From: Pseudomonadota bacterium
Lineage (GTDB): Bacteria; Pseudomonadota; Alphaproteobacteria; MPNO01; UBA2964
DNA length: 64,000 bases
NCBI GenBank assembly: GCA_036339375.1
Contig: JAYZBC010000025.1
Span: 27,271-91,270, forward strand
Direction: 5' to 3'
Both the position numbers and the translations under genes were made by a program. This document shows positions 1-64,000 of this stretch, piece by piece. Below the pieces are notes generated by a model. The model had not been told where the DNA came from. It worked only from the letters and a program-made list of their open reading frames with translations, and ran no database searches. How positions within the stretch are numbered: the first letter of the stretch is position 1; each line of letters begins with the position of its first letter.

Positions 1-790
1 ATTTACCAGCTTGATGTTCACTTAAGACCGCCGTGATATGGTCATCAACAACAATGACTTCGTCAACGTGTTGGTGCCATTGGGGTGCAAAGATACCTAC
101 TGTAGCCGAACCACAACCAACACGCATTCGTTCTTCCTGAATTTCATTGATTATTGGCGGCTTGCCGGCTTGTACAACAATTTTAGCTCCTCCATCTATA
201 GTCATTTCTACAGGCTCTTTATTGCAGAGCCTAAGCATAGAATTACACGTAATATTACCTTCCTTTTTACTACCACCTGTCAGATGACGAACACCTCCAA
301 TGGCGAGCATTTGGGATCCATATTCGGCAGTAGTGACATGGCCTATTTGTTCACCCTGAACCCGAATAGCTGCGGGTTCAGGGCCAATATAGGCATCTGT
401 ATCTATTTTAACCTTTACACCGCAATAACTGAAGACGCCTTCGCTAACCACGGTAACTGTATCGACCCCCTCGTGTTTGGTAGAAACTATAAAAGGCGCA
501 GGTTTATAGTCGGGGTATGTGGTAGTTGACCCGATGCCAGTAAGGAAGGTTGGTGCCTGACTGATAATTGTCCCATCCCAATCTTCATCAGTTTTGGTAA
601 ATTTGACTAAATTACCAGATTCGTTTTTTATTTTTTGAACAACTATAATCGGGTCTATTCTGACAAGTTTTCCGTCAAAATTTCCATAACGGTCGCAAGC
701 CCCTGTTTTGCCTTCACGAATTCGACACAATACTGGACAAGCGTCACAGCGGATTAAACCTTCATTTTTTTTGTTTAAATCTTCCGCCAA
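1..790 (-). CDS. Cysteine-rich hypothetical protein (N-terminal CxxCx3C...C motif), 5' part only; runs off the window edge
   Basis: Hand translation of the reverse strand from 790 is open: (L/M)AEDLNKKNEGLIRCDACPVLCRIREGKTGACDRYGNFDGKLVRIDP... A GGAGGG Shine-Dalgarno lies 5 nt upstream of TTG at 790-788. The + strand ORF 38..529 has a low-complexity, junk-like translation. Confidence 0.45.
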   Translation of the reverse strand, partial: MAEDLNKKNEGLIRCDACPVLCRIREGKTGACDRYGNFDGKLVRIDPIIVVQKIKNESGNLVKFTKTDEDWDGTIISQAPTFLTGIGSTTTYPDYKPAPFIVSTKHEGVDTVTVVSEGVFSYCGVKVKIDTDAYIGPEPAAIRVQGEQIGHVTTAEYGSQMLAIGGVRHLTGGSKKEGNITCNSMLRLCNKEPVEMTIDGGAKIVVQAGKPPIINEIQEERMRVGCGSATVGIFAPQWHQHVDEVIVVDDHITAVLSEHQAGK

Positions 791-935
791 TTAGCCCTCC
801 ACGACGCAACAGCCCAAAAAATCATTGTTTAACAAAATTTAGTTTATTTTAGTTAAACTAACAGGGCCGTTTCCAGTTGGATATTAGTTTCTGTAACTTA
901 AATGTTGCCTGGAATCAATTTTCCCTATGATACTC

Positions 936-964
936 TTGACAAATTGGAAACAAAGTCGATACTA
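936..964 (+). promoter_or_regulatory. Possible sigma70-like promoter for korA (TTGACA, 17-nt spacer, ATACTA)
   Basis: TTGACA at about 936-941 with a weak -10-like hexamer 17 nt downstream, inside the 275-nt intergenic region upstream of korA. The -10 match is poor. Confidence 0.2.
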
Positions 965-1066
965 ATTTGCAAAATTTGTTAGTATACAAACAAGTTATCT
1001 TTTGGCTAGTGAACCCGATTCAGGAATTCACTGAAAAAAGAAAAAGGACCACCAAGCTAACATAAG

Positions 1067-2932
1067 ATGGCAACAAAATTAAACGATGCTGAGGAAAATA
1101 ACCGCAAGGTCCTAGATTCTGTCGTAATTAGATTCGCTGGTGACTCGGGTGACGGAATGCAACTAGCGGGAACACAATTTACCCAATCTACAGCTTTAAT
1201 GGGAAATGATTTATCTACATTTCCCGATTTTCCTGCTGAAATTAGGGCTCCTGTTGGTACCACCTACGGTGTTTCTGCTTTTCAAATCAATTTTGCATCC
1301 CATGATATAAAAACCCCTGGTGACTCTCCTGACGTGTTAGTCGCCATGAACCCGGCTGCGTTAAAAGTCCACCTACGTGATCTTTTGCCAGGTGGGACTA
1401 TTATCATCAACCTTGGCGCGTTTACTAAACGTAATTTCGAAAAGGCAGGGTATGACAACAACCCTTTAGAGGATGGTACAGTAGACGACTACAGGGCAAT
1501 TAAAATTGATATTTCAAAATTAACCCTTGCAGCTCTCGAAGGAGTAGATGTCACTCAGAAGGAAGCCTTGCGAGCAAAAAACCTCTGGACCCTGGGCTTA
1601 ATGTGTTGGATGTACGGTAGAGACCGTCAGCCAACCATTGATTGGTTAACACAACGCTTTGCGAAACTTCCAAAAATTGCAGAAGCAAATATTGCCGCAC
1701 TCAACGCGGGGCATGCCTTCGGAGAAACTGCAGAACTGCCAAGCGAAATTAGCACATATATTGTACCCAAAGCTAAAGTAGAGCCCGGCATTTATCGTGC
1801 TGTTACTGGTATTGAAACAACGAGCTGGGGGCTTTTAGTAGGATCACAAAAAGCTGGTTTAAAGATTTTTTTTGCGTCCTATCCAATTACTCCAGCTTCA
1901 CCACTTTTGCATTCTTTAAGCAACCTTCGACCCTATGGTGTGGTGACATTTCAGGCAGAAGATGAAATCTCAGCAGCGTGTTCCGCATTGGGAGCATCTT
2001 TTTCTGGTTCGCTTGGAGTTACTTCCAGTTCGGGACCGGGTGTAGCCTTAAAGTCCGAAACTTTAGGACTTGCCATAGTAACAGAGCTTCCACTAATTGT
2101 CGTTAATTTTCAACGGGCTGGTCCTTCAACGGGGATGCCAACCAAAACAGAACAATCTGATTTATACCAAGCTGTTTTTGGTCGAAATGCTGATACCCCC
2201 ATGCCAGTAATTTCTGCTTCTACACCCTCTGATTGTTATGAATGTGCAATCGAGGCAGTGCGAATAGCTACAAAATATATGACACCGGTTATGCTGCTCA
2301 ACGAAGGATATCTTGCCAACGCTGCCGAACCAATGAAATTGCCTGATGTAGAAAATGTAAAACCTTTTCCAGTCAATTTTCATAACCAAACAGAAGGGTT
2401 TCATCCATATCTCCGCAACAAAGATACACTTGGGAGACCATGGGCAATCCCCGGAACTCCAGGCCTCGAGCATAGAATAGGTGGAATAGAAAAAGACTAT
2501 GACAGCGGCAATATTTCCTACGATCCAGAGAATCATCACAGAATGACAAAAGTTCGTGCAGAAAAAATAATTGGAATAGCAAAAGATATCCCAGAACAAA
2601 AAGTGACCTCTGGAAATTCTTCTGGAAAATTGGCCGTAGTAGGTTGGGGTTCTACATTTGGAGCAATAGAACAAGCAACAAAGCTTTGCCAAGATGATGG
2701 ACTCGATGTCGCACATATTCACTTACGCTACATTTGGCCGCTGCCACAAAATCTTGGAAACCTTTTAAAGGGTTTCGAAAAAATTATTGTCCCCGAAATG
2801 AACAATGGACAGCTTGTCACCTTACTAAGAGCAGAATATTTAGTGCCTGCTGAATCCTTTTCACAGATTAGCGGTCAGCCTTTCAAAGTATCTGATTTAG
2901 AACAAGAAATCCGAACCCAAATTCAGGACTAA
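1067..2932 (+). CDS. korA: 2-oxoglutarate:ferredoxin (2-oxoacid:acceptor) oxidoreductase alpha subunit
   Basis: 621 aa with pyruvate/2-oxoacid:ferredoxin oxidoreductase domains (e.g. ...GDSGDGMQLAGTQF...). Immediately followed by a TPP-binding beta subunit, the typical two-subunit KorAB layout. Confidence 0.8.
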   Translation: MATKLNDAEENNRKVLDSVVIRFAGDSGDGMQLAGTQFTQSTALMGNDLSTFPDFPAEIRAPVGTTYGVSAFQINFASHDIKTPGDSPDVLVAMNPAALKVHLRDLLPGGTIIINLGAFTKRNFEKAGYDNNPLEDGTVDDYRAIKIDISKLTLAALEGVDVTQKEALRAKNLWTLGLMCWMYGRDRQPTIDWLTQRFAKLPKIAEANIAALNAGHAFGETAELPSEISTYIVPKAKVEPGIYRAVTGIETTSWGLLVGSQKAGLKIFFASYPITPASPLLHSLSNLRPYGVVTFQAEDEISAACSALGASFSGSLGVTSSSGPGVALKSETLGLAIVTELPLIVVNFQRAGPSTGMPTKTEQSDLYQAVFGRNADTPMPVISASTPSDCYECAIEAVRIATKYMTPVMLLNEGYLANAAEPMKLPDVENVKPFPVNFHNQTEGFHPYLRNKDTLGRPWAIPGTPGLEHRIGGIEKDYDSGNISYDPENHHRMTKVRAEKIIGIAKDIPEQKVTSGNSSGKLAVVGWGSTFGAIEQATKLCQDDGLDVAHIHLRYIWPLPQNLGNLLKGFEKIIVPEMNNGQLVTLLRAEYLVPAESFSQISGQPFKVSDLEQEIRTQIQD

Positions 2933-2935
2933 CCC

Positions 2936-3961
2936 ATGAACATTCAGCCTTCACCTGAAAAATTGAAACCAAATGACTACGCATCCGATCAGGAAATACG
3001 CTGGTGTCCGGGTTGTGGCGACTACGCTATTGTAAAGTCCGTCCAACGAGCATTATCTGAACTTGGTGCAAACCCTGCTGAAACCGTTTTTGTGTCAGGA
3101 ATCGGTTGTGCGGCAAGATTTCCCTACTATATGGCAACGTATGGTTTTCATACCATTCATGGGAGAAGCCCTGCCGTTGCAACTGGAGTTAAACTAGCGA
3201 ACCCAGACCTCGATGTTTGGGTCATTGGTGGTGACGGTGACATGCTGAGCATCGGTGGCAACCACACACTTCATATCTTAAGGCGCAATATCGACGTTCA
3301 AGTCTTACTTTTTAACAATGAAATTTATGGCTTAACTAAGGGACAGTTTTCACCAACCTCGAAAATCGGAACCCGTTCACCCTCCACACCTGCGGGCTCT
3401 GTTGATTCCCCGATTTCTGCTTGTTCATTTGCTTTGGGATGCAATGCGCGTTTTATTGCCAGATCTGTAGATACAAATCAAAAACTCTTGCCTGGCCTCT
3501 TGAGGCAAGCAAAAGAGCACAAGGGGGCATCATTCGTCGAAATCATCCAGAATTGTATCGTATATAATGACGGTGTTTTCTCTTCTTTTACAGATAAGGC
3601 TAACATTCTTGATGGACAAATTGTGTGTGACCATGGAGAACCTTTGCTTTTTGGTAAGGAAAAGGAAAAGGGTCTCAGAATGAAACCAGGGAAGTTGGAA
3701 TTGGAGGTTGTTTCTATAGGGAAAGATAATATCAAGGAGAAAGATATACTACACCATGATGAGACAAGCCGTCCACTTGCATCAATGTTATCAGCTCTTC
3801 AACCTCCTAACTTTCCAGTAGCAATGGGAATTATTTATAGAGATCCGGCACCTTCTTATGAAACTTCTGTTCACGAACAAATTGCAGAAGTAACTAAAGC
3901 ATCTCCACCAGGTTCATTAAATGAGCTCCTTCATCAAGGACGCACCTGGACTGTGGTTTGA
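2936..3961 (+). CDS. korB: 2-oxoglutarate:ferredoxin oxidoreductase beta subunit (TPP-binding)
   Basis: 341 aa with N-terminal CPGCGDY cysteine motif and GDGD TPP-binding motif. 4-nt gap after korA. Confidence 0.8.
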   Translation: MNIQPSPEKLKPNDYASDQEIRWCPGCGDYAIVKSVQRALSELGANPAETVFVSGIGCAARFPYYMATYGFHTIHGRSPAVATGVKLANPDLDVWVIGGDGDMLSIGGNHTLHILRRNIDVQVLLFNNEIYGLTKGQFSPTSKIGTRSPSTPAGSVDSPISACSFALGCNARFIARSVDTNQKLLPGLLRQAKEHKGASFVEIIQNCIVYNDGVFSSFTDKANILDGQIVCDHGEPLLFGKEKEKGLRMKPGKLELEVVSIGKDNIKEKDILHHDETSRPLASMLSALQPPNFPVAMGIIYRDPAPSYETSVHEQIAEVTKASPPGSLNELLHQGRTWTVV

Positions 3962-4063
3962 AAAGGAATATTTAAAATACAACACTCTAAAAAATTTATA
4001 TTAGTGGGATGGTTCCTCTCATTGAATTTTAGACCACTATTTTAGGTGAAAATTTTTTAACGC

Positions 4064-5398
4064 TTGATCAAAATGGTAGATACTCAAAGTCGAAGTATTG
4101 CGATTGTTGGCTCCGGTCCAGGTGGGATGTATGTAGCTCAAGCTTTGGTTGAAAAAGCCCCGGGATCAAAAATCGATATCATTGATCGTTTACCTACACC
4201 CTTTGGGTTGATAAGAGGAGGTGTAGCACCTGATCATCAACACACAAAACGCGTCGACAAAAAATACTCATCAACGATATCTCTAAATGAAAAAGTGCGG
4301 TTTATCGGCAATGTTTCATTAGATCGAGATGTGAGTATACATGAGCTGACAAAAATTTATGATGCGGTGGTCTTAGCCTACGGTGCACCATATGACAAAA
4401 AGCTGGGGATTAAAGGAGAAGACAAAAAAAATGTATTTGGATCGAATGCATTTGTAGGTTGGTACAATTGTCATCCCGATTTTATAAACCTAAACCCAGA
4501 TCTTAAAATAAATTCTGCAGTTGTAATCGGTATAGGTAATGTTGCTATTGATGTCGCTCGTGTTTTATCTCGAACAACAACCGAGATGGCTACGACAGAT
4601 ATAGGCGAATATGCGATGAAAGCCATCGAAGTTTCTCCTCTGAAGGAGGTATATATGTTTGGTAGGCGCGGTCCTATAGAAGCCGCTTTTACCAACACGG
4701 AGCTAAAGGAACTGGGTGCCATGGAAGCAGCTGCCACAACCGTTGAGTTCGCACAGCTACCAAGCCAAGTTCCTAATAACCTCGATGATAAAGAAAAAAA
4801 AGTCAAAGGGCGTATTCTGGAAACACTTAAAGAGTTATCTGAAGCAAAACTAGGGGAAAAGCGTAGAGCTATTAAAATTAAATTTTTTGCTTCACCAGTA
4901 AAAATACTTGGTAACGAACAAGTGGAAGGAATTCGAATGGAAAAAACAGAAGTGAAAAACGGGCGATGTATTGGAACCGGAAAAACTTTTGACGTACCCT
5001 GCGAAATGGTAATCACCTGCATAGGATCACGAGCAGAACCGATTAAAGGTGTCCCCTTTGACACAAAAGCTGGAATTGTGACTCATAAGGATGGCAGAAT
5101 AGCACCCAGAATTTATGCAGCGGGATGGGTGAAACGCGGCGCGGTTGGAACTATTGGAACTAACAGACTAGATTCTTATGATGTTGCTGACATAATAATT
5201 TCTGACTTTAAAGGAGATAGAAGACCAGGTCCTGATCTTTTTGATTCACTCATTGATAGTCGAAAATTACGTCAAGTCAGTTTTGAAGATTGGTTGGCTA
5301 TTAAACAAAGTGAAGAAGAAGCCGCTACACCACCTGCACCCCGACGAAAATTTAATACCGTTGAACAAATGATACAAAATTTAAACCAAAAAACTTAA
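4064..5398 (+). CDS. fprA: FprA/adrenodoxin-reductase-like NADPH:ferredoxin oxidoreductase (FAD/NAD(P)-binding)
   Basis: N-terminal GxGxxG (IAIVGSGPGGMY), a second Rossmann motif (VVIGIGNVAIDVARVL), about 440 aa. Directly downstream of korAB. The start is probably the second ATG (MVDTQ...). Confidence 0.65.
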   Translation: MIKMVDTQSRSIAIVGSGPGGMYVAQALVEKAPGSKIDIIDRLPTPFGLIRGGVAPDHQHTKRVDKKYSSTISLNEKVRFIGNVSLDRDVSIHELTKIYDAVVLAYGAPYDKKLGIKGEDKKNVFGSNAFVGWYNCHPDFINLNPDLKINSAVVIGIGNVAIDVARVLSRTTTEMATTDIGEYAMKAIEVSPLKEVYMFGRRGPIEAAFTNTELKELGAMEAAATTVEFAQLPSQVPNNLDDKEKKVKGRILETLKELSEAKLGEKRRAIKIKFFASPVKILGNEQVEGIRMEKTEVKNGRCIGTGKTFDVPCEMVITCIGSRAEPIKGVPFDTKAGIVTHKDGRIAPRIYAAGWVKRGAVGTIGTNRLDSYDVADIIISDFKGDRRPGPDLFDSLIDSRKLRQVSFEDWLAIKQSEEEAATPPAPRRKFNTVEQMIQNLNQKT

Positions 5399-5399
5399 T

Positions 5400-5849
5400 T
5401 TAATCTTCCGATGTATCTAATTCTGCAACCTTGGAAAGTAAAAATAAAAAAGTATTTCTTTCTGAAAAACTCAAAGGTGCCAGCGTCTCATTTGTAACGT
5501 TTTTTGCAAACTCTACTAATTTTGAAATTGTTTTTTTGCCCTCATTACTCAAACTGATTATGAGGCGCCGACCATCTTTTGGATCTGGACGACGAACGAT
5601 CAAACCTCGTAGTCCTAACCTCTTAATAACCCCTTGCATTGTGGCAGCATCCATCGCCGTTAACCTTCCAAGATGGTTTTGGGAAACCTCGTCCAGGTCA
5701 CGAAGCTTTACCAAAGCGGCAAACTGGAGTGGTGTTAGTTGAGGGTCTCCAATGTTTTCTTGAAAAATTGTTGAATGACGTTGCCGGGCACGACGCAGTA
5801 AATGCCCCGCCTGTCTCTCCAGAATATATTGTTGCTTAAAATTCTTCAA
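5400..5849 (-). CDS. MarR-family transcriptional regulator
   Basis: 149 aa with the winged-helix MarR pattern (...LTPLQFAALVKLRDLDEVSQNHLGRLTAMDAATMQGVIKRLGLRGLI...). Confidence 0.8.
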   Translation of the reverse strand: MKNFKQQYILERQAGHLLRRARQRHSTIFQENIGDPQLTPLQFAALVKLRDLDEVSQNHLGRLTAMDAATMQGVIKRLGLRGLIVRRPDPKDGRRLIISLSNEGKKTISKLVEFAKNVTNETLAPLSFSERNTFLFLLSKVAELDTSED

Positions 5850-6034
5850 AGTCTTGTACCTACATCAGTCCATTATTTTTAGTTAGTATACAAATTTTTC
5901 CCAGAAAAACTAAGACTATCAAGAATTTGTGGGCCTAATACATTGTTAAAATGACATTTCCCGTTTAGCCATTATTAAATTCATTTTTTTACAGGTTGGT
6001 ACAGGTTGTTTAAAGATAAATACAGTAATACTGA

Positions 6035-7267
6035 TCAGGAAGAGCCAACAATGCCATCATTTTTCAACGAAAGGATTTCTTTTTCTTCTAATTTTAAAAC
6101 TTTTTTCAAAATTTCTTCTGTGTGTTGACCGAGGGTCGGAGGGGCTCCCTTGTATTCAAGGTTTTTGCCAACAAATCTTATTGGGTTAGCCACTTGAGGA
6201 ACTGATCCAGCTAAAGGATGAGATAACTCCATTTTCATATCACGGGCTTTGACCTGTGGGTGCTCAAACACTTGCTTTAAATTGTTAATTGGCCCGCAAG
6301 GAACGCCTACTTTTTCGAGTTCAACAATCCATTCTTTACTATTTCTTTGTTTCATAAATTTTTGAATTATAGGAATTAATATTTTTCGGTTTTTTACGCG
6401 GGCGGCATTAGTGGAAAATCTTTCATCTTTGGCGAGTTCTGCATGCCCAGCGATTTCAACAAACCTTTGAAATTGGCCGTCATTTCCTACCGCTATAATT
6501 AAAAATTGGTCCGAGGCTTCAAATGCTTCATAGGGAACAATATTAGGGTGTGCATTTCCCATCCGGTTAGGAGCTTCCCCCGTTACCAGGTAGTTCATCG
6601 CCTGATTTGCCATTGACGCAGTCGTAACATCTAAAAGAGACATATCTATATGACATCCTTTCCCACTACGTTCGCGTTGGGAAAGAGCACTTAAAGCAGC
6701 TATATTTGTATAAAGGCCAGTTAGAATATCTGTTAGCGCTACTCCTATTTTTTGCGGTCCAGACCCAGGTTTACCATCCGGCTCACCAGTTACACTCATA
6801 AGGCCACCCATAGCTTGAATCAAAAAGTCATAACCTGCCCGGTTACTAAAGGGCCCAGTCTGGCCAAATCCAGTAATTGAACAATATATTAAACTAGGAT
6901 TAATTTGTTTTAAATCGTCATACCCAAGCCCATATTGTGATAACCCCCCCTTCTTATAATTTTCAATCAACACATCCGAAACAACGACCAATTGGCGCAA
7001 AATCTCCTGACCATCCGATTTCGCAATGTCTAGAGCCAAAGATTTTTTACCTCGGTTTGCTGATAAAAAATAAGCAGATTCTTTAGTCTGATTACCCTCG
7101 GAATCAACAATAAAAGGTGGGCCCCATGCTCGGGTATCATCTCCTGTCCCCGGCCTTTCAATTTTAATTACTTCTGCCCCTAGATCAGCCAAAGTCTGTG
7201 CAGCCCAGGGCCCAGCCAGAATTCGGCTCATATCTAACACACGTATGTGTGAAAGAGGGGCAGTCAT
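6035..7267 (-). CDS. Family III CoA-transferase (CaiB/BaiF; SUGCT-like, likely succinyl-CoA:glutarate CoA-transferase)
   Basis: Start set at the in-frame ATG (MTAPLSHIRVLDMSRILAGPW...), giving about 410 aa. Conserved family III motifs are present. Sits 31 nt downstream of a glutaryl-CoA-dehydrogenase-like gene. Confidence 0.75.
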   Translation of the reverse strand: MTAPLSHIRVLDMSRILAGPWAAQTLADLGAEVIKIERPGTGDDTRAWGPPFIVDSEGNQTKESAYFLSANRGKKSLALDIAKSDGQEILRQLVVVSDVLIENYKKGGLSQYGLGYDDLKQINPSLIYCSITGFGQTGPFSNRAGYDFLIQAMGGLMSVTGEPDGKPGSGPQKIGVALTDILTGLYTNIAALSALSQRERSGKGCHIDMSLLDVTTASMANQAMNYLVTGEAPNRMGNAHPNIVPYEAFEASDQFLIIAVGNDGQFQRFVEIAGHAELAKDERFSTNAARVKNRKILIPIIQKFMKQRNSKEWIVELEKVGVPCGPINNLKQVFEHPQVKARDMKMELSHPLAGSVPQVANPIRFVGKNLEYKGAPPTLGQHTEEILKKVLKLEEKEILSLKNDGIVGSS

Positions 7268-7298
7268 TTTTTTACGGAATTTTGCACTTGGAAAAGGA

Positions 7299-8522
7299 TC
7301 ATACGAAAGCTTGTATTCCCGTTTGTGCACGCCCTAGAATTAAGGCATGGATATCATGCGTACCCTCGTAAGTGATCACTGTTTCCAAATTCATAACATG
7401 ACGAATTACATGATATTCATCAATAATACCATTTGCTCCATGCATATCTCGAGAGGTTCTAGCAATATCGAGTGCTTTTCCAGTGCAATGACGTTTCATT
7501 AAAGAAATCGCTTCTGGAGCGCACTTTCCTTCGTCCATCAACCGACCCAACCGTATGCAAGACCCCAAGCCAACTGTAATCTCTGTCTGCATATCAGCTA
7601 GTTTTTTCTGAATGAGTTGATTAGATGCTAAAGGTTTGCCAAATTGAGTGCGTTCCATCACATAATTACGGGCCGCGTGCCAGCAAAATTCTGCAGCGCC
7701 TAACACACCCCAAGCTATTCCATACCGGGCATTATTAAGACAACCAAAGGGACCACCCAGCCCTTTAGCCCCCTCCAACTTATTTTCTTTCGGTACAAAG
7801 ACATTATCCATAACGACTTCGCCTGTTAATGAAGCTCGTAAAGAGAATTTACCTTCCATTTTTGGCGCGCTGAGCCCTTTCATTCCTTTTTCAAGAATAA
7901 ATCCTCGGATTATGCCTTCATCATCCTTAGCCCAAATCACAAATATATCAGCAATAGGGGCATTTGATATCCACATTTTTGTGCCAGAAATTTGGTACCC
8001 CCCATCAACGTTTTTAGCTCTGGTTTTCAAACCTCCAGCGTCTGAACCGTGATCGGGTTCAGTTAAACCAAAACATCCAATAAACTCACCCTTAGCCAGC
8101 TTCGGCAAATATTTTTGACGTTGATCTTCATTCCCGTAAGCATAAATTGGCCACATTACGAGACTAGATTGTACAGATAAAACTGAGCGATAACTGGAAT
8201 CTACGCGCTCTATTTCTCGGGCAATAAGGCCATAGCTTACATAATTTACACCGGCACAACCGTATCGATTTTCAAGAGTTGATCCTAGAAGGCCGAGTTC
8301 ACCCATTTCATACATAATCTCTCTGTGGAATTTTTCCTTCCTGTTGGCTTCCAGAATACGTGTCATTAATTTTTCCTGGGCATATTGCCGGGTCGTTTCT
8401 CTAATTAATTTTTCATCTTCAGTCAGTTGCTCTTCGAAAAGCAAAGGGTCTTGCCAATCGAATTTTGCCCATTTTTTTATCCGGGCAATGTCGTCGACTG
8501 TTTTAACGGGTTCACTGGTCAT
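7299..8522 (-). CDS. gcdH: Acyl-CoA dehydrogenase, glutaryl-CoA dehydrogenase-like
   Basis: ACAD fold with strong resemblance to GCDH over the N-terminal half (...[42 protein letters not shown]...). Start placed at ATG 8522 with an AAGGAT SD 6 nt upstream. Confidence 0.7.
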
Positions 8523-8599
8523 GACAAAATCCTTAATGGGCCAAGAGCAACACTGGTCCACACGTTTTCAACGAAAACCAAACGCATTGGTTTTCAAAT

Positions 8600-8899
8600 C
8601 TATTCAGAATGCGGACGGGACATCCACATAGCTAGATCAAATGTGTTTAGATCTGCCGCACGCATCATTTCAGCAATTGCAACTACGGCTTCTGTCGCGG
8701 TAACTACATCTTTTTCTCGAAAAGGAGGAAAATAGGTGTCTTCATCTGTCAACTTCTTACAATAAAGTTTTGCTCCAGCGGCTAATAACATCTGGACGGT
8801 TTCCGGTGAAACAGATTCGGTACCGCCATCGTTCAGCACCTCTAGGGCACTCTTAAAAATTTGGCTGACCTCCTTTGCCATCTTATCAGATGATGACAT
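8600..8899 (-). CDS. Hypothetical 99-aa protein; its start overlaps the end of the Rieske gene
   Basis: ATG (MSSSDKMAKEV...) overlaps the last four codons plus stop of the upstream Rieske gene (ATGTCATCATCTGA) in the -1 frame. No recognisable domain. Confidence 0.4.
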   Translation of the reverse strand: MSSSDKMAKEVSQIFKSALEVLNDGGTESVSPETVQMLLAAGAKLYCKKLTDEDTYFPPFREKDVVTATEAVVAIAEMMRAADLNTFDLAMWMSRPHSE

Positions 8900-9251
8900 G
8901 GACTTCCCCATCTAAAACTTTAACGTCAAATTTCCGCAACCGAGCATTTTTATACCCCGGATGCACACCTGTTTTGATGTTAAATTCGTAGCCGTGCCAT
9001 GGGCAAACAATATGCACATCCTCGTCTGACCAAGTGAGGCCCTGACTTGTTTTATCTTCACCAAGCAATTCTACAACACGATTAAGAATGCGCCCTTGAC
9101 AAATTGGACCGCCCTGGTGAACACATTTGTTTTCATAAGCAAAAAATTCCCCATCAACAAAAAAGACGCCAATTTCTAAGTCACCCTGCGCAATTACTTT
9201 ACGGCCGCGATCTTCAAACTCCTCCTCGCGACCTACATATACGTCCGCCAT
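8886..9251 (-). CDS. Rieske [2Fe-2S] domain ferredoxin
   Basis: 121 aa with Rieske boxes CVHQGGPIC and CPWHGYEF. No oxygenase alpha subunit is adjacent. Confidence 0.7.
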   Translation of the reverse strand: MADVYVGREEEFEDRGRKVIAQGDLEIGVFFVDGEFFAYENKCVHQGGPICQGRILNRVVELLGEDKTSQGLTWSDEDVHIVCPWHGYEFNIKTGVHPGYKNARLRKFDVKVLDGEVHVII

Positions 9252-9271
9252 GTCTTTTCCCCTATTGTTCT

Positions 9272-10516
9272 TTATTTTTTAATATCTAAATTAAATAACC
9301 TTACGGCATTTTCACCCAAAATATTACGTTTGGCCTGCTCATCCAAAAAGGGTAGATTATAAATTGTACTGGGTGGATTGAAGTCCCAGTGTGGCCAGTC
9401 AGATGCGTAAAGTAGCTGCGTTTCGGCCTTTACAGCCTTAAAGGTCTCTTCTGTTAAACCCATATTTGCCGTCTCAATGGGCTGGCAGGTGTAATACATA
9501 TCCGCCATATACTCACTAGGTAGTTTTTTCAACAATGGTGCCTCCGAAGGACGCATCATATATTCAGAATCAAGACGTTGCATTAGAAAAGCCAACCATG
9601 CTAGGCCTGATTCAATCCAAATAACAGGTAATTTAGGAAAACGTTCCTGCATACCGTGTACAATCCAATTAGTCATATGCACGATATTGCACAAGACAAA
9701 AGACACAGAATGCATAGAGATGAACAAGTCTAACTGCTTCATCCAATCGTCACCCCAAGTAAGGCCGGCATGAAACGCAAGGGGCAAACCACGTTCTTCT
9801 AATTCTTTATAAATGGGAATATATTGATTATGATGCACCGGCTTGTAACGGATCGCCGTAATCATAAACCCCATAACGTTTGGGTTTTCTCCAAATTCTT
9901 TAATTATTTTTAAACAAGTGTCCGGTTCTGAAATCGGTAAATATAATAATGTTTTTACCCGGTCATCAGCCGGCAAAATTCGTTCACATACCCAACGATT
10001 GTAAGCAAGAGCCAACTGTGCTTCCACACGTGGCTGCGGATGCGTCCCCAGCTGTAACAGGTTTCCGGGGAATAACACTTGAAAATCCAAACCCATGGCA
10101 TCTAAAGACCGGCGCATAAGGGTAACATCACGATGAACGCTCTTATCGTCTACATCTTCTGCTAATTTTTGTTGATGTGGTATCCGCCCACCCGCATCCT
10201 GATAACGTAATCCCGGTGTCGCATTTGAAAGCCCGGGTGCTCCTCCTGTCCGCGATTGAAATTCTTGTGCATAGTGTTTAAGTATTGGATCATCTAAATA
10301 TTCTACGACCTCACGCCAAGAACTCATTTCTGAGTGGTGAGCATCAACATCAACTATGGTCCAATCATCAAAACCATTTTCTATACGAAACTTTGTTTCA
10401 TGCGCCAAAATATCACGAGTATCTGTGTTTATCGTAATTTGGTTAAGGAGTTCTCTTGTTTGTTCTACCCCACTATCCATAACGGTAACCTCCACGTTAA
10501 ATTCCGTCGTTAACAA
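9272..10516 (-). CDS. Amidohydrolase-2 (PF04909-type) metal-dependent hydrolase/decarboxylase family protein
   Basis: 414 aa with VDVDAHH metal-binding start and further His/Asp positions typical of the ACMSD/LigW/IDCase family. About 45-aa N-terminal extension. Confidence 0.65.
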   Translation of the reverse strand: MLTTEFNVEVTVMDSGVEQTRELLNQITINTDTRDILAHETKFRIENGFDDWTIVDVDAHHSEMSSWREVVEYLDDPILKHYAQEFQSRTGGAPGLSNATPGLRYQDAGGRIPHQQKLAEDVDDKSVHRDVTLMRRSLDAMGLDFQVLFPGNLLQLGTHPQPRVEAQLALAYNRWVCERILPADDRVKTLLYLPISEPDTCLKIIKEFGENPNVMGFMITAIRYKPVHHNQYIPIYKELEERGLPLAFHAGLTWGDDWMKQLDLFISMHSVSFVLCNIVHMTNWIVHGMQERFPKLPVIWIESGLAWLAFLMQRLDSEYMMRPSEAPLLKKLPSEYMADMYYTCQPIETANMGLTEETFKAVKAETQLLYASDWPHWDFNPPSTIYNLPFLDEQAKRNILGENAVRLFNLDIKK

Positions 10517-10576
10517 CTTTCATGATAAACTAAAGTAGATAATAGAAAAACTGTTTAAAGGCAATGAGTGGAAAGA

Positions 10577-11011
10577 ATGTCAGAACAGCAAATTGAGACT
10601 AACCGGCTTTTAGTTTATCGATTTTACCATGAACTTTGGAATAATTGGCAATTTGATATTATAAGTGATTTACTGAGCCCGGACTTGGTTTTTCATGGTT
10701 CTTTGGGAACCCAAAAAACTGGTCATGAGGGTTTTATAGAGTATGCCAATCAGGTGCGTAGTGCCTTTCCTGACTTTAAAAATTCTGTCGAAGATATAAT
10801 TGCCGAAGAACAAAAGGTTGCAGCTTGCTTAACATTTCAGGGAACCCACGAAGGGAAAATTTTTGGTATTGAACCTACCGGAAGAACCATTCAGTTTGTG
10901 GGAATAGGTGTTTTTGTTTTTAGAGCAGACTTGATTAGCCATATTTGGGTTCTGGGTGACAGACTATCCCTCTTACAACAACTGAGTGATAGAGATCCCA
11001 TTTCGGAATAA
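10577..11011 (+). CDS. SnoaL-like / NTF2-like ester-cyclase family protein
   Basis: About 145 aa matching the predicted ester cyclase family (...YRFYHELWNNWQFDI...GHEGFIEYANQVRSAFPDF...). Start placed at ATG MSEQQ rather than the upstream GTG. Confidence 0.6.
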   Translation: MSEQQIETNRLLVYRFYHELWNNWQFDIISDLLSPDLVFHGSLGTQKTGHEGFIEYANQVRSAFPDFKNSVEDIIAEEQKVAACLTFQGTHEGKIFGIEPTGRTIQFVGIGVFVFRADLISHIWVLGDRLSLLQQLSDRDPISE

Positions 11012-11033
11012 ATATCAATATTTAGAAAAGGAT

Positions 11034-11064
11034 TAAGAAGACCCAAGCGATCTCTGGGCCTTCT
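11034..11064. terminator. Possible bidirectional hairpin terminator between the convergent SnoaL-like and UbiD-1 genes
   Basis: GAAGACCCA / TGGGCCTTC stem with one mismatch and a 9-nt loop, flanked by A/T runs on both sides. Confidence 0.3.
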
Positions 11065-11079
11065 AAAAATCTTTAAATA

Positions 11080-12537
11080 TTAATATTTAAATACGTTCGG
11101 GAACTTACTTCTCACTTCAGAAGCTAGTTCCGGAGATGTTTGTGCCACTGCCGGAAACGTGTCTATTCTCTCGTAAGGACGACAGGCATTAATGATCACA
11201 CGATTATTGAACAGAGTTTCTTCTTCATGCATTGGATCGAGACGGGAGGATTGGCATTGCGACAAATGCGTAATGTCCCGAGCAGGATCAGACCTTGTAC
11301 CCATTGCCCAAACAACATCATGTAAATTGGCTGCATCTATATCTTCATCCACTACAACAGTATAGCGCCCACAATAAGTTGCTGGGTTAAGTTGCGACGC
11401 CATTAGTCCAGCCTGAGTGGCATGCCCATAAAATCTTTGTTTTATTGAAACGACAACAAAGGTTCGACCGGAACCTGCTTCATGATGCCATACCCCGCGA
11501 ACATCTTGGACACCTGCTTTTTGCAATCCTTCAAGCAAGGTGACGGAGCGTGTAAAACACCGCTCAAACAAATGCGAATGCGGCGGTTTTTGACTTGCTG
11601 CACACGTCAAAATTGGGTTGCTCCGGTAATATACTTTTTTGATTTTAAAAATTGGATCCATTTCAGCGTCACCAGCATAATACCCGGTCCATTCCCCAAA
11701 GGGACCTTCCATACGTTCTTCATCCGGAACTTGTTCACCTTCAATAACAATTTCAGAATGTGCAGGAAAAGGTAAACCATTATCGCCAACAATTAAGTCA
11801 ATTGGCTTACCAGCAAGGCCTCCTTGAAAAGCAAATTCATCAACGTCGTCGGGAATTGTCATGCGCGCTGCAAGAAAATGTGTCGGATCAACGCCCACGA
11901 CAATTGTAGCAGGACAGGGTTCACCCTTTGCAAAATACTTTGCGCGCTGAATATTTCCTTGTTTCCCATTGGAAATCATTACGCCTAGAGTTTGGCCGTC
12001 ATGTACCATACACCGATAAGTTCCGGAATTAACGCGTCCGTTATCAGGGTCTCTTGTGACAACACCACACGCTGTCCCTATATAACGTCCTCCATCTAAT
12101 TCATGATGTACAGGTACAGGTAATAATTTTGTTATATCTATTTCATCTCCCTCCAAAATGTTTTCAAGGATAGGTCCATTTTCTACTATCCTTGGTGGAA
12201 TAGGTTCATGATTAAACATTTTTTCTCGGTAGGCGTTTAATAGAGCAAATCGATCAGTCGACAATTCTGTATCCATTCCTACTGCCAGTGCTAAACGAAA
12301 AGGAGACGCCAGCATCCCATACAAGCAACGGAATCCTTCTGGATAGCCGGGAACTTTATCAAACAAAACCGCTTTCGCTTTTTCGACACGCTCTCGATAC
12401 AAAACTTCAACAACCGCGCCCATTTCTTTATCCCAATGCGCACCATTTACCTTTTCAAGCTGACCGGCTTCTTCTGCAGCCGCTAAAAAATCTCGTAAAT
12501 CTGTTTGCGGGCTGAAGTTCTCCCTACCACCATCCAT
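11080..12537 (-). CDS. UbiD-family (prFMN-dependent) aromatic acid decarboxylase paralog 1
   Basis: About 485 aa with the UbiD hallmark DGGRYIGT, ...SEIVIEG... acidic motif and C-terminal oligomerisation region. Start placed at ATG (MDGGREN...) 8 nt after an AGGAGAG SD. Confidence 0.8.
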   Translation of the reverse strand: MDGGRENFSPQTDLRDFLAAAEEAGQLEKVNGAHWDKEMGAVVEVLYRERVEKAKAVLFDKVPGYPEGFRCLYGMLASPFRLALAVGMDTELSTDRFALLNAYREKMFNHEPIPPRIVENGPILENILEGDEIDITKLLPVPVHHELDGGRYIGTACGVVTRDPDNGRVNSGTYRCMVHDGQTLGVMISNGKQGNIQRAKYFAKGEPCPATIVVGVDPTHFLAARMTIPDDVDEFAFQGGLAGKPIDLIVGDNGLPFPAHSEIVIEGEQVPDEERMEGPFGEWTGYYAGDAEMDPIFKIKKVYYRSNPILTCAASQKPPHSHLFERCFTRSVTLLEGLQKAGVQDVRGVWHHEAGSGRTFVVVSIKQRFYGHATQAGLMASQLNPATYCGRYTVVVDEDIDAANLHDVVWAMGTRSDPARDITHLSQCQSSRLDPMHEEETLFNNRVIINACRPYERIDTFPAVAQTSPELASEVRSKFPNVFKY

Positions 12538-12597
12538 TTTCATCTCTCCTCTCATTTTTAAATCTTCTACCAACAAATATTGTTGTTATCGACATGT

Positions 12598-14094
12598 TTA
12601 ATCCCTTAGGTAGCCCCATCTTTCCCAAGCCTTTCGTCGGGCTTCTGGGGTAGGTGCGTTCACTTTTTGGAACTTATCTTTCCAATGAAATGGACGACAA
12701 GCATTAATGATAGCTCTACTGTTATAGAGCTTACCTTGTTCACGGTCATCAGGCGAAATAACTGGATCCAACGCGGAACTCCACATATTGTGAATTATAT
12801 CTATGCCACTTGCTGGATCACAGCGCGTACAAACTGCCCAAATAACTTCTTCTAAATTAGAAACATCAACATCTTCGTCAACTACCACAACAATCCGGCC
12901 CAAATAAGCACCAGCATGGCAGGTGGCTGTAATTTGGCCAGCCTGGGTCGCATGACCCGGATACCGTTGCTTGATAGACACTGCCAAAAATAAACGCGAA
13001 CCCCCAACCTCATGGGCCCAAACCTCCACAACATCAGGAACACCTGCTCGGTTAATATTTTCCTTCAATACAGCCGAACGGCTGATCGCCCGATAACGAG
13101 CATATTCATAGGGCATCCGAATATGAGCGGCACCTAAAATAATGGGATTGTTGCGATGATAAATTGCCGCAATATCTATCCAAGGCTCAGCCGCCATTAC
13201 TCCACCTTGATAGCCAAGCCATTCCCCAAAAGGGCCCTCACGACTTGTATTGCCCGGATTTATAAATCCCTCAATAACAATTTCAGAATTAGCTGGAAAA
13301 GGCAGTCCGGTATGTTTACCTTCAACACACTCTATGGCTTTTCCACGATAGGCACCCATCATATCAAGCTCACACATACCTTCGGGTGCTTCCGTCGAAG
13401 ATGTCAAAAATGATAATGGATCGCTGCCAACAACAACACATACTGGCATGGGTTTGTTATTTGCCAGGTACTTGTCTCTGTGGATCCTCCCATGTTTTCC
13501 AGGGGAAATATAAAGTCCCACTCTTTTTGCATCATGTACCATCACCCGATAGGTACCACAATTTATCCAACCGCTATCTGGATCACGTGTGATATTGAAA
13601 CAGCCTGTTCCAATATACCTACCCCCATCTTCTGGATTCCAAAGGGGTGATGGAAATTTCGTAATATCAACATCTACACCTTCGGTGATGTTTTCAAAAA
13701 TCGGGCCATCCCTAACAATAGCATGAGGTATAGGTGTGAGATTCCGGGTATGGCGATGATATGCCTGACTTAGTTCAAGTTTATTCAGTTGAGAGGGAAA
13801 TCCAAGTGTGAGGTTCTTTCGTGTACCCGTAAACCAGTTGATTAATAAACGAAACCCCTTCGGACTGCCCTTCACCTCATCAAACAGAATTGTGGGAGTA
13901 TTTTCGTCGTGACAGACGACTTCAACTACTTGACCAATATCGCTCTCCCAATCCGCTCCTTTCACAATTTTTAGGTCACCACGTTTTTTTACTTCCTCCA
14001 ACCAATCACGTAGATCAACATATTCAAGTGCGCAGCCTGCATTCGGGCCAACACCCTGTATAGTCTCGGGTTCAATTGCATTCCCCATTCCCAC
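12598..14094 (-). CDS. UbiD-family decarboxylase paralog 2
   Basis: 498 aa with DGGRYIGTG and NSEIVIEG motifs. By-eye identity is about 50% to paralog 1 and about 70% to paralog 3. GTG/ATG start is ambiguous. Confidence 0.8.
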   Translation of the reverse strand: MGMGNAIEPETIQGVGPNAGCALEYVDLRDWLEEVKKRGDLKIVKGADWESDIGQVVEVVCHDENTPTILFDEVKGSPKGFRLLINWFTGTRKNLTLGFPSQLNKLELSQAYHRHTRNLTPIPHAIVRDGPIFENITEGVDVDITKFPSPLWNPEDGGRYIGTGCFNITRDPDSGWINCGTYRVMVHDAKRVGLYISPGKHGRIHRDKYLANNKPMPVCVVVGSDPLSFLTSSTEAPEGMCELDMMGAYRGKAIECVEGKHTGLPFPANSEIVIEGFINPGNTSREGPFGEWLGYQGGVMAAEPWIDIAAIYHRNNPIILGAAHIRMPYEYARYRAISRSAVLKENINRAGVPDVVEVWAHEVGGSRLFLAVSIKQRYPGHATQAGQITATCHAGAYLGRIVVVVDEDVDVSNLEEVIWAVCTRCDPASGIDIIHNMWSSALDPVISPDDREQGKLYNSRAIINACRPFHWKDKFQKVNAPTPEARRKAWERWGYLRD

Positions 14095-14127
14095 ACTCGT
14101 TTAACGTAAGTTTTCCGTCAAAAGAAA

Positions 14128-14162
14128 TCCGGCCGCCGCACTAATGTTTGGTACGGCAGCCG
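14128..14162 (-). terminator. GC-rich imperfect hairpin between UbiD-3 and UbiD-2 (possible intercistronic attenuator or processing site)
   Basis: CCGGCCGCCG ... CGGCAGCCG inverted repeat (7/8 bp, about 15-nt loop) in an otherwise AT-rich 91-nt spacer, with a T-rich tract following on the transcribed (minus) strand. Confidence 0.3.
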
Positions 14163-14185
14163 ACCTCTATTTCAGTACACCCATT

Positions 14186-15679
14186 TTAAGAGGGTTTTTC
14201 GCAAAGGTGTCCCCACTTCTCTATAGCCTCTCTCATGACTTCTGGCTCCGGAGAATTTACAGGGGGAAATTCATCTTTCCAATGAAATGGGCGACAAGCA
14301 TCAATAATCGCCCGGCTATTAGTCAAATTGCCTTTGGCTTTTTCTTCCGGTGGAATTCTTGGATCCAAAGGTGTAGACCAACAATTATGAATGATATCAA
14401 TTGAGGTTGCTGGATCAGAACGTGTGATCATGCCCCAGATTAGCTCTTCCAAGTTAGTCACATCAATATCATCATCTACAACGATTACGTATTTACCTGC
14501 ATATGCCCCGAGATGACACATAGCAGCAACGTGACCCGTTTGCATTGCATGTCCAGGGTAACGTTGCTTTATTGAAATAGCGAGTAACATTCGGGCGGTA
14601 CCAACTTCGTGGGCCCAAACCCCTTGCACATCTGGCACTCCAGCCTTGACAATATTTTCTTTGAGTGCGGCTGAACGTGTAACTGCCCTATAACGTGCCA
14701 ACTCATCTGGTGGGCGCAGAGGTGGACAGCCCAAAATTATTGGATCGTTCCTGTGATAAATAGCCTTAATGTCTAAAACTGGCTCAGCACGCATTTTTGA
14801 ACCATAGTAGCCAGTCCATTCCCCGAATGGTCCCTCTTCAACCCGGTTACCAGGTTCAATAAAACCCTCTAATACAAGTTCCGCATTTGCAGGAAAGGGT
14901 AAACCAGTATGTTTGCCTTTGACGCATTCAATAGCATGCCCCCGATAGCCTCCTAAAATATCATATTCACAGGCACCGGGTGGCATTTCTGTACAACCCA
15001 TTAAGAAGGCCATGGGATCACCACCCAAAACGATACAAGCCGGCATAGGCTCACCATTAGCTTCGTATTTATCACGATGGATTCGACCATGTTTCCCGGG
15101 CGAAATGTAAAATCCGACTTGTTTTTTGTTATGGATCATAACCCGGTAGGTTCCGATATTTATCCAATCACTATCTGGATCACGCGTTACATTGTAGGAA
15201 CCCGTTCCTATATAACGTCCACCATCTTTGTCATGCCACATCGGCGTCGGAAATTTCTCGACGTCTATGTCATCGCCTTCCATAATATTTTCGAATACCG
15301 GCCCGTTATCAACAATTGCATGTGGAATTGGCTCTATAGAAGATAGATGTTTATGGACCCCGTCGGTTAGCTCAAGTTTGGTAAAGTCAGGGGAAAAACC
15401 CATTGTCATGCATTTTCGTTTACCGGCAAAGAAATTGATCATCATTCTAAAACCAGGAGGACAACCCGGCACTTCATCAAAAATGATGCAGGGCGCGTTT
15501 TCATCATGCTGGACAACTTCAGAAGCCAACCCGATGTCCTTTTCCCAACTCGCTCCCTTAACGACTCTAACTTCGCCAAGTTTCTCGGCTTCCACGATCC
15601 ATTCTCTCATATCTTCGTAAGTCATACGGGCACCAACATTCGAACCACTGTCAACGGCCGTAGCTTTTACATCTGCCAT
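14186..15679 (-). CDS. UbiD-family decarboxylase paralog 3
   Basis: About 497 aa with DGGRYIGTG and NAELVLEG motifs. Start placed at ATG 15679 (MADVKATAV...) with a GGGAGAG SD upstream. The ORF-track start 15754 is an upstream in-frame extension. Confidence 0.8.
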   Translation of the reverse strand: MADVKATAVDSGSNVGARMTYEDMREWIVEAEKLGEVRVVKGASWEKDIGLASEVVQHDENAPCIIFDEVPGCPPGFRMMINFFAGKRKCMTMGFSPDFTKLELTDGVHKHLSSIEPIPHAIVDNGPVFENIMEGDDIDVEKFPTPMWHDKDGGRYIGTGSYNVTRDPDSDWINIGTYRVMIHNKKQVGFYISPGKHGRIHRDKYEANGEPMPACIVLGGDPMAFLMGCTEMPPGACEYDILGGYRGHAIECVKGKHTGLPFPANAELVLEGFIEPGNRVEEGPFGEWTGYYGSKMRAEPVLDIKAIYHRNDPIILGCPPLRPPDELARYRAVTRSAALKENIVKAGVPDVQGVWAHEVGTARMLLAISIKQRYPGHAMQTGHVAAMCHLGAYAGKYVIVVDDDIDVTNLEELIWGMITRSDPATSIDIIHNCWSTPLDPRIPPEEKAKGNLTNSRAIIDACRPFHWKDEFPPVNSPEPEVMREAIEKWGHLCEKPS

Positions 15680-15732
15680 AAAATTTCTCTCCCTAAGTAA
15701 ATACGTCCCATTTCCAATTATTCTCGAAAATA

Positions 15733-15823
15733 GGCAATACACAATTTGCCACAAATTTTAAAAAAGGTAAAAGTTTTCGAATGGCAATACAAAAACTTTT
15801 GAAAGACTAGAATTATGCCATTC
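15733..15823. promoter_or_regulatory. Cluster of inverted and direct repeats upstream of UbiD-3 (candidate operator plus promoter)
   Basis: GGCAA-N8-TTGCC inverted repeat at about 15733-15750. (A/T)GGCAATACA repeated directly at about 15732 and 15781. GAATGGCA...TGCCATTC inverted repeat at about 15779-15823. All lie in the 190-nt gap between the 2OG oxygenase stop and the UbiD-3 start. Confidence 0.3.
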
Positions 15824-15946
15824 TAATACAGAAGTCACGTAAAGCTTTAAAAATTTTAACTTATTTTTGGATATTATTTAGATACTGGGAAATGAGGTAT
15901 TAGCAAAATAAGCGTGGAAAACAATATTATAATGGCTAAACGAATT

Positions 15947-16864
15947 TTATCCGGAAATTTCATTACTCTCCGCAATCCGTTGAGCAACATAGGCACCAGC
16001 CGTTGTGGCTGGATATTTGGCTGGTTGACCCACGCTGACACAACTGTCGAAAGCACTCACTGGTACATCTGTATCAGGATCAACAAAAAATGCTATTGAA
16101 TAACGTTCACGATCCCCAGTAATAGCTCTTACCCTGTGAGGGCTTGAACAATAGCGATCATTTGTCCAAGTTGCGATCAAATCAGCTGTATTTACAATTA
16201 CCGTCCCTGGAATGTGCACTGCATCGAGCCATTGACCAGAACGATTTTGGATTTGTAGACCTCCTACATCATCCTGAAATAATAAAGTTATTGTACCAAA
16301 ATCTGTGTGTGCTCCAGCCCCTAATTGATTTGCAGATAAATTTTTACCCGAAATAGGGTAATGTAAATAACGTAAAGCCACATTTTCTCCCTTATGACGT
16401 TCGCGAAAATATTTAATTGGAAGGTCAAGTGCTATGGCAAAGGCTTCCATAACAATATTTGACCCTCGTAAACATTCTCCGAAAGCACGGACAGCAATTC
16501 TACGAAATTCGTTGGAAGGCCATAAATTCAAAAATTTCTCACGCAACGGTACATCGCGCATGGTAAAGGCTTCTTTCAAATCAGGGGCAAATTGGGAATC
16601 AAGTCGTTGTTCTCCAACACCTTGGTATCCATGGTTCATGTCTTGAACGTAAGATAATTTTGATTTTTCGGACAGCGGTTGTTTGAAAAATTTTACACTA
16701 GAATTAAATGCATCTTGGAGAATATTTTGGTCAATACCTAAATTTTTTGCATACATAAAACCTACTTCAGACGCGGCCTTATTTACCTCTTCTGAAATTC
16801 TCCGTCGTTCGTTTTCGTCACCACTGTCAAATCTTTTAAAATCGATTAGAGGTATATTTGTCAC
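15947..16864 (-). CDS. 2OG-Fe(II) oxygenase, isopenicillin-N-synthase-like (COG3491-type)
   Basis: 305 aa. N-terminal (...IPLIDFKRF...) plus HxD...H facial triad region (GAHTDFGTITLLFQDD...SSPHRV). Confidence 0.7.
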   Translation of the reverse strand: MTNIPLIDFKRFDSGDENERRRISEEVNKAASEVGFMYAKNLGIDQNILQDAFNSSVKFFKQPLSEKSKLSYVQDMNHGYQGVGEQRLDSQFAPDLKEAFTMRDVPLREKFLNLWPSNEFRRIAVRAFGECLRGSNIVMEAFAIALDLPIKYFRERHKGENVALRYLHYPISGKNLSANQLGAGAHTDFGTITLLFQDDVGGLQIQNRSGQWLDAVHIPGTVIVNTADLIATWTNDRYCSSPHRVRAITGDRERYSIAFFVDPDTDVPVSAFDSCVSVGQPAKYPATTAGAYVAQRIAESNEISG

Positions 16865-16895
16865 AATATTTATTCTCCCAAAACATCAGGTTATT

Positions 16896-18440
16896 CTATA
16901 AAGAAAATTTATCCTTAATCCAAAATTCTGCCAGTGCATTTCGATCAAGCTTTCCCCGAGAATTTTTTGGCAGTTCATTTAAAAATATAATTTTTTTAGG
17001 GCATTTAGCTGCAGGCAATGTTTTCGAACAATGTTCCATTAAATCTTTAGGGTTCACTTTACTGCCTTTTTTACAAGAAACGTACGCAATTATTTCCTCT
17101 CCATAAATTTTATCAGGTATTCCTAATGTTCCTGCTTCAGATACTGCTTGATGCAAAACCAATACAGCATCAATTTCGAGTGGGGCAATATTTATTCCCC
17201 CCCGAATAATTAATTCCTTTGCCCTTCCCACAATATGGAGATGGCCCTCACTATCAACATAACCCAGATCACCAGTTTTGTGACCTCCCTCTGGCAAGAG
17301 TTCAATTTTACCGTTTGGTAATAAATAACCAAATGCCTGCTGCTTACCCCCTCCTACAATGATTTCTCCGGTTTTACTTTCTTTAAGTAAATTACCATCG
17401 CCATCAACAATACGAACATCTTGATATTTTAACTGTGGGCCAATCGACCCAATTTTTCTATCAGCTCCTCGGTGGGCTGCTGTGTTTCCTCCTTCACTTG
17501 AACCACAGCTTTGAGCAAGTGTAATACCAAAAATTTTTTCAAATTCACGCCATTGTTCTTCATGAAGTGGGGCAGAACTTGAGGTTAAAAATCGGAGCTC
17601 TGGTAATTTACCAATATTTGTATTTTGAGTTCGATTTAACAACATGTTAACCATTGTTGGGACTACAAAACCAATATTGATTTTAAATTTCTTCAACCAA
17701 TAAAAATAACGGCTCTGAGAAAACCGTTTGGCCATAAACGTAGTCCCGCCTGCGATGAGCGGAGCTCCAAGACTCATATGTTGAGCCGATAGCCAACTAT
17801 AAGATCGACAATCTAAAACCCGGTCTCCAGGGGATAGTTGGAGATAGTCAGCCGTAGCGTCATAATTGTAAAACGCATTGGCATGGGTTTGGATTACACC
17901 CTTTGGCTTCGCTACTGTGCCTGAAGTGTAAAAAATAACGCCATGATCATCCGGCTCTGCACAACTGGATAAATCATCCTTGTCAGTAAAATTATAAACT
18001 TCCGAAAAAAAGCCCGTCGAATTTTTCTCTCCTTTAAATTCTCCCAAAAGAAGCCATATCCCAGGGGCCTTTTGTTTTAATTCCTCCAGTCCCAAACCGC
18101 TTTGATACAAAATTATTTTTGGATCAATAGCCTTTATGATTTCAATCAAGCTACCTTGATTCATCTCAACATGGACTGTCGCTATACTCGCGCCATAACG
18201 CAGAACGCTTACGAATACTGCTAAATTTTCTACTGAGTTTTCAGCCAGTAACAATATACGGTCGTTGGCTTTTATTTTGTGTGTTTTTAAAAAGTGAGAT
18301 ATCCGATTAGACAACCCATAAAGGGTTCCGTAGGTAAGGGATTTGTTTTGATCAATACAATGGACGTAAATCCGATCCGGAAACTGGGCTGCGTTTTTGG
18401 CTAAAATTTGATGAAAATTTGTATAGCAGTTTAAAGCCAC
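16896..18440 (-). CDS. AMP-dependent synthetase/ligase (acyl-/aryl-CoA ligase)
   Basis: 514 aa with the adenylate-forming enzyme motif YTSGTVAKPKGV and a C-terminal ligase domain. Confidence 0.8.
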   Translation of the reverse strand: MALNCYTNFHQILAKNAAQFPDRIYVHCIDQNKSLTYGTLYGLSNRISHFLKTHKIKANDRILLLAENSVENLAVFVSVLRYGASIATVHVEMNQGSLIEIIKAIDPKIILYQSGLGLEELKQKAPGIWLLLGEFKGEKNSTGFFSEVYNFTDKDDLSSCAEPDDHGVIFYTSGTVAKPKGVIQTHANAFYNYDATADYLQLSPGDRVLDCRSYSWLSAQHMSLGAPLIAGGTTFMAKRFSQSRYFYWLKKFKINIGFVVPTMVNMLLNRTQNTNIGKLPELRFLTSSSAPLHEEQWREFEKIFGITLAQSCGSSEGGNTAAHRGADRKIGSIGPQLKYQDVRIVDGDGNLLKESKTGEIIVGGGKQQAFGYLLPNGKIELLPEGGHKTGDLGYVDSEGHLHIVGRAKELIIRGGINIAPLEIDAVLVLHQAVSEAGTLGIPDKIYGEEIIAYVSCKKGSKVNPKDLMEHCSKTLPAAKCPKKIIFLNELPKNSRGKLDRNALAEFWIKDKFSL

Positions 18441-18526
18441 GCTATCATTATCCTGCCTGTCAATTTTTTCTGTCGATAAAAGGTTCTCTTAAATCTGAGT
18501 TTAACATGACAGCGATTTTTGAAAAA

Positions 18527-20092
18527 TTAGCCGTTACCTGTCTCACCCAACCAACGAAAGTAGGGATCTTGCATTGCCCGAAGTTCAGAGAGTTCATCAT
18601 CAGAAAACCATTTAGAAAAATCCATTTCCTCGACTGGATAATGGGCTCGTTCATAAACCTGTACACCGAGGGGTGCTGTAGCATCAATTCCCATACCTCC
18701 ATCAGATACGGAGATATTGCCAATCTTGTGTTCAGAAGGCTGAAAAGCCTGACCTCGTCCGTATTCGTTATAAACGATGTAATCTTTAGTAGCAGAAGCA
18801 CGCGATTGAATGGCCCACATCACGTCTTCCGGTTGCCAGGGGTCAATATCATCATCCACAACAACGACGAGTCGCATGCCTCGGTAAAGTCCCATTATGG
18901 CGGTGAGTAAATTGCGCTGCATACCTTCATCGGAGCGCCGACGTTTTTTTACCTGGATAACCAATCCACCCCAAAGTGTTAGACCTAGCCAGCTCGCAAC
19001 ATCTTTTACAAAGCCAGGGGCCATCCTTTCACAAAGCTCAAAAACGCTGGCACACATAAAAGGGGCCTCATACCAAAAAGCACCAAAATGTGGGGTGTAC
19101 ACAATTGGATTATTTTTACGCCGAGTTACTGCGGTGAGTTCAAAAGCCCGGGGCGTCCGATATGCATGGCCCATAGTACGCGCCCACTCGGGATGCAATA
19201 AAGCCACCCCTTGTTTACCCATTTCTTCTGCTTCAGCAGTTTCCCAAACACGTTCTCCTTCTACAACATACCCCTCAAGTGACCACTCAGCATTGGCAAT
19301 TGTATATGCATCTACCGTTTTGGCCTTCACTACATCCACTGGGTAACCCTGAATGGCACCAGCAAAACCCAGCTTATCTGTCTGCCCGGGGAAAATGACA
19401 GGGTTCATAGTAGAGACTGAAACTAGTTCAGGACCGACAGGTGGGCAAATATTTACCGTGCATGGTACTTTCTCCCCTTGGTGACGCGAGCAAATTACGT
19501 CACCAGCGCCCCCTGGCACCATGTTTATAGAAGCAAGTTTGTGTCCTTCTCTAAACGACATTCGATACATAGAAATTTGACTACCACCCCCAGGTACCCA
19601 GGGTTCACCCATAAAAAGATGTGATCCCGCACCGAAAATTCTTCCGCCATCTTGGAAGGTGTGTTGTGCAACGGGTATAATTTCTTCAATATGATTAAAA
19701 TCTTTCCCCGGGATAAGTGTTTCCTCATGGACCGGACCGTCGTCTACCACGCGTGGGGCAATTGGATTTTCAACCTGCTTTAATAGCTGATTTTTGATGT
19801 TTCGGAAGTCATCACACCCGTGAAATAAACACACACGCTCTTTTCTAGAGTATAGATTAGATATCATCCTAACATTTGGATAACCTTTGATTTTGTTAGC
19901 AACAATTACTTTAGAGTTATCAAAGGCTTTGGTTATAGTACACATCTCAACGTGGGGATCGACCTCGGCGTCAATATAGTGAACATCGTCGCCAAGCCAT
20001 TCAAGTGTAGACCGTAAGTCAACAAGCCCTTCACCACGCGTCAGGCTGCTAAACCTTTGATCGTCTAGCTTAACTGTCATTCGGTCTGACAT
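18527..20092 (-). CDS. UbiD-family decarboxylase paralog 4 (divergent)
   Basis: 521 aa. UbiD-like throughout (QDGGRIFGAG..., NAEWSLEG) but much more divergent than paralogs 1-3. Confidence 0.7.
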   Translation of the reverse strand: MSDRMTVKLDDQRFSSLTRGEGLVDLRSTLEWLGDDVHYIDAEVDPHVEMCTITKAFDNSKVIVANKIKGYPNVRMISNLYSRKERVCLFHGCDDFRNIKNQLLKQVENPIAPRVVDDGPVHEETLIPGKDFNHIEEIIPVAQHTFQDGGRIFGAGSHLFMGEPWVPGGGSQISMYRMSFREGHKLASINMVPGGAGDVICSRHQGEKVPCTVNICPPVGPELVSVSTMNPVIFPGQTDKLGFAGAIQGYPVDVVKAKTVDAYTIANAEWSLEGYVVEGERVWETAEAEEMGKQGVALLHPEWARTMGHAYRTPRAFELTAVTRRKNNPIVYTPHFGAFWYEAPFMCASVFELCERMAPGFVKDVASWLGLTLWGGLVIQVKKRRRSDEGMQRNLLTAIMGLYRGMRLVVVVDDDIDPWQPEDVMWAIQSRASATKDYIVYNEYGRGQAFQPSEHKIGNISVSDGGMGIDATAPLGVQVYERAHYPVEEMDFSKWFSDDELSELRAMQDPYFRWLGETGNG

Positions 20093-20248
20093 TTGCGTCC
20101 TCCTACATAAAAACTTTAATCGATATTATAGTTTAATCTTTATAAACGAACCTAGTTTAAATCAACAGGGCTTTCCCGTTTTGTTACACAGCGTTAATAT
20201 TAATAACAATTTTTATATTTTTCTGATCGGAACAAGAAGGAGACCGAA

Positions 20249-20764
20249 ATGTTAGATTCACCGGAATTTGCAAAGCCTGCCAAAACCAACAAACAAATGA
20301 AAGAACAAGAAGTTTCGTTTGCCGAAATTCAAACTCCTTATTGTTTTTCACTGAAAGGCCAATTGCTTGACCAAGGCCGAACAGACACCGTATTAGCTGC
20401 AACTGATGATTTGACTATCCGGCTCAAAATTTACGCATCTGGCGGGGAAAATGAACTCCATGCTCACCCCCACGAGGATCACAGTTTTATGATTCTACAA
20501 GGTTCCGCCAAATTTTTTGGTCCGAATGAAGAAGAAATTGATTTAAAACAATGGGAAGGAATCATGTTGCCGCGCGGCAATTTATATAAATTTTATGCTA
20601 CCAGCAAAGAACCTCTTGTCATGATACGAGTTGGAAACCCTAACTATAAAAAACAAACGGCACCCTACCGTGTCAACAAAAAGGGTGTGGAAATGAGAGG
20701 TGATTCTGAAGAGAACAAAACCGTTCCCGTCATTTTCAAAGAAGATACCTTTTTCGGTAGTTAA
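20249..20764 (+). CDS. Cupin-domain protein
   Basis: 171 aa with cupin motifs (GGENELHAHPHEDHSFMILQGSAKF...). Divergently transcribed from UbiD-4. Confidence 0.55.
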   Translation: MLDSPEFAKPAKTNKQMKEQEVSFAEIQTPYCFSLKGQLLDQGRTDTVLAATDDLTIRLKIYASGGENELHAHPHEDHSFMILQGSAKFFGPNEEEIDLKQWEGIMLPRGNLYKFYATSKEPLVMIRVGNPNYKKQTAPYRVNKKGVEMRGDSEENKTVPVIFKEDTFFGS

Positions 20765-20888
20765 TACCCTCAAAAAAAGATAACTTTTTTAAAAAATCCA
20801 ACGGGCTAAGTTTATCCAAATGCGGAATTTGAAGGTTGTTAAGTGGTTAAAAGGTGAAACCAAAAATTATAAAAGAGCCAGAATTTTA

Positions 20889-21986
20889 CTAATCTCTGAT
20901 ATCCTGGAGAAACCATTCGGTTGGAAATTGCCTCCCTACTTTCGCCTTCAACGCTTTTTCGTAAACTAGTCCACCAACAGACGAAAATTGCAAACCCTGG
21001 TTGCCTATATTGTGATAGAAAGTAATCTGTTCATCGTCTGTTCGTCCAAGAGAAGGATCTTTTACTAATTCGCCAAAATCTGGGTAATCGGCCACAAAAT
21101 TGAAATTTTCCTGTTTAGGGGGCAGACGCGTGCGTTCTTCTTCAGAACCTGCAACCCAAGCCATTGGACTATGCCCTACCCCTTTTAAAATATCATCCCC
21201 ATCGATCTTTAAACCGGATTTTCCCTGGGAAATTTTTACATCACAACTTTCTATTACCTCATTTGAAATTTCTAGTGGGCCGAGCATCGTAACGTGTTGG
21301 CCAGGAGACAACCATTCTGCATCAAATGTAGGTTCCATTGAATCAGTACAAGAGGAAACAATATCTGCACCGCGAACAGCCTCTTCGGGGGAACTAACAG
21401 GTACCACTTCGATATTTAACCGCCGGCTCATTTCAGAGGCATAAGCATTTCGATTTGCCTCCGTCGGGCTATAAACTTTAACAGAGCGGATTCCCCGAAC
21501 GGCGCAATAGGCTTGGAGATAGGTGCGGGCCATACCCCCCGATCCAAGCATGCCAACTGAAGTGGAGTTTTTGCGAGCGAGATATTTTGCTCCAATTCCA
21601 CCGCCACCTCCTACTCGCATGTGTTGTAAAACTCCATCATTTATAAAGGCAAGAGGCTCACCATTCTTTGTAGAAAAAAGCATAATCAAACCACAATATG
21701 TCCCAGGTTCAATACAAAATTTATCTTCTCTCCAGTTACCTTTTTCATTGACCGGCCATGTCATAATGTCAGATTTCATTCGAATGGCTAAGTATCCACC
21801 GGAACAACCCTCCATTGTTCCCCACCGATAATATCCATCCTCAAGATCACAAGGTGCATAAATATCTGAACGTGGCCGATGTGTTGCACGGCCTTCTGCC
21901 AAGTCTGAAAATGCTTTTTCTTGAGCAGCAATACAGTCTTCCATAGTCAAAATTTCTTGTACAACATCATTATGGATAAACAACAT
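20889..21986 (-). CDS. Ornithine cyclodeaminase / mu-crystallin family NAD(P)-dependent enzyme
   Basis: 365 aa with the OCD/mu-crystallin pattern, including a Rossmann motif (MLGSGGMARTYLQA). Confidence 0.7.
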   Translation of the reverse strand: MLFIHNDVVQEILTMEDCIAAQEKAFSDLAEGRATHRPRSDIYAPCDLEDGYYRWGTMEGCSGGYLAIRMKSDIMTWPVNEKGNWREDKFCIEPGTYCGLIMLFSTKNGEPLAFINDGVLQHMRVGGGGGIGAKYLARKNSTSVGMLGSGGMARTYLQAYCAVRGIRSVKVYSPTEANRNAYASEMSRRLNIEVVPVSSPEEAVRGADIVSSCTDSMEPTFDAEWLSPGQHVTMLGPLEISNEVIESCDVKISQGKSGLKIDGDDILKGVGHSPMAWVAGSEEERTRLPPKQENFNFVADYPDFGELVKDPSLGRTDDEQITFYHNIGNQGLQFSSVGGLVYEKALKAKVGRQFPTEWFLQDIRD

Positions 21987-22273
21987 TTTGTTCTCCCTAG
22001 TTTTGTCTTTCAGTCAAACACTTCAATGAAAAATACAAAAGTTACTCAGCTTAGGTTCAAGTTACGTCGGATACAATACGACAAAGAAATCAAAAAAGAA
22101 TCATCTATTCTGGTCCATAGTAAAAATTTATTCCCACAGTAACCAAAAAATCTATTGAATGATCAAAATTGATTTTCCAAATCCAAAGAACATCCTGTTT
22201 GCTTATTTAAAAGAATTTATTGAATGAAGGTTCAAACCAATAATATAAGTTAGAAATTTAATTTTTCTTCGAC

Positions 22274-23269
22274 CTAAACCTTAAATTCGCTTTGAACCTC
22301 TTTAGGAAACATTTCTTCAGGCGTTAAGTGCCGGTGAAACAACCCCTGTTCGTAACCATAGAGCAGAAATGCCTCCAACGTTTTTCGGTTTGGCTCAATA
22401 CCATAAGGATAGAAATCATTTCCAAATAAATCACGTGCTTCCGATGCTGCATTATAAACCCACGCGATTGGAGCCCTACATGCTGTTATATCGAGCATTC
22501 TCTCGAGTGATCGATTTTTTGCCTCGGTAAGGGCCTTGACCATATTCTGAGCCACCCAGGGGTCTGCTTCAAAAACTTCTCTCCGAATTGCGTAGAGGTG
22601 CATGATGGGCCAAATACCCGTCTTTTCATAATACTCCTTTTCTACCCGCTGGTAATCTTTATAAAGACGTACAATTCGGGGATCACCCTGTTCAACCAGG
22701 TCTGGAGGATGTGCCGTTAAAATTGCATCAATGTCACCCGCCAGTAAAAGTTCAGTCAAAGATTTGTCTGGACACGGAATTAACTTAACTCCATCAGGAA
22801 GCTTAAGAGCGACCTTTTCTTTTCGGCCGGCTTGATTGACACCAGCTTGGTGCCATTCGATTTCGTTTAATGGAATTCCTATGTCATGCTGAAGCCAGCC
22901 ACGTGAATACACCGAAGCGGATTGACCCCATTCTGGTATTCCAATTCTTTTACCAGCCAGATCTTCAGCCTTTTTCACAACGCTATCAGCAGAAATGTAG
23001 AGTGAAGACTGACGATGAACGCGGGAAGGAAATATCGGCAATCCCACAAACCGATCATCGCCTTGACTTATCATTGAGGTGTATTTTCCAGAAGAAATTT
23101 CTGAAATATCGTATTCTTCAAAATTGATAAAGCGATGAAACATTTCTTCAATTTGAACTGTCATCGCTATTAAATCTATTCCCTCTGGTTCAACAGGGCC
23201 TAGGGTTAGGTCTCTTACATGGTCATAATCGCTTGTAGCGAACGTAAGTTTTAACCGTTTCTTCGGCAT
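22274..23269 (-). CDS. Cytoplasmic NMT1/THI5-like (SsuA-fold) protein resembling 4,5-dihydroxyphthalate decarboxylase (Pht5/PhtD-like)
   Basis: 331 aa with no signal peptide (MPKKRLKLTFATSDYDHVRDLTLGPVEPEGIDL...), a periplasmic-binding-protein-like fold outside any transporter operon. The Pht5 similarity is recalled from memory, not searched. Confidence 0.45.
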   Translation of the reverse strand: MPKKRLKLTFATSDYDHVRDLTLGPVEPEGIDLIAMTVQIEEMFHRFINFEEYDISEISSGKYTSMISQGDDRFVGLPIFPSRVHRQSSLYISADSVVKKAEDLAGKRIGIPEWGQSASVYSRGWLQHDIGIPLNEIEWHQAGVNQAGRKEKVALKLPDGVKLIPCPDKSLTELLLAGDIDAILTAHPPDLVEQGDPRIVRLYKDYQRVEKEYYEKTGIWPIMHLYAIRREVFEADPWVAQNMVKALTEAKNRSLERMLDITACRAPIAWVYNAASEARDLFGNDFYPYGIEPNRKTLEAFLLYGYEQGLFHRHLTPEEMFPKEVQSEFKV

Positions 23270-23431
23270 TCTCTAAGAGCTCCCAATTTTTTTATTTATA
23301 GAAAACAGATGTTTACAATTTTTAATGTTAAATTATTCTGTTCATTCGTTAAACGGATTTAAAAAAAAAATTGAATTTATTTACCTGGTAACGTAAGAGC
23401 TTTATATCATAAACATTTTCGGGGCCAGACC

Positions 23432-24394
23432 ATGGCAGACTTTAAAGATTTCATGCCAAAAGGCGTAATTCCAGCGACGTTACTTGGATTTAGCGAGGAT
23501 TACACCATTGATGAAAAGGCAACCCGCAATCATTTAAAACATGTGTCGAATGTAAGAGGAATTAGTGCAATCACCATAAACGGACATTCCTCTGAAATTC
23601 ACGCTTGTAGCGAGAAGGAACAACAACAACTGCTAGATTTAGCGCTCAATGAAGTTGGTAATAAAATACCTCTCATTAACGGTATTTGGGCTGATGGTAG
23701 TCACCAAGCCGCTCGTATGGCACGACAGGCAGAAGCGGCAGGCGCGTCTTGTCTTCTCATATTTCCACCACAGCCCATAATGATGATGCAGGGACAGCAA
23801 AAACCTGAAATGGCTATCACCCACTTTAAGATAATTGCAAATGCTACAAACTTGCCCCTAATCGCCTTTCAGTATCCTAATAATTTTGCATACCGCCTGG
23901 AAACACTGCATAAGATGATTGAAGAGATTCCTACACTTGTGGCAATTAAGGACTGGAATATGGGGCACCTTCACGAACGACACATTCGTGAACTGCAAAA
24001 CGGTCCTCGCCCTTTCAACGTACTCACCACGAATAGTGCTTGGTTGATGTCCTCACTAACTATGGGAGCTAATGGTTTATTGTCTGGATCAGGAAGCGTC
24101 ATAGCAGATTTACATGTAGCTTTATTCGATGCCGTTCGGGAGGGTGATTTGAAAAGAGCCCAGCTTATTAATGACCGAATTTTTCCAACCGCCCAATGTT
24201 TTTATGCTCCCCCGGAAACTGATATGCATAATCGCATGAAAACAGCATTACTTATGTTGGGGCGTATGCCTAATGCCGTAGTCAGGCCACCACTCACCAA
24301 CCTCTCGGAAGATGAACTTACCAAAATTCAAAAAGCAGTACAGGATGCGGGACTAAGTTATGAAGGCGCCAATATTTTGAAAAAAGCAGCCTAG
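23432..24394 (+). CDS. DapA/DHDPS-family class I aldolase (pyruvate-dependent aldolase or hydratase-aldolase)
   Basis: 320 aa with DHDPS-family features including the Schiff-base lysine context (VAIKDWN). Confidence 0.7.
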   Translation: MADFKDFMPKGVIPATLLGFSEDYTIDEKATRNHLKHVSNVRGISAITINGHSSEIHACSEKEQQQLLDLALNEVGNKIPLINGIWADGSHQAARMARQAEAAGASCLLIFPPQPIMMMQGQQKPEMAITHFKIIANATNLPLIAFQYPNNFAYRLETLHKMIEEIPTLVAIKDWNMGHLHERHIRELQNGPRPFNVLTTNSAWLMSSLTMGANGLLSGSGSVIADLHVALFDAVREGDLKRAQLINDRIFPTAQCFYAPPETDMHNRMKTALLMLGRMPNAVVRPPLTNLSEDELTKIQKAVQDAGLSYEGANILKKAA

Positions 24395-25506
24395 TTTACA
24401 TTTGTAGTTGTTTTTTTGTTACGTAAACCCAAACGTTGCATACGAGGTAAAATTTCGTCACGAACGATAGGCATGTCATCAACATAATTCACAAGGCCAA
24501 TAGCCATCCCGTTAAGGCCACAATCGGCTAAGAATTTAAATTTTTCGGCCACTTCATCATAACTTCCAATTACCGGATACGTGCCGGTTCCACTGATTAT
24601 TGCTTCTTTCATTTCCGCCAACTTTGGACCAGAAGAAGACCCACCCCTGGTTCTAATTTGGACGGTATATTCGGCTGCCTCCCAGTCTCCATTTTCAAAG
24701 ACCAAATAATGATAATACTCTGCAGCTTCTTTTGAGGTTGGTCTGGTAATTACATGGCCGCTAGCATAAATACCCGAAGTCCGTTTAGATACTGCGTTCC
24801 TTAAGTCTTCGACTTTTCCAGCAAGCTCCCCAAGCTCTCTTATGGATGTAAACAAACAATCACAGTGACGAGCAGCAAAATTCCGTCCTACAGGAGAATT
24901 CCCAGCACTAATTAATAACGGTCGATCACCACCAAATGGTTTTGGTTTACATTTTACTTCTTTTACATCGAAATATTTTCCTTTAAAATCAAATGGCTCA
25001 TTTTCCTCCCAAATGCGTTTAACGATGGTGATCCATTCTTCTGAATACGCGTAGCGTGCGTCATGATCCCGAATCGAAACACCGTGCATCTCATGCTCAC
25101 CTACATTCCAACCAGAAACGATATTAAGTCCAAACCTTCCTCTCCCGATATGATCAGCGGTAACCATTTGTTTTGCACAAAATACTGGCCCTATTAATGA
25201 AACGTGAACTGTCCCAAAAATTGAAATTTTCTGAGTAGAGGATAAAAGGCCAGATGCCCAGGTCAAAGTTTCAAAAGAAGAACTTGCGGTATCTGTTTCC
25301 CCGCCATAACCATGCCAACGACCTATTGGAAGAATAAATTCTAGTCCTGCATCATCAGCAAGTTGAGCAGCCTTTACATTATTTTCCCAGGACGCGACCC
25401 AATATTCCGGAGCCTTTGTCATCGTAAGACCCCCAGAACAATTCATGCCAAACAAGCCCAACCTAAATTTGTTCTCGTTGTACATTCGTGTTTTGAACCG
25501 GCTCAT
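24391..25506 (-). CDS. LLM-class (luciferase-like) flavin-dependent monooxygenase
   Basis: 371 aa with the TIM-barrel LLM pattern (...GLFGMNCSGG...). Confidence 0.7.
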   Translation of the reverse strand: MSRFKTRMYNENKFRLGLFGMNCSGGLTMTKAPEYWVASWENNVKAAQLADDAGLEFILPIGRWHGYGGETDTASSSFETLTWASGLLSSTQKISIFGTVHVSLIGPVFCAKQMVTADHIGRGRFGLNIVSGWNVGEHEMHGVSIRDHDARYAYSEEWITIVKRIWEENEPFDFKGKYFDVKEVKCKPKPFGGDRPLLISAGNSPVGRNFAARHCDCLFTSIRELGELAGKVEDLRNAVSKRTSGIYASGHVITRPTSKEAAEYYHYLVFENGDWEAAEYTVQIRTRGGSSSGPKLAEMKEAIISGTGTYPVIGSYDEVAEKFKFLADCGLNGMAIGLVNYVDDMPIVRDEILPRMQRLGLRNKKTTTNVN

Positions 25507-25584
25507 CCCTTCCCCCGGTGACGAAGAATATACTTTAATTTAAATGTTAAGTTTTTATCACACCAACTCTTTGACATCCCCTCA

Positions 25585-25614
25585 AATTAAAACGACGGGG
25601 CATCGCCCCGTCGT
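25585..25614 (-). terminator. Rho-independent terminator of the bicupin dioxygenase gene
   Basis: Perfect 10-bp GC-rich stem ACGACGGGGC / GCCCCGTCGT with a 3-nt loop, followed on the minus strand by TTTTAATTT. Confidence 0.6.
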
Positions 25615-25636
25615 ATAATTCAAAAATGGCAATTGT

Positions 25637-26758
25637 TCACCCATATTGAGATTCATCAATGAATTTCCCCATTAGGGAGTCTGCCCCAGCTTTTTTCATT
25701 GCCTCCAGAAAAATCTGATGTATACGGGGATCTTGATCTCCGTATTCAAGCTGGGCACCACCCTTATTAACATCTACATCCATACCCATGAAAATCCTGC
25801 GTTTTTCTTCCATTAGCGGATAACGTAAACCACCACACGCAACCGCCAGATAACGAGATGGTATGGCCGCAGCATTAAAATGCTGATGAAACATCATATC
25901 AGGAGGAGCAAAAACAGTACCGTGGGTCCAATCAACTCTCGTAAAATCCTTATCCCCCTCATACCAAAGAAGGGAATAACCGTGACCCGTTACACACATA
26001 ACGTGGAAATCTGCCCCATGCCGATGACCCTTTTTATAGGTCCCGACTGGCATTTCCGACATATGTGCATGCATTGCACCATCAGCGAGAACAAACATCA
26101 TATTTGACCCACCAGCGCCTCTCGCCTCCCATTTTTGTAACTCAAACGTCTGTAAATCTGGAATAAAATTTGTTTCCCACATATGACGGCCTGGACGTTT
26201 TGGTATAAACGTACCCTCTCCCGCATAATAATCTGCCGATCCCTCACGGGTTGGGAAACGAAAAGAATTATTGAATAAAAAATCATAATCATGAAACACA
26301 TTCATAATCATAGGCATATTGTTAGTTGAGGATAAACGGGCAGGTTCTTGCCCTGAACCATTGAAATGCTGATATTTGGCATTAAGAGGTAAAGCAAACA
26401 AGCTTCCCTTGCCCCACTCAAAACTGTGTTTAGTTCCATCAGCCGTTTCAACCTGGGTGCTGCCTTGCCCTGCAAGGCAATAAACCACCTCTTCAAACAT
26501 ATGTTGTTGAGGAGATGTTTTTCCGCCCGGTTGAAGTTCCAGAACGAATACCGACAACCAATCGCCTCTTCCCTTAAGATGAGCGAATGCGCCATGTGCA
26601 TCGAAACGCGCCCAAGGCTTTACATCTATTTTCGGAAGATCAATTCCAAAATCTTCAACAATGGGGACCCCTTCGCCCTCGCACCAATCAAGGAATGGGT
26701 CCGAAAGAAACGGTTTTTCATCTACTTCAGATCTTACTTCTTGTTCGATCGTGTCCAT
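25637..26758 (-). CDS. Bicupin ring-cleavage dioxygenase, gentisate 1,2-dioxygenase-like
   Basis: 373 aa with two cupin modules carrying His-rich metal motifs, and a size typical of gentisate / 1-hydroxy-2-naphthoate dioxygenases. Confidence 0.5.
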   Translation of the reverse strand: MDTIEQEVRSEVDEKPFLSDPFLDWCEGEGVPIVEDFGIDLPKIDVKPWARFDAHGAFAHLKGRGDWLSVFVLELQPGGKTSPQQHMFEEVVYCLAGQGSTQVETADGTKHSFEWGKGSLFALPLNAKYQHFNGSGQEPARLSSTNNMPMIMNVFHDYDFLFNNSFRFPTREGSADYYAGEGTFIPKRPGRHMWETNFIPDLQTFELQKWEARGAGGSNMMFVLADGAMHAHMSEMPVGTYKKGHRHGADFHVMCVTGHGYSLLWYEGDKDFTRVDWTHGTVFAPPDMMFHQHFNAAAIPSRYLAVACGGLRYPLMEEKRRIFMGMDVDVNKGGAQLEYGDQDPRIHQIFLEAMKKAGADSLMGKFIDESQYG

Positions 26759-26983
26759 TTTTATTTTCCCAATAAAAAATTATTCAATTTTCTTAAAGCC
26801 AATTCCACCTGCTTTATCCTAGTGTGGGTAACCCCAATGGTGCAAGTCGTGTATGAATGTAACGTAAAATACCCATAATTTTTTTATAGCCCGTAACTTT
26901 TCCAGGAACCATTAATTTCCAATAAAAAAGTCATCTATTGCGAGACTATATTTTAGAAGATAAAATTAAAAAGAAAATTCTTT

Positions 26984-27799
26984 TTGTGTCAGAAGAAAGC
27001 CCAGGAGAACAATAAATTGGCTAAACACAAGGCTGAAACTTTAAAAATAAATGACTGCAACATACAAAGTCTCCGAGGCGGATCGGGCGAGACAATGCTG
27101 TTTTTGCATGGGGCGGGTGGAATTAATGGCTGGACGCCCTATTTAGATGCGCTTTCTGACCGGTTCAATCTAATAGCTCCGAGCCACCCTGGTTATGGCA
27201 ATTCGGATAATCCAGACTGGTTAGATAATATGGCAGACCTAGCCTATTTCTACCTAGATTTTATTGAACAACAAAAACTAGACCAAATTCATTTAATTGG
27301 GCATTCCCTTGGTGGCTGGCTCGCAAGTGAAATTGCTGTAAGAAATGCTGAACGTATTAAAACATTAACTTTGGTTGCCTCTGCAGGACTACGTGTAATT
27401 GGGGAGCCAATGGGTGACATTTTTATGTGGAGCAAGGAAGAACGGGCACACAACCTTTTCTACGACTCAAAACTTGCAGAGCAGAGATTGTCAGAAAACC
27501 TTTCGTTAGAAGAAGAAGACATGCAACTTAGGAATTTTTTTACCACTGGAAAACTTTCCTGGAACCCCCGTTTTCATAACCCCCATCTCGACAAATGGCT
27601 GCATAGAATAAAAATTCCAACGATGATAATTTGGGGTGATTCCGACAAAATTTTTCCACCGGCCTATGGGGAAGCCTATAAAAATGCGATACCGGGCTCC
27701 CAGTTACTAGTAATTCCAAATTGTGGGCACGTTCCCCACCAAGAAAAACTGACGGAATTTTTAGCAGGGATAGACACTATTACCAAAGGAGCCAAATGA
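26984..27799 (+). CDS. Alpha/beta-hydrolase fold hydrolase (C-C bond / ester hydrolase type)
   Basis: HGAGG oxyanion region and GHSLGG nucleophile elbow. The true start is probably the TTG about 33 nt in (MAKHKAETLKIN...), which has an AGGAGA SD. The stop overlaps the next gene's start (ATGA). Confidence 0.7.
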   Translation: MCQKKAQENNKLAKHKAETLKINDCNIQSLRGGSGETMLFLHGAGGINGWTPYLDALSDRFNLIAPSHPGYGNSDNPDWLDNMADLAYFYLDFIEQQKLDQIHLIGHSLGGWLASEIAVRNAERIKTLTLVASAGLRVIGEPMGDIFMWSKEERAHNLFYDSKLAEQRLSENLSLEEEDMQLRNFFTTGKLSWNPRFHNPHLDKWLHRIKIPTMIIWGDSDKIFPPAYGEAYKNAIPGSQLLVIPNCGHVPHQEKLTEFLAGIDTITKGAK

Positions 27800-28962
27800 T
27801 GAGATTTTCATTCTTTCACTTAATGCCCTATGGTGCCGTTGATCTGGAGGCTATTACGGAAACAGCCTGGATTGTATTTTCTAACAGCAATTATGACCCG
27901 AAGGAAGGTCACAAACTTTATAACAGATATCTCGACGAGTTAGAGTATGCCGATCAACTTGGTTTTGATGGCGTTTGCGTTAATGAGCATCATCAGACAG
28001 CTTACGGCATGATGCCACAACCCAGCGTTTTAGCTGGAGCACTTTCCCGAAGAACAAGCAATGCTAAAATTTGTGTTTTAGGGCGTGCCCTCCCACTAAC
28101 CGAAAACCCCCTATCAATCGCGGAAGAATATGCGATGATAGATAACGTAACCGGTGGCCGTCTTATTGCTGGATTTGTTAGGGGAATTGGTTGCGAATAC
28201 CATTCTTATATGGTCAACCCTAGTGAATCTCTGTCACGATTTCACGAGGCACACGATTTAATTTTACAAGCATGGACTAAACCAGGACCAACCCCTTTCG
28301 AAGGCAAATATTACCGTTTTCAATATGTTAACCTTTGGCCACGCCCTTATCAACAACCGCATCCGCCTATCTGGATTCCGTCACAAGGGTCCACGGAAAC
28401 CAAAGACTGGGCGTCTCATCCTGACCGGAAATATACTCTTTTGATGACATTCAGCCCTGTTAAAAATGTAATACGAAATCTAAATGCATACGCGGAAAAA
28501 TGCCAGGAATACGGTTACCAATGTTCACCTGAACAACTAGGTTGGGCTTTGCCACTTTATGTGGCTGAGACTGATGAAAAAGCAATAAAGGATGCACGCC
28601 CCCACGTCGAAAATTTCTTCAATAAATTTATCCTAGCTCCCACAGAGTTTCGTATGCCTCCGGGTTATTCCTCTATTAACTCTTATAAAATGATAATGGA
28701 AAATAAAATGAAATTCCGGGAACAATTCTTGTCTATAGAAATGTTGATGGAAAACGGCATGTTCGTTTGTGGAAGTCCGGCTACCGTTGCTGAAAAACTC
28801 GAAGGTTATCAAAACGAAATGGGTTACGGCAATTTAGTTATTATGGGCCAATTTGGTACTTTAGGGCATGAAGCAGTTAAAACGAGTATGCAAATGTTTG
28901 CTGAAGAAGTGATGCCTAAACTCCGCCCCATAGGAATGTCAAGCGCCGCAGCTGCGGAGTAG
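27796..28962 (+). CDS. LLM-class flavin-dependent monooxygenase (second copy)
   Basis: About 388 aa from ATG 27796 (MMRFSFFHLMPYG...) with an AAGGAG SD. LLM signature. Translationally coupled to the hydrolase. Confidence 0.7.
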   Translation: MMRFSFFHLMPYGAVDLEAITETAWIVFSNSNYDPKEGHKLYNRYLDELEYADQLGFDGVCVNEHHQTAYGMMPQPSVLAGALSRRTSNAKICVLGRALPLTENPLSIAEEYAMIDNVTGGRLIAGFVRGIGCEYHSYMVNPSESLSRFHEAHDLILQAWTKPGPTPFEGKYYRFQYVNLWPRPYQQPHPPIWIPSQGSTETKDWASHPDRKYTLLMTFSPVKNVIRNLNAYAEKCQEYGYQCSPEQLGWALPLYVAETDEKAIKDARPHVENFFNKFILAPTEFRMPPGYSSINSYKMIMENKMKFREQFLSIEMLMENGMFVCGSPATVAEKLEGYQNEMGYGNLVIMGQFGTLGHEAVKTSMQMFAEEVMPKLRPIGMSSAAAAE

Positions 28963-29106
28963 AAATTTAGCTACATTTGCAAAAACGGCATGATAATACC
29001 CTAACAATCTAAATCTTGACTTAAATACGACGTCCAGTAGGACTTTTTAACGGCTGCTTCCAAGTTCCGTCCTAGAAAGAGGTATACTAAAGGAAAACCT
29101 TAATCA

Positions 29107-30039
29107 TTAACCTAAAATTTTATCGATCATTGCTAAATCCTGTTCATCCATTTTCCAATCGGCTGCAGCAGCATTTTGTGCTAGCTGTTCTCTGCGTGTT
29201 GCCCCTGCAATCACACTAGCAGTAATTTTTTGAGAAGAAAGCCACGAAATTGCTAGGGTGAGTAGATTAAAACCGCGTGAGTTTGAAAATTTTTCGAGTT
29301 CTTCCAAACGTCTAAAATCCACTTTGGCCATGGCTGCCTCTCCTTCCAATCGACTTCCTTTTGGGGCATCAGCCCCCCGCCGGTATTTTCCCGTAAGGAG
29401 ACCTTTTGCTATAGGATAGTAGGGCAAAATTTTCACATTTCTTGAATTACAAATTGGCTTGAGATCTGTTTCAATACCCCTATCCAATACGTTCCAACAA
29501 TTTTGTGCTGTTACAAACCCTCTATAATTTTCTTTAACTGATATTGTTTGAGCTTCCTCTAACTGCATCCCAGAAAAATTTGAACAACCAAACAATCGGA
29601 TTTTTCCAACGGTAACTAAATCATTTAATGTACCAAGTGTTTCTTCGATAGGTGTAGAGGAATCAGGAGTATGTATTTGATAAAGATCAACGTGGTCTGT
29701 CCGCAATTTTTTGAGGCTTAAATCAATAGCTGCCATAATATTTTCCCTGGTACCTTTCCCTTTTCCGGGGACATGTTGCATTGTCAGGCCAAATTTCGTG
29801 GCGAGAATTACTTCATGACGACAATCTTTCAAAGCGTTTCCAATAAACTCTTCAGACAATCCACCACCATAATTTTCTGCTGTGTCGAAAAAAGTGATTT
29901 CCGCTTCAAGAGCCGCTTTTATTACTTCTTTACTGGCCTCCTCATTAATACGTCGGCCGAATGCGTTACATCCTAAACCAACAATCGAAATATCAAATCC
30001 CTCCTCACCACCAATCTTACGAGTTTCCATGATCCTCAT
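29107..30039 (-). CDS. Aldo/keto reductase
   Basis: 310 aa with AKR motifs (...GLGCNAFGRR..., ...ENYGGG...). Confidence 0.8.
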   Translation of the reverse strand: MRIMETRKIGGEEGFDISIVGLGCNAFGRRINEEASKEVIKAALEAEITFFDTAENYGGGLSEEFIGNALKDCRHEVILATKFGLTMQHVPGKGKGTRENIMAAIDLSLKKLRTDHVDLYQIHTPDSSTPIEETLGTLNDLVTVGKIRLFGCSNFSGMQLEEAQTISVKENYRGFVTAQNCWNVLDRGIETDLKPICNSRNVKILPYYPIAKGLLTGKYRRGADAPKGSRLEGEAAMAKVDFRRLEELEKFSNSRGFNLLTLAISWLSSQKITASVIAGATRREQLAQNAAAADWKMDEQDLAMIDKILG

Positions 30040-30201
30040 CCCTTTTTCACCTAAAGCCAGTAATTCAAACAGAAATTACAAAAAATTAGTTAACAATTTG
30101 GTAATTTGTTATTTTTTTAACGGCAAATAGGTTAGAACATAAGCAATAAATTCGCACTGACAGAATTACCCTTAAACTTCGAATCCAATCGAGCCCTTAA
30201 T

Positions 30202-31509
30202 TTGAACGAAAACCTATCCAAAAAAAAGCCCCGCACTTCAAATATCAAATCGGGCAATATAATTCTTTCATCTAGAGACGAATTGACCGCATATTCCACA
30301 GCTTTTATTAGCAGCGGAATTTTACCCATGATCCAGCTGATTGTGCCTCTTTGGTGTTTGGTCGAATTGGGAATGTCGGCTACGATGATTGGGATAGCAG
30401 CCGGTGCGAGGTCACTTTTAGCAGCCTTTTTTTCAATTCACAGTGGAGCTTTGTTGGACCGTATTGGCGTTCGACGGGTAATGGTTTTTTGTACCGTTGT
30501 TAGCATTGCCCTTACTCTAGTTTATCCTCTGGTGCCCATTATAACCTCTGTAATAGCAATTCAGTTAGCCATGATTGTTCTTCTGCAATTAGTTACAGGT
30601 TTCTTACACACAATCGGATGGATCGGTTCCCAAACACAGATTGGACAATTAAGCAAAGGTTCTCCAAAACACATGGGACGGTTTACCGCTGTAACCAATT
30701 TAGCTCTTTTTTTTACACCCCCGTTAGCCGGTTGGGCATGGGATTTTGGCCAAAGTACAAATTACGGGGGCGCGTGGCTGGCTTTCATTGTTATAGCGTT
30801 ATGTAATGTATTGCTTTGGGTTTCAGTTGCTCTAATGCCAATTCCAAAATCTGTTTCCGTCCCAACTTCTTTTCCTCTACTGCGATCACTCTCACCATCT
30901 TTAATAGACTACAAACAAGCGTTTCACCTGTTTTTAACTCCCACTGTCGCTTTTGTCGTTGTCGCCTCTTTCCTTATAAATGGTTTAATTCAAGTTAGGA
31001 TGAATTTTATGTCCCTTTACATGGAATCTGTGGGCTATGAAGGAAGAATTATCGGGTTAATGATGGGTCTTGCTTTTTTAATAGCAGGAATAACTGCACT
31101 GCCAACTGAGAGAGCGAAACGTTACATGGCACCGCATTGGATTGTTCTTTTAATGATAATTCTGACAGCCCTGGGAAATGGGTTGGTACCGTTATTTGAA
31201 GGAATTTCGGGTCTCACTTTTTCTACAATTTTATTTGGTGGGGGCGTTGGGTTAGGCATGGCCTATGTACTAATGTTACTTTCTAGGAGTGTCCCAATTA
31301 GTCAATTTGGCTTGAGTGTAGGATTACGAACAACGGGAAACAGGGTGGGTGCTACAATCGTTCCACCAATTGCGGGGCTTGCTATTGACTTTGCAGGTGG
31401 GGATATTGGTGTCGGATTTTACGTTATGTCTATCATATTTTCGTTAGGAGCTTTGGGGATTGGAATATTAGCAATACGGTCAAAAAACTTAAAATATACT
31501 TTTTTATAA
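30202..31509 (+). CDS. MFS transporter
   Basis: 435 aa with about 12 predicted hydrophobic helices and an MFS loop motif region. The exact start is uncertain. Confidence 0.7.
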   Translation: MNENLSKKKPRTSNIKSGNIILSSRDELTAYSTAFISSGILPMIQLIVPLWCLVELGMSATMIGIAAGARSLLAAFFSIHSGALLDRIGVRRVMVFCTVVSIALTLVYPLVPIITSVIAIQLAMIVLLQLVTGFLHTIGWIGSQTQIGQLSKGSPKHMGRFTAVTNLALFFTPPLAGWAWDFGQSTNYGGAWLAFIVIALCNVLLWVSVALMPIPKSVSVPTSFPLLRSLSPSLIDYKQAFHLFLTPTVAFVVVASFLINGLIQVRMNFMSLYMESVGYEGRIIGLMMGLAFLIAGITALPTERAKRYMAPHWIVLLMIILTALGNGLVPLFEGISGLTFSTILFGGGVGLGMAYVLMLLSRSVPISQFGLSVGLRTTGNRVGATIVPPIAGLAIDFAGGDIGVGFYVMSIIFSLGALGIGILAIRSKNLKYTFL

Positions 31510-31577
31510 GAATTAACTTGGCATCATATTCAAACTATGAAAAAAGCAGCCAAACGGTTTTCTAAAAGGATAAAATC

Positions 31578-32867
31578 ATGACGGACAGCAAAAACCCAGA
31601 GACGATAGCCCTACATGGTGGATGGCGCCGTGACGAAAGTACGACTGCTGTAGCAGTTCCAATTTATCAAACAACGTCTTATCAATTTGATAGCCCTGAT
31701 CACGCAGCCAAGTTGTTCGGACTAGAAGAGTTGGGGAATATTTATACCCGAATTATGAACCCTACTACTGATGTATTCGAAAAGCGTGTAGCTGCTTTAG
31801 AAGGTGGCGTTGCAGGACTTGCCACAAGCTCGGGACAAGCCGCTGAATTTATTGCTATCACAAATATTACACATTCGGGCGATAACATTGTGAGTTCAAC
31901 AGATTTGTACGGAGGAACTTGGAACTTATTTCAAAATACTTTGAACACGATGGGAATTGAAGTGAGATTTGTAGATCCTGCAGACCCAGAAGCCTTTCTC
32001 AGGGCAACAGACAAACGTACCCGTTGTTATTTCGCGGAGACTTTGCCAAATCCAAAACTTGAAGTCTTCCCCATTGGTGAAGTAGCAAAAATCGGTATAG
32101 AACATGGAATTCCATTAATTATGGACAATACAGCCTCTCCAATTATCTGCCGTCCGATCGATCATGGTGCTGCTATAGTTGTACATTCCACCACCAAATA
32201 TATTGGCGGTCATGGTACTTCAATTGGTGGAATGATTGTTGATAGTGGTAATTTCGATTGGAGTACAAATAGTGACCGATTTCCTATGCTCAACCAACCA
32301 GATCCAAGTTACCACGGTGCTATATGGACGGAAGCAGTAAAACCACTTGGCCCAATCGCTTATATAATTAAAGCTAGAGTAACCCTCCTACGTGATATTG
32401 GCGCTTCCATGAGCCCATTCAATTCATTTCAATTTATTCAGGGACTTGAAACCTTAGCACTTCGTATGGAACGTCATTGCCAAAATACAAAAGCTGTTGC
32501 CGACTTTTTATCAGGACATGAAAAAGTTGAGCGTGTAATTTATCCGGGCCTGATGGAAGGAGAACCCAAACGTCGCGCAGATACCTATTTATCAGGAGGA
32601 TATGGTGCTCTTGTTGGGTTTGAACTTGTAAAAGGTGCAGAAGCCGGGAAAAGTTTTATTGAAGCTTTAGAACTATTTTACCATGTGGCGAATATTGGCG
32701 ATTCAAGAAGCCTTGCAATTCATCCAGCGACAACGACCCATTCTCAACTTAGTAAAGAAGAACAGCTGAAAACGGGGGTCACAGAAGGATACGTTCGTTT
32801 AGCAGTTGGCATTGAGCACATTGACGATATTCTTGAAGACCTTAAAAATGCTCTTGATATTGTTTAA
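31578..32867 (+). CDS. metY: O-acetylhomoserine aminocarboxypropyltransferase (sulfhydrylase)
   Basis: 429 aa with strong MetY/Cys-Met PLP enzyme similarity, including the PLP-lysine region. Confidence 0.85.
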   Translation: MTDSKNPETIALHGGWRRDESTTAVAVPIYQTTSYQFDSPDHAAKLFGLEELGNIYTRIMNPTTDVFEKRVAALEGGVAGLATSSGQAAEFIAITNITHSGDNIVSSTDLYGGTWNLFQNTLNTMGIEVRFVDPADPEAFLRATDKRTRCYFAETLPNPKLEVFPIGEVAKIGIEHGIPLIMDNTASPIICRPIDHGAAIVVHSTTKYIGGHGTSIGGMIVDSGNFDWSTNSDRFPMLNQPDPSYHGAIWTEAVKPLGPIAYIIKARVTLLRDIGASMSPFNSFQFIQGLETLALRMERHCQNTKAVADFLSGHEKVERVIYPGLMEGEPKRRADTYLSGGYGALVGFELVKGAEAGKSFIEALELFYHVANIGDSRSLAIHPATTTHSQLSKEEQLKTGVTEGYVRLAVGIEHIDDILEDLKNALDIV

Positions 32868-32890
32868 TCGTAAAAAGTCACAAATTTAAA

Positions 32891-33904
32891 ATGAAGTCCG
32901 GAATGCATCCAAAGCCAAGTTTTCCCACAACACGTATGCGGCGTAATCGCAGTCATCAATGGATCCGAAATTTAGTGGCTGAAAACAGCCTCTCTGTAAA
33001 TGACCTCATTTTACCTCTATTTGTCCATAGCGGTAACGAACCGAAAATTGAAATTCCATCATTACCGGGTGTCAACAGGCTTTCTGTCGAACAACTTGTC
33101 TCAGAAGTGGGTGAAGCTAAAGATTTAGGAATACCCCTGGTCGCCATTTTTCCAGTTATTGAACCATCTTTAAAAACAGAAGAAGCGGAAGAAGCATATA
33201 ATTCAGATAATTTAATTTGTCGCGCTGTTTCTGCAGTAAAAAAAGAGTCTCTGGAAATTGGCATTATGTGTGATGTCGCCCTCGACCCATTTACAAGCCA
33301 CGGCCATGACGGCCTTTTAAGAGATGGAATTATATCAAATGATGAAACCCTTGAAATCCTATGCAAACAGGCCATTGTCCAAGCTAACGCTGGCTGTGAT
33401 GTCATAGCACCCTCGGATATGATGGATGGACGCATAGGTGCAATACGTTCTGCATTGGATGCAGAGGACATGGAAAATGTTTTGATAATGTCATATGCCG
33501 CTAAATTTGCATCTGGATTGTATAATCCCTTCAGAAATGCTGTCGGCTCTTCAGCTAGTTTAGGTAAAGCAGATAAAAAAACCTATCAAATGGACGCAGC
33601 TAATTCTGATGAGGCATTACGTGAGGTCGCCATGGACATTGAAGAGGGAGCTGATATGGTCATGGTCAAACCTGGCTTGTTCTATCTCGATATCCTTTTA
33701 CGTGTAAAGTCTGCGTTTTCAATGCCTACATTTGCTTATCAAGTTAGTGGAGAATACGCTATTCTTAAAAGCGCGAGTGCCAAAGGTTGGGTGGATGGAG
33801 ATGCAATAATGCTGGAGGCTCTTATAGCATTAAAACGAGCTGGAGCTGATGGAATTCTTACATATTCAGCTTTGGAAATAGCCCGGGAACTCCAAAAAAA
33901 TTAA
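32891..33904 (+). CDS. hemB: Porphobilinogen synthase (delta-aminolevulinate dehydratase)
   Basis: 337 aa with the HemB N-terminal signature (FPTTRMRRNR...) and active-site lysine regions. Confidence 0.85.
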   Translation: MKSGMHPKPSFPTTRMRRNRSHQWIRNLVAENSLSVNDLILPLFVHSGNEPKIEIPSLPGVNRLSVEQLVSEVGEAKDLGIPLVAIFPVIEPSLKTEEAEEAYNSDNLICRAVSAVKKESLEIGIMCDVALDPFTSHGHDGLLRDGIISNDETLEILCKQAIVQANAGCDVIAPSDMMDGRIGAIRSALDAEDMENVLIMSYAAKFASGLYNPFRNAVGSSASLGKADKKTYQMDAANSDEALREVAMDIEEGADMVMVKPGLFYLDILLRVKSAFSMPTFAYQVSGEYAILKSASAKGWVDGDAIMLEALIALKRAGADGILTYSALEIARELQKN

Positions 33905-33981
33905 CTCAAATTTATCCCTCTTATTAAAATCCATAGAATTTGGTATGGCTAATTTGATAAGAAATTACCAACTAAAAGGAA

Positions 33982-34473
33982 TTAGCAAGATAAATCAGCA
34001 TAACCGCCCCGATAAAAAATAATGGGCTTAACGTCCAAACCGGAAGAAACTAAGTTTTTTACTTCGCCTGCAACTATTACATGATCACCGCCATCAAAAA
34101 GAGAGGTGATACAACCCTCCAAATTTGCAAGGCAACCCCGCAGAATAGGGCATCCGTTTTGTCCTTTATCGTATTCAAAACCTACCCATTTCTCGGGACC
34201 GCTTTCTGCGAAACGTTTGGATACTTCTTTTTGTTCCGCCGACAAAATGTTTATACCGAAACCCCCTCCTACTATGAAAGCGTCAAAACTTTGTATTTTC
34301 CTATCAAGACAAAATAAAACCATGGGGGGATCAAGAGACAAAGATGTAAAAGAATTTGCCGTTAGTCCTACAGGCGTACCATCAGCCTCCAATGTAGTAA
34401 TAACTGTTATCCCGGTGGCAAAACAACCAACAGTGTTCCGAAACTCTTTTGAATCGACCGTCATGGAGACCAC
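33982..34473 (-). CDS. Flavin reductase domain protein (NAD(P)H:flavin oxidoreductase, HpaC-like)
   Basis: 163 aa with the flavin-reductase-like signature (...FRNTVGCFATGITVITT...). Confidence 0.7.
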   Translation of the reverse strand: MVSMTVDSKEFRNTVGCFATGITVITTLEADGTPVGLTANSFTSLSLDPPMVLFCLDRKIQSFDAFIVGGGFGINILSAEQKEVSKRFAESGPEKWVGFEYDKGQNGCPILRGCLANLEGCITSLFDGGDHVIVAGEVKNLVSSGLDVKPIIFYRGGYADLSC

Positions 34474-34541
34474 CTTAATAGTTATGATTTATAGGATGAT
34501 GGCGTGGATAACCATCGATGTCAAAAAATGTGCCGTGGAGT

Positions 34542-34997
34542 CTATTTTTTTACAAATGTGTAATAAAGACCTCGGCCACTTGCTATAAGTTTAGTATCAG
34601 AATCAAAAATTTCAGCTTTGGCGGTAGAAAATGTTTTACCAATTCGGATAATACTTCCAACAGCTTTTAGACTTCCAGGCATTGCAGCCCTATGATAATC
34701 AATCCTCATATCAACCGTTGGCGCTGGAGAACCTAGTTTGGCTGCTATCATGAAGTCAGCAGCTACATCCACAAGGGCGCCAAGTATGCCTCCATGTGTT
34801 ACTTTGGCTTTAGGGTTTGAAATCATTTCCTCCCGCCATTTCATTGTAATTTCTATTTTATCCTCGTTGAGTTCAACAATGTTTAAACCCATCCACTGGT
34901 TAAAATGATTAGCTACCAACCGCTTTTGCAATTCTTCAATTGTTTTTATGTTTTTTGACACTTTTTTCTCCTGGTAAACGAAACATATTTTTAGCAT
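34542..34997 (-). CDS. Hotdog-fold thioesterase (PaaI/YbgC-like)
   Basis: 151 aa with the hotdog thioesterase pattern (...VTHGGILGALVDVAADFM...). Confidence 0.6.
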   Translation of the reverse strand: MLKICFVYQEKKVSKNIKTIEELQKRLVANHFNQWMGLNIVELNEDKIEITMKWREEMISNPKAKVTHGGILGALVDVAADFMIAAKLGSPAPTVDMRIDYHRAAMPGSLKAVGSIIRIGKTFSTAKAEIFDSDTKLIASGRGLYYTFVKK

Positions 34998-35164
34998 GAA
35001 ATATATTTCACGGGGCAGTTAAACTAAGAAACCTTTTGAATAAAATTTGATATACTAAAAATAATTAACCAAACTTTTCAAAAGATCTGGGCACACCAAA
35101 GTTTCTAGTGTTAAAATTGATAACGTTTTTTAAGACCATATTTTTCAAATTTTAAAATGAATTT

Positions 35165-35896
35165 ATGAACGATTCGTCTAACATTCACCTAGAAAAACAA
35201 TTTGTGGCAACTCCTGCTTTACCATGCCCGTACATTCCTGGGCAGACCGAACGCAAACTCGTTACAGAATTAGTCACAAAAAAAGCAGTCGATTTTTATG
35301 AAGAGCTTTCACAAATCGGCTTCCGACGAAGTCATGGACTCGCTTATAAACCCATATGCCCCAATTGTAACTCTTGTGTTCCAGTGAGAATTCGTGTTGG
35401 TGATTTTAAATGGACCAGAACGTTTCGCCGTATGATGAAACAAAATGTTGACTTGCTAAGTAAAGACATGGTCGCCCACGCTACAATAGAACAATACAAT
35501 TTGTTTAACCGATATCAAAGATTTCGCCATACTGGTGGAGAGATGGCCACCATGGCTTTTCGTGATTTTCAGGCGATGGTAGAACATAGCCCAATAGAAA
35601 CTCGAATAATCGAATTTAGAGATATACATGAAGATTTAGTTGGCGTTATGTTAGCGGATAGACAAAAAGATGCACTTTCCGCTGTTTACAGTGTTTTTGA
35701 TCCAAGGATAAAAAAACGTGGACTAGGTACATACATGGTTTTATGGATGGTAAAACGCGCAGAAGAACTGAAGCTTTCTTATATTTACCTTGGTTATTGG
35801 GTTAAAGAGAGTTCAAAAATGTCTTATAAAGAACGTTTTAGACCTTTGGAGGGCTTTACCACCAAAGGTTGGAAAACTCTTCGAAACTCTGCATAA
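35165..35896 (+). CDS. bpt: Arginyl/leucyl-tRNA--protein transferase, bacterial Bpt type
   Basis: 243 aa with the ATE N/C domain pattern (...CPYIPGQTERKL..., ...FRRSHGLAYKPICPNCNSCVPVR...). Confidence 0.75.
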   Translation: MNDSSNIHLEKQFVATPALPCPYIPGQTERKLVTELVTKKAVDFYEELSQIGFRRSHGLAYKPICPNCNSCVPVRIRVGDFKWTRTFRRMMKQNVDLLSKDMVAHATIEQYNLFNRYQRFRHTGGEMATMAFRDFQAMVEHSPIETRIIEFRDIHEDLVGVMLADRQKDALSAVYSVFDPRIKKRGLGTYMVLWMVKRAEELKLSYIYLGYWVKESSKMSYKERFRPLEGFTTKGWKTLRNSA

Positions 35897-36086
35897 ATCC
35901 TCCATAAGAGATCCTATTCAATTAACTATAAAAGCCACCCTTTTATTGTTCTGAGTGAATTTTGGTATAGTTGCACCAAATTTTACGAACAGATAACATC
36001 AACTAGCTGATCAGGTCTATTTTAATTACGAAGCGCACTCCAGTGATAACTACACTACCTTTTTTGAAATTTTTGGGAGAAAAAAG

Positions 36087-37241
36087 ATGGTTAAAGAAAT
36101 TGTTTCAAAGAACATCAAAGTAAAATCTAATTCTAGCCGTCGGAAATTTTTGAGGGGAGCTGCAGGAGCAACAGCTGCTACGGTTGCTGTATCTAGTTTT
36201 CCCGCACCTGCGTTATCCAAAGGCCACTTACAATGGCGAATGGTTACGACTTGGCCAAAAAATTTTCCGGGCCTTGGGACTGGTGCTAATTTATTAGGAA
36301 AGTTAATTACTGACGGTTCTGGCGGACGACTTACAGTGAAAGTATACGGTTCAAAAGAAATTGTTCCAGCATTTGAATCACTTGATGCAGTCGCAAGTGG
36401 AACCGTTGAAATGGGACATGGTGCCCCTTATTACTGGAAAGGAAAGGTTGCAGCTTCTCAATTTCTTGCGTCTGTACCCTTCGGTATGACCGCACAGGAG
36501 GTTAATGCGTGGTACCAATGGGGAAACGGCCAAAAATTTGGGGACAAAATTTATAATCAAATGGGTGCTAAATTTTTTCCTAGCGGAAATACTGGTGTCC
36601 AAATGGGTGGTTGGTTTAACAAAAAAATGGATAGCATTGGTGATTATAAGGGTTTGAAAATGCGTATACCCGGACTAGGGGGTGAGGTAGTTAAGGCAGC
36701 CGGTGGCAATGTTGTTAATCTCCCTGGGGGAGAAATCCCACCTGCACTTCAATCTGGTGCCTTAGATGCAACGGAATGGGTTGGCCCATATAATGATCTG
36801 GCATTTGGTCTTTATAAGAGTGCGAAGTATTACTATTTTCCTGGTTGGCATGAACCAGCAACAGTGCTTGATAACTTCATTAACATTAAGGCTTGGGAAA
36901 AATTGCCAGGGGATCTCAAGTCAGTTGTTACAGCAGCAAATGCTGCGGTAAATCAAATAGTGCTTAGTGAATTTATGGCGCGAAATAACGCTGCCCTGCA
37001 AACCCTAGTAGGGAAACACAACGTAAATTTGGTCAAATTTCCAAATGCTGTGTTAAACGGTCTAGGAAAACTCGCGGGCGAGGTCATGAGTGATCTTGCT
37101 TCCAAGGATGCCCTAAGTAGGGAAGTAATGGATGATTACCTAAAATTCAGAAAAGGGGCGCTTTCTTGGTCAAGCCGCGCAGAAGGTACCTATCTTCCTG
37201 CACGTTCGTTACCTTTCAAATATGCTTCGCCATCCAAATAA
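36087..37241 (+). CDS. TRAP transporter substrate-binding protein (DctP family) with a twin-arginine-like signal peptide
   Basis: 384 aa. The N-terminus has SRRKFLRGAAGATAATVAV...ALS, followed by a DctP-type solute receptor fold. Confidence 0.75.
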   Translation: MVKEIVSKNIKVKSNSSRRKFLRGAAGATAATVAVSSFPAPALSKGHLQWRMVTTWPKNFPGLGTGANLLGKLITDGSGGRLTVKVYGSKEIVPAFESLDAVASGTVEMGHGAPYYWKGKVAASQFLASVPFGMTAQEVNAWYQWGNGQKFGDKIYNQMGAKFFPSGNTGVQMGGWFNKKMDSIGDYKGLKMRIPGLGGEVVKAAGGNVVNLPGGEIPPALQSGALDATEWVGPYNDLAFGLYKSAKYYYFPGWHEPATVLDNFINIKAWEKLPGDLKSVVTAANAAVNQIVLSEFMARNNAALQTLVGKHNVNLVKFPNAVLNGLGKLAGEVMSDLASKDALSREVMDDYLKFRKGALSWSSRAEGTYLPARSLPFKYASPSK

Positions 37242-37262
37242 GAAGCCAAACTTTGCCTTTAA

Positions 37263-37296
37263 AACTGGCGGGTAGATCCCGCCAGTTCTGTTTTGT
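37263..37296. terminator. Bidirectional rho-independent terminator between the convergent dctP and dctM genes
   Basis: 10-bp GC-rich stem AACTGGCGGG / CCCGCCAGTT with a 5-nt loop. T-rich tract downstream on + (CTGTTTTGT) and an A-run upstream, which is T-rich on the minus strand. Confidence 0.6.
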
Positions 37297-37304
37297 AACT
37301 CTTT

Positions 37305-38687
37305 CTAACCAAATAAAAGTCTTGGTAGCCATGTTGCTAGTTCTGGCCAAAAAGCCAAAATGATTAATCCTAAAACCTGAATAGTTACAAAGGGAATGAT
37401 CCCTCGGTAAATATCCATGGTGGTAACGGATTCAGGGGCAACACCCCTTAAGTAAAATAGTGCAAACCCGAATGGCGGTGTAAGGAAACTGGTTTGCAAA
37501 TTTATGGCAATCATCACACCGAACCACACCGGATTTAAATCCATACCTAACAAAATAGGCCCTACAATTGGGACTACTACAAAAATAATTTCAATAAAAT
37601 CAAGGAAAAAACCCATTAAAAACATTAATGCCATAACGGCAAACATAGCGCCAAACGCCCCGCCTGGAATGTCTTTAAGTAACGCTTCTACAATATCGTC
37701 CCCTCCGAACCCTCTGAAAGTGAGGGAAAAGATAGAAGCTCCTAATAAAATGACAAAGACCATCGAGCTAATACTCAATGTAGAACGCATAACCTCACGA
37801 AGGATCACGATACTGAATTGTTTATGGCTGGCGGCTAATACAACAGCACCTACGGCGCCAACTGCTGCAGATTCTGTTGGCGTTGCCGCTCCAGCCAAAA
37901 TTGAGCCAAGGACGAGTGTAATAAGTAAAGCGGGCGGAACCAAAACTTTTAATATTCTTTGTCCAAGATCATCTGGGCGCCCTTCTTGGTCAACGAGTGC
38001 AGGGCAAGACTTTGGATGCAAGACGGCCTTAAGTAAAATCCATCCGATATAAAGACCAACCAAAACAAGTCCAGGCAAAAAGGCACCAGCAAATAAATCA
38101 ACAACCGAAACTGGGTCAGGGGCAAAATTTCCTTTTCCTAGCTGTGCCTGTGTATTAGCACCCTGAAGTATATCCCCAAGCAAGACCAGTACAATGGACG
38201 GCGGAATGACCTGCCCCAGTGTCCCAGAGGCACAAATTGTCCCAGTCGCCAATTTTGGATCATAACCTGCTTTGAGCATAGCAGGCAGACTGAGCAAACC
38301 CATTGTAACCACTGTTGCTCCGACAATACCAGTCGACGCAGCAAGAACCGCACCAACTGCTATAACTGAAATTCCAAGTCCACCCCTTAAACGACCAAAC
38401 ATAAGGCCCATCGTTTCCAAGAGTTGTTCCGCAATTCGGGATCTTTCCAACATTACCCCCATGAAAACAAATAGAGGCACCGCCACTAAAACCTCGTTTG
38501 TCATCACTCCTATAAAACGCGATGGGATCGCACCAAATAAAAGGTTGAGATCAAATACATGGAAATAAGTGCCAATAAGAGCAAAAACCAAAGGCACCCC
38601 GGAAAGGGTAAACGCCACAGGAAAACCGAAAAGGAGAACACCACAAGTGGCTATAAACATCAAAAGTGCAAGAAACCCGGCCTCCAC
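37305..38687 (-). CDS. dctM: TRAP transporter large permease
   Basis: 460 aa polytopic membrane protein with DctM-family conservation. Confidence 0.85.
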   Translation of the reverse strand: MEAGFLALLMFIATCGVLLFGFPVAFTLSGVPLVFALIGTYFHVFDLNLLFGAIPSRFIGVMTNEVLVAVPLFVFMGVMLERSRIAEQLLETMGLMFGRLRGGLGISVIAVGAVLAASTGIVGATVVTMGLLSLPAMLKAGYDPKLATGTICASGTLGQVIPPSIVLVLLGDILQGANTQAQLGKGNFAPDPVSVVDLFAGAFLPGLVLVGLYIGWILLKAVLHPKSCPALVDQEGRPDDLGQRILKVLVPPALLITLVLGSILAGAATPTESAAVGAVGAVVLAASHKQFSIVILREVMRSTLSISSMVFVILLGASIFSLTFRGFGGDDIVEALLKDIPGGAFGAMFAVMALMFLMGFFLDFIEIIFVVVPIVGPILLGMDLNPVWFGVMIAINLQTSFLTPPFGFALFYLRGVAPESVTTMDIYRGIIPFVTIQVLGLIILAFWPELATWLPRLLFG

Positions 38688-38689
38688 AC

Positions 38690-39238
38690 TCAGATTCTCC
38701 CCAAACCTACTTTATCTTTTGGAATTAAATGTTTCTGTTTGCTAATGATCAAAATACTTCGAGACGCAAGCGAAATTCCTTGTAGGGCAACACAGATGCA
38801 AAAACCCCAAATTACTGTTTTTAGTAAAAACAGGCCAGGTAACCCGCCAGCTTCCCGGGATTCTTCTAAACCCTTCCAACTCTTAAGCACATAATCCCAG
38901 CTGCCAAAAAAAGCCAAAGTGATAACCGGTAGCAAAAGAAAAACGACACCTAAAAGATCTACCCAGGCTTTTTTTTCATCCGACTTAGGACGATAAAAAA
39001 TATCAACTCTTACGTGTCCATTATGCAAAAGTGTGTAACCAGCACCGAGCATAAAAACAATACCGTGAAGCCATACATAAGACTCTTGCATCCAGACCCA
39101 ACCTAAAGAAAATACATACCTAAAAACAACAACAGCGAATGTAACTAGGACCATAGCTAGGGTGAGCCAAGCTATCCCCCGACCAACTGTGTCATTAAAA
39201 TTATCAATAACCCTCACAAGTGCGACGAGTACTTTCAT
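38690..39238 (-). CDS. dctQ: TRAP transporter small permease
   Basis: 182 aa with four TM helices, immediately upstream of dctM (2-nt gap). Confidence 0.7.
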   Translation of the reverse strand: MKVLVALVRVIDNFNDTVGRGIAWLTLAMVLVTFAVVVFRYVFSLGWVWMQESYVWLHGIVFMLGAGYTLLHNGHVRVDIFYRPKSDEKKAWVDLLGVVFLLLPVITLAFFGSWDYVLKSWKGLEESREAGGLPGLFLLKTVIWGFCICVALQGISLASRSILIISKQKHLIPKDKVGLGRI

Positions 39239-39255
39239 CTCGGTTTCCTAAATTT

Positions 39256-41484
39256 CTAAAACTTATTTAAACGTGAAAAACCCTTGGGGGCGAGGCGCCC
39301 AAATTGCGCACGTTTTCCGAACCAATCTCGTAGATTGGTTTCCCTACGGCTTCGTTGGCCAGTTTTCCAAACTAGTCCATCAGAGATATTAAACACTTTG
39401 ACATCTGATAAACCACCATCTTTATAACTTTGTAATTTGACACCTCGGCCCCTGGACATTTCAGGAATTTCGCGAAGCGGAAAAATTAGCATTTTGTGGT
39501 TATCTCCAATCACAGCTACAAAATCTGAGTTTTCCGGAAGGGCTGAACAAGCACAAGCTTTTATTGCATTAGGCACATTAAGCACCTGTTTCCCACTTCG
39601 AGTTTGGGCAATTACTTCGTCTTCAGATACAACAAACCCTCGGCCATCCGAAGCCACCACCAATAATTTTTGTTTGGGTTTGTAAATTAATAAATCTACA
39701 ATTTCGTGATCATTACCGAGTCCAACCAAGAGGCGTACCGGCTCTCCTTGCCCCCTCCCTCCAGGTAATTTATCACAGCCAATTGTGTAGAATCGTCCAT
39801 TAGTCCCAAAAATTAAAACTTTATCTGTTGTTTCCGCTTTTAAAGCAAACCGAAACCGATCGCCCTCTTTAAATTTTACAGCAGAAAGGTCTTCAATATG
39901 TCCTTTGATTGCTTTTATCCAACCTTTTTGAGAACAAATAACAGTAATTGGTTCTTTTTCTGTAACTGCCATCAGTGGAAGAATTTTAGCACTGGGAGCT
40001 GTTCCTATTTCTGTTCTCCTTTTTCCCAATTCAGTCTTCTTACCAAATTTTTTTCGAATTTCACTCAATTCTTCGGAAATTTTTTTCCATCTCATGGTTT
40101 GATTTTTTAATAAAAAATTTAACTGATCTCTTTCCTTTTCCAGCTCTGTTATTTCCTTTCGAAGCTTTATCTCTTCTAACTTTCGTAATGCTCTTAACCT
40201 AATGTTCAAAATAGCTTCCACTTGGCCCTCGCTTAGTCGCCATTTGTTCATCATAATTTTTTTTGGATCATCATCCTCTCTGATAATTAAAATTACTGCG
40301 TCAATGTTAAGATAAACTAACATATAGCCATCGAGCACCTCGAGACGCTTTTCTATTTTGTTTAGTTGGTTTTGGCTGCGGCGAGTTAGCACTTCATGAC
40401 GGTGATCTAAATATGCCTGTAGAACGCTCCTTAAATCTAAAACTCCTGGAATTTTCTTTGAGTTTAACACGTTTAAATTCAGCCCAACCCGAACTTCCAA
40501 ATCTGTATTTTGAAACAATGCTTCCATTAAAATTTCTGGCGAAATAGACCGAGTTCGAGGTTCCAAAACGAGCCGAACATCAGCTGAAGATTCATCCCTA
40601 ACATCCTCAAGCAAGGGTAATTTTTTTTCCAGCAAAAGCTCTGCAATTTTTTCGACCAGTCGTCCCTTTTGTACTTGGTAGGGGATTTCACTTACTACAA
40701 TTTGCCATAGACCGCGTCCTAAGTTTTCGACCTCCCAACGAGCACGAAGCCGAAAACTGCCCCGACCAGTGGAATATGATTTTTTAATCAAATTAGGAGC
40801 CTCAGCTAAAATGCCTCCAGTTGGAAAGTCAGGGCCGGGCATTAAAGATAGAATTTTATCTAAAGTTGCCTTCGGATATTTTATTAAATGTATTAGCGCT
40901 TGGCAGATTTCGTCTAAATTGTGAGGGGGAATTGAAGTCGCCATTCCTACAGCAATGCCAGTTGCTCCATTGGCAAGCAAATTCGGTACAGCCGCTGGCA
41001 TTAACGCTGGTTCGTCTTCAGTGCCGTCGTAGTTTTCTTGAAAGCTTACTGCATCCTGGTTGATGCCGTCTAGCATAGCCAAGGCGTAGTCGGTTAACCT
41101 AGCTTCGGTATAACGCATCGCAGCAGCCGAATCCCCATCTAGGTTCCCAAAATTACCCTGTCCTTCTATAAGAGGAAAACGGGCCGCAAACTCTTGTGCC
41201 ATTCTTACCAAAGCATCATAGACGGCTGTGTCACCATGCGGATGGTATTTTCCAATTACATCTCCAACCACACGGGCACATTTTTTAAAACCAGTCCTTG
41301 GATCTAAATTTAACTGTTGCATTGCAAATAGTAATCGACGATGAACCGGTTTCAAACCGTCACGTACGTCGGGAAGAGAGCGAGAGGTAATTGTAGACAT
41401 AGCGTAAGCGAGATACCTTTCTCCAAGCGCAATGTCTAAAGGAATTTCAGCGGTATTTGTTGTGGTTTCCGTTACTTTTTCCAT
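39256..41484 (-). CDS. parC: DNA topoisomerase IV subunit A
   Basis: 742 aa type IIA topoisomerase A subunit (...RDGLKPVHRRLLFAM..., active-site Tyr region), with a ParC-like length. Confidence 0.8.
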   Translation of the reverse strand: MEKVTETTTNTAEIPLDIALGERYLAYAMSTITSRSLPDVRDGLKPVHRRLLFAMQQLNLDPRTGFKKCARVVGDVIGKYHPHGDTAVYDALVRMAQEFAARFPLIEGQGNFGNLDGDSAAAMRYTEARLTDYALAMLDGINQDAVSFQENYDGTEDEPALMPAAVPNLLANGATGIAVGMATSIPPHNLDEICQALIHLIKYPKATLDKILSLMPGPDFPTGGILAEAPNLIKKSYSTGRGSFRLRARWEVENLGRGLWQIVVSEIPYQVQKGRLVEKIAELLLEKKLPLLEDVRDESSADVRLVLEPRTRSISPEILMEALFQNTDLEVRVGLNLNVLNSKKIPGVLDLRSVLQAYLDHRHEVLTRRSQNQLNKIEKRLEVLDGYMLVYLNIDAVILIIREDDDPKKIMMNKWRLSEGQVEAILNIRLRALRKLEEIKLRKEITELEKERDQLNFLLKNQTMRWKKISEELSEIRKKFGKKTELGKRRTEIGTAPSAKILPLMAVTEKEPITVICSQKGWIKAIKGHIEDLSAVKFKEGDRFRFALKAETTDKVLIFGTNGRFYTIGCDKLPGGRGQGEPVRLLVGLGNDHEIVDLLIYKPKQKLLVVASDGRGFVVSEDEVIAQTRSGKQVLNVPNAIKACACSALPENSDFVAVIGDNHKMLIFPLREIPEMSRGRGVKLQSYKDGGLSDVKVFNISDGLVWKTGQRSRRETNLRDWFGKRAQFGRLAPKGFSRLNKF

Positions 41485-41576
41485 GAGATACTTTATACAC
41501 TATATATAGTAGCCAAGCACTAAAAACACCCTAAATTTGTTTAATTGGATAAAATCAACGAAATTTACTTGAAAGT

Positions 41577-42305
41577 TTAGACTCGATTCTTTTCAAAAAA
41601 TTCTGCGAGCCTAATACGGGCCGCTGGCAGTTTTTGATTTACATCATTCAGTGCGTGACGAGCGAGAAAATACCCGGTCAAAGTAAACCCTTTAGAAAGA
41701 CAAGCACTTTCAACTTTGTGTTCGTCTTGAGAAATAAAAAAAGCTGGAAGATCTAAAAGTTTTTTACGATATTTTTTTCCTGCTGCAGCAGAAACTGAAC
41801 GACCAGATTTAGGAGACACGTAAATTAAATCTTGTTTTGATCCAGTAGCAGCACATTCGGTTAAATCTAAACCAAACCCTAGATGCTGGAGAAGTTTCAT
41901 TTCCCAACGTAAATACCGAATTTCCCACCCAGTTTTTCCTAAGAATTCAATTAATTGAGTCAATTCCGCAAACTGTTCTGGAACTGGCGCGCGTTCTGGC
42001 AATACTACATCAAGAATTGCAGTCGCCGAGCTTAATGCTATCAATGGTAATGGATCATTAAATAAAACAGCAGCATTGGATTTAACGAGTTCTCCTATAA
42101 AAGTGCCAAGATGTTCGATAAGCCGACCTTTCCATTCCACTCGCAAATGATTTCCAGGCTGGTATAGACCACGATTTCGGGTACTAGAGCCTGCACGTAC
42201 CATGCCTGAATGACGACCGTGTTTATTAGTCAATAAATTTACAATTAGAGAATTTTCGCCATAACGGCGAGTTGACAATACTAGACCTTCATCTTTCCAA
42301 ATCAT
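41577..42305 (-). CDS. recO: DNA repair protein RecO
   Basis: 242 aa with RecO N-terminal OB-fold and C-terminal domain conservation. Confidence 0.8.
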   Translation of the reverse strand: MIWKDEGLVLSTRRYGENSLIVNLLTNKHGRHSGMVRAGSSTRNRGLYQPGNHLRVEWKGRLIEHLGTFIGELVKSNAAVLFNDPLPLIALSSATAILDVVLPERAPVPEQFAELTQLIEFLGKTGWEIRYLRWEMKLLQHLGFGLDLTECAATGSKQDLIYVSPKSGRSVSAAAGKKYRKKLLDLPAFFISQDEHKVESACLSKGFTLTGYFLARHALNDVNQKLPAARIRLAEFFEKNRV

Positions 42306-42389
42306 AATGGTTTATAACGGATTGCCTGCTGATTGGTATATAAATTAAAATAATCTTTTACATACAACAATTTTAAACAAAGCATTGAA

Positions 42390-43910
42390 TTGAAACGACG
42401 AAGATTTATTAATGGCTTGATTGGAATTTCAGTAGCACCCTTGATTATTGCTAATTCCAAAACTCGAACGCGGTTCATTGAAGGAATTTCCGCAGGTGAT
42501 CCGGCGTCAGATACTGCCGTGATTTGGGCAAAAACAAATAAATCTGCTCAAATGTTTTTAGAATGGTCGACCACCAACAATTTTGAAAATGGTTTTCGGA
42601 TTGCCGGTCCTCATGTTTCAAAACAAAACGGACATATTGGAAAAATTGCTTTAAGTGGATTGCCTCCGGGGCAGAAAATTTTTTATCGTATCACCTTTGG
42701 TCATAGTAGAAACAAAATTTCTAAAATTGGTAAATTGCAAACTCCACACATGGAGCGTGATGTTAGCTTTGTTTTTGGCGGCGACCAGTGTGGGGCGGGT
42801 TGGGGTATCAATCCAGATTGGGGAGGGCTTCGAATATTTGAAACGATGCACAAAACAAACCCGGATTTTTTGATCCACCTTGGTGATCGAATTTATGCTG
42901 ATACGCCTCTACAGGAGAGTGTATATATTGGGAATAATTCTTATTGGCGCAACATCGTTACACCAGAAAAATTACAACCTGCACAAACTCTTGAAGAATT
43001 TAGAGGAAATTACAGTTATAACTTTCTTGATAGACATTTTAGAAAATTTTCAGCGGAAGTCCCGATTATGGCGACTTGGGATGATCATGAAGTCACTAAT
43101 AATTGGTGGCCTCACCGACGTTTTAGCAAACGTTTAATCGAACACAAGGGTTATATTAACAGGGATGTAGATTTCCTCCTGCAAAACGGGCGTCAAGCAT
43201 TCTTTGATTTTACACCAATGTCACGATTTAAAAACGATCCGAACAGAATTTATAGAAAGATCTCCTACGGAAAATTGATTGACGTTTTTCTATTAGATTC
43301 TAGAAGTTACCGATCCAACAATAATTTAGAGAAATCGAGAAAATTAGGAGAACATTCAGCGTTACTTGGAAACACTCAAGTAAATTGGTTAAAACAAAGC
43401 CTTGCGCATTCTAAAGCTACTTGGAAGGTGATTGGCAATCCTTTACCTATTTCACATACAAGCAAAAACTATCGCCGTCGTTATGATAAATTCGGAAATT
43501 ATGGGGATTACGAGCCACTACACCGGGAAATCGAAATTGCTGACGTTCTTTCTCACATAAAAAACCAGAAAATCAAAAATGTCGTTTGGTTAGCAGCCGA
43601 TGTTCACTATTCTGCCGCAAACCATTTCCACGCAGATAGAGCAAGTTTCAAAAATTTCGACCCTTTTTGGGAATTTATTTCAGGGCCATTTCACACGCGA
43701 CCAGGACGTGGTGTTAGCTTAGATATGACGTTTGGCCCAGAAAGAATTTTTCGGACACCGCGGGCACCTAAAGGCAATTTGCCACCTAGTGAAGAATACC
43801 TATACTTCGGACATGGCAGAATTCTCAAAGAAAACAGTGATTTAATTATTACTATACGTAACTTGCAAGGAAAAACGCTCTTTGAAAAACGGATAGCAGC
43901 TTCAAAGTAA
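42390..43910 (+). CDS. phoD: PhoD-like alkaline phosphatase / phosphodiesterase
   Basis: 506 aa with an N-terminal RRRF twin-arginine-like signal and PhoD metallophosphatase motifs (GDQ..., ...GDRIYAD..., ...WDDHEV...). Confidence 0.75.
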   Translation: MKRRRFINGLIGISVAPLIIANSKTRTRFIEGISAGDPASDTAVIWAKTNKSAQMFLEWSTTNNFENGFRIAGPHVSKQNGHIGKIALSGLPPGQKIFYRITFGHSRNKISKIGKLQTPHMERDVSFVFGGDQCGAGWGINPDWGGLRIFETMHKTNPDFLIHLGDRIYADTPLQESVYIGNNSYWRNIVTPEKLQPAQTLEEFRGNYSYNFLDRHFRKFSAEVPIMATWDDHEVTNNWWPHRRFSKRLIEHKGYINRDVDFLLQNGRQAFFDFTPMSRFKNDPNRIYRKISYGKLIDVFLLDSRSYRSNNNLEKSRKLGEHSALLGNTQVNWLKQSLAHSKATWKVIGNPLPISHTSKNYRRRYDKFGNYGDYEPLHREIEIADVLSHIKNQKIKNVVWLAADVHYSAANHFHADRASFKNFDPFWEFISGPFHTRPGRGVSLDMTFGPERIFRTPRAPKGNLPPSEEYLYFGHGRILKENSDLIITIRNLQGKTLFEKRIAASK

Positions 43911-43916
43911 TTTTCT

Positions 43917-44822
43917 TTAATTTACAAAATCAAGCCCTATTTCCCTATATCGTGCGGGCTCATCAGCCCAACTCTCGCGGACTTTGACAAAAACAAATAA
44001 ATGGACCCGGCAACGCAGGATTTTTTGCAGCTCTTCTCGCGCTTCAATCCCCACCCGTTTGATTTGTTTTCCCCCTTTTCCAAGGACAATTCCCCGTTGA
44101 CCCGCCCGCTCTACATAAACAATTTGGTGAATTTTAACACTACCGTCCCCACAGTTTTGCCACTCTTCCGTTTCAACAGTTAGTGAGTATGGTAACTCCT
44201 GATGTAGATGAAGAAACAGTTTTTCTCGGGTTATCTCTGCTGCAAATAAACGTTCGTTTAAATCTGTAAGTTGGTCTTCTGGATACAACCAAGGACCACT
44301 CGGCAATTCTTCAAACAATTTTTCTAACAAATCTGTTACCCCATCACCATTTAAAGCCGAAACCATAAAAATACTGGGAAAATCAGAAACTTCAGAAAAA
44401 CCTTTGGTTAGGTTCAAAAGATATGAGCGGGAAATTAAATCTATTTTATTCAACACAAGGATGGGACTTTTGCCGATTTTCTGAAGCTCGAAAACAATAT
44501 TTATCACGTCTTCATGTAAGCCCTTTTTTGAATCTATCAAAAGAACAATTTTATCGGCATCGTAAACACCACGCCAAGCGGCAGAAACCATAGCTCTATC
44601 CAACCTGCGGACGGGAACGAAAATACCGGGTGTGTCAATGAAAACCAACTGGAATGGTTTTTGAGTTAGCACCCCTAAAACACGGGTACGAGTTGTTTGT
44701 ACCTTATGGGTAACAATAGAAACTTTAGTTCCCATAAACCTATTTACCAGGGTGGACTTCCCAGAATTGGTTGGCCCAATTATAGCAATGTAACCGAAAA
44801 ATGGTTTGAACTTGTCAATCAA
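43917..44822 (-). CDS. era: GTPase Era
   Basis: 301 aa with G1 (GPTNSGKST), G3 (DTPG), G4 (NKID) motifs and a KH domain. Confidence 0.9.
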   Translation of the reverse strand: MIDKFKPFFGYIAIIGPTNSGKSTLVNRFMGTKVSIVTHKVQTTRTRVLGVLTQKPFQLVFIDTPGIFVPVRRLDRAMVSAAWRGVYDADKIVLLIDSKKGLHEDVINIVFELQKIGKSPILVLNKIDLISRSYLLNLTKGFSEVSDFPSIFMVSALNGDGVTDLLEKLFEELPSGPWLYPEDQLTDLNERLFAAEITREKLFLHLHQELPYSLTVETEEWQNCGDGSVKIHQIVYVERAGQRGIVLGKGGKQIKRVGIEAREELQKILRCRVHLFVFVKVRESWADEPARYREIGLDFVN

Positions 44823-45492
44823 AAGAATTTTTCCTTAGGACATCAAGTAGTGCATTAGCGGCAGCCTGTTCAGCAATTCGCTTTGAATTGCCTTCTCCTG
44901 CCCTAGCTTCAAATCCTTTCAATAAAACGGAGATGGTGAATAGTGGTTGGTGATCTGGGCCGCTGCGCTTAATTTCTCGATATTCTGGTAAACCAAGTTT
45001 ATGAGCTTGCGCCCATTCTTGTAATTTTGTTTTTGGGTCTGTCGGCGGCTCTTTATTTTCGCCCAATATTGGAATAAATAACCCCTCAATTACAAAGCTT
45101 GCAGCTTTAAATCCACCATCACAAAAGACTGCACCAAACAAAGCCTCCATCACATCAGCTAGTATTGACTGATTAACCTCTGTCCCTTTTCCTACTGAAA
45201 CAAATTTTTCGAGACCAATTTTGGAAGCTATAGAATACAGACATTTTTTATCTACCAAACCACTTAAACGACGCGATAATTCTCCTTCATTTTCGTTGTC
45301 ATAAGTTCTTATCAACAAATCCGAGATTACTAAACCAAGAACCCGGTCCCCAAGAAATTCGAGACGTTCGTAGGAAATTTTTTCTTTACCATCTGTGCTA
45401 GCATGCGTCAGAGCGTTTTCAAGCAAATCTGAATCCGCAAATTGATAGCCGACCCGTTCACACAACTCGTTTTTTAAAAGTGCAAAAGACAA
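44815..45492 (-). CDS. rnc: Ribonuclease III
   Basis: 225 aa with the RNase III signature ERLEFLGDRVL and a dsRBD. Confidence 0.85.
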   Translation of the reverse strand: MSFALLKNELCERVGYQFADSDLLENALTHASTDGKEKISYERLEFLGDRVLGLVISDLLIRTYDNENEGELSRRLSGLVDKKCLYSIASKIGLEKFVSVGKGTEVNQSILADVMEALFGAVFCDGGFKAASFVIEGLFIPILGENKEPPTDPKTKLQEWAQAHKLGLPEYREIKRSGPDHQPLFTISVLLKGFEARAGEGNSKRIAEQAAANALLDVLRKNSFD

Positions 45493-45494
45493 AG

Positions 45495-46253
45495 CTAAAT
45501 AATAGGTTGAAAAAATCTGCTAAAACGCATGGCTTTAAACCAACCCCAAAACTCAAACAACCCAGCGGTCCCATCAGTAGAAAAAAACAAGACCTCCGCA
45601 CGCCCTACCAAATTTTCAAAAGGTATGAAGCCTACCCCACCAATATTTGCACGATTGGGAACACGGCTATCAAGAGAATTATCCCGATTGTCGCCTAGGG
45701 CAAAATAATGGGATTTTGGGACAATATAGATTGGTGTATTATCAAGGGGACCCGTATCTTCATTTTTTTCAAGAATTTTATAGGCACGGCCATTAGGTAA
45801 TGTTTCTAAAAACTGTGGCGCTACTTCCAACCGTCCATTTTGGGAAATATTGGTAAACGGCTCAATTCTTTGTCTTGTCACCATTCTTTTATTTAAAAAC
45901 AATCGTCCACCTTTTATCTGAATACTATCACCAGGCAGGCCAATAATTCGTTTTATATAATCTGTCTTGTTATTTGAGGGTAGCTTGAAAACGGCCACGT
46001 CACCTCTTTTAAGTGGCGACGCAAAAAAACGACCCGAAAAAATTTGCGGGCTAAGTGGAAAAGAATGTTTGCTGTAGCCGTATGAAAATTTTGAAACGAA
46101 AAGATAATCCCCTATCAGTAAAGTCGGGATCATCGACCCAGAGGGTATATTAAAAGGTTCGTAACCAAATGTTCTTATTATGACAGCTATTAAAACAGCA
46201 TAACAAACCGTTTTAATGGTTTCCAAAAAGCCACCTTTGCTCAAATTTTTCAC
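45495..46253 (-). CDS. lepB: Signal peptidase I
   Basis: 252 aa with an N-terminal TM helix and the SPase I catalytic Ser box (IPSGSMIPTL) and Lys box. Confidence 0.85.
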   Translation of the reverse strand: MKNLSKGGFLETIKTVCYAVLIAVIIRTFGYEPFNIPSGSMIPTLLIGDYLFVSKFSYGYSKHSFPLSPQIFSGRFFASPLKRGDVAVFKLPSNNKTDYIKRIIGLPGDSIQIKGGRLFLNKRMVTRQRIEPFTNISQNGRLEVAPQFLETLPNGRAYKILEKNEDTGPLDNTPIYIVPKSHYFALGDNRDNSLDSRVPNRANIGGVGFIPFENLVGRAEVLFFSTDGTAGLFEFWGWFKAMRFSRFFQPII

Positions 46254-46342
46254 TAGAAAAATGCCATTGTTTATTTAAAAGGATGTCCGCGAAAAGCGTA
46301 CTTCGAAAAACTGATAAATACACCTCTTTCGTTCCCTGTCAA

Positions 46343-46750
46343 TTAAGAGTTGCCTTTGGGGATTACGGAAATAATGACGAAAGCTTCTGCAAGAGGATGT
46401 TCATCTGTCAGTGTTAATTCGATATTTGGTTTATATTCTTTCGGGGTAATATCAATTAACCTTTGTTTGGCGCCCCCAGTAAGAATAATGCTCGGCTTGC
46501 CACCGGGTAAATTTACTACACCGATGTCTCGCCCAAACACACCCTTACGAAACCCAGTCCCTAAGGCTTTAGAACAAGCCTCTTTCGCTGCAAATCGTTT
46601 GGCATAACTTTCCACACGATTTAACCGGCGTTCGGATACTTTTTGTTCAGTTGTTGTGAAAAAACGATTTAGAAATCTATCACCGTATCTTTTCAAGGTA
46701 CGCTCAATTCGGCGTATATCTATTAAGTCATTTCCAATACCAATGATCAT
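46343..46750 (-). CDS. acpS: Holo-[acyl-carrier-protein] synthase
   Basis: Start taken at the internal ATG (MIIGIGNDLIDIRRIE...), giving about 135 aa, the usual AcpS length. Confidence 0.8.
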   Translation of the reverse strand: MIIGIGNDLIDIRRIERTLKRYGDRFLNRFFTTTEQKVSERRLNRVESYAKRFAAKEACSKALGTGFRKGVFGRDIGVVNLPGGKPSIILTGGAKQRLIDITPKEYKPNIELTLTDEHPLAEAFVIISVIPKGNS

Positions 46751-46757
46751 TGTTTTT

Positions 46758-47513
46758 TTATGCCTTTTGTTGACACTCGCGCGCTTGACCAATCAAAGTC
46801 TTCATACGCTTAATTGCTTCACCTAATCCATTAAAGATCCCTTCGCCAATTAAAAAATGACCAATATTAAGTTCAGAAATTTCTGGAATCTTTGCGATTG
46901 GAGACACAGTTTCAAAATTTAGACCATGGCCTGCATGACATTCCAAACCAATTTTTTGGGCAAATTCAGCTGCTTCAACAATCAAACGTAACATTTGCTT
47001 TTGTTTGTTAGTACCGACCGGAACATCACAATATGCCCCGGTATGTAATTCTACTACAGGCGCACCAACTGACTTGGCAGCTTCTAACTGTTTTGTGTCT
47101 GGATCGATAAATAAAGAAACGCGTATCCCTTTTTCAGTTAAACGTTCAATAAAAGGTTTTAGAAAATTAGTTTCTCCTACTATATTAAGGCCTCCTTCCG
47201 TTGTTTTTTCCTCTCGTTTTTCAGGAACAATACATACTGCATTTGGATTGTAAAGAAGCGCTATTTCTAACATTTCAGGTGTAGCGGCCATCTCTAGATT
47301 TAAAGGTAAATTTATTTCTTCAATTAATTTTTTTATGTCAAAATCTTTGATATGACGACGGTCTTCCCGCAAATGTGCAGTTATACCATCTGCTCCAGCT
47401 TTGGCTGCAATTTTTGCGGCATGTATAGGATCCGGGTGGACACCACCACGGGCATTACGAATAGTTGCAACATGATCTATATTAACGCCAAGTCTGAGGT
47501 ATTGCCCTGACAT
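46758..47513 (-). CDS. pdxJ: Pyridoxine 5'-phosphate synthase
   Basis: Start at the ATG giving MSGQYLRLGVNIDHVATIRNARGG... (about 250 aa), the PdxJ signature. Confidence 0.85.
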   Translation of the reverse strand: MSGQYLRLGVNIDHVATIRNARGGVHPDPIHAAKIAAKAGADGITAHLREDRRHIKDFDIKKLIEEINLPLNLEMAATPEMLEIALLYNPNAVCIVPEKREEKTTEGGLNIVGETNFLKPFIERLTEKGIRVSLFIDPDTKQLEAAKSVGAPVVELHTGAYCDVPVGTNKQKQMLRLIVEAAEFAQKIGLECHAGHGLNFETVSPIAKIPEISELNIGHFLIGEGIFNGLGEAIKRMKTLIGQARECQQKA

Positions 47514-47523
47514 TTTGTAGCGT

Positions 47524-48591
47524 TCAATTAATTCCATAAAGGGCTCTTGCGTTTGTCTCAAGGATCTTCTTCGCAACAACACCTGAAATTCGTTTATCTT
47601 TTTTTAAGAGATGGACAGCCATCACTTCGCTGGAAGGATCATGGTGACCATAATCTGTTCCAATAACGAGATTGTCTTCCCCGGCATGTTTTATGATGTA
47701 ATCAAGATGATCTGTGTTTTCACAGGCAACATACATATTGTTATCTTTCAAAGGATTTTCATACCAATCCCAACCGTTCCGCCTGTACCTATCTTCCAAA
47801 TCACAAAGTACGTACGGCACCCATTGTGCGCTTACTTCCACAAAACCCCATCGCACGTCCGGAAATTTGGAGGGTATTTTCTTTTCAAGGAGGGTGTGAA
47901 AAGCCCCAACGACCGCAAGTTTGAATTTCGTAAATGTAGTATCAAACTCAAAAAAATCATGATGCATAACACTACCGTTTGCGGAATGAATACAAACAGC
48001 CATATCAAGTTCAGACGCTATTTCGAAAACCGAATAAAACAATTGATCTCCTAGAGCCCGATCACATTCCAAACCTCTCATAAAAATTCCACAAGCTCCG
48101 TTTTGCTTAGCAAACTTCATTTCTTCACGGACTTTACCTGGAGACCGTAGCGGTGGAATTGCTACCCAACGCAGCCTTCCGTTAGATTTTCGAAATATAT
48201 CTGCTAACCAACGATTATATGCTTTTGTTAATGCCAATTCGGCAGCAATATCATCTGTAACAGGGCGCAAATATAATGTTGGGTACAGAATTTGGATATT
48301 TATTCCTAGCTCGTCCATGTGAGCCAGTCTGCCTGGAATATCCTCCATTTCCCGTATAGCCCTAGACATTTCTGTTCCAACATTACGATCTTTCCCCATG
48401 GGCCTATTTCCCACGAGCCAGTAATTTTTTTGAATGTTTTCTCCGTCGTTGGCTTTAACTGTTTGTCCATACGTCTGAGAAACAATCATGGGAGTGTATT
48501 GCTTATCCTCGCCCTCCAAAAATTCCCATGTAGCGGTTGTTTCAAGGACATGAGCATCCGCATCTATTGCACTCATATTTTTAGTCTCCAT
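47524..48591 (-). CDS. Amidohydrolase-2 family protein (second copy)
   Basis: 355 aa with IDADAHV metal-binding start and further conserved His/Asp of the ACMSD-like family. Confidence 0.6.
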   Translation of the reverse strand: METKNMSAIDADAHVLETTATWEFLEGEDKQYTPMIVSQTYGQTVKANDGENIQKNYWLVGNRPMGKDRNVGTEMSRAIREMEDIPGRLAHMDELGINIQILYPTLYLRPVTDDIAAELALTKAYNRWLADIFRKSNGRLRWVAIPPLRSPGKVREEMKFAKQNGACGIFMRGLECDRALGDQLFYSVFEIASELDMAVCIHSANGSVMHHDFFEFDTTFTKFKLAVVGAFHTLLEKKIPSKFPDVRWGFVEVSAQWVPYVLCDLEDRYRRNGWDWYENPLKDNNMYVACENTDHLDYIIKHAGEDNLVIGTDYGHHDPSSEVMAVHLLKKDKRISGVVAKKILETNARALYGIN

Positions 48592-48593
48592 TT

Positions 48594-50735
48594 TTATTTC
48601 ATTTTTGCTCGGGTAACCGAACTTACCACAAAAATTCCTCTCAAAGCCGCCATAATTTCATTTAAATGTTTGTTATCTTTAACTTGAATATCGAGTGACA
48701 TTTCAAAAAAATCAGTCGTCCTATTGTTAATTTTTAAGTTAACGATATTTCCTAAATTATTTGCCACCACTGTTGTCAAGCTCGCTAATCCACCCCTTTG
48801 GTTAGCAAGAACTAATTCTAAACGTCCAACAAATTCTTTCGATTTCGCGGAATTAATATCCCAAGATATATCGACCCACCTTTCAGGCATTTCATGAAAA
48901 CTTTCAAGAGTTTCACAATCATTCGTATGAACTACCACACCCTTTCCTGGGGTTTGTATCCCTATAATTCGATCACCGGGCAAAGGATGACAACAGCTAG
49001 CATAGTGAACAGCCATTCCTGGAATTAATCCGTGAATGGGAATCGATTTTTTATAATTCGCTATTTTTTTTCTTTCAATAATACTTCCACCCTTTTTAGA
49101 CGGTTTTTCTCCTTTAACAATCATGTCAACTACGATTGATGCCATAAGATTTCCCTGACCAATTGACAAATATAATTCTTCTACCTCTTTCATCCCCAAT
49201 TTTTCTAAAATAGTTTTCAAGACGGTTTTTGATATGCCATAGCCCCTATCGGAGAAAGCTTTTCCAAGCATCGCTTCCCCTAAACGGAGGTATTCAGAAT
49301 GTTGCTTAGAACGCACAAATCTACGAATACGTGAACGTGCTTTCCCTGTAACGACAAATCCTTCCCATTCCGGCGCTGGAACACCAGGTGTAGATGTTAC
49401 AATTTCAACCTGATCACCATTTTTTAATACCGTCCTAAGGGGAACTAAACGACCGTTGATTTTAGCACCCACACAAGAATCTCCTACTTCAGAATGGACC
49501 TCATAAGCAAAATCAACGGTAGTGGCCCCTCTTGGTAGTGCAATCAAATCACCTTTTGGTGTAAAGCAGAAGACTTGTTCTTGGAACAAATCTAAACGCG
49601 TATGCTCAATTACTTCATCTGGATCAGCTGTATGTTCAAGAATATCTAAAAGTTCATGGACCCATCGATATTCAACAGTTTCTTCTTCTCGGTTTTCTTC
49701 TTTGTACTGCCAATGGGCTGCTACACCAAACTCCGCAACCTGATGCATGTTGTGGGTACGAATTTGTATTTCGGTACGCCTTTGTTTTGGCCCTATTATT
49801 ACTGTATGGATAGATCGATAACCATTTCTTTTGGGAGTGGAAATATAATCCTTGAAACGACCGGGAACACATGGATAATTTCCATGAATTATTCCTAACG
49901 CCTGATAACATTCTTTAATTTCCGCTACAACAATTCTAAATGCCATTATATCTGAGAGTTGGGCGAACTCCACATTCCTGCTTTGCATTTTTCGCCAAAT
50001 TGAATAAGGCTGCTTTTCACGACCAGATAAATCTATTTTTAAACCTTCTGTTCCCAATTTTTCACGAAGTTCTTTTAAAATCGCCCCGATAATCTCTTCT
50101 TCCACTGCTTCTGATTTTAAAAACTCTAATCTTGTGACGATTGTTGTTTTTGCATCGGGATAAAGTTCAGAAAATGCTAAATCTTCTAACTCGTCTTTTA
50201 TACGCTGCATGCCAATTCGTTCAGCTAATGGTGCAAAAATTTCCAAAGTTTCTCGAGCTATTTTAGTACGTCTTTCAGGAGATGGAATGAATTCCAAAGT
50301 ACGCATATTATGGAGCCTATCCGCTAATTTCACCAGTAATACCCGGATGTCTCGAGAGGTGGCTAGCAAAAGTTTTCGAAAATTTTCGATTTGATGTTTA
50401 CCAGCTGACTTTTGCTCAAGTTTTGAAAGTTTTGTTACACCATCAACAAGTCGAGCAACAGAGGGGCCAAACAAACCCTTAATTTCTTCAATTGTTGCTA
50501 TTGTATCTTCAACGGTATCATGGAGAAGGCCAGTCACGATTGTATCAGAATCCATTTTGAGTTCGGTCAAAATTCCTGCAACTTCTAATGGATGAGAAAA
50601 ATAAGGATCGCCCGACTCTCTTATTTGCGATCCGTGTGCCATCATAGAAAAAACATAGGCGCGATTTAACGCATCTTCATTGGCACCGTTTTCATATGAT
50701 TTTACACGATCAACGAGTTCAAATTGGCGAATCAT
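48594..50735 (-). CDS. spoT: Bifunctional (p)ppGpp synthetase/hydrolase (RelA/SpoT homolog, Rsh)
   Basis: 713 aa with an HD hydrolase domain, synthetase domain, and TGS and ACT regions. Confidence 0.9.
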   Translation of the reverse strand: MIRQFELVDRVKSYENGANEDALNRAYVFSMMAHGSQIRESGDPYFSHPLEVAGILTELKMDSDTIVTGLLHDTVEDTIATIEEIKGLFGPSVARLVDGVTKLSKLEQKSAGKHQIENFRKLLLATSRDIRVLLVKLADRLHNMRTLEFIPSPERRTKIARETLEIFAPLAERIGMQRIKDELEDLAFSELYPDAKTTIVTRLEFLKSEAVEEEIIGAILKELREKLGTEGLKIDLSGREKQPYSIWRKMQSRNVEFAQLSDIMAFRIVVAEIKECYQALGIIHGNYPCVPGRFKDYISTPKRNGYRSIHTVIIGPKQRRTEIQIRTHNMHQVAEFGVAAHWQYKEENREEETVEYRWVHELLDILEHTADPDEVIEHTRLDLFQEQVFCFTPKGDLIALPRGATTVDFAYEVHSEVGDSCVGAKINGRLVPLRTVLKNGDQVEIVTSTPGVPAPEWEGFVVTGKARSRIRRFVRSKQHSEYLRLGEAMLGKAFSDRGYGISKTVLKTILEKLGMKEVEELYLSIGQGNLMASIVVDMIVKGEKPSKKGGSIIERKKIANYKKSIPIHGLIPGMAVHYASCCHPLPGDRIIGIQTPGKGVVVHTNDCETLESFHEMPERWVDISWDINSAKSKEFVGRLELVLANQRGGLASLTTVVANNLGNIVNLKINNRTTDFFEMSLDIQVKDNKHLNEIMAALRGIFVVSSVTRAKMK

Positions 50736-50836
50736 AATACGCTCAACCGCACATTTGTTGGTGGGTTACCGTAGCAATGAACTTACTCTAAAAAATTTGA
50801 TCAATCCGTATATTAAAGACTTACATATGACCAAAT

Positions 50837-51235
50837 TTATTTGTCCTTACTTTTAGGTTTGTCTAAAACCGAACCGGTTTGGTTTTCTATCGCAGCTTGT
50901 TTGATGCTTTCTGCAATCATCGCAGCTTCCGCATCTGCGGCCTCGGCAAATTCTTCTTCCATGGCTAAGAGTTCCTCCGCCTCTTCTTCGGGATCATCTG
51001 TATCGCCATGTCTTTGCAAACCGTGGATAAGCTCTTCTTCTAATTCTGTTAAAGAAATTGTTTCTTCGGCGATTTCACGAAGTGCAACAACAGGATTTTT
51101 ATCGTTGTCACGGTCTAACGTAATTTCCTCTCCTTTGCCAACAGAAAGCTCACGAGCGCGTTGTGAGGCTAACATAACAAGGCGGAAACGATTACGAATT
51201 TTGTCAACGCAATCTTCAACAGTAACGCGGGCCAT
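50837..51235 (-). CDS. rpoZ: DNA-directed RNA polymerase subunit omega
   Basis: 132 aa with the RpoZ N-terminal signature ([30 protein letters not shown]) and an acidic C-terminal tail. Confidence 0.85.
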
Positions 51236-51378
51236 GCGTACAACTCCTCATTGATTTATAAACATTACAAAATTTAAGCAACAATTGCGCCGCAATATAT
51301 GAGAAATTTCTGGTCAAATGCAAGTATTTAGGGGTACAAAGCTATAAAATATTATCATTATTTATATTGGTTTTTACC

Positions 51379-51915
51379 TTAGAACTTCCAACATTTTTGG
51401 TCAGAGGACAAATCATTTATTAAACGGTTGATTGAGCGATGCTTCGTTGGATGAATCCATTCGGGTTCAAGATCACGCAAAGGAAAAAGAACAAATGCAC
51501 GTAAATGCATTCGCGCATGAGGTAGGACTAATTTAGTACCTTTATTTACGTTAAAGACACATTGGTGGTAAATAAGCAAATCGAGGTCCAAACTTCTGGG
51601 TGCATTTGGGCCTGTTCTTACACGCTCAAACTGTTTTTCTATTTCTTGCAACCTTGAAAGAAGAATTATTGGTGTTAATTCTGTTTTAACTTCTGCTACA
51701 GCATTAAAAAAGTTGGGTTGGCTAGATATAGGTAATGGGGTGCTTTGATACCATGGCGAACAACGGATAACATCACAAACACTCTCATTAATAGCAACAA
51801 TTGCCGCTTTAAGGGAACGCAAGGGTGACCCAAACTTTTTGGTTGGCAAATTTCCACCAATTCCTATTAAAATCATTTGCGTCAAATACTCTTTTAAATC
51901 AAATAATGTTCTCAT
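51379..51915 (-). CDS. folK: 2-amino-4-hydroxy-6-hydroxymethyldihydropteridine pyrophosphokinase (HPPK)
   Basis: 178 aa with HPPK motifs (IGIGGNL..., LDLDLLIY). Confidence 0.8.
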   Translation of the reverse strand: MRTLFDLKEYLTQMILIGIGGNLPTKKFGSPLRSLKAAIVAINESVCDVIRCSPWYQSTPLPISSQPNFFNAVAEVKTELTPIILLSRLQEIEKQFERVRTGPNAPRSLDLDLLIYHQCVFNVNKGTKLVLPHARMHLRAFVLFPLRDLEPEWIHPTKHRSINRLINDLSSDQKCWKF

Positions 51916-52022
51916 CTAGTGAATATATCTTCACTTTCCTTACCAAACCCCAATGTGTCTATATTTTGTTCGCTTCAGCAAGTATTATTTCAAAAGTTGT
52001 TTACCATCCGGAGAATAGAATT

Positions 52023-52649
52023 TTGCAGCCAAGTCCAAATTGCCCTTTATGCCCTCGACTCCTTCAGTATCGTTTAAAAAATAGATCCTCATTTCCCCAA
52101 TGGCATAATGCCCCGGTTAAACCTTTTGGAGGATTGGATTCCCAACTATTGATTGTTGGTTTGGCTCCCGGATTGAAAGGAGCAAACCAAACGGGAAGAC
52201 CTTTCACCGGGGATTATGCAGGTGATCTTTTATATAAAACGCTCATGGAATTTGGATTTGCTGAAGGAGAATATCAGAAACATGCAGAAGATAATTTATT
52301 TCTAAAGGATTGTCGAATTACAAACGGTGTTCGTTGTGCCCCCCCTAAAAACAAACCCACCGGAACCGAGATAAAAAGTTGTGCAAAGTTTTTGGAGGCT
52401 GAAATTAAAGGGATGAAAAATTTGATTTGTATATTGGCCTTAGGAGGAATTGCTCATACTACAGTTTTGGCTGTGTTAAACCAAAAAAGAGCCAAGTGGC
52501 CATTTAAACATGCGGCAATACACCATTTGCCAAACCTTCCAATTCTCGTAGATAGCTATCATTGCTCAAGATATAATACTAATACCGGAAGGCTCACCAA
52601 TGTTATGTTTAACGAAGTTTTCTTAAAAATAAAAAAACTACTTTATTAA
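52023..52649 (+). CDS. Uracil-DNA glycosylase, family 4 (Fe-S type)
   Basis: The C-terminal 208 aa of ORF 51825..52649 carry the UDG family 4 signature (...GLAPGLKGANQTGRPFTGDYAG...). The in-frame region upstream of about 52023 overlaps folK and has no good start. A TTG at about 52023 with a GGAGAA SD 8 nt upstream is proposed, but the start is uncertain. Confidence 0.55.
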   Translation: MQPSPNCPLCPRLLQYRLKNRSSFPQWHNAPVKPFGGLDSQLLIVGLAPGLKGANQTGRPFTGDYAGDLLYKTLMEFGFAEGEYQKHAEDNLFLKDCRITNGVRCAPPKNKPTGTEIKSCAKFLEAEIKGMKNLICILALGGIAHTTVLAVLNQKRAKWPFKHAAIHHLPNLPILVDSYHCSRYNTNTGRLTNVMFNEVFLKIKKLLY

Positions 52650-52712
52650 TTAAATCCATTTATTCATACAAATTTTACCAACAATGAACCAGATTAAGTT
52701 TCTAACAGAAAA

Positions 52713-53189
52713 TTATCCCTTTTCACGCATTAAACGCGCTTTTTGTCGTTCCCAATCTTTTTTCTTTTGAGATTGGCGTTTGTCGTACTGGTGCTTTCCT
52801 TTACCAAGAGCCAGGGCTAGTTTTGCTCTTCCTTGCGTATTTATATACAGCTTGAGGGGCACAAGGGTCATCCCTTCTCGTCTTATAGCGCCAATAAACC
52901 GGCTAATTTGACGTCTATGGAGTAAAAGCTTCCTGGGTCTTTTTGGTTCGTGATTAAATTGCCCAGCTTGTTTGTATTCAGGAATATGTGCATTTACTAA
53001 AAATAATTCGCCATCCTTTTCATTTGCAAAGGAGTCAGCAATATTAGCCCGCCCTTCCCTAAGTGATTTAATTTCGCTCCCAGTAAGTACAATCCCCGCC
53101 TCAACACTATCTTCTATGGTATAGTTGTGACGAGCTTTACGATTTTGGGCAGCGATGCGCACCACATCCGCACTACCCGCTTTAGCCAA
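52713..53189 (-). CDS. smpB: SsrA-binding protein
   Basis: 158 aa with the SmpB signature and a basic C-terminal tail. Confidence 0.9.
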
Positions 53190-54065
53190 TTAGTTTAATA
53201 CTCCCGATGCTCTCATTGCATCCTCAACAATTTTTTTACTTTTTTTGGAAATTACAGTAAGAGGTAATCTTGTTTCTGCAGACGATCTGCCCAAAAGACT
53301 CGCTGCATATTTAACGGGACCCGGACTGGATTCACAAAAAAGGCCAATATGTAACGGCATGAGACGCTCATTCAAAGATTGTGCTCCTCTGATATCACCA
53401 TCTCGCCAGGCTTTATGAAAATCAAACATTTGTTTAGGTGCAATATTTGCGGTCACAGAAATACATCCATGTCCTCCTTGCGCCATAAATCCTATTTGGG
53501 TACCGTCTTCACCAGACAACTGCAAAAATTCTTCCCCTATGGTATTTTTCTGGCAGGTTGCCCGAGAAACATCATTAGTAGCATCCTTAACGCCTATAAT
53601 ATTTGGCAAGCGCGCCAAGCGCGTCATTGTCTCGATAGACATGTCTATGATGCTCCGCCCAGGTATATTGTAAATTATCACTGGCAGTTCTACAGAATCA
53701 TTGATCGCCTTGTAATGCTCGTAAAGGCCTTCTTGAGTGGGCTTATTGTAATAGGGAGTTACCACCAGAGCAGCATTGGCCCCGGCTTTTTTTGCATGCC
53801 GCGTCAACATTATCGCTTCTTCAGTTGAATTTGAACCTGTTCCAGCTATGACAGGGACCTTTCCTTTCGCAACGCCAATGCAAATTTCGGTAACCCGTTT
53901 ATGCTCCTCATGTGTTAAAGTTGGTGATTCGCCCGTCGTTCCACAAGGCACAAGTGCTTCGGTACCTTGTTCAATTTGCCAATCAATTAACTTTTCATAA
54001 GCCGTACTGTCCACCGAACCATCCTTAAATGGTGTGATCAATGCACAAATGGAGCCTTCGAACAT
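53190..54065 (-). CDS. dapA: 4-hydroxy-tetrahydrodipicolinate synthase
   Basis: Start at ATG 54065 (MFEGSICALITPF...) with an AGAGGA SD upstream, giving about 291 aa, canonical for DapA. Confidence 0.85.
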   Translation of the reverse strand: MFEGSICALITPFKDGSVDSTAYEKLIDWQIEQGTEALVPCGTTGESPTLTHEEHKRVTEICIGVAKGKVPVIAGTGSNSTEEAIMLTRHAKKAGANAALVVTPYYNKPTQEGLYEHYKAINDSVELPVIIYNIPGRSIIDMSIETMTRLARLPNIIGVKDATNDVSRATCQKNTIGEEFLQLSGEDGTQIGFMAQGGHGCISVTANIAPKQMFDFHKAWRDGDIRGAQSLNERLMPLHIGLFCESSPGPVKYAASLLGRSSAETRLPLTVISKKSKKIVEDAMRASGVLN

Positions 54066-54337
54066 ATAATTTCCTCTGAGTTTGTACCCTGGATGACACT
54101 CAATCTTATACAGAGCAGTCACCAATTAGACTAAACTGCAAGCATTTGCATCGCAAGTGGCTTCATACTCAAATCTGAAAGGCAAAATTATCGATTTTTG
54201 AAAGGCTTAAAACATTATGAAAAGAAAAACAAAAAAAGATACAAAGGAAATTAAAAATAACCTTGTGGTTTTCTGAAAACTTATCTTATGTCTAACTGAT
54301 CTTAAGAATTTTAAAATTTCAAAAAGGCTGTTCCTTT

Positions 54338-55345
54338 ATGGACACTGAAAGAAGTAAAAATAAGATCGACTTACCTTCTTTCACCGATATATCTATGGCG
54401 GCCCAGAGACTGGTTGGCATTATTCACTGCACTCCTCTTTTTGAATCATTAAAAATTAACAAAAAGTTGGGAGCCAAAATTTTTTTTAAAATGGAATCAA
54501 AACAACGGACAGGGTCTTTTAAAATCCGTGGTGCTTACAACAGAATAAGCCAAATCCCAATAGAAACCCGCTCACGAAACATCGTTGCTTTTTCTTCAGG
54601 AAATCATGCACAGGCTGTTGCAGCAGTGGCAAAAATGCTTGATTTTAAGGCAACAATAGTAATGCCCGAAGATGCACCAGAAATTAAAATTTCTGCAACA
54701 AGGAAGTATGGTGCAAACATAATCTTCTACAATAGACTGACAAAAAATCGTGAAAACATTGCACGTTCCCTTATCGCCAAAAATGGTGGAACGTTAGTAC
54801 CACCATTTGATCACCCTTTGGTAATTGCCGGACAAGGAACAGTAGGATTGGAAATATCAAAGCAACTGGAAAAGTTAAATTCAGTACCTGATGTGTTCCT
54901 TGTGCCATGCAGCGGCGGGGGACTAGTGTCTGGAATTGCAATTGCAATAAAACAAAAATTTAAAAAAGCCAAAATTTTTTCGGTTGAACCGTCAGGTTAT
55001 GACGATACCGCGCGGTCGTTAAAATCAGGTAACAGAGTAGTGTTATCCCAATTTAAACCATCAATTTGTGATGCATTGTTGGTGCCAACTCCCGGAAAAC
55101 TAACATTTCAAATTAACCAACGGCTTTTGTCTGGAGGTTTGGTGGTTACTGATTCCATGGTTGAGAATGCCATGAGGTTTGCTCATAATTTTCTTGGACA
55201 AAAAATAGAACCCAGTGGGTGTGCCGCATTAGCAGCATTGCTAGAAAATATTGACAAATTTAGAAACAAAATTGTGGTAGTTATCTTATCCGGTAAAAAC
55301 GTAGACCCTCATTTCTTTAATAAAATCCTGAACGAAAAAATTTAA
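54338..55345 (+). CDS. PLP-dependent threonine/serine dehydratase-like enzyme (no ACT regulatory domain)
   Basis: 335 aa with a fold-type II PLP enzyme lysine motif (...SKQRTGSFKIRGAYN...) and a glycine-rich loop (CSGGGL). Confidence 0.7.
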   Translation: MDTERSKNKIDLPSFTDISMAAQRLVGIIHCTPLFESLKINKKLGAKIFFKMESKQRTGSFKIRGAYNRISQIPIETRSRNIVAFSSGNHAQAVAAVAKMLDFKATIVMPEDAPEIKISATRKYGANIIFYNRLTKNRENIARSLIAKNGGTLVPPFDHPLVIAGQGTVGLEISKQLEKLNSVPDVFLVPCSGGGLVSGIAIAIKQKFKKAKIFSVEPSGYDDTARSLKSGNRVVLSQFKPSICDALLVPTPGKLTFQINQRLLSGGLVVTDSMVENAMRFAHNFLGQKIEPSGCAALAALLENIDKFRNKIVVVILSGKNVDPHFFNKILNEKI

Positions 55346-55414
55346 GAAGTACAATATTTGCGAAACAATCTTATTGGTTTTATAAATTATAAAAATATAA
55401 ATTTGCAATCAAAC

Positions 55415-56935
55415 CTAAATTTTAAGTTCCAAAAGTGCGTTTTCCTTAACCTCCCTACGCAATACCTTTCCAACACTACTACGGGGCAAATCATTGAGTG
55501 TTTTTATGTTTTTTGGAGATTTTATTGAACCAATAACTTGTTTGGAAAATCCAAGCATTTCGGACTCGTTAGCTTTGACACCTTTTTCTAAAACTACTGC
55601 GGCCTGAACAACTTCACCCCATTTTTCATCAGGTAAACCATACACGACACACTCATAAATCGCTGGGTGTTTAACAAGTGCAGCTTCAACATCACTTGGA
55701 TAAACATTAAACCCTCCGGAAATTATTACATCCCGTAATCTATCTTTAATAAAAAGATAACCCCTGTCATCTAAAAGGCCTACATCGCCTGTACGCAGCC
55801 AGTTTCCGGTTTTTACTGCTGATGTAGCGTCAGGCATATCCAGGTACTCACTCATCAAAAGATCACCGCTAACTACAATTTCTCCTGTATTTCCCTCCGG
55901 CAATTCTTCATCACTATTTGGCTCCATAATTGTTACCCTTGTAAGAAAACTTGAAGGACCCACTGATTCTACATTCTTCTCTTTCAGCATTTCATTTGGA
56001 GAAAGATAAGTCACTATTTGGGGTGCCTCGGTTTGCCCATAATTTGTAGCTAAAACAGGACCAAAAACCCCCTGTGCCGCACGAATTTTTTCAGAAGGCA
56101 TTGGAGCCCCACCATAAATAAGCCTTGAAAGCATGGGGAATTTCTGTTCTTCGCCTCCAATCTCTGACATCATCATGTAAATAACGGTTGGTGGAATAAA
56201 ACTCGTTGTAATATCCCTATTTTTGAAAGCATCCAGAATATCCGGTGGCCTCATAATCCTTTTACCAAGGACAAGGGTGCCCCCGACACCCAAAATTGGT
56301 GTAACATAACAAGAGGTACCGTGAGTAAGAGGAGAACAAACAAGGTAGCGGTCTCCACCACATAATTCCAATTCATTGATCATACAAGCGGCTCCCGTTA
56401 ACCAGGAACGATAAGGTTGCAATACTCCCTTCGGCCTACCACTCGAACCACCGGTAAATTTGATTGCTTGAATATTTTCACCATTAAAGTTATTAATATT
56501 TGGCCGCTTACCGCGATTTTTTTCTATCAATCCTCCGATTGTATCCAAGGCGGTTGACATTCCACTAAACCCAACAATTTTTTCCCCTTTAAATAAACCC
56601 ACTTGGCCTTCACAATCTTCATCAAAAATCAAGATTGAAGGTTTTGCCGCTTCAATTTTTAATTGGATGTCATTTTTCCCATCGCGTGGGTTTAAGGGTA
56701 CCCAAACTTTTCCTGCTGCCATGACAGCCAACAAACCAATTAAATGCTCCAAAGAATTATATCCACAAATCGCCACACGCGATTGCGGTCTTTCATCGAG
56801 CCCGTGTATGGCCGCAGCAAGGGAATTAACCCGTTCTACCAATGAGGCGTAAGTGATAACTTCAGTTTCAGTCTCAACGGCTACAGCGTTCGGCGCCCGC
56901 CGGCAGGAAGCATACAAAAAATCTATTGGAAACAT
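55415..56935 (-). CDS. AMP-dependent synthetase/ligase (acyl-CoA ligase, second copy)
   Basis: 506 aa with the adenylation motif FTGGSSGRPKGV. Confidence 0.8.
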   Translation of the reverse strand: MFPIDFLYASCRRAPNAVAVETETEVITYASLVERVNSLAAAIHGLDERPQSRVAICGYNSLEHLIGLLAVMAAGKVWVPLNPRDGKNDIQLKIEAAKPSILIFDEDCEGQVGLFKGEKIVGFSGMSTALDTIGGLIEKNRGKRPNINNFNGENIQAIKFTGGSSGRPKGVLQPYRSWLTGAACMINELELCGGDRYLVCSPLTHGTSCYVTPILGVGGTLVLGKRIMRPPDILDAFKNRDITTSFIPPTVIYMMMSEIGGEEQKFPMLSRLIYGGAPMPSEKIRAAQGVFGPVLATNYGQTEAPQIVTYLSPNEMLKEKNVESVGPSSFLTRVTIMEPNSDEELPEGNTGEIVVSGDLLMSEYLDMPDATSAVKTGNWLRTGDVGLLDDRGYLFIKDRLRDVIISGGFNVYPSDVEAALVKHPAIYECVVYGLPDEKWGEVVQAAVVLEKGVKANESEMLGFSKQVIGSIKSPKNIKTLNDLPRSSVGKVLRREVKENALLELKI

Positions 56936-56944
56936 AAAATTATT

Positions 56945-57382
56945 TCACTCTAGAAAAATTTTTATTGAAATCACCTGTCCATCTCGAATTCCTAAAGTAT
57001 CCCTTATGGGCAATACGGAAATCAATTCAATTTGGTCAGGAGGGTAGTCTTTTATCTGTGGCAAAATTATAGCTGCTTCAATTCTTTCCTCAATTGTAGA
57101 AAGAAAACAGCGGGCATCACACCAATCTGAGCGATGTGGCTGCAATAAAATTCCCGGTAAATTTCTGATCCAAGACCATTTTTTCTTTGATATTTCATCT
57201 GTTACAAGGGCATTTAAAGTCCCGGGGAAAGGGTCAATTCCAAGGTTTTTATGAAACGCTTTTCGTGCCCAATCTAACTGTGTAAACTCAGACCCTTTAC
57301 CTAACCCTGTAACAATTTTTCCGAGTACTGATTCTGTTCTCATTTTTCTATCAATATTTTTGTCCAACTTAACATTGCACAA
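56945..57382 (-). CDS. DUF120 / archaeal-type CTP-dependent riboflavin kinase-like protein
   Basis: 145 aa. GKIVTGLGKGSEF and GIDPFPGTLNALV match the Gly-rich and PxxGTLN motifs of MJ0056-type riboflavin kinase. 9 nt upstream of the acyl-CoA ligase on the same strand. Confidence 0.55.
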   Translation of the reverse strand: MCNVKLDKNIDRKMRTESVLGKIVTGLGKGSEFTQLDWARKAFHKNLGIDPFPGTLNALVTDEISKKKWSWIRNLPGILLQPHRSDWCDARCFLSTIEERIEAAIILPQIKDYPPDQIELISVLPIRDTLGIRDGQVISIKIFLE

Positions 57383-57431
57383 CCAACTTTAGATGAGCAA
57401 TATTCAAAATAGGACAAAAACTTTTAAATCA

Positions 57432-57506
57432 GCGGGTGTAGCTCAGTGGTAGAGCACGAGCTTCCCAAGCTCGGTGTCGAGGGTTCAATTCCCTTCACCC
57501 GCTCCA
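57432..57506 (+). tRNA. tRNA-Gly (anticodon CCC)
   Basis: Cloverleaf folds by hand: 7-bp acceptor stem GCGGGTG/CACCCGC, D-arm GCTC...GAGC, anticodon stem CGAGC/GCTCG with loop TTCCCAA, T-arm GAGGG-TTCAATT-CCCTT, and an encoded CCA. Confidence 0.85.
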
Positions 57507-57538
57507 GTTTCGAAGTGCTGTGATAATTGTATCATAAA

Positions 57539-58765
57539 TCAAATGATGGACTGCCCCTTGAGTTCATTGATTTCTTCTTCTTGTAACTCAAGAACTTCCT
57601 CCAAAACCTCTTCCGTATGTGCACCCAAAATTGGGGGAGAGTGTCGATATGTTACCGGTGTTGCAGAGAAATTTAGGGGACTACCGACTAGTGAAACATT
57701 TTGTCCATCCACAGCATCGTGAGGCATTTGTATTATCATGCCACGTTCCTGCACATGTTTATCATTAAAAACCTGTTCTATTGAATTAATAGGACCACAA
57801 CCAATGGTTAATTTTTGGAGCGCAGTCAGCCATTCTTTTGAGGTTTTTGAAGCCATAACAGGCTGCATAGCCATAATCAGCGTATCTCTATTCTTAACTC
57901 GAGCACTATTGCTTTTATAAAGCTCATCATTTGCGAGTTCTTCACAATTCGCAAACTCACAAAACCGTTGAAATTGTGGATCATTGCCAATTGTCAGCAT
58001 AATATGACTATCCTTAGTCGCAAAAACTTGGTAGGGAACAATATTAGGATGTCCGTTGCCAAGGCGGGGTGGATTTGACCCACTAGTAAGGTAATTCATT
58101 GCCTGTATAGAAAGCCAAGCTGCTTGAGTATCTAACATTCCAATATCGATATATTGACCCTGACCGTCGCACTCTCGTGACCGTAGGGCAGCACAAATTG
58201 CCACAGTTGCATACATGCCTGCCATAATATCGGCTATTGGGACACCGGTTTTCATGGGATCACCTTGGGGCTCACCCGTGACACTCATAATCCCGCCCAT
58301 GGCCTGAATAAGCGGATCGTACCCCGCTCTTTCAGCGTATGGCCCGTTTTGACCAAACCCTGTGATTGAACAATAAATAAGCCTTGGACATTCATTTTTT
58401 AAAGTTTCATAACCTAGGCCATACCGAACAAGGTTACCGACTTTAAAATTTTCTACTAATACGTCTGCCTTTTTTGCTATGCGACGAACTAAATCCTGAC
58501 CCTCTTTTTTGGAAATATCGATAGAAACAGACCTTTTGTTACGATTGGCACCCAAAAAATAAGCACTCTCTAAGGTATCCTCCCCTTCTTTATTTTGTAA
58601 AAAGGGCGGTCCAAATCGCCGAGTGTCATCACCATTGTTCGGACGTTCTATTTTGATAATATTCGCCCCTAAATCCCCTAAAATTTGTGTACAAAAAGGT
58701 CCCGCTAAAATTCGGGTTAGATCAAGAACAGTGATCCCATCAAGAGCTCCACTATTTTTTTTCAT
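57539..58765 (-). CDS. Family III CoA-transferase (CaiB/BaiF), paralog of 6035..7267
   Basis: 408 aa, roughly 55-65% identical by eye to the first CoA-transferase (e.g. LIYCSITGFGQ(N/T)GP...AGYD.LIQAMGG(I/L)MSVTGEP). Confidence 0.8.
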   Translation of the reverse strand: MKKNSGALDGITVLDLTRILAGPFCTQILGDLGANIIKIERPNNGDDTRRFGPPFLQNKEGEDTLESAYFLGANRNKRSVSIDISKKEGQDLVRRIAKKADVLVENFKVGNLVRYGLGYETLKNECPRLIYCSITGFGQNGPYAERAGYDPLIQAMGGIMSVTGEPQGDPMKTGVPIADIMAGMYATVAICAALRSRECDGQGQYIDIGMLDTQAAWLSIQAMNYLTSGSNPPRLGNGHPNIVPYQVFATKDSHIMLTIGNDPQFQRFCEFANCEELANDELYKSNSARVKNRDTLIMAMQPVMASKTSKEWLTALQKLTIGCGPINSIEQVFNDKHVQERGMIIQMPHDAVDGQNVSLVGSPLNFSATPVTYRHSPPILGAHTEEVLEEVLELQEEEINELKGQSII

Positions 58766-58887
58766 GGTTTCATCCTGTAATTATTATTCTACGCACAGTC
58801 ACTATCGAAAAAAATTCTAAAACAAAGTTGACAGGTTCCCCACTGATAATTCAACCTTTTAACAAAAGTTGCATAAACGAAAATACA

Positions 58888-59361
58888 ATGATTGACAGGA
58901 TAGAAAAAAAAATCAATCAAATGGGGTACACTTTGCCGAAGCCATTTGTTTACCCCAGTCCTAATAGGACAGGGTGCCTCAAAACGGGTAATTTGTTGTT
59001 TGTTTCAGGACACCCTCCGCCGATGGATTTCGGAGTGGCCGTGTTCGGCAAAGTTGGGGCAACAATTACTGAAGAAGAAGCCGTAATTTCCGCTCGTGCA
59101 ACCGGTCTAAATATGCTTGCATCAATTAAACAGCAACTCGGTGACCTTCAGAAGATCAACAGGATAGTTAAATTAAATGGTATGGTAAATTCTGCACCCG
59201 GTTTTCAACGTCAGTTTGCCGTCATTGATGGTGCTTCTAATTTATTTTATGAATTACTCGGACCAAGACATGGACAGCATGCAAGGAGCGCTGTTGGAAT
59301 GTTCGAATTGCCCAGAGGATTTTGTATGGAAATTGAAGGTATTTTTGAAATAAAGGTTTAA
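58888..59361 (+). CDS. RidA/YjgF/L-PSP family protein
   Basis: About 157 aa from ATG 58888 (MIDRIEKK...) with the YjgF-like fold pattern. ATGA overlap with the convergent end of the FAH gene. Confidence 0.6.
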   Translation: MIDRIEKKINQMGYTLPKPFVYPSPNRTGCLKTGNLLFVSGHPPPMDFGVAVFGKVGATITEEEAVISARATGLNMLASIKQQLGDLQKINRIVKLNGMVNSAPGFQRQFAVIDGASNLFYELLGPRHGQHARSAVGMFELPRGFCMEIEGIFEIKV

Positions 59362-60206
59362 CCTGGGTAAGATATTATTTTATGTTTTTGTTGGCCGAGA
59401 CCATCAATTCCCATATCAATAACATCATTTGGTTGCAACCATTTTGGTGGTTTAAATCCAACAGCCACTCCGTGCGGAGAACCGGTTGTTAACACGTCAC
59501 CAGGATTAAGCGACATAAACTCACTCACATATGCTACTAATTCGGCCATTCCAAAAACCATGTCAGAGGTATTGCCGTCTTGGCGAATTTCGTCGTTCAC
59601 CTTCGTCCAGATACGCTTTTTTTGTGGATTGCCAAATTCATCTGCTGTCACTAACCAGGGGCCAAGAGGACCGAAAGTGTTAGCACTCTTGCCCTTTGTT
59701 GTGCCGCCCGCTCTTTCTCGCTGAAAGGCCCGCTCGGAAACATCATTCATTATGCAGTATCCCGCTATATAGTTGAGACCCTCAGCAGCACTCACATTAA
59801 TAGCGGTCCGCCCAATTATCGCAGCAAGTTCCACTTCGTAATCTAAATTTGTTGAAGTCTTTGGTTTGATTATTGGATCAAATGGACCAACTACCGAACT
59901 AATCGCTTTTAAAAATAATACAGGCTCTTCAGGCCGAGTGTATCCCATTTCTAAAATATGGTTCATGTAATTCTGTCCAACAGCAACGATTTTTGGAATA
60001 CCCGATATTGGAACACCAAGACGAGGTTCACCTTTTACTTCGGGAAGCGTATGAAAATTTAAATTTTGCAGTTGAGCAAGATTATCAGGAGCAAGTGTAT
60101 CCCCTGTAATATCTGAAATTTTTCCGGATAAATCACGAAGCAAACCGGATCGGTCTATCAACCCAGGTTTTTCTTCCCCTATATTGCCAAATCTTACAAG
60201 TTTCAT
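59358..60206 (-). CDS. Fumarylacetoacetate hydrolase (FAH) family protein (hydratase, decarboxylase or hydrolase)
   Basis: 282 aa single FAH domain with metal-binding acidic residues. Confidence 0.7.
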   Translation of the reverse strand: MKLVRFGNIGEEKPGLIDRSGLLRDLSGKISDITGDTLAPDNLAQLQNLNFHTLPEVKGEPRLGVPISGIPKIVAVGQNYMNHILEMGYTRPEEPVLFLKAISSVVGPFDPIIKPKTSTNLDYEVELAAIIGRTAINVSAAEGLNYIAGYCIMNDVSERAFQRERAGGTTKGKSANTFGPLGPWLVTADEFGNPQKKRIWTKVNDEIRQDGNTSDMVFGMAELVAYVSEFMSLNPGDVLTTGSPHGVAVGFKPPKWLQPNDVIDMGIDGLGQQKHKIISYPG

Positions 60207-60271
60207 TTCTATCCTTTAAATTTTTAGACATGCTTAGTGCCAATACGTCCTTATTGCAGTAGAATTGAATT

Positions 60272-62425
60272 ATGGCAAAGGAAAAAAATGTTGTTCCCAC
60301 TACCTGTTGGGAGTGTAGCACTCATTGTGGCGCCTTAATGTCCGTAAAGGACGGTAGAGTTACAAAAATAGTGCCTAACAACAAACATCCAAGTTCACTA
60401 GGAGCATTTTGTGTCAAAGGTTTCCGTGGTTTACCGGAACTTACCTATCACCCTAAAAGGATATTGTCCCCCATGAAACGAATGGGGGGTCGTGGCGAGG
60501 GAAAATGGGAAAACATTACCTGGGACGAAGCGTTAAATATTTTTTATCAAAAAATGTTTTCCGTTATAGACAAATTCGGCCCAGTTTCAGTCTGTGGTGC
60601 TGTTAGCAACGCCCATTTTAGCCGTGGGGTTTCTTTAGCTCTTTTGATGAGAGCCTTTGGATCGCCAAACTGGATGATAAATCAAGACCTATGCGGTGGT
60701 TGCCGTGCGGTTTCGGATAAATTAACAGGGCTCAATATTTCGAATGGTGAGGATATAGAAAATACCAATTGCGCATTAATCGTTGGACGTAACCCTTCGG
60801 CTGCAGACCCCGTACAATGGCTCTCATTAAAGAGAGCAAAAAGTCGTGGGGCAAAAATAATCACTATAGACCCGGCAAAGACCCCTGCTGCTTTGATGGC
60901 TGATATTTGGCTCCGTCCTAAAATTGGCACGGATGCAGCAATAGGTCTCGCCCTGACTAATTGGCTGATAAAAAACAAACAATATGACAAAGACTTCGTT
61001 AATCATTTCTGCCATGGATTTGATAAACTTGCTGAAAGGGCAGAGAAATTTACACCTGATTTCGCTTCAAAGATAAGTGGCGTCAATGCAAAAGACATCG
61101 TTAAAGCTGCTGAATACTACGCAAACGGACCGTCCTGTTTTGTAAGTGGACATGGGATAGATGCTTTTAGTGCCGGCGTCCAAACATACCGCACTTTTCA
61201 TGCTCTAGTCGCCATAAGTGGTAATTTGGATCGTAAGGGCGGTAATCGTCGGGTAAAAAGACCCCCGGGTTTCACAAATTATATAGAAGTGCTGCACAAA
61301 CAAGAGTTTCGCCTGCCTCATAAAATAGAAAAACAAACCATTGGAGCTGAGAAGTTTCCCTTATGGGCTGGCCCTGAAGGGTGGCAAACCGCCTGCCATA
61401 ATCCCTCAGTTATCAATGCCATCCTTACCGGCAAACCCTACCCCATTCGTGCCCTTTATGTAACCGGTGTCAACATAGTGGTTACCTATCCTAACACAAA
61501 AAAAACGATTGAAGCGCTTAAATCCCTCGACTTTCTTTGTGTAGCGACCCATATGATGACGCCGACTGCAGAATTTGCAGACCTAATTTTGCCAAAAACG
61601 ACTGGCCTAGAAGATGAAGAAATTTCTCTGGAAGCAAGTGGCCCCTGTTTGAGTGTCATTCAACCAGCTCACCCACCACTTGGTGAGGCTCGAAGTGATT
61701 TTATGATAGCTCAGAATTTGGTCCACCTAATGGAAAAGGGAAGAAATCCCCATGCCCGTCGTTATTTTCCTTGGAAAACTAAAAGCGATTTCAATAAATT
61801 CCTTTTAGGAGATGGACCAATAAACATTAAACAACTCAAACGAGATGGTTATGCACAGTACGAATATAAATTAGAAAATTTTCGTGAAGAAGGATTCAAA
61901 ACCAAGACCGGGAAAATAGAGTTATTTTCTGAAAAACTAGCAACACTTGGATTGGATCCCCTTCCTAACTACGTACCCATACCCCCCACCGAGCGAAAAA
62001 CAAAGACTAATTTTCCATATACACTCCTCACGGGAGCGAGGGAGAAAACCTACCATCACTCACGTTTTCGAGATCAAAACTGGGCTAGAAAAGTGTCGCC
62101 TGACCCCTGGTTACAACTTCACCCTGAAACGGCAACTAAAATTGGAGTTAAAACTGACGATTGGGTCAAAGTGGAAACGCCTAAAGGACAGCATTCTTGT
62201 TACCTAAAAGTGAAAGTTACAGACACCACTATGCCTGATTTAGCACGGACTGGTATGGGCTGGTGGTATCCAGAGAGTAAAGGCCCAGAACATGGGGCTC
62301 TAGACATTAATATCAACGTAGCACTCAGCTATGACGGGCCATGGGATCCAGCAACCGGTTCATCAGATATTCGCGGATTACCTTGCCGAATTACTCGGAC
62401 TAACAACATGGTTGTAAATAGATAA
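60272..62425 (+). CDS. Molybdopterin (bis-MGD) oxidoreductase family protein, stand-alone cytoplasmic MopB
   Basis: 717 aa. N-terminal Cys12-x2-Cys15-x3-Cys19...Cys47 4Fe-4S motif, WENITWDEAL MopB signature, and a C-terminal MopB_CT region. No Tat signal and no adjacent Fe-S or heme subunit. Confidence 0.75.
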   Translation: MAKEKNVVPTTCWECSTHCGALMSVKDGRVTKIVPNNKHPSSLGAFCVKGFRGLPELTYHPKRILSPMKRMGGRGEGKWENITWDEALNIFYQKMFSVIDKFGPVSVCGAVSNAHFSRGVSLALLMRAFGSPNWMINQDLCGGCRAVSDKLTGLNISNGEDIENTNCALIVGRNPSAADPVQWLSLKRAKSRGAKIITIDPAKTPAALMADIWLRPKIGTDAAIGLALTNWLIKNKQYDKDFVNHFCHGFDKLAERAEKFTPDFASKISGVNAKDIVKAAEYYANGPSCFVSGHGIDAFSAGVQTYRTFHALVAISGNLDRKGGNRRVKRPPGFTNYIEVLHKQEFRLPHKIEKQTIGAEKFPLWAGPEGWQTACHNPSVINAILTGKPYPIRALYVTGVNIVVTYPNTKKTIEALKSLDFLCVATHMMTPTAEFADLILPKTTGLEDEEISLEASGPCLSVIQPAHPPLGEARSDFMIAQNLVHLMEKGRNPHARRYFPWKTKSDFNKFLLGDGPINIKQLKRDGYAQYEYKLENFREEGFKTKTGKIELFSEKLATLGLDPLPNYVPIPPTERKTKTNFPYTLLTGAREKTYHHSRFRDQNWARKVSPDPWLQLHPETATKIGVKTDDWVKVETPKGQHSCYLKVKVTDTTMPDLARTGMGWWYPESKGPEHGALDININVALSYDGPWDPATGSSDIRGLPCRITRTNNMVVNR

Positions 62426-62508
62426 TGCTTGGAAAGAAGTATTTTCATGCATAAGGACCTGGATTATAACTTTCTTGATTATTCTAATTTTTAATAGAAG
62501 GCAAAAAA

Positions 62509-63309
62509 ATGGCCCAAAGACGTTCAAAAAAAGATCCTGTTTTGACCGCAGCAAGAAGGTTGCGTTCTGCTTTAAATAGCGGGCGTCCCTGCAAACCTAT
62601 TCGAGACTTAGTAAAAAAGGGTGATTTGGATTCCGCTTATTCTATACAGCAGGCAAATACTGATTACTGGATTAAAGAGGGCCGTCGCCCGGTTGGTCGC
62701 AAAATTGGATTGACCGCAAAAACTGTCCAAAAACAGCTCGGAGTGAATCAACCAGATTACGGTATTCTTTTTGCTGACATGGAAATTGTAGATGGGGATG
62801 AAATCTCATCGGCTCTCCTCATGCAGCCAAAGGTAGAAGGAGAAATAGCTTTGGTGCTGGACGATGATCTAGTTGATGAACAAATTACTCTGGTCGACTT
62901 GGTGAACTCAGTGGCTTATTGCCTCCCAGCAATCGAAATTGTTGGAAGCCGTATATCCAATTGGGACATTACAATTGTTGATACAATTGCTGATAACGCT
63001 TCTTCGGGTTTGTACGTCCTAGGTACAAAACCAGTTGGCCTGCATGAGATTGACCTCAGAATGTGCGGTATGGTTATGGAAAATCGGGGGAAGCAAGTTT
63101 CCATTGGGGCAGGCGTGGCATGTTTAGGTAACCCACTTAATGCTGCCCTTTGGTTAGCCCGTAAAATGGTTGCTGTCGGCATGCCGCTTATGGCCGGGGA
63201 TACAATCATTACAGGGGCTTTGGGGCCCATGGCACCTGTAACTCCTGGAGATGTAATCGAAGTCCGCATTTCGGGGTTAGGGTCTGTTCGGTCTGTATTT
63301 GCTAAATAA
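62509..63309 (+). CDS. mhpD: 2-keto-4-pentenoate (2-oxopent-4-enoate) hydratase
   Basis: 266 aa MhpD/BphH/HpaH-family hydratase, immediately followed by the acylating acetaldehyde dehydrogenase gene. Confidence 0.7.
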   Translation: MAQRRSKKDPVLTAARRLRSALNSGRPCKPIRDLVKKGDLDSAYSIQQANTDYWIKEGRRPVGRKIGLTAKTVQKQLGVNQPDYGILFADMEIVDGDEISSALLMQPKVEGEIALVLDDDLVDEQITLVDLVNSVAYCLPAIEIVGSRISNWDITIVDTIADNASSGLYVLGTKPVGLHEIDLRMCGMVMENRGKQVSIGAGVACLGNPLNAALWLARKMVAVGMPLMAGDTIITGALGPMAPVTPGDVIEVRISGLGSVRSVFAK

Positions 63310-63321
63310 AGGAGTGCCATA

Positions 63322-64000
63322 GTGAAAACAAAAGTGGCTATCATTGGTTCAGGAAATATTGGTACCGATTTGATGGTGAAAATTTTGAATGGTTCCAAGG
63401 ACTTGGAAATGAGTTGTTTGGTGGGGATAGATCCAGAATCCGACGGTTTAAATAAAGCTAGAAAAATGGGTGTAGCAACGACCGATAGAGGTATAAATGG
63501 ATTGGTAGAAATGGACGAATTTCAAAAAATTGAAATTCTATTCGATGCTACCTCCGCTAAAGCCCATGCTCAACATGATCAGGTTGCACGAATACATGGA
63601 AAGCAAATTATTGATATGACCCCGGCTGCCATTGGCCCGTATGTTGTACCAGTCGTAAATATTGACCAACACCTAAACTCGCCAAATATCAATATGGTAT
63701 CTTGTGGAGGACAGGCTACCATACCCATGGTAAACGCAGTCCAAAAGGTTTCAAAGGTTCATTATGCAGAGATTGTTGCTTCAATAGCCAGTCAATCAGC
63801 GGGACCAGGAACAAGGGCAAATATCGACGAATTCACCAAAACTACCGCAACCGGCCTTGAAGTTGTTGGGGGTGCAAAAAGGGGGAAGGCAATCATTGTA
63901 TTAAACCCTGCAGAACCTCCTATGATGATGCGTAATACAGTTTACACGCTAAGCGAAAACACAGACACTGAGGTAATTATTGAATCTGTTAAAAAACAGG
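63322..64000 (+). CDS. mhpF: Acetaldehyde dehydrogenase (acetylating), N-terminal part, truncated by the window end
   Basis: GTG start with an [30 protein letters not shown]... NAD-binding N-terminus and the catalytic Cys region (MVSCGGQAT), typical of MhpF/DmpF/BphJ. Confidence 0.8.

Follow-up and report, generated by a model that had tools for sequence, protein, structure and literature searches.

Pht5-family proteins are folded like periplasmic binding proteins, in two lobes, and the cleft for the substrate runs between these. The Pht5/OphC/PhtD type (EC 4.1.1.55) is represented by PDB entry 9jp7, the solved 4,5-dihydroxyphthalate decarboxylase of Comamonas testosteroni KF-1; no published mechanism for 9jp7 was found in the literature searched. 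The fold hosts several chemistries and also includes DszB, which takes an acidic group off an aromatic ring without a cofactor, as in the reaction proposed below. In the review PMC6644310, which cites Uchida et al. (2003), the 6-hydroxyquinolinate decarboxylase of Alcaligenes sp. UK21 is described as a cofactor-free, non-oxidative and highly specific enzyme that acts on a hydroxylated pyridine dicarboxylate, and it is reported to be similar to the phthalate decarboxylases. In anaerobic phthalate degraders, the phthaloyl-CoA decarboxylase systems consist of a CoA transferase or ligase, the UbiD-like enzyme Pcd, and UbiX (PMC13040137).

Here, we analyze a Pht5-like gene in a 64-kb stretch of a 184-kb contig from an alphaproteobacterial metagenome-assembled genome. 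This stretch is referred to as the window, and all gene absences apply to the window.

Fold and Predicted Location

The gene at positions 22274–23269 (minus strand) encodes a 331-aa protein of the Pht5 family with a periplasmic-binding-protein fold, predicted to be a cytoplasmic, non-oxidative decarboxylase. No Pfam family was assigned at E ≤ 0.001, nor was an NCBIfam assignment obtained. The best and only strong match in the PDB was 9jp7 (E = 7e-68), with residues 5–324 aligned to residues 23–342 at 36% identity across 319 residues, and the resemblance to 4,5-dihydroxyphthalate decarboxylase proposed in the initial annotation is thus real. The NMT1/THI5-type fold, also proposed there, is weakly supported by the HMMs for NMT1 (17.7 bits, cutoff 20.5; E = 0.0035) and SsuA_fam (20.4 bits, cutoff 163.5; E = 2.4e-4), and clearly by the predicted structure. 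The AlphaFold2 model (pLDDT 88.9) was matched by Foldseek to 9jp7 with a TM-score of 0.93, followed by a tier of MqnA/MqnD-type enzymes, TauA, SsuA, Thi5 and DszB with TM-scores of about 0.5.

The open reading frame starts shortly after a GGGAG motif and cannot be extended: an in-frame TAG is located two codons upstream of the ATG, so that a signal peptide, including one from an alternative upstream start, is impossible. Inspection of the sequence revealed neither a hydrophobic nor a twin-arginine N-terminus, the first strand of the fold starts already at residue 6, and the maximum Kyte–Doolittle mean over 19 residues is 1.03. No ABC permease or ATPase domains were identified among the scanned open reading frames of at least 150 aa in the window, in which the transporters are one MFS protein and one TRAP DctPQM set. 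The earlier claims that the protein has no signal peptide and no transporter partner are thereby borne out, and the protein is most likely a cytoplasmic Pht5-family member of the enzyme type, not the binding protein of a transporter.

Conservation and Phylogeny

A family alignment of 98 sequences, with 9jp7 and the Novosphingobium KA1 enzyme among them, contained 56 columns that were at least 93% conserved. All 17 polar or aromatic residues singled out among these columns are kept in the 331-aa protein (Y15, E41, E42, R46, E57, S59, S82, R83, R86, E113, R123, R149, E151, D181, H224, W238, and Q308), which argues for a core chemistry conserved with the phthalate decarboxylases. At 45 positions, clades A, B and C (see below) have a residue conserved to at least 93% that differs from those in five enzymes encoded by phthalate operons (e.g., H17/R, G61-K62/S-S, Q87/H, W114/Y, Y121/W, H187/R, R265/K, and G305/H). 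Conversely, R35, S79/S80, H105, Y131, W138, R205, K283, and H323 (9jp7 numbering) are conserved in all five operon enzymes but replaced in the 331-aa protein. The positions that differ may line the substrate pocket.

A distance-based, midpoint-rooted neighbor-joining tree with bootstrapping separated the five phthalate-operon enzymes, along with some paralogs, from 88 other proteins including the 331-aa protein, with a support of 100/100. The 331-aa protein belongs to clade A (100/100), which is placed with weak support (3–33/100) as the sister of clades B and C, both linked to PF14518. Its identity to the genuine phthalate enzymes is 36–38%, a value that is by itself compatible with a shared substrate, because the two groups of genuine enzymes are only about 41% identical to each other. 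Judged from these sequence comparisons, the protein is not an ortholog of the phthalate enzyme but a member of a separate, previously uncharacterized branch found in marine Alphaproteobacteria.

Genomic Neighborhood

The genes for a Rieske phthalate dioxygenase and a Gfo/Idh/MocA dehydrogenase homolog were found at five out of five genuine phthalate loci, in four of which the latter gene is located directly upstream of the decarboxylase gene; the copy in Acidovorax is scrambled and apparently broken. This set was recovered neither in the window nor at any of 80 related genome loci. More broadly, partners of the dioxygenase, reductase, dehydrogenase, and nadC-like types were present at all five genuine loci, whereas none of a Rieske phthalate dioxygenase, a PDR/VanB reductase, a Gfo/Idh/MocA dehydrogenase, and a nadC-like gene was identified in the window, nor was the protocatechuate dioxygenase family.

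Other partners recur in the relatives. A gene for a CADD-like di-iron protein (PF14518), read as an oxygenase, is located directly upstream of, or within 1 kb of, the Pht5-like gene at 26 of 31 loci from clades A, B and C, as compared to 0 of 56 other loci, and is absent from the window. These di-iron proteins are assigned to their family by matches to 4-aminobenzoate synthase and 4-chloro-allylglycine synthase and by their ligand pattern. Orthologs of the DHDPS paralog described below (68–76% identity) are encoded near the Pht5-like gene at eight of nine clade A loci, and orthologs of the OCD protein (59–83% identity) at seven of nine clade A loci and five of 21 clade B/C loci. The identity of the OCD proteins tracks that of the Pht5-like proteins (80/75, 83/80, 81/79, 76/77, and 61/59%).

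The four open reading frames of the initial annotation are in place, and Pfam confirmed its cupin, OCD/mu-crystallin and DapA-family calls. The OCD/mu-crystallin gene (20889–21986, minus strand; Pfam OCD_Mu_crystall, 4.7e-37) encodes a 365-aa NAD(P)-dependent enzyme that reached no NCBIfam equivalog cutoff and has its best PDB match, over the full length, to 6t3e (1.1e-29), a delta1-pyrroline-2-carboxylate reductase. It follows the Pht5-like gene, in the same orientation, after a gap of 287 bp. Given this distance, and since neither a promoter nor a terminator could be assigned, the two genes are at most candidates for co-transcription. Divergent from the Pht5-like gene is the gene for a 320-aa class I (Schiff-base) aldolase of the DHDPS family (23432–24394, plus strand; Pfam DHDPS, 8e-36). 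Its identity to the genuine DapA, encoded at 53190–54125 (DHDPS, 6.8e-95), is no more than 23%; the lysine of the AIKDW motif is kept, GTTGE is changed to GHSSE, the arginine of PGR is lost in PNN, and five residues are inserted. From these features, the protein is classified as a DHDPS paralog and not as the DapA of lysine biosynthesis. The AT-rich, 162-bp region between this gene and the divergent Pht5-like gene (23270–23431) is presumed to be their shared control region; a consensus promoter scan recovered fewer sites there than in shuffled sequences, and no promoter was demonstrated. A 171-aa single-domain cupin (20249–20764, plus strand; Cupin_2, 2.8e-7) gave no informative match in the PDB.

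The Wider Catabolic Region

Next to the cupin gene is a UbiD-family decarboxylase gene (18527–20092, minus strand), the product of which is closest to phthaloyl-CoA decarboxylase, with matches over its full length (PDB 8pmk, 3.9e-81; 8oz5, 8.1e-81), with AroY as the next best match (5.7e-32). Copies that are 74–88% identical occur beside the gene for the 171-aa cupin at three related loci (L017, L019, L020), where the cupin gene also keeps the OCD gene as a neighbor. Immediately downstream is an AMP-forming acyl/aryl-CoA ligase gene (16896–18440, minus strand; AMP-binding, 2.1e-59; AMP-binding_C, 1e-17), for which no NCBIfam equivalog was reached. It is followed on the same strand by a 2-oxoglutarate/Fe(II) oxygenase (15947–16864; 2OG-FeII_Oxy, 1.5e-25; DIOX_N, 3.7e-22) and three tandem UbiD-family genes at 11080–15754 (11080–12576, 12598–14094, and 14186–15754; UbiD, 1e-61 to 2e-64), the last of which is closest to PDB 7pda, "UbiD family decarboxylase" (2.6e-111).

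On the other side are a luciferase-like, SfnG/RutA-like flavin monooxygenase (24391–25506, minus strand; Bac_luciferase, 2.8e-49), which matched SfnG below the cutoff (1.6e-51), and a 373-aa bicupin (25637–26758, minus strand; Cupin_2, 3.9e-6). The bicupin is a possible ring-cleaving dioxygenase, with a weak match to the 5-aminosalicylate 1,2-dioxygenase MabB (3.6e-6), no match in the PDB search, and orthologs of 72–79% identity at loci L014, L019, and L020. A flavin reductase gene (33982–34473) and two family III CoA-transferase genes are also present in the window. The stretch around the Pht5-like gene is dense in genes for decarboxylases, oxygenases, and CoA activation.

The initial annotation counted at least seven decarboxylase-family proteins at this locus, on condition that the 331-aa protein is one of them. 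At the family level, the four UbiD and two Amidohydro_2 genes are there, but the second Amidohydro_2 gene (47524–48591) is outside the cluster, at a distance of 24 kb and surrounded by the housekeeping genes for PdxJ and SpoT. The proposal of a catabolic island for carboxylated aromatics is strengthened by the Pcd-like UbiD, which the initial annotation had not singled out, and the CoA ligase, as judged from their homology, whereas a role of the Pht5-like gene in 4,5-dihydroxyphthalate degradation does not follow from the data.

Discussion

We consider it reasonably probable that the 331-aa protein is a soluble, cytoplasmic Pht5-family enzyme that would decarboxylate an N-heterocyclic acid or a carboxylated aromatic. 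4,5-Dihydroxyphthalate is probably not the substrate: the branch that contains the protein is separate and well supported, positions conserved in the phthalate enzymes carry other residues, and the genomic partners are different. Given the branch and the recurrent partners (the DapA paralog, the OCD protein and, in most relatives, the CADD-like di-iron protein), our interpretation is that the enzyme would carry out the decarboxylation in another, previously uncharacterized route, to which its neighbors may be functionally coupled. From the family chemistry and the conserved residues, R46, R83, R86, R123, and R149 would bind a hydroxylated dicarboxylate, aromatic or heteroaromatic, by its carboxylates, while H224, E57, E113, and E151 could serve as acids or bases that protonate the ring carbon carrying the leaving carboxyl group. 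Release of CO2 would then follow without an organic cofactor. The route would lie within a variable part of the chromosome, where the Pcd-like UbiD and the CoA ligase are encoded as well.

A genuine 4,5-dihydroxyphthalate decarboxylase of the aerobic phthalate pathway, with genes for the dioxygenase, reductase, and dihydrodiol dehydrogenase in other parts of the genome, would be consistent with the match to 9jp7, the level of identity, and the adjacent Pcd-like UbiD. It would also agree with the JGI name "4,5-dihydroxyphthalate decarboxylase" on close homologs, but this name is an automatic KO transfer, and the split from all five operon-validated enzymes, the replaced residues, and the lack of partner and protocatechuate dioxygenase genes in the window make this explanation improbable. 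Still less credible is a solute-binding protein of the SsuA/TauA/NMT1 type, despite the PGAP label "ABC transporter substrate-binding protein" on most homologs, the weak SsuA_fam and NMT1 matches, and a single 45%-identical homolog in Neorhizobium that follows ABC transporter genes. The in-frame stop, the N-terminus without a signal, and the window without permease or ATPase effectively refute it, and the nearest relative with a solved structure, 9jp7, has an enzymatic function.

The fold would also accommodate another chemistry (a dehydratase, hydrolase, desulfinase-like lyase, or carboxylase), or the protein could work alongside the DapA paralog and the OCD-like reductase in an amino-acid-type route, decarboxylating a cyclic imino or amino dicarboxylate that is not aromatic. 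Typical substrates of the OCD and DHDPS families are cyclic imino acids and 2-oxo acids. These two proteins are the conserved partners in close relatives, which speaks for the cyclic imino-acid route also suggested initially, and the di-iron partner of the relatives comes from a family with amino acids as substrates. Against this, the protein keeps all the residues that are invariant throughout the family, phthalate decarboxylases included, it resembles other enzymes with this fold only distantly, and Pro_racemase, DAO and Aldedh, expected for the remainder of a hydroxyproline or pipecolate route, were not found in the window. We regard such a function as rather unlikely.

Compared to the known systems, the protein is like the Pht5/OphC/PhtD type in length (about 330 aa), cytoplasmic state and two-lobe fold, can be aligned to it from end to end, and has R46, E57, S59, S82, R83, R86, E113, R123, R149, E151, D181, and H224 in common with it, but is separated from it by the phylogeny, the operon-specific residues, and the gene neighborhood. 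With SsuA, TauA, NMT1/Thi5, MqnA/MqnD, and DszB it shares the general fold (Foldseek probability 1.0), but at only 12–17% identity. The Pcd-like UbiD, with the CoA ligase and the CoA-transferases, resembles the phthaloyl-CoA decarboxylase systems, although UbiX was not found in the window (a weak test), these genes have no NCBIfam equivalog match, and the host is known from the oxic ocean, whereas the characterized systems are from anaerobes. PMC6644310 places the phthalate decarboxylases in the UbiD family, which is not applicable to the Pht5 fold. The similarity reported there for 6-hydroxyquinolinate decarboxylase nevertheless makes N-heterocyclic dicarboxylates plausible substrates for such enzymes, and a substrate of this type would suit the OCD and DapA-type neighbors of the 331-aa protein.

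Identification of a Pht5-family protein at 22274-23269

The gene at 22274-23269 (minus strand) belongs to a known family, within which it falls on an uncharacterized branch whose conserved gene context is distinct. It was reported in the initial annotation together with three neighboring genes, and all four open reading frames are present exactly as described: a small cupin gene at 20249-20764 (plus strand; Pfam Cupin_2), a gene for an OCD-family enzyme at 20889-21986 (minus strand; Pfam OCD_Mu_crystall, 4.7e-37), the gene studied here and a DHDPS-family gene at 23432-24394 (plus strand; Pfam DHDPS, 8e-36). The 331-aa product of 22274-23269 matched no Pfam family at E≤0.001 and no NCBIfam family, and at relaxed thresholds it scored 17.7 bits against NMT1 (cutoff 20.5) and 20.4 bits against the NCBIfam model SsuA_fam (cutoff 163.5). 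A search against solved structures gave one strong match only, to the 4,5-dihydroxyphthalate decarboxylase from Comamonas testosteroni KF-1 (PDB 9jp7; E=7e-68), which was aligned end to end, with residues 5-324 of the window protein corresponding to residues 23-342 at 36% identity. The AlphaFold2 model, for which 24 homologs served as input, has a pLDDT of 88.9 and a TM-score of 0.93 to 9jp7, followed by MqnA/MqnD-type enzymes, TauA, SsuA, Thi5 and DszB at TM-scores of about 0.5. The earlier suggestion of an NMT1/Thi5-type binding-protein fold that resembles Pht5, the 4,5-dihydroxyphthalate decarboxylase family, is thus borne out by the model and by the match to 9jp7.

Across 98 family members, including 9jp7, 56 alignment columns are at least 93% conserved. 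Among these are five Arg, four Glu, one Asp, one His and two Ser columns, all of which are retained in the window protein. The residues kept include Y15, E41, E42, R46, E57, S59, S82, R83, R86, E113, R123, R149, E151, D181, H224, W238 and Q308, each conserved in 92 to 98 of the 98 sequences. With its full-length homology, its two-lobe periplasmic-binding-protein-like fold of about 330 aa and its retained invariant residues, the protein is a member of the broad Pht5 family.

Binding protein, phthalate enzyme or another decarboxylase

The structural neighbors include solute-binding proteins, and a role as an ABC solute-binding protein of the SsuA/TauA/NMT1 type was rejected because the protein has no signal peptide, no ABC partners in the window and only sub-threshold scores to the corresponding models. 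Its N-terminus, MPKKRLKLTFATSDYDH, is without a hydrophobic core, the protein has no hydrophobic segment, and the first strand of the fold already begins at residue 6. A longer N-terminus is impossible because an in-frame TAG codon is located two codons 5' of the ATG, which is preceded by a GGGAG ribosome-binding site; an alternative upstream start is thereby ruled out, and neither a Sec or Tat signal peptide nor a lipobox is present. Pfam searches of every open reading frame of at least 150 aa in the window identified no ABC_tran or BPD_transp domains, that is, neither ATPase nor permease, and the transporters recovered were one MFS protein and one TRAP system. The absence of a signal peptide and of a transporter partner claimed in the initial annotation therefore holds, and the window contains neither a signal sequence at an upstream start nor ABC genes nearby. 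The protein is accordingly regarded as a cytoplasmic enzyme.

The closest solved relative is a phthalate enzyme, and we compared the window protein to five decarboxylases encoded in phthalate operons, from Novosphingobium KA1 (pCAR3), Sphingobium yanoikuyae SHJ, Phaeobacter inhibens, Neptuniibacter halophilus and Acidovorax. In all of these loci except that of Acidovorax, the decarboxylase gene directly follows a Gfo/Idh/MocA dehydrogenase gene and is accompanied by a Rieske oxygenase gene, usually also by genes for a PDR/VanB reductase and a nadC-like protein; the Acidovorax copy is fragmented and has the same partner genes nearby. Tblastn searches with these partner genes gave zero matches in the window, no open reading frame in the window matched the Rieske or GFO_IDH_MocA families in Pfam, and the full partner set was found in none of the 80 genome loci that carry closer relatives of the window protein. 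In a neighbor-joining tree of 102 family members, the operon enzymes and some paralogs were separated from the window protein and 87 others in 100 of 100 bootstrap replicates, and the window protein's own clade, which consists of proteins from marine metagenome-assembled genomes (MAGs) with at least 70% identity, likewise had full support (100 of 100). The group of the window protein is at least 93% uniform at 45 alignment positions where the operon enzymes carry other residues, and at ten of these all five operon enzymes have one residue in common. R35, S79, S80, H105, Y131, W138, I142, R205, K283 and H323 in 9jp7 correspond, in the same order, to H17, G61, K62, Q87, W114, Y121, W125, H187, R265 and G305 in the window protein. 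Sequence identity alone decides nothing, since the genuine phthalate enzymes fall into two groups that share only about 41% identity with each other; the case against phthalate orthology is instead built on tree, residues and gene context. A strict 4,5-dihydroxyphthalate decarboxylase (an EC 4.1.1.55 ortholog, which would convert 4,5-dihydroxyphthalate to protocatechuate and CO2) is considered unlikely on the basis of the branch split, the replaced residues and the missing operon partners.

For the Pht5-like protein as a decarboxylase of another kind, the core reaction may have been kept, in which a dicarboxylate would be bound and one carboxyl group removed via protonation of a ring carbon, and the substrate would probably differ from that of the phthalate enzymes. 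No paper on the 9jp7 structure or on the enzyme mechanism was found in the literature, nor one that joins the Pht5 family with OCD enzymes or with PF14518, the family of a gene recurrent in related loci. The paper on the dipicolinate (dip) catabolic cluster, which was consulted because such a cluster might include a Pht5-like decarboxylase, contained nothing relevant. A 6-hydroxyquinolinate decarboxylase is reported to be cofactor-free and similar to phthalate decarboxylases (review PMC6644310), which makes N-heterocyclic hydroxy-dicarboxylates realistic substrate candidates.

Gene neighborhoods in related genomes

The neighborhoods of related genes were mapped with tblastn seeds and checked against gene calls. 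In clade A, which contains the window protein, the paralog of DapA encoded at 23432-24394 is present in eight of nine loci and the OCD ortholog in seven, and the small cupin, the UbiD protein of the type encoded at 18527-20092 (minus strand) and the bicupin (25637-26758, minus strand) are each present in four. The identity of the OCD proteins drops in parallel with that of the Pht5-like proteins across loci, which is the pattern expected of co-inherited genes. The association of the OCD and DapA-paralog genes with the Pht5-like gene is real in the relatives.

The most constant partner in the relatives is a gene for a PF14518 protein with a heme-oxygenase fold, which either immediately precedes the Pht5-like gene or lies no more than about 1 kb from it in 26 of the 31 loci from clade A and the related clades B and C (e.g., L008 9251-9970, L011 7221-7967 and L013 7262-7996, and 23 other loci), as compared to none of 56 other loci. 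It is missing from the window and from loci L014 and L019. All 26 copies have invariant E81, H88, E142, H184, D188 and H191, a set that resembles the di-iron ligands of the Chlamydia protein CADD. Weak matches to 4-aminobenzoate synthase and to BesC agree with a CADD-like pattern. In one clade, a tandem pair of Pht5-like genes follows the PF14518 gene (L013 9078-10073; L022, L023, L024, L034, L041 and L043, at about 9.0-10.0 kb), of which the second shares only about 40% identity with the window protein and falls on the same side of the tree as the phthalate enzymes.

In a more distant marine clade, the operon consists of genes for LysR, the PF14518 protein and the Pht5-like protein, followed by OCD and/or a 2-hydroxyacid dehydrogenase, with genes for TauD, SDR, MFS, TPP-enzyme and UbiD proteins nearby. 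Of these partners in related clades, a search of the window recovered neither the CADD-like protein nor TauD, the 2-hydroxyacid dehydrogenase or the TPP-enzyme. The Pht5-like genes of soil Burkholderiales and Bradyrhizobium instead follow an MFS transporter gene and are accompanied by genes for gentisate-type cupin dioxygenases, FAH hydrolases and flavin hydroxylases. Isolate genomes with other members of the branch include those of Noviherbaspirillum, Paraburkholderia, Caballeronia and Pandoraea. Given these differing neighborhoods, the family seems to comprise decarboxylases that serve diverse aromatic-acid routes.

The OCD protein and the DapA paralog

The genuine DapA is encoded at 53190-54125 (minus strand; DHDPS, 6.8e-95), beside SmpB, and the product of 23432-24394 is just 23% identical to it. 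The latter has kept the Schiff-base lysine and is missing the substrate arginine and the GTTGE motif of DapA. Since the genuine gene is present at 53190-54125, 23432-24394 was rejected as the DapA of the cell and is an extra DHDPS paralog with altered substrate-binding motifs. The initial annotation had also considered cyclic imino-acid routes, of the hydroxyproline or pipecolate type, from the OCD and DHDPS neighbors. Both families are present, neither of them at an NCBIfam equivalog cutoff (111 bits against the Pyr2C/Pip2C reductase model, as compared to a cutoff of 322), and no open reading frame of at least 150 aa in the window matched the Pro_racemase, DAO or Aldedh families, to which the epimerase, the D-amino-acid dehydrogenase and the 2-oxoglutarate semialdehyde dehydrogenase of such routes belong. 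No neighboring gene reached an NCBIfam equivalog, and the bicupin and the small cupin are without informative solved relatives. A scan of 20000-24600 for consensus promoters and terminators gave no more sites than shuffled sequence.

Genomic setting

The housekeeping genes for ParC, RecO, Era, Rnc, LepB, PdxJ, SpoT and SmpB at 39-54 kb indicate that the window is chromosomal. Genes identical to those of the window occur on several marine metagenome scaffolds, and the closest loci elsewhere are from alphaproteobacterial or "Rhodospirillaceae" MAGs. On one scaffold with an identical Pht5-like gene (L003, 3628-4725 and 9937-11430), the OCD gene is split into 63 and 291 aa and one UbiD gene into 184 and 286 aa, either through misassembly or because these genes are decaying in a fraction of the population.

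Comparison of 24391-33904 to positions 1-7806 of L014/L015, a 71%-identical relative, showed synteny for ALAD, a Cys/Met PLP enzyme, MFS, an aldo-keto reductase, the bicupin, the DapA paralog and the Pht5-like protein. Inserted between these are genes for two luciferase-like monooxygenases and a hydrolase in the window, and for TauD and TetR in L014/L015, so that the gene content of the region is variable between related genomes. At 26984-28962 (plus strand), there is a 79-base overlap between the open reading frame of the alpha/beta hydrolase (271 aa, from a TTG start) and that of the second luciferase-like monooxygenase (413 aa). In public gene calls these proteins have 286 and 387 aa, so that their true starts differ from those in our list of open reading frames.

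Functional interpretation and annotation of the family

The earlier interpretation stands insofar as a Pht5-like enzyme is encoded in a decarboxylase-rich catabolic region. It probably does not stand if phthalate catabolism via 4,5-dihydroxyphthalate is meant, against which the tree, the residues and the partner genes all speak. We tentatively propose, as a possibility that we consider rather unlikely, that the Pht5-like protein, the OCD protein and the DapA paralog, with a CADD-like di-iron oxygenase in most relatives, might constitute a previously undescribed pathway, widespread in marine Alphaproteobacteria, for the degradation of a natural carboxylated aromatic or N-heterocyclic compound, in which a cofactor-free decarboxylase with a binding-protein fold would operate beside a prFMN enzyme similar to phthaloyl-CoA decarboxylase (Pcd) in an organism of the oxic ocean. 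Hydroxylated pyridine- or benzene-polycarboxylates in dissolved organic matter would be examples of such a compound.

Pht5-family proteins number several thousand in public data (3345 matches). RefSeq/PGAP applies the label "ABC transporter substrate-binding protein" even within clear phthalate operons (L098 6998-7987, L099 5995-6987, L100 5992-6984 and L101 5998-6984), and JGI gives the name "4,5-dihydroxyphthalate decarboxylase", by KO transfer, to distant paralogs. Both automatic names are probably wrong for the branch of the window protein; the two labels are misleading across much of the family, and automatic names are unreliable here. Metagenome counts that take such genes as evidence for phthalate or plasticizer degradation in the ocean would over-call this capacity. 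The recurrent pairing of the di-iron oxygenase, the Pht5-like protein, the OCD protein and the DapA paralog provides a testable lead to a catabolic route in abundant marine bacteria, for which the PF14518/Pht5-like/OCD module is a tractable starting point; otherwise, the gene is an ordinary paralog within a known enzyme family.

Comparison with known decarboxylase systems

The initial annotation's counts of four UbiD and two Amidohydro_2 proteins are correct at the family level, but the second Amidohydro_2 gene is located 24 kb away among housekeeping genes and is not part of the cluster. The UbiD protein encoded at 18527-20092 was most similar to Pcd structures (PDB 8pmk; 3.9e-81), as compared to 5.7e-32 for the next UbiD class, and in relatives its gene is conserved adjoining the cupin and OCD genes. 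Located 3' of this gene are genes for an AMP-forming CoA ligase and then a 2-oxoglutarate oxygenase, and family III CoA-transferases are also encoded in the window. A search of the window for UbiX gave no match, which is a weak test given the approximate query sequence. The reading of the region as one for carboxylated aromatics is supported more by the Pcd-like UbiD protein than by the Pht5-like gene.

Like other Pht5-family members, the window protein has a two-lobe fold and a length of about 330 aa and lacks an export signal. Anaerobic bacteria use a CoA transferase or ligase to activate phthalate and isophthalate, after which a Pcd-type UbiD enzyme, with its cofactor from UbiX, carries out the decarboxylation (PMC13040137). 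Whereas the characterized Pcd systems are from anaerobes, an anaerobe-type pairing of a Pcd-like UbiD protein and a CoA ligase is encoded here (16896-20092) in the MAG of a marine, presumably aerobic, alphaproteobacterium.

Follow-up and report, generated by a model that had tools for sequence, protein, structure and literature searches.

A RibK-family (DUF120) protein encoded beside an acyl-CoA ligase in an alphaproteobacterial lineage: a candidate accessory riboflavin kinase in a probable operon remnant

Introduction

The riboflavin kinases of the MJ0056/RibK family (Pfam PF01982, or DUF120; structures 2vbv and 2oyn) are single-domain proteins of about 130 amino acids that carry a GxGxG loop, a PxGTLN motif, a catalytic and Mg-binding Glu and a cytosine-recognizing loop with an L/I-R pair. 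In RbkR of Thermoplasma acidophilum (5trd, 3cta) the same kinase domain is joined to gene regulation; its contacts for CTP and FMN comprise Gly102/104/106, Thr131, Leu132, Asn133, Glu195, Leu202 and Arg203, and the flavin-contacting Tyr115 was described as absolutely conserved in RibK and RbkR (PMC5397151). The Mg ligands of MmpRibK are Gly14, Asn41 and Glu104, and the RibF-type kinases differ in having PTAN instead of GTLN and in using ATP instead of CTP (bioRxiv 10.1101/2021.04.15.440061). A bacterial member of the family, encoded next to an acyl-CoA ligase gene, is the subject of the present analysis, which covered a 64-kb stretch of DNA (hereafter the window) and related loci from other genomes (designated L001 and so on).

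FMN is prenylated by UbiX to give prFMN, the cofactor needed by the UbiD decarboxylases and carboxylases that serve in the anaerobic breakdown of aromatic compounds and as biocatalysts. An extra riboflavin kinase that feeds a flavoenzyme from within a catabolic cluster has a precedent in RcaA of the Microbacterium riboflavin-catabolic cluster, and the fusion of a riboflavin kinase to a HAD phosphatase has one in the plant FMN hydrolase/riboflavin kinase AtFMN/FHy; both of these kinases are of the RibF/eukaryotic type and not of PF01982. No enzymology was found in the literature for bacterial DUF120 members, and no published link of UbiX or UbiD with a riboflavin kinase or DUF120 was found in the openly accessible literature.

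Results

The DUF120 gene and its product

The small gene lies on the minus strand, where the mechanical open reading frame (56945..57382) opens with a TTG at 57382 and encodes 145 amino acids, the length given in the first-pass annotation. Over 60 homologs have a length of about 132 amino acids and begin with the Met of the ATG at 57343, as does the gene call on the near-identical contig L001; for these reasons the start is probably that ATG, and the true product probably the 132-residue protein encoded by 56945..57343. The Pfam match to PF01982 (101 bits, E 5.7e-29; gathering cutoff 25) takes in all 121 positions of the profile, and the domain spans residues 23-142 of the 145-residue frame. 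The two motifs from which homology to MJ0056-type riboflavin kinases had been proposed, a Gly-rich GxVxxGxGxG and a PxxGTLN, are seen as GKIVTGLGKG and PFPGTLN, and the family match and the retained catalytic residues bear out that proposal. Identity to MJ0056/RibK is only 26-29%, and the window host is bacterial. The score of 60.6 bits on the NCBIfam model NF040694 (ribK_Meth) lies under the equivalog cutoff of 168, so by the NCBI criterion the sequence is classed as a PF01982 family member and not as a ribK equivalog. An Rfam scan found neither an FMN riboswitch nor any other element except a tRNA around the gene.

Predicted fold and active site

A solved-structure sequence search with the DUF120 protein ranked MJ0056 and RbkR best. 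Its AF2 model (pLDDT 93.2, pTM 0.87) is a single domain that Foldseek matched to the kinase domain of RbkR (5trd, TM 0.87), the best structural match, and to MJ0056 (2vbv, TM 0.80), with a probability of 1.00; the human riboflavin kinases 1q9s and 1nb0 were remote matches (TM ~0.35), and the structural relation to RibF is only a distant one. The protein is thereby predicted to have the MJ0056-type small barrel, or cradle-loop-barrel kinase, fold. The N-terminal winged-helix DNA-binding domain of RbkR is lacking, and a match to NCBIfam NF010762 was restricted to the kinase part of that model (positions 92-217).

The residues G13, G15, G17, T42, L43, N44, P95, Y100, E106 and R114 are all present, and the conserved positions map onto the CTP and FMN contacts of RbkR and RibK and onto the Mg ligands of MmpRibK. 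For E106 this mapping is a HMMER pairwise alignment to 3cta, and positions past RbkR residue 133 were placed by HMMER together with the invariant columns of two DUF120 family alignments (A1 and A2). The nucleotide-phosphate site is complete, with the G13/G15/G17 loop and F39-P-G41-T42-L43-N44. The Thr and Asn of GTLN and the Mg-binding Glu (Thr42, Asn44 and Glu106) are not lost but are, like G13 and G41, invariant in all 94 sequences compared; P95 and D121 are likewise invariant in A1 and A2, and G15, Y100 and R114 are conserved in at least 90% of the aligned DUF120 sequences. The Glu of the Gly-rich loop is a Lys in the window protein, in which GxGEG reads GLGKG, and its relatives frequently have Ala in place of the third loop Gly. 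The counterpart of the L-R pair is I113-R114, with Lys in place of R114 in some UbiX-linked members; the cytosine-recognizing loop appears to be kept, and by analogy CTP may be the phosphate donor.

The flavin side of the site is less uniform. In the window protein the counterpart of RbkR Tyr115 is Ala26, preceded by Trp25. Across the bacterial groups this position is Ala or Val (with one Ser), and Trp precedes it in nearly all. The Tyr is also missing in 9 of 23 archaeal sequences, and the Trp-Ala/Val variant recurs in archaeal sequences of the Bathyarchaeia type. The remaining flavin contacts are retained or conservatively replaced (F20, the aromatic W74, P95, Y100 and E106). Because Tyr is replaced by Trp-Ala and the third loop Gly is often Ala, the flavin pocket differs from that of RibK and RbkR. 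In a comparison with MJ0056 and RbkR of the kind that the first-pass annotation had proposed, the Gly loop, the Thr and Asn of GTLN, the Glu and the Arg of the cytosine loop are therefore kept, and the flavin Tyr is not.

The ligase and its junction with the DUF120 gene

The gene that follows (55415..56935, minus strand, ATG start) encodes a class I adenylate-forming (AMP-binding) acyl-CoA ligase of 506 amino acids with the Pfam domains PF00501 (203 bits) and PF13193 (63 bits). Its spacing from the DUF120 gene on the same strand, previously put at 9 nt, was confirmed: the DUF120 stop and the ligase ATG are separated by 56936..56944, as read from the sequence. Scans for promoters and terminators gave no signal relevant to an operon beyond that of shuffled sequence and no terminator-like site in the spacer, and the GC content around the locus stays at about 0.40. 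The missing terminator and the flat GC make co-transcription plausible, and the two genes are probably co-transcribed.

The ligase reaches no NCBIfam equivalog cutoff (the top model, NF004837, gave 345 bits against 476), and its nearest solved structures are fatty-acyl and feruloyl-CoA synthetases, FadD8, FadD13 and MenE. An identity as MenE, with the MR_MLE enolase-superfamily protein encoded beside the ligase in relatives as MenC, was considered and rejected, as the equivalog models fall far below their cutoffs: the ligase scored 227 on TIGR01923 (cutoff 330) and 256 on NF002966 (cutoff 556), and the MR_MLE proteins, which gave 24-56 bits on menC models, most resemble L-talarate/galactarate dehydratase and mandelate racemase. 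The ligase is best explained as a catabolic CoA ligase of the ANL superfamily and not as a biochemical partner of the kinase. No finding points to the specific coupling of kinase and ligase chemistry that had been envisaged, nor to a role in cytidylylation. Orthologs 62-66% identical lie downstream of DUF120, or of DUF120-MR_MLE, in L005 (63%), L171, L172 and L174. These orthologs came from a protein search and contig look-ups; a ligase-seeded scan of metagenome contigs returned only paralogs (26-35% identity), because one of its seed peptides is common to the whole superfamily, and was uninformative on conservation of the pair.

A conserved chromosomal site and a reduced cassette

The usual conserved downstream partner of DUF120 is the MR_MLE gene; a ligase gene in third place is optional. 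The order DUF120-MR_MLE-ligase is seen in L005/L006, L172 and L174/L175. DUF120-MR_MLE occurs without the ligase in L007, L008/L009, L012, L177 and some ten other loci, and MR_MLE-ligase without DUF120 in L176, from whose equivalent site DUF120 is absent. The gaps between DUF120 and MR_MLE are 0-12 nt, a tight operon packing, and FAH-DUF120-MLE-FAH operons with no evident flavoenzyme occur in several alphaproteobacteria. A tblastn search of the window detected no MR_MLE gene. Since the window lineage is without it, the direct juxtaposition of DUF120 and ligase is probably secondary, and the pair is probably an operon remnant after gene loss and no new two-enzyme chemistry. The association of DUF120 with the ligase, which might have been peculiar to this genome, does recur in others, but direct pairing is not the conserved unit, as MR_MLE usually lies between the two.

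The tRNA-Gly(CCC) gene noted earlier as a neighbour (57432..57506; ARAGORN and Rfam) is indeed upstream, but on the plus strand and divergent, 88 nt from the DUF120 ATG. A divergent tRNA-Gly(CCC) is also found upstream of DUF120 in L001, L005, L008, L172, L174 and L177, so that it serves as a synteny marker and not as a functional part; an alignment of the intergenic region from seven relatives contained no conserved operator or leader block beyond the tRNA end. The next neighbour upstream on the DUF120 strand is a family III CoA-transferase (57539..58765; PF02515, 443 bits), which scored 483 bits on the NCBIfam succinate-glutarate CoA-transferase model, below the cutoff of 750. It is in the equivalent position in L001, L008, L172 and L174, and CoA-transferase III homologs are near DUF120 in L032, L033, L052, L058, L060, L070 and L077 as well. 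Beyond it lies a conserved flanking block (58828..62425) of a YjgF-like gene (58828-59361, plus strand), an FAA-hydrolase family gene (59358-60206, minus strand) and a molybdopterin oxidoreductase (60272-62425, plus strand), the first two identified by Pfam and the last named from synteny and the Pfam labels of its equivalents in L001, L172 and L174, where the order is repeated. On the other side a PLP-dependent (PALP) enzyme (54338..55345, plus strand; PF00291) is convergent with the ligase and is followed by dapA and smpB, and the arrangement PALP(-HAD-SLT)-dapA-smpB after the cassette in L171, L172 and L174 marks a conserved chromosomal position. In L002-L004 and L171, transposases or an integrase interrupt the DUF120 site. 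A horizontal-transfer island was considered for the locus and rejected, given the flat GC of about 0.40 and the extensive synteny with relatives.

Spread of the family and its flavin context

A single pattern scan over 185,579 species genomes gave at least 595 confirmed DUF120 relatives. The family had been called rare in bacteria; it is relatively rare, but 61 of the best 80 of these loci are bacterial-titled and 19 archaeal. The window locus and its hundreds of bacterial relatives place a DUF120 branch with intact catalytic residues in Proteobacteria, Chloroflexota, Acidobacteriota, Bacillota and further phyla; the tree of the family was a neighbour-joining one, without support values. Complete MAG chromosomes that bear a DUF120 gene include OZ251539.1, OY730228.1 and OZ219790.1.

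Among these best 80 loci, UbiX is encoded within 8 kb of DUF120 in 16 of the 61 bacterial loci (directly adjacent on the same strand in nine) and in none of the 19 archaeal ones; four more bacterial loci have UbiD but no UbiX nearby, for a total of 20 of 61. DUF120 directly follows UbiX in L026, L038, L056, L057, L079 and L087, and L045 has the order RibBA-UbiX-DUF120. The UbiX candidates of L026, L045, L056, L079 and L087 score above the NCBIfam cutoffs of NF004685 and TIGR00421. Fusions of DUF120 to PNPOx (FMN-binding) and to HAD were verified by Pfam, the latter being found in L028 and L046, not in the window, and resembling AtFMN/FHy. In the cultured Azoarcus sp. KH32C, the anaerobic phenol cluster of plasmid pAZKH reads ppc genes-UbiD-UbiX-DUF120-NUDIX-AMP-binding, the DUF120 homolog being WP_015451796.1. 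The family context of the window protein is catabolic or UbiX-linked, whereas the archaeal loci of Archaeoglobaceae, Methanoperedens and Syntrophoarchaeum are ribB-linked.

The window itself shares with the Azoarcus/Thauera-type phenol (pps/ppc) clusters, where homologs of the DUF120 protein come directly after UbiX, the presence of multiple UbiD paralogs, CoA ligases and CoA-transferases. A cluster of four UbiD-family paralogs (11080-12576, 12598-14094, 14186-15754 and 18527-20092, by Pfam UbiD domains) occupies 11080..20092 on the minus strand, 37-46 kb from DUF120, together with a second AMP-binding ligase (16896-18440, minus strand; Pfam) and a 2OG oxygenase; the paralog at 14186-15754 scores above the TIGR00148 UbiD family cutoff. 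These paralogs are possible consumers of an FMN-derived cofactor. Other flavin-related genes of the window encode two luciferase-like monooxygenases and a flavin reductase. Neither UbiX (by tblastn) nor ribF was found in the 64-kb window. The window clade also differs from the phenol clusters in that its DUF120 partners are MR_MLE, the 506-aa ligase and FAH-family genes, with neither UbiX nor UbiD within 8 kb.

Discussion

With moderate confidence, the DUF120 protein is read as an accessory riboflavin kinase of the RibK/MJ0056 family that belongs to a flavin-cofactor module, and its pairing with the ligase as what is left of a cassette. Such a protein would use a nucleoside triphosphate, by analogy CTP, to convert riboflavin into FMN, presumably the same reaction as that of the bifunctional RibF, and would provide extra flavin beside this usual bacterial enzyme. 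The FMN so made may feed flavin and prFMN enzymes, a role that had been suggested earlier and that gains independent support from the family-wide linkage to UbiX and UbiD. Across bacteria, the family would act as a flavin-cofactor module, placed beside UbiX or RibBA or fused to HAD or PNPOx. One alphaproteobacterial lineage carries DUF120 at the head of a DUF120-MR_MLE-ligase cassette, divergent from tRNA-Gly(CCC), at a fixed chromosomal site, and the lack of MR_MLE in the window lineage leaves DUF120 9 nt from the ligase. Standing against an FMN supply are the missed ribK equivalog cutoff, the replaced flavin Tyr, the lack of an FMN riboswitch around the gene, and the window clade's lack of a nearby UbiX or UbiD.

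Several of these observations would suit a fold re-purposed as a kinase for another substrate, either a prenol (dimethylallyl alcohol) or a polyol or sugar-acid intermediate of an MR_MLE/FAH pathway, which is considered unlikely overall. Insofar as the FAH-DUF120-MLE-FAH operons contain no evident flavoenzyme, a pathway-specific role fits them better than cofactor supply, and the tight spacing of these and the DUF120-MLE operons points the same way, as do the score under the ribK cutoff and the exchange of a Tyr held to be absolutely conserved for Trp-Ala or Trp-Val in bacterial members. In archaeal L063 and L064 two DUF120 paralogs, one per type, stand side by side, which hints at non-redundant roles. 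The same Trp-Ala/Val variant is nevertheless found in Bathyarchaeia-type archaeal sequences, the flavin-pocket residues F20, W74, P95, Y100 and E106 are kept, and the PNPOx fusions and the RibBA linkage indicate flavin and not prenols or sugars. A prenol kinase would yield dimethylallyl monophosphate, which UbiX takes as its second substrate, so that UbiX adjacency suits either of the two UbiX substrates; UbiX is, however, accompanied in Azoarcus, as in the fusions, by a NUDIX protein or HAD phosphatase and not by a kinase, and such an enzyme could itself make the monophosphate from DMAPP. To our knowledge, the source of dimethylallyl monophosphate for UbiX in bacteria is unsettled. A related and equally doubtful proposal is that bacterial DUF120 proteins are an unrecognized dedicated component of the prFMN system, which would channel FMN to UbiX or, more boldly, act through the altered Trp-Ala pocket on another substrate such as prenol; the DUF120-MR_MLE-ligase cassette would then represent a new pathway in need of this kinase.

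It is less probable still that DUF120 is the main or sole riboflavin kinase of its host, having displaced the kinase half of RibF. The window contains no ribF, and the gene has a stable, vertically inherited site by tRNA-Gly, dapA and smpB in many alphaproteobacteria, with no island signal in its composition; a 64-kb window, however, cannot establish the absence of ribF from a genome, and RibF is generally regarded as close to universal, and as essential, among Proteobacteria. The patchy occurrence of DUF120, absent from the site in L176 and disrupted in L002-L004 and L171, is moreover unlike that of an essential gene. An RbkR-like flavin sensor governing downstream catabolic genes, as the first-pass annotation had also entertained, is very unlikely: the gene does come first in its operons, and RbkR offers a model for such a protein, but the product is a kinase domain only, with no wHTH or other DNA-binding domain, its relatives share no operator-like element upstream, and its catalytic residues are strictly conserved.

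For the accessory kinase, the repeated adjacency to UbiX suggests that an accessory step in prFMN supply has gone unnoticed, and the Azoarcus phenol cluster and the HAD and FMN-binding fusions support the same reading. If the UbiX link is real, co-expression of a DUF120 kinase could raise yields of UbiD holoenzyme. The UbiX-linked and the MLE-linked DUF120 proteins have the motifs LDWAR, GIDPFPGT, CDARCY and QIELIA in common, which suggests that they share one activity.

A RibK-like gene preceding an acyl-CoA ligase gene

The small ORF at 56945..57382 on the minus strand (TTG start, 145 aa) matched the Pfam family PF01982 (DUF120 / CTP-dependent riboflavin kinase) at 101 bits, above the cutoff of 25. 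The ligase ORF (55415..56935, minus strand, 506 aa), which carries the Pfam domains AMP-binding and AMP-binding_C, lies 9 nt beyond it. ORFs and Pfam thus agreed with the first-pass annotation, which had placed an archaeal-type riboflavin kinase homolog 9 nt before an adenylate-forming ligase on the same strand. The 145-aa length it had given corresponds to an existing ORF but depends on the TTG start. Since more than 60 database homologs of about 132 aa begin with the Met matching ATG 57343, and since the gene was called from the equivalent position in the 98%-identical metagenomic contig L001, the protein is probably 132 aa in length with ATG 57343 as its start. The neighboring tRNA-Gly(CCC) was also correctly noted, but it is on the plus strand (57432-57506), divergent from the DUF120 gene on the minus strand. 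No terminator-like site was found between DUF120 and ligase, and GC content was flat at about 0.40 over the region; the two genes are presumably co-transcribed.

Predicted fold and active site

Among proteins of solved structure, those closest in sequence were the archaeal RibK MJ0056 (E 6e-11) and Thermoplasma RbkR, the latter through its kinase domain. The AlphaFold2 model of the DUF120 protein, computed with 51 homologs as input, had a pLDDT of 93.2 and superposed with a TM of 0.87 on RbkR (5trd) and with a TM of 0.80 on the MJ0056 complex containing CDP and FMN (2vbv); these two structures alone scored convincingly in structure comparison. While the predicted kinase-domain fold is that of RbkR, the wHTH domain is absent, and the RbkR-like regulator suggested in the first-pass annotation is therefore unlikely.

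Residue roles were drawn from the RbkR paper (PMC5397151) and the MmpRibK preprint. The Gly-rich loop (G13, G15, G17), the F39-P-G41-T42-L43-N44 segment, P95 and Y100 were all retained, as were the catalytic/Mg Glu (E106) and the cytosine-loop pair (I113-R114). Alignment with MJ0056 and RbkR confirmed that the Thr and Asn of the GTLN motif (T42, N44) and E106 are kept, and G13, G41, T42, N44, P95, E106, and D121 were invariant across homolog alignments. Of the expected CTP and riboflavin contacts, the phosphate site, the Glu, and the cytosine-loop pair were thus present, but the flavin-contact Tyr, termed absolutely conserved in the RbkR paper (PMC5397151), is replaced by Ala26, with Trp25 just ahead. 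The window protein further differs from MJ0056 and RbkR in its GLGKG loop, where Lys takes the place of Glu, and it scored 60.6 against a cutoff of 168 with the NCBIfam ribK equivalog model. The Trp-Ala/Val arrangement was common to every bacterial sequence examined and to the Bathyarchaeia-type archaeal ones; judged from these alignments, it is a clade character and not a defect of the window gene. Alignment and model establish family membership, a predicted fold, and an intact phosphotransfer site.

A bacterial branch linked to UbiX

Scanning a single genome of each species for a sequence pattern yielded at least 595 confirmed relatives. Among the loci of the best 80 of these, 61 had titles of bacteria, spread over many phyla, and the other 19 had archaeal titles, so the rarity of the family in bacteria noted in the first-pass annotation holds only in relative terms. 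The extent of this branch contradicts PMC5397151, in which RibK orthologs are stated to be missing from Bacteria. Annotation pipelines already give these proteins the name 'CTP-dependent riboflavin kinase' or 'DUF120 domain-containing protein'; no prior report of the extent of the bacterial branch, or of its linkage to UbiX, was found in the searchable literature, and both appear unreported.

Neighboring genes of the best 80 loci were annotated using phmmer and tblastn. UbiX, which prenylates FMN to prFMN, the cofactor of UbiD decarboxylases, was encoded within 8 kb of DUF120 in 16 of the 61 bacterial loci and in none of the 19 archaeal ones; given a genome size of about 4 Mb, we estimate that a single-copy gene would fall within this distance by chance in roughly 0.4% of cases. 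In nine of the 16, UbiX was immediately adjacent on the same strand, and the stop and start codons of the two genes overlap in L026 and L056. Four more bacterial loci among the best 80 had UbiD near DUF120 without a visible UbiX. Five UbiX candidates exceeded both NCBIfam UbiX cutoffs, and one locus (L045) has the gene order RibBA-UbiX-DUF120.

Fusions were also observed. Three genes from Chloroflexota / Anaerolineae MAGs join DUF120 to a PNPOx-type, pyridoxamine-5'-phosphate-oxidase-like FMN-binding domain, confirmed by Pfam in L015 (7998-8870) and suggested in L019 and L023 by a C-terminal extension of equal length. Fifteen of the best 80 loci encode a DUF120 protein extended at its C-terminus by about 220 aa; the added part is a HAD phosphatase by Pfam in L028 (5746-6801) and L046 (7995-9032) and, from its length, probably also in L029, L031, L033, L037, L043, L044, L049, L052, L058, L060, L072, L075, and L077; UbiX or UbiD lies near seven of these fifteen. 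In a Ca. Marinacidobacterales MAG (L032, 1758-8738), UbiX, two family III CoA-transferases, UbiD, and a DUF120 gene with a 116-aa tail follow one another in this order, a layout that we take to resemble succinyl-CoA:phthalate CoA-transferase / phthaloyl-CoA decarboxylase clusters. The association of bacterial DUF120 with UbiX and flavin-related genes is strong.

A cultured example was located by tblastn of PLSDB. The anaerobic phenol genes on plasmid pAZKH of Azoarcus sp. KH32C are arranged as pps, ppcBDAG, UbiD, UbiX, DUF120, a NUDIX hydrolase, and an AMP-binding protein (the last five at NC_020548.1 138615-143037), with the DUF120 start overlapping the UbiX stop. If the NUDIX enzyme acts on DMAPP to yield dimethylallyl monophosphate, as it could, it and DUF120 would together supply both UbiX substrates.

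In a neighbor-joining tree, constructed without support values, all bacterial sequences formed one group beside the Bathyarchaeia-type sequences. UbiX-linked members occupied basal branches, and alphaproteobacterial groups linked to MR_MLE, a mandelate-racemase-type enolase gene, were nested among them. Because the UbiX-linked and MR_MLE-linked proteins have identical motifs, the sequences argue for one biochemical activity. Two Thermoproteota / Brockarchaeota MAGs, L063 (5661-6062 and 7980-8375) and likewise L064, each encode two DUF120 paralogs about 2 kb apart: a 227-aa ORF, RbkR-like by length, that groups with classical archaeal sequences, and a 132-aa stand-alone protein in the Trp-Ala/Val clade that holds all bacterial members.

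The conserved unit is a cassette

Orthologs of the window ligase were numerous (50-66% identity), and their contigs revealed a recurrent cassette of DUF120, MR_MLE, and ligase at a single chromosomal position. Upstream lie a Mo-oxidoreductase, FAH-family hydrolase, YjgF, CoA-transferase III, in some cases a 2-hydroxyacid dehydrogenase, and the divergent tRNA-Gly(CCC), which is conserved upstream of DUF120 in six relatives; downstream lie PALP-HAD-SLT and dapA-smpB. The full cassette with these flanks occurs in L172 and L174/L175, and in identical order, with a partly different upstream context and a ligase 63% identical to that of the window, in L005/L006. A commoner variant is DUF120-MR_MLE without ligase (L007, L008/L009, L012, L177, the contig of homolog P0031, and ten genome loci), and L176 has MR_MLE-ligase without DUF120. 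The kinase-ligase pair does recur in other genomes, but as part of this cassette; direct pairing without MR_MLE was seen only in the window, L001, and, with a 230-nt gap, L171, which weakens the new kinase-ligase coupling proposed at first. As the window lacks a detectable MR_MLE yet fully retains the flanking synteny, the simplest reading is loss of MR_MLE from an ancestral three-gene operon. The ligase, which reached no equivalog cutoff, is probably not the biochemical partner of the kinase. MenC was ruled out as the identity of MR_MLE, which is instead L-talarate/galactarate-dehydratase or mandelate-racemase-like.

The tRNA-Gly site upstream of DUF120 seems prone to insertions. In L171 (4568-6771), compared with 57344-57506 of the window, a phage-type integrase stands at this site and the tRNA is absent; transposases occur at this site in L002-L004 and L176. 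In L008 (3002-4453), L009 (2875-4326), and L177 (1642-3093), the gene on the same strand upstream of the tRNA-Gly/DUF120 site encodes the HpaB-type oxygenase of a two-component flavin-dependent monooxygenase; it lies directly upstream in the first two, whereas an MFS gene intervenes in L177.

Proposed function

The DUF120 enzyme would convert riboflavin to FMN using an NTP, and may, in an accessory role, supplement the cofactor supply of catabolic enzymes that depend on flavin or prFMN. A bacterial RibK acting as accessory to the prFMN system is a broader lead than kinase-ligase coupling. Against this proposal, the flavin pocket is altered in bacterial DUF120, and in the clade to which the window belongs DUF120 does not lie next to UbiX. 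A second alphaproteobacterial group also has the order FAH-DUF120-MR_MLE-FAH, and such operon embedding hints at a pathway-specific role. (These loci are L025, L030 at about 7090-10360, L034, L039, and L040, with gaps of a few nucleotides.) Because of the altered pocket, the missing UbiX adjacency, and the FAH/MR_MLE embedding, we retain the alternative that the fold phosphorylates another substrate, for example prenol to give dimethylallyl monophosphate, or a sugar-acid intermediate, although we consider it unlikely. Displacement of RibF by DUF120 and a regulatory role are less probable still.

Remaining genes of the window

No UbiX, ribF, or FMN riboswitch was found within the 64-kb window. 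Its catabolic region includes four UbiD-family decarboxylase paralogs, tandem or near-tandem on the minus strand (11080-12576, 12598-14094, 14186-15754, and 18527-20092), one of which scored best against phenylphosphate carboxylase beta, under that model's cutoff. Among them, on the same strand, are a 2OG-Fe(II) oxygenase (15947-16864) and a second AMP-ligase (16896-18440); the region also encodes a second CoA-transferase III, an acyl-CoA dehydrogenase, two luciferase-like monooxygenases, and a flavin reductase. By Pfam, the remaining ORFs (among them parC, recO, era, rnc, lepB, pdxJ, spoT, folK, smpB, dapA) are those of an ordinary chromosome segment. The longest ORF of a uracil-DNA-glycosylase-like gene (51825-52649, plus strand) starts at a far-upstream GTG and overlaps the folK ORF (51379-51915, minus strand), and translation probably begins at a site downstream of this GTG; the glycosylase assignment was made by synteny with a PF03167 gene at the equivalent place in L174.

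Follow-up and report, generated by a model that had tools for sequence, protein, structure and literature searches.

The gene at positions 60272..62425 of the 64,000-nucleotide stretch of DNA analysed here (the window) encoded a predicted Mo/W-bisPGD enzyme of the MopB type, which belongs to an uncharacterised clade of acetylene-hydratase-like proteins with a reaction that is probably new, and whose gene is a constant part of one catabolic supercluster of marine Alphaproteobacteria. Tentatively, it can be regarded as a ferredoxin-linked oxidoreductase of aromatic catabolism. Few types of MopB reaction are known outside respiration and C1/N assimilation, chiefly those of acetylene hydratase (AH) and of anaerobic transhydroxylases and hydroxylases. 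The family described here, which is large and well conserved, keeps the cofactor scaffold of AH, has a changed pocket and in marine Alphaproteobacteria is firmly linked to the terminal part of aromatic-ring breakdown; the identity of its substrate would give a new molybdoenzyme reaction and a missing step in the degradation of aromatic or N-aromatic acids by abundant marine heterotrophs.

The gene and its cofactor-binding positions were located as follows.

60272..62425, plus strand: gene for the MopB (Mo/W-bisPGD) catalytic protein (open reading frame, three Pfam domains, Foldseek, tree)
60290..60430, plus strand: N-terminal [4Fe-4S] domain with Cys12, Cys15, Cys19, Cys47 and the bridging Lys49 (PF04879, alignment to AH 2e7z)
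60692..60694, plus strand: codon of Cys141, the predicted Mo/W-ligating residue (aligned with the W-ligand Cys141 of AH)

Translation of the plus strand gave a reading frame of 717 aa starting with ATG, in which three Pfam domains scored far above their cutoffs, namely Molybdop_Fe4S4 (PF04879, residues 7-53, 45.5 bits), Molybdopterin (PF00384, residues 63-484, 163.7 bits) and Molydop_binding (PF01568, residues 586-696, 64.1 bits). The C12-x2-C15-x3-C19...C47 motif and Lys49 were invariant in the alignment of about 117-119 homologues. Cys141 was present in 119/119 sequences of the family alignment and was listed as invariant together with Glu14, His294, Asp297 and a Y594-H-H-S-R598 motif, Ser16 being listed too. 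The metal ligand, for which the initial annotation had named Cys, Sec, Ser and Asp as candidates, was predicted to be Cys from the alignment of Cys141 with AH. No twin-arginine (Tat) motif was read in the translated N-terminus (MAKEKNVVPTTCWEC), and as the first FeS cysteine is residue 12, no room is left for a signal peptide; judged from its sequence, the protein is cytoplasmic. An AF2 model (pLDDT 90) predicted the four-domain MopB fold and matched more than 180 MopB structures in Foldseek. The core, the dinucleotide-binding domain and the FS0 motif were all found, so that by sequence and model the protein is a member of the MopB / DMSO-reductase superfamily. The gene is real, and its product is predicted to be a catalytic protein with Mo/W-bisPGD, a Cys ligand and one [4Fe-4S] cluster. 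Translation, Pfam and NCBIfam returned the reading frame, the length, the cysteine motif, the MopB core, the lack of a Tat signal and the flanking FAH and MhpD genes just as first annotated.

No curated NCBIfam model reached its own cutoff on this protein. AH was the closest solved relative by sequence (2E7Z, best match in the PDB search, 2e-82), by family profile (387 bits, followed by PsrA/PhsA with 283 bits, and 225 bits for FdhH) and by fold (top rank in Foldseek, TM 0.88, versus TM 0.83 for PsrA/PhsA), which bears out the AH-type size and architecture proposed earlier. In a tree built from a numpy distance calculation, with no NasA sequence among its taxa, the family was monophyletic (100% bootstrap) and grouped with AH at only 69% support, while FdhH and NapA grouped with each other (93%), apart from the clade of AH, Psr and the query. 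Pyrogallol transhydroxylase / resorcinol hydroxylase matched with only 45-85 bits over ~110 residues (TM 0.71, rank 38) and arsenite oxidase AioA with E = 4e-5 (25 bits, PDB sequence search). Among the clades against which placement had been proposed, the query thus fell with AH-like proteins and away from FdhH (as also from NapA), AioA and the transhydroxylase being only distant matches. Structural features agreed with this: the transhydroxylase and hydroxylase (RhL/PgtL) have a large subunit of ~875 aa and a small FeS beta subunit, whereas no beta-subunit gene lay near the query, and AioA has a 3Fe-4S cluster, no protein Mo ligand and the Rieske partner AioB, whereas the motif of the query contains four Cys and its predicted metal ligand is a further Cys. 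PsrA/PhsA share with the query a Cys-ligated Mo and an N-terminal [4Fe-4S] cluster, but are Tat-exported and act with the four-cluster PsrB/PhsB and a membrane anchor, none of which the query has; no PsrB/PhsB- or PsrC/PhsC-like gene occurred among the recurrent neighbours of the MopB loci when a genuine phsABC operon was compared. The detected homologues numbered more than 1,500, one cluster at 50% identity alone taking in Alphaproteobacteria, Binatia and others, and more than 150 clusters (50% identity) of unstudied proteins scored at least as high as AH. Literature searches found no characterised family member; all that they turned up was a general phylogeny of MopB proteins (PMC10100899) and a three-subunit Mo hydratase/alcohol dehydrogenase unrelated to the family.

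Like AH of Pelobacter/Syntrophotalea acetylenica, the query is a single-subunit, cytoplasmic MopB protein (AH has ~720 aa) with a four-Cys [4Fe-4S] motif, a bridging Lys and a Cys metal ligand. The two share only ~27-31% identity, the query gene sits in an aromatic-catabolic operon, and the AH host is an acetylene fermenter whereas the hosts of the query family here are aerobic marine heterotrophs. Active sites were compared by aligning the query to AH 2e7z and 117 homologues. At the position of the catalytic Asp13 of AH the query had Ser16, and the family had Ser in 111/119 sequences, Asn in 3, Gly in 2, Thr in 1 and gaps in 2, never Asp. The residues of the acetylene-binding ring of AH, which the rebuilt AH sequence carries at exactly those numbers, are Ile14, Ile113, Ile142, Trp179, Trp293 and Trp472; they corresponded to Thr17, Phe116, Gly142, Pro180, Ser292 and Ala455, respectively, none of the six being conserved with AH, and position 455 was Pro or Ala across the family. 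The alignment and the model thus show a predicted pocket different from that of AH and more polar, with fold and cofactor scaffold as in AH. An identity as acetylene hydratase (EC 4.2.1.112) was rejected on the change of Asp13 to Ser and the complete replacement of the hydrophobic ring, though the Cys ligand is kept; the AH-type non-redox hydration raised in the initial annotation found no support in a family from which the catalytic Asp and the entire acetylene pocket are missing.

The genes on either side of the MopB gene were the following.

57539..58765, minus strand: family III CoA-transferase, succinate:dicarboxylate (SUGCT-like), 408 aa (Pfam, 443 bits; PDB 9br7, 4ed9)
58888..59361, plus strand: Rid-family (YjgF) protein, Rid1-like (Pfam PF14588/PF01042; PDB matches PA0814, ACIAD3089)
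59358..60206, minus strand: FAH-family hydrolase, 282 aa (Pfam; NCBIfam 350 bits, cutoff 500; PDB 8gsr, 1.7e-79)
62509..63309, plus strand: MhpD-like 2-keto-4-pentenoate hydratase, 266 aa (NCBIfam)
63322..64000, plus strand: acetylating acetaldehyde dehydrogenase (MhpF/DmpF type), 5' part (translation; runs off the window end)

The FAH gene was divergent from the MopB gene with a 65-bp spacer, and its product was closest to L-2,4-diketo-3-deoxyrhamnonate hydrolase; by this match it is likely an acylpyruvate / 2,4-diketo-acid C-C hydrolase. The Rid gene probably starts at 58888, encoding 157 aa, since an identical contig has a 157-aa gene call, while the mechanical reading frame starts at 58828; the Rid1 proteins PA0814 and ACIAD3089 have been shown to be deaminases (PMC5619798). 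The CoA-transferase scored 483 bits on the NCBIfam model SucGlutTfsCaiB (cutoff 750). The MhpD-like gene, which followed the MopB gene in the same orientation after 83 bp, encoded a protein scoring 322.6 bits on PRK11342, just under the cutoff of 350, and 249 bits on dmpE (NCBIfam). The window ended 1.6 kb past the MopB gene, inside the mhpF-type gene, and contigs with an identical and a 99%-identical MopB protein both ended directly after the MhpD-like gene. A promoter/terminator scan of 57-64 kb gave counts not above shuffled expectation, the Rfam scan found a tRNA only and no Moco riboswitch, and no Moco-biosynthesis genes were present within the window.

In related loci, genes for the CoA-transferase, Rid1-type deaminase, FAH hydrolase, MopB, MhpD, MhpF, MhpE and a DmpH-like decarboxylase recurred together in two arrangements, A and B. 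Unsupervised clustering of neighbours was polluted by antisense/alternative-frame ORFs in high-GC loci (clusters 1-5, 13, 18 and others); these were removed by an overlap filter, and only families with Pfam or NCBIfam confirmation were kept. The CoA-transferase was found in both arrangements, at 25/84 MopB loci, and the FAH gene adjoined MopB in arrangement A loci. Rid was adjacent to MopB in arrangement A and in some distant loci, and its reading frame overlapped the MopB gene end in arrangement B; both were missing from locus L115, which kept the ferredoxin and ferredoxin reductase genes (Fd/FdR). MhpE and the decarboxylase, encoded beyond the window, were seen in orthologous loci, MhpE scoring 566 against a cutoff of 286 and the DmpH-like decarboxylase 236 bits, below its cutoff of 350.6; the MhpF orthologue in locus L040 scored 469 bits against the TIGR03215 cutoff of 282. 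The B-type arrangement added a genuine 2-hydroxymuconic-semialdehyde dehydrogenase (823 versus a cutoff of 693) and an AndA-like three-component Rieske dioxygenase. The usual upstream neighbour of the MopB gene was a TauE, DASS, TctC or MFS transporter gene, with one to three TauE/SafE-family permease genes directly upstream on the same strand in B-type operons. In an MhpD-centred metagenome sample, independent of the MopB-based locus sample, MopB was present in 11/11 marine contigs with MhpD orthologues of at least 66% identity and at least 8 kb visible upstream, and in 0/15 loci with MhpD below 66% identity. The catabolic setting to which the initial annotation had given weight is thus not accidental, being kept across two gene arrangements and in an independent sample.

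The composition around MopB, with Rid, decarboxylase, hydratase, aldolase and acetaldehyde dehydrogenase, is the same as that of the amn 2-aminomuconate route (PMC3790839). The clusters resemble amnD/J-E-F-G-H and the dmp/xyl lower pathways in the Rid/YjgF deaminase, 4-oxalocrotonate-decarboxylase-like protein, hydratase, aldolase and acetylating acetaldehyde dehydrogenase, and the B-type loci alone also in the semialdehyde dehydrogenase of lower meta pathways. They differ in that neither a ring-cleavage dioxygenase (AmnAB, C23O or HAAO) nor a 4-oxalocrotonate tautomerase was seen, while MopB, the CoA-transferase and the FAH hydrolase have no place in the textbook amn/dmp/xyl pathways. Neither an amidohydrolase for ring opening nor an extradiol dioxygenase was encoded in the cassette.

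Within the window, no PsrB/PhsB-type FeS subunit or membrane anchor adjoined the MopB gene. The same operon closed in relatives, past the point where the window stops, with genes for two Rieske ferredoxins and for a ferredoxin reductase (Fd-Fd-FdR); in arrangement A this ending came without a Rieske oxygenase within 10 kb, and in B-type marine clusters Fd/FdR lay beside AndA-like oxygenase alpha/beta genes and a PdxA/TphB-like dehydrogenase, their conventional partners. Given the AndA-like oxygenase beside Fd/FdR in B-type clusters and the presence of Fd/FdR without MopB in L115, the system in the marine lineage may serve the AndA-like dioxygenase instead of MopB, and Fd-Fd-FdR as the dedicated marine partner of MopB was downgraded. 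Other relatives had candidate partners directly beside MopB. In the sister clade, comprising Rhizobium sp. CB3090 and Caballeronia sp. SBC1 (43-46% identity, 100% bootstrap), a 4Fe-4S-type ferredoxin and an FprA-like FAD/NAD(P) protein were encoded directly beside MopB, with MoaA adjacent in Rhizobium; the Thioclava locus had the order MopB-4Fe4S-FAD-Glp, and in Mycobacterium the MopB gene directly followed a ferredoxin reductase gene. The Rhizobium and Caballeronia enzymes have the length, FeS motif and Cys ligand of the query family and are likewise cytoplasmic, but carry Tyr or Phe at the AH Asp13 position; their genes adjoin a transporter gene and an aldehyde dehydrogenase gene, and unlike the query loci these have no Rid, CoA-transferase or Mhp genes. 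The description of the enzyme as stand-alone, with no partner electron-transfer subunit, therefore holds within the window and not beyond it, ferredoxin/flavoprotein reductase genes lying beside MopB in the sister clade, Thioclava and Mycobacterium, and Fd/FdR genes in the marine operons past the window end.

Assimilatory nitrate reductases of the cytoplasm take their electrons from either an NADH diaphorase or a Rieske-type ferredoxin, as in Paracoccus NasC/NasG/NasB. The query would resemble NasC/NasA only in the way it works, as a soluble MopB protein with one [4Fe-4S] cluster receiving electrons from a small ferredoxin and a flavoprotein; by score it is not a member of that family, and no nitrite reductase or nitrate transporter genes lie nearby.

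Taken together, these data tentatively suggest an oxidoreductase of aromatic catabolism that is linked to ferredoxin and acts at an early stage, its substrate being an imported carboxylate which probably contains nitrogen. A soluble ferredoxin and a flavoprotein linked to NAD(P)H would be the redox partners of MopB, electrons passing through the [4Fe-4S] cluster and Lys49, and MopB would most likely be a water-dependent hydroxylase or dehydrogenase. The transporter gene that usually lies upstream of it would point to an early step and to an organic anion taken up from outside. The substrate would probably be a nitrogen-bearing (hetero)aromatic or unsaturated carboxylate, and the product, or its ring-opened product, an imine/enamine of the 2-aminomuconate type, which the adjacent Rid could hydrolyse to a 2-oxo acid and ammonia; from its carbon, pyruvate and acetyl-CoA would then be formed by way of the decarboxylase, MhpD, MhpE and MhpF. 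As no family member has been characterised, every functional step is drawn from gene context, and since AH, too, has this FeS/Lys scaffold although its catalysis involves no redox turnover, the scaffold is no proof of redox chemistry.

A rival reading, the leading idea of the initial annotation, is a non-redox hydratase in which reduced Mo/W would, as in AH, activate water for addition to an unsaturated or alkynyl acid at a C-C multiple bond; the resulting enol, aldehyde or keto acid would enter the MhpD/MhpE/MhpF route, and any ferredoxin and reductase would only keep the metal reduced in an aerobic cell. The closeness to AH by sequence, profile, fold and tree (69%), the absence of an adjacent electron-transfer subunit from the window and the genome-derived arrangement B, and the constant presence of aldehyde-handling enzymes (MhpF here; ALDH in Rhizobium, Caballeronia and B-type loci) are consistent with hydration. 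It is nonetheless unlikely, as the AH-essential Asp13 is Ser in most of the family and 0/6 ring residues are retained, ferredoxin/flavoprotein genes recur beside four independent relatives, and the conserved Rid deaminase partner has no role in a simple hydration.

The hydroxylase acting on an aromatic or unsaturated intermediate that had been raised alongside hydration is a live reading. In its boldest form, which we consider rather improbable, the family would be a new oxygen-independent molybdenum hydroxylase on the AH scaffold, water hydroxylating a nitrogen-bearing (hetero)aromatic carboxylate; picolinate, for example, would be hydroxylated at C6 to the lactam of 2-aminomuconate, followed by ring opening, deamination of the enamine by Rid and passage of the carbon to the 4-oxalocrotonate route. 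In arrangement A, an AndA-like dioxygenase could have been lost and its remaining Fd-Fd-FdR chain recruited by MopB. If true, an oxygenase step would be bypassed in aerobic marine bacteria, by a reaction class new to the MopB fold and in a clade of this size (>1,500 detected homologues). A role in homarine (N-methylpicolinate) catabolism was considered separately and rejected, the published homABCDER operon for homarine being flavin-based and without a molybdoenzyme (PMC13236597).

Electrons could also run the other way, from NAD(P)H through flavoprotein, ferredoxin and [4Fe-4S] to Mo, in an NAD(P)H-dependent reductase that would take an oxygen atom off an organic N-oxide or S-oxide or off a nitro, oxime or hydroxylamine group, or reductively dehydroxylate a CoA thioester, with Rid hydrolysing the imine. 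AndAa/HcaD- and FprA-type ferredoxin reductases normally run reductively, an imine product would suit the Rid partnership, the CoA-transferase was counted as a constant neighbour, and the cytoplasmic assimilatory nitrate reductases offer a precedent in architecture. Similarity to S-/N-oxide reductases was, however, not above background (BisC 168 and TorA ~100 bits in NCBIfam, cutoffs >900), no neighbour suggested a candidate oxidised substrate, and the assignment of Fd/FdR is itself uncertain in the marine lineage, which leaves such a reductase with a low probability.

MopB might instead be a cytoplasmic sulfur-oxyanion enzyme, such as a sulfite dehydrogenase in soluble form or a reductase of the thiosulfate/polysulfide type. 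Its task would be to detoxify the sulfite set free as sulfonated aromatic acids are broken down by the dioxygenase and meta pathway encoded nearby. PsrA/PhsA are the second-closest relatives, the family of the TauE/SafE permeases encoded upstream in B-type operons is named for sulfite export, and the clusters hold an aromatic-acid dioxygenase and a lower meta pathway. This is very unlikely, since TauE was absent from the window and from every arrangement A locus and TauE-family permeases are generic anion transporters; moreover, a Tat signal and a partner of the PsrB/C or SoeB/C type were both missing, the PhsA model NF012032 gave 290 bits against a cutoff of 694 (a comparison without SoeA), and the tight links to Rid and CoA-transferase would be left unexplained.

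An ordinary assimilatory nitrate reductase or formate dehydrogenase subunit lying by chance in a catabolic island, for which similar size and domain order and weak NCBIfam matches might speak, is effectively refuted by scores far under the cutoffs (Fdh-alpha TIGR01591 287 versus 666 bits, NasC 192 versus 1100, haloarchaeal NasA_Halo 101 versus 1000), by the tree position apart from FdhH/NapA, by the absence of nir, nas, fdh and hyc genes from the window and ~150 related loci, and by the conserved aromatic-catabolic context; the initial annotation had likewise set the enzyme apart from nitrate and formate genes, and the gene at the window edge was an acetaldehyde dehydrogenase gene, not nirBD or fdh.

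Contexts differed among the other clades of the family, with Amidohydro_2-rich loci in Binatia and, in Xanthobacteraceae and Acetobacteraceae, TctC or hydantoinase genes nearby, and the substrate may accordingly differ between clades. A group with 56-59% identity in cultured Belnapia, Paeniroseomonas and Bradyrhizobium had heterogeneous, uninformative contexts. Cultivable bacteria that carry the enzyme or its sister-clade relatives are Belnapia, Paeniroseomonas aquatica CECT 7131, Bradyrhizobium sp. S69, Rhizobium sp. CB3090 and Caballeronia sp. SBC1. At lower coordinates than the CoA-transferase gene, the island held an accessory block and a tRNA gene.

54338-55345, plus strand: PLP-dependent beta-hydroxyaspartate/threonine-dehydratase-like enzyme (Pfam, NCBIfam)
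55415-56935, minus strand: acyl-CoA ligase (Pfam, NCBIfam)
56945-57382, minus strand: DUF120/CTP-riboflavin-kinase-like protein (Pfam, NCBIfam)
57432..57506, plus strand: tRNA-Gly(CCC), inside the island between the DUF120 and CoA-transferase genes (Rfam, ARAGORN)

At least five loci besides this one had both the cassette and the accessory block (54338..57382), namely L010, L012, L013, L040 (clusters 113-115) and L114.

The molybdopterin enzyme under study (MopB) was encoded by an ORF starting with ATG, and the coordinates and length assigned to it in the initial annotation were confirmed exactly. The gene and its neighbours were as follows.

59358–60206, minus strand, FAH-family hydrolase (FAH), divergent left neighbour of MopB
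60272–62425, plus strand, MopB, 717 aa
62509–63309, plus strand, MhpD-like protein, right neighbour of MopB
63322 onward, running past the window end, acetylating acetaldehyde dehydrogenase of the MhpF/DmpF type, open frame, orthologue above the curated cutoff

Pfam searches assigned to MopB the three canonical modules of the superfamily, Molybdop_Fe4S4 (residues 7–53), Molybdopterin (63–484), and Molydop_binding (586–696), with the cysteine motif C12-x2-C15-x3-C19...C47. The N-terminus, MAKEKNVVPTTCWEC, was too short ahead of this motif for a Tat or Sec signal; thus, the enzyme is cytoplasmic.

No curated NCBIfam model reached its cutoff, the best scores being those of PhsA (290 bits; cutoff 694), Fdh-alpha (287; 666), and NasC (192; 1100). 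Among solved structures, the top match over the full length was acetylene hydratase (AH, PDB 2E7Z; E = 2e-82), followed by PsrA (6e-65) and FdhF types. With a family profile of 46 members the lead of AH became wider than with the single sequence (AH 387 bits, PsrA 283, FdhF 250, FdhH 225, NapA 173, and pyrogallol transhydroxylase 85), and fold comparison of a confident AlphaFold2 model (pLDDT 90, pTM 0.91) repeated the sequence order (AH, TM 0.88; PsrA, TM 0.83). The initial comparison with the AH-type architecture was therefore sound. In a neighbour-joining tree (698 columns, 200 bootstraps) constructed without NasA, AioA, and PgtL and with AH and PsrA sequences rebuilt from HMMER alignments, the 19 sampled family members were monophyletic (100%) and had as sister the uncharacterised enzymes of Rhizobium sp. 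CB3090 and Caballeronia sp. SBC1 (100%). Support at deeper nodes was modest, this group joining the AH pair at 69% and next Psr/Phs at 62%, and FdhH and NapA formed a separate pair (93%) outside the AH/Psr/MopB clade. The family comprised more than 1,500 scored homologues with 56% to 73% identity, which collapsed at 50%-identity clustering to essentially one full-length representative. In the same 50%-identity library, more than 150 further clusters of ~700-aa proteins matched or exceeded the AH-level score, which by sequence score points to a broad, almost entirely unstudied AH-like radiation. MopB is a distinct variant, with no assigned function, of a known superfamily, and its gene neighbourhood is conserved and unusually informative.

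The active site was compared by aligning MopB and 117 homologues with an AH sequence rebuilt from its HMMER alignment, which reproduced the literature numbering (Cys9/12/16/46, Asp13, Lys48, Cys141, and the ring Ile14/Ile113/Ile142/Trp179/Trp293/Trp472). Cys12, Cys15, Cys19, Cys47, Lys49, Cys141, and Arg590 were invariant or nearly so in MopB and its homologues; the metal-ligating residue, whose identity had been left for checking, is predicted to be Cys141 from its alignment with AH Cys141. In contrast, the catalytic Asp13 of AH was replaced by Ser16, with Ser present in 111 of 119 sequences and Asp in none, and all six ring residues differed (Thr17, Phe116, Gly142, Pro180, Ser292, and Ala/Pro455). 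Since the ring residues are all replaced, the predicted pocket should be larger and more polar than that of AH. Family-specific invariants near the AH-site positions, including Trp13, Glu14, Asn137-Gln138-Asp139, His294, Asp297, and Tyr594-His-His-Ser-Arg598, are candidates for catalysis. The missing Asp13 and the replaced ring argue against identity with acetylene hydratase itself.

Two gene orders were prominent among the 80 genome loci fetched via MopB, whose neighbours were grouped by clustering. In arrangement A, carried by the window and by marine Rhodospirillaceae/Rhodospirillales MAGs, genes for a CoA-transferase (minus strand), a Rid1-type imine/enamine deaminase (Rid; plus), and FAH (minus) preceded MopB-MhpD-MhpF-MhpE-DmpH-like decarboxylase (plus). 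In arrangement B, an SDR and a CoA-transferase (both minus) preceded TauE-MopB-Rid-MhpD-MhpF-MhpE-decarboxylase (plus), with the Rid frame overlapping the 3′-end of MopB. The association was also seen in an independent sample of marine metagenome contigs chosen by the MhpD-like protein instead of MopB. This sample comprised 56 marine loci with MhpD of at least 66% identity, and MopB was present in 11/11 of those whose visible upstream sequence reached 8 kb or more and in 15/20 of those where it reached 4 kb or more, versus none of 15 loci with a more distant MhpD (<66%). The MopB–MhpD linkage is therefore specific and strong, and the initial emphasis on catabolic gene context was well placed. 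The MopB loci of Binatia/Thermodesulfobacteriota (L015–L043) had another, internally conserved context containing four Amidohydro_2 proteins, an amidase, a luciferase-like enzyme, TauD, a Gly_reductase-B-like protein, an SDR, and TctC. As the MopB sequences of these loci nested in the alphaproteobacterial arrangement-A clade (93% to 99% bootstrap) while their context differed, horizontal transfer and subsequent recruitment to a different pathway are suggested. In the group with 56% to 59% identity (Xanthobacteraceae, Bradyrhizobium, and Belnapia) contexts varied, a TctC-type binding protein often being directly adjacent.

The Rid of the window was nearest to the Rid1 proteins PA0814 and ACIAD3089, which are imine/enamine deaminases by experiment (PMC5619798), and the FAH to L-2,4-diketo-3-deoxyrhamnonate hydrolase, a C–C hydrolase of 2,4-diketo acids. 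The CoA-transferase of the cassette was of the succinate:dicarboxylate type, and the second MhpD paralogue scored highest as a 2-oxo-3-hexenedioate decarboxylase of the DmpH type. In L130, a marine operon of the B type, three TauE genes were followed by MopB, Rid, a dienelactone-hydrolase-family protein, an aldehyde dehydrogenase, MhpD, MhpF, MhpE, and a decarboxylase; with 823 bits, the aldehyde dehydrogenase cleared the equivalog threshold (693) of 2-hydroxymuconic semialdehyde dehydrogenase. The combination of deaminase, decarboxylase, hydratase, aldolase, and acetaldehyde dehydrogenase in the MopB cassette is also that of the amn route, which converts 2-aminomuconate to pyruvate and acetyl-CoA (PMC3790839). 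No ring-cleavage dioxygenase was found in any of these MopB-linked clusters.

The three TauE/SafE-family permease paralogues of L130 (2336–4649) were in tandem directly upstream of MopB on the same strand, and a single copy was present in L004/L005; sulfite export and aromatic anion uptake are possible alternative functions for these permeases. The dienelactone-hydrolase-family (YghX-like) protein recurred just 3′ of MopB or Rid (L130, 7362–8336; L001, 12763–13236) and directly followed MopB in L007, L009, L011, and L051. The L130 copy had an apparent twin-arginine signal (TRRMFVAGAA) and would thus be periplasmic, although its gene sits inside a cytoplasmic catabolic operon.

Possible electron-transfer partners were encoded beside MopB in several relatives. 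The operon of Rhizobium sp. CB3090 (45% to 46% identity) encoded an ALDH, a ferredoxin, an FAD/NAD(P)-binding protein, MopB, and MoaA; that of Caballeronia (43%) an MFS transporter, a 2x[4Fe-4S] ferredoxin, an FprA-like flavoprotein, an ALDH, and MopB; and that of Thioclava (~28%) MopB, a 4Fe-4S protein, an FAD oxidoreductase, and Glp. A MopB of a Mycobacterium plasmid (~34%) directly followed a ferredoxin reductase, with moeA and moaA near; its annotation as 'Acetylene hydratase' is doubtful because His occupies the position of AH Asp13. In this plasmid, pTHAF192_b of Mycobacterium sp. THAF192 (L090, 1092–15123), the MopB operon contained a soluble di-iron monooxygenase (tmoABCDE-like), a ferredoxin reductase, an Abm monooxygenase, an allophanate hydrolase, a RutB-like amidohydrolase, a purine-type permease, moeA, and moaA, and has the appearance of a cluster for the breakdown of N-heterocycles.

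In arrangement A, all six genome loci reaching far enough had two Rieske ferredoxins and an AndAa/HcaD-like reductase (Fd-Fd-FdR) after the decarboxylase, with no Rieske oxygenase within 10 kb, and the reductase was found in 12/12 metagenome loci that showed 9 kb or more of downstream sequence. This position falls just past the end of the present window, so that the 'stand-alone' status initially given to MopB is likely an artefact of the window end, or at least unproven. In marine clusters of the B type, the homologous Fd/FdR genes adjoined conventional partners, namely oxygenase alpha/beta subunits, a PdxA/TphB-like dehydrogenase, and a GntR regulator; the oxygenase subunits had anthranilate dioxygenase AndAc/AndAd as their best-scoring models (464 and 173 bits, neither reaching the cutoff). 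A complete three-component Rieske dioxygenase was located directly downstream of the meta-pathway genes in L119–L134, L150, and L164 (e.g. L119, 13593–18828), its four parts all scoring best, below cutoff, as Burkholderia-type AndAcAdAbAa, with a PdxA-like partner reminiscent of the terephthalate system. L115 (140–5843) kept Fd-Fd-FdR, MhpD-F-E, and the decarboxylase, had neither MopB nor Rid in the ~5 kb of contig upstream of MhpD, and encoded, ahead of the genes for the CoA-transferase and FAH, a flavin hydroxylase of the MhpA type (608 bits; cutoff 546); this locus may represent a natural replacement experiment. A ferredoxin/flavoprotein partnership is thus well supported in the sister clade, whereas the evidence is ambiguous in the marine lineage. 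Because Fd/FdR lies beside an oxygenase in B-type clusters and is kept without MopB in L115, a ferredoxin-linked redox enzyme is put no higher than the most likely identity of MopB.

MopB would act as an early, peripheral enzyme in the catabolism of an imported organic anion, because its usual upstream neighbour is a transporter gene (TauE, DASS/CitMHS, TctC, or MFS), its most persistent partner is the imine/enamine deaminase, and the downstream genes all belong to the 4-oxalocrotonate route. Our tentative preference is for a water-dependent hydroxylase or dehydrogenase in this role; a specific but speculative example is hydroxylation of a picolinate-like acid at C6, which would give the lactam of 2-aminomuconate. 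Redox partners in the sister clade and the missing AH catalytic residues make a hydroxylase or dehydrogenase more likely than a pure hydratase. An AH-like non-redox hydratase, as initially suggested and with which the nearest solved structure agrees, is accordingly disfavoured by the active site and appears unlikely. A reductase driven by NAD(P)H and acting on an N–O or S–O function seems rather improbable, and a sulfite or sulfur-oxyanion enzyme, with which the TauE genes and the Psr/Phs similarity agree, quite improbable. An ordinary nitrate reductase or formate dehydrogenase, which firm clustering with those enzymes and nirBD or fdh genes just outside the window would have indicated, is hardly credible, as the NCBIfam scores fell far under the cutoffs, FdhH and NapA lay outside the clade, and the gene at the window edge was of the MhpF type. 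On present evidence, new chemistry is a candidate reading of MopB and not a demonstrated one, and the enzyme merits experimental follow-up.

Neither molybdenum cofactor biosynthesis genes nor, by Rfam scan, a molybdenum cofactor riboswitch was found within the window. Its 6–30 kb region was a dense catabolic island, and the following features were recorded in and around it.

1067–2932 and 2936–3961, 2-oxoacid:ferredoxin oxidoreductase alpha and beta (POR/PFOR domains)
4064–5398, Pyr_redox_2 flavoprotein, after the oxidoreductase genes
6035–7330, second family-III CoA-transferase
7299–8561, acyl-CoA dehydrogenase
9272–10516, Amidohydro_2 protein
11080–12576, 12598–14094, 14186–15754, and 18527–20092, minus strand, four near-tandem UbiD-family (prenyl-FMN) decarboxylase paralogues
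15947–16864, minus strand, 2OG-Fe(II) oxygenase, among the UbiD paralogues
16896–18440, minus strand, acyl-CoA ligase, among the UbiD paralogues
57432–57506, plus strand, single tRNA-Gly(CCC), between the DUF120 and CoA-transferase genes

Such a density of UbiD genes, four in 9 kb, is unusual and suggests that several (hetero)aromatic acids are decarboxylated; in L002 and L003, both from Binatia, the MopB homologue was likewise flanked by UbiD genes. The island parts at 6035–10516 and 20249–30039 further encoded an ornithine cyclodeaminase-family protein, a DHDPS-family aldolase, two luciferase-like monooxygenases, two cupins, an alpha/beta hydrolase, and an aldo-keto reductase, and the island yielded no ring-cleavage dioxygenase belonging to a recognised family. 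The 2-oxoacid:ferredoxin oxidoreductase could supply or consume reduced ferredoxin; a ferredoxin-dependent enzyme of this kind was not expected in a marine heterotroph that is presumably aerobic. The tRNA-Gly(CCC) gene divided the accessory block from the MopB cassette, and a mechanically called ORF overlapping it (57474–57722) is probably spurious. The same housekeeping block (relA/spoT, pdxJ, lepB, rnc, and era) lay near the cassette both at 43917–52649 of the window (arrangement A) and at 1–4086 of L004 (arrangement B), suggesting that the cassette occupies an old chromosomal location and is not a recent mobile insertion.
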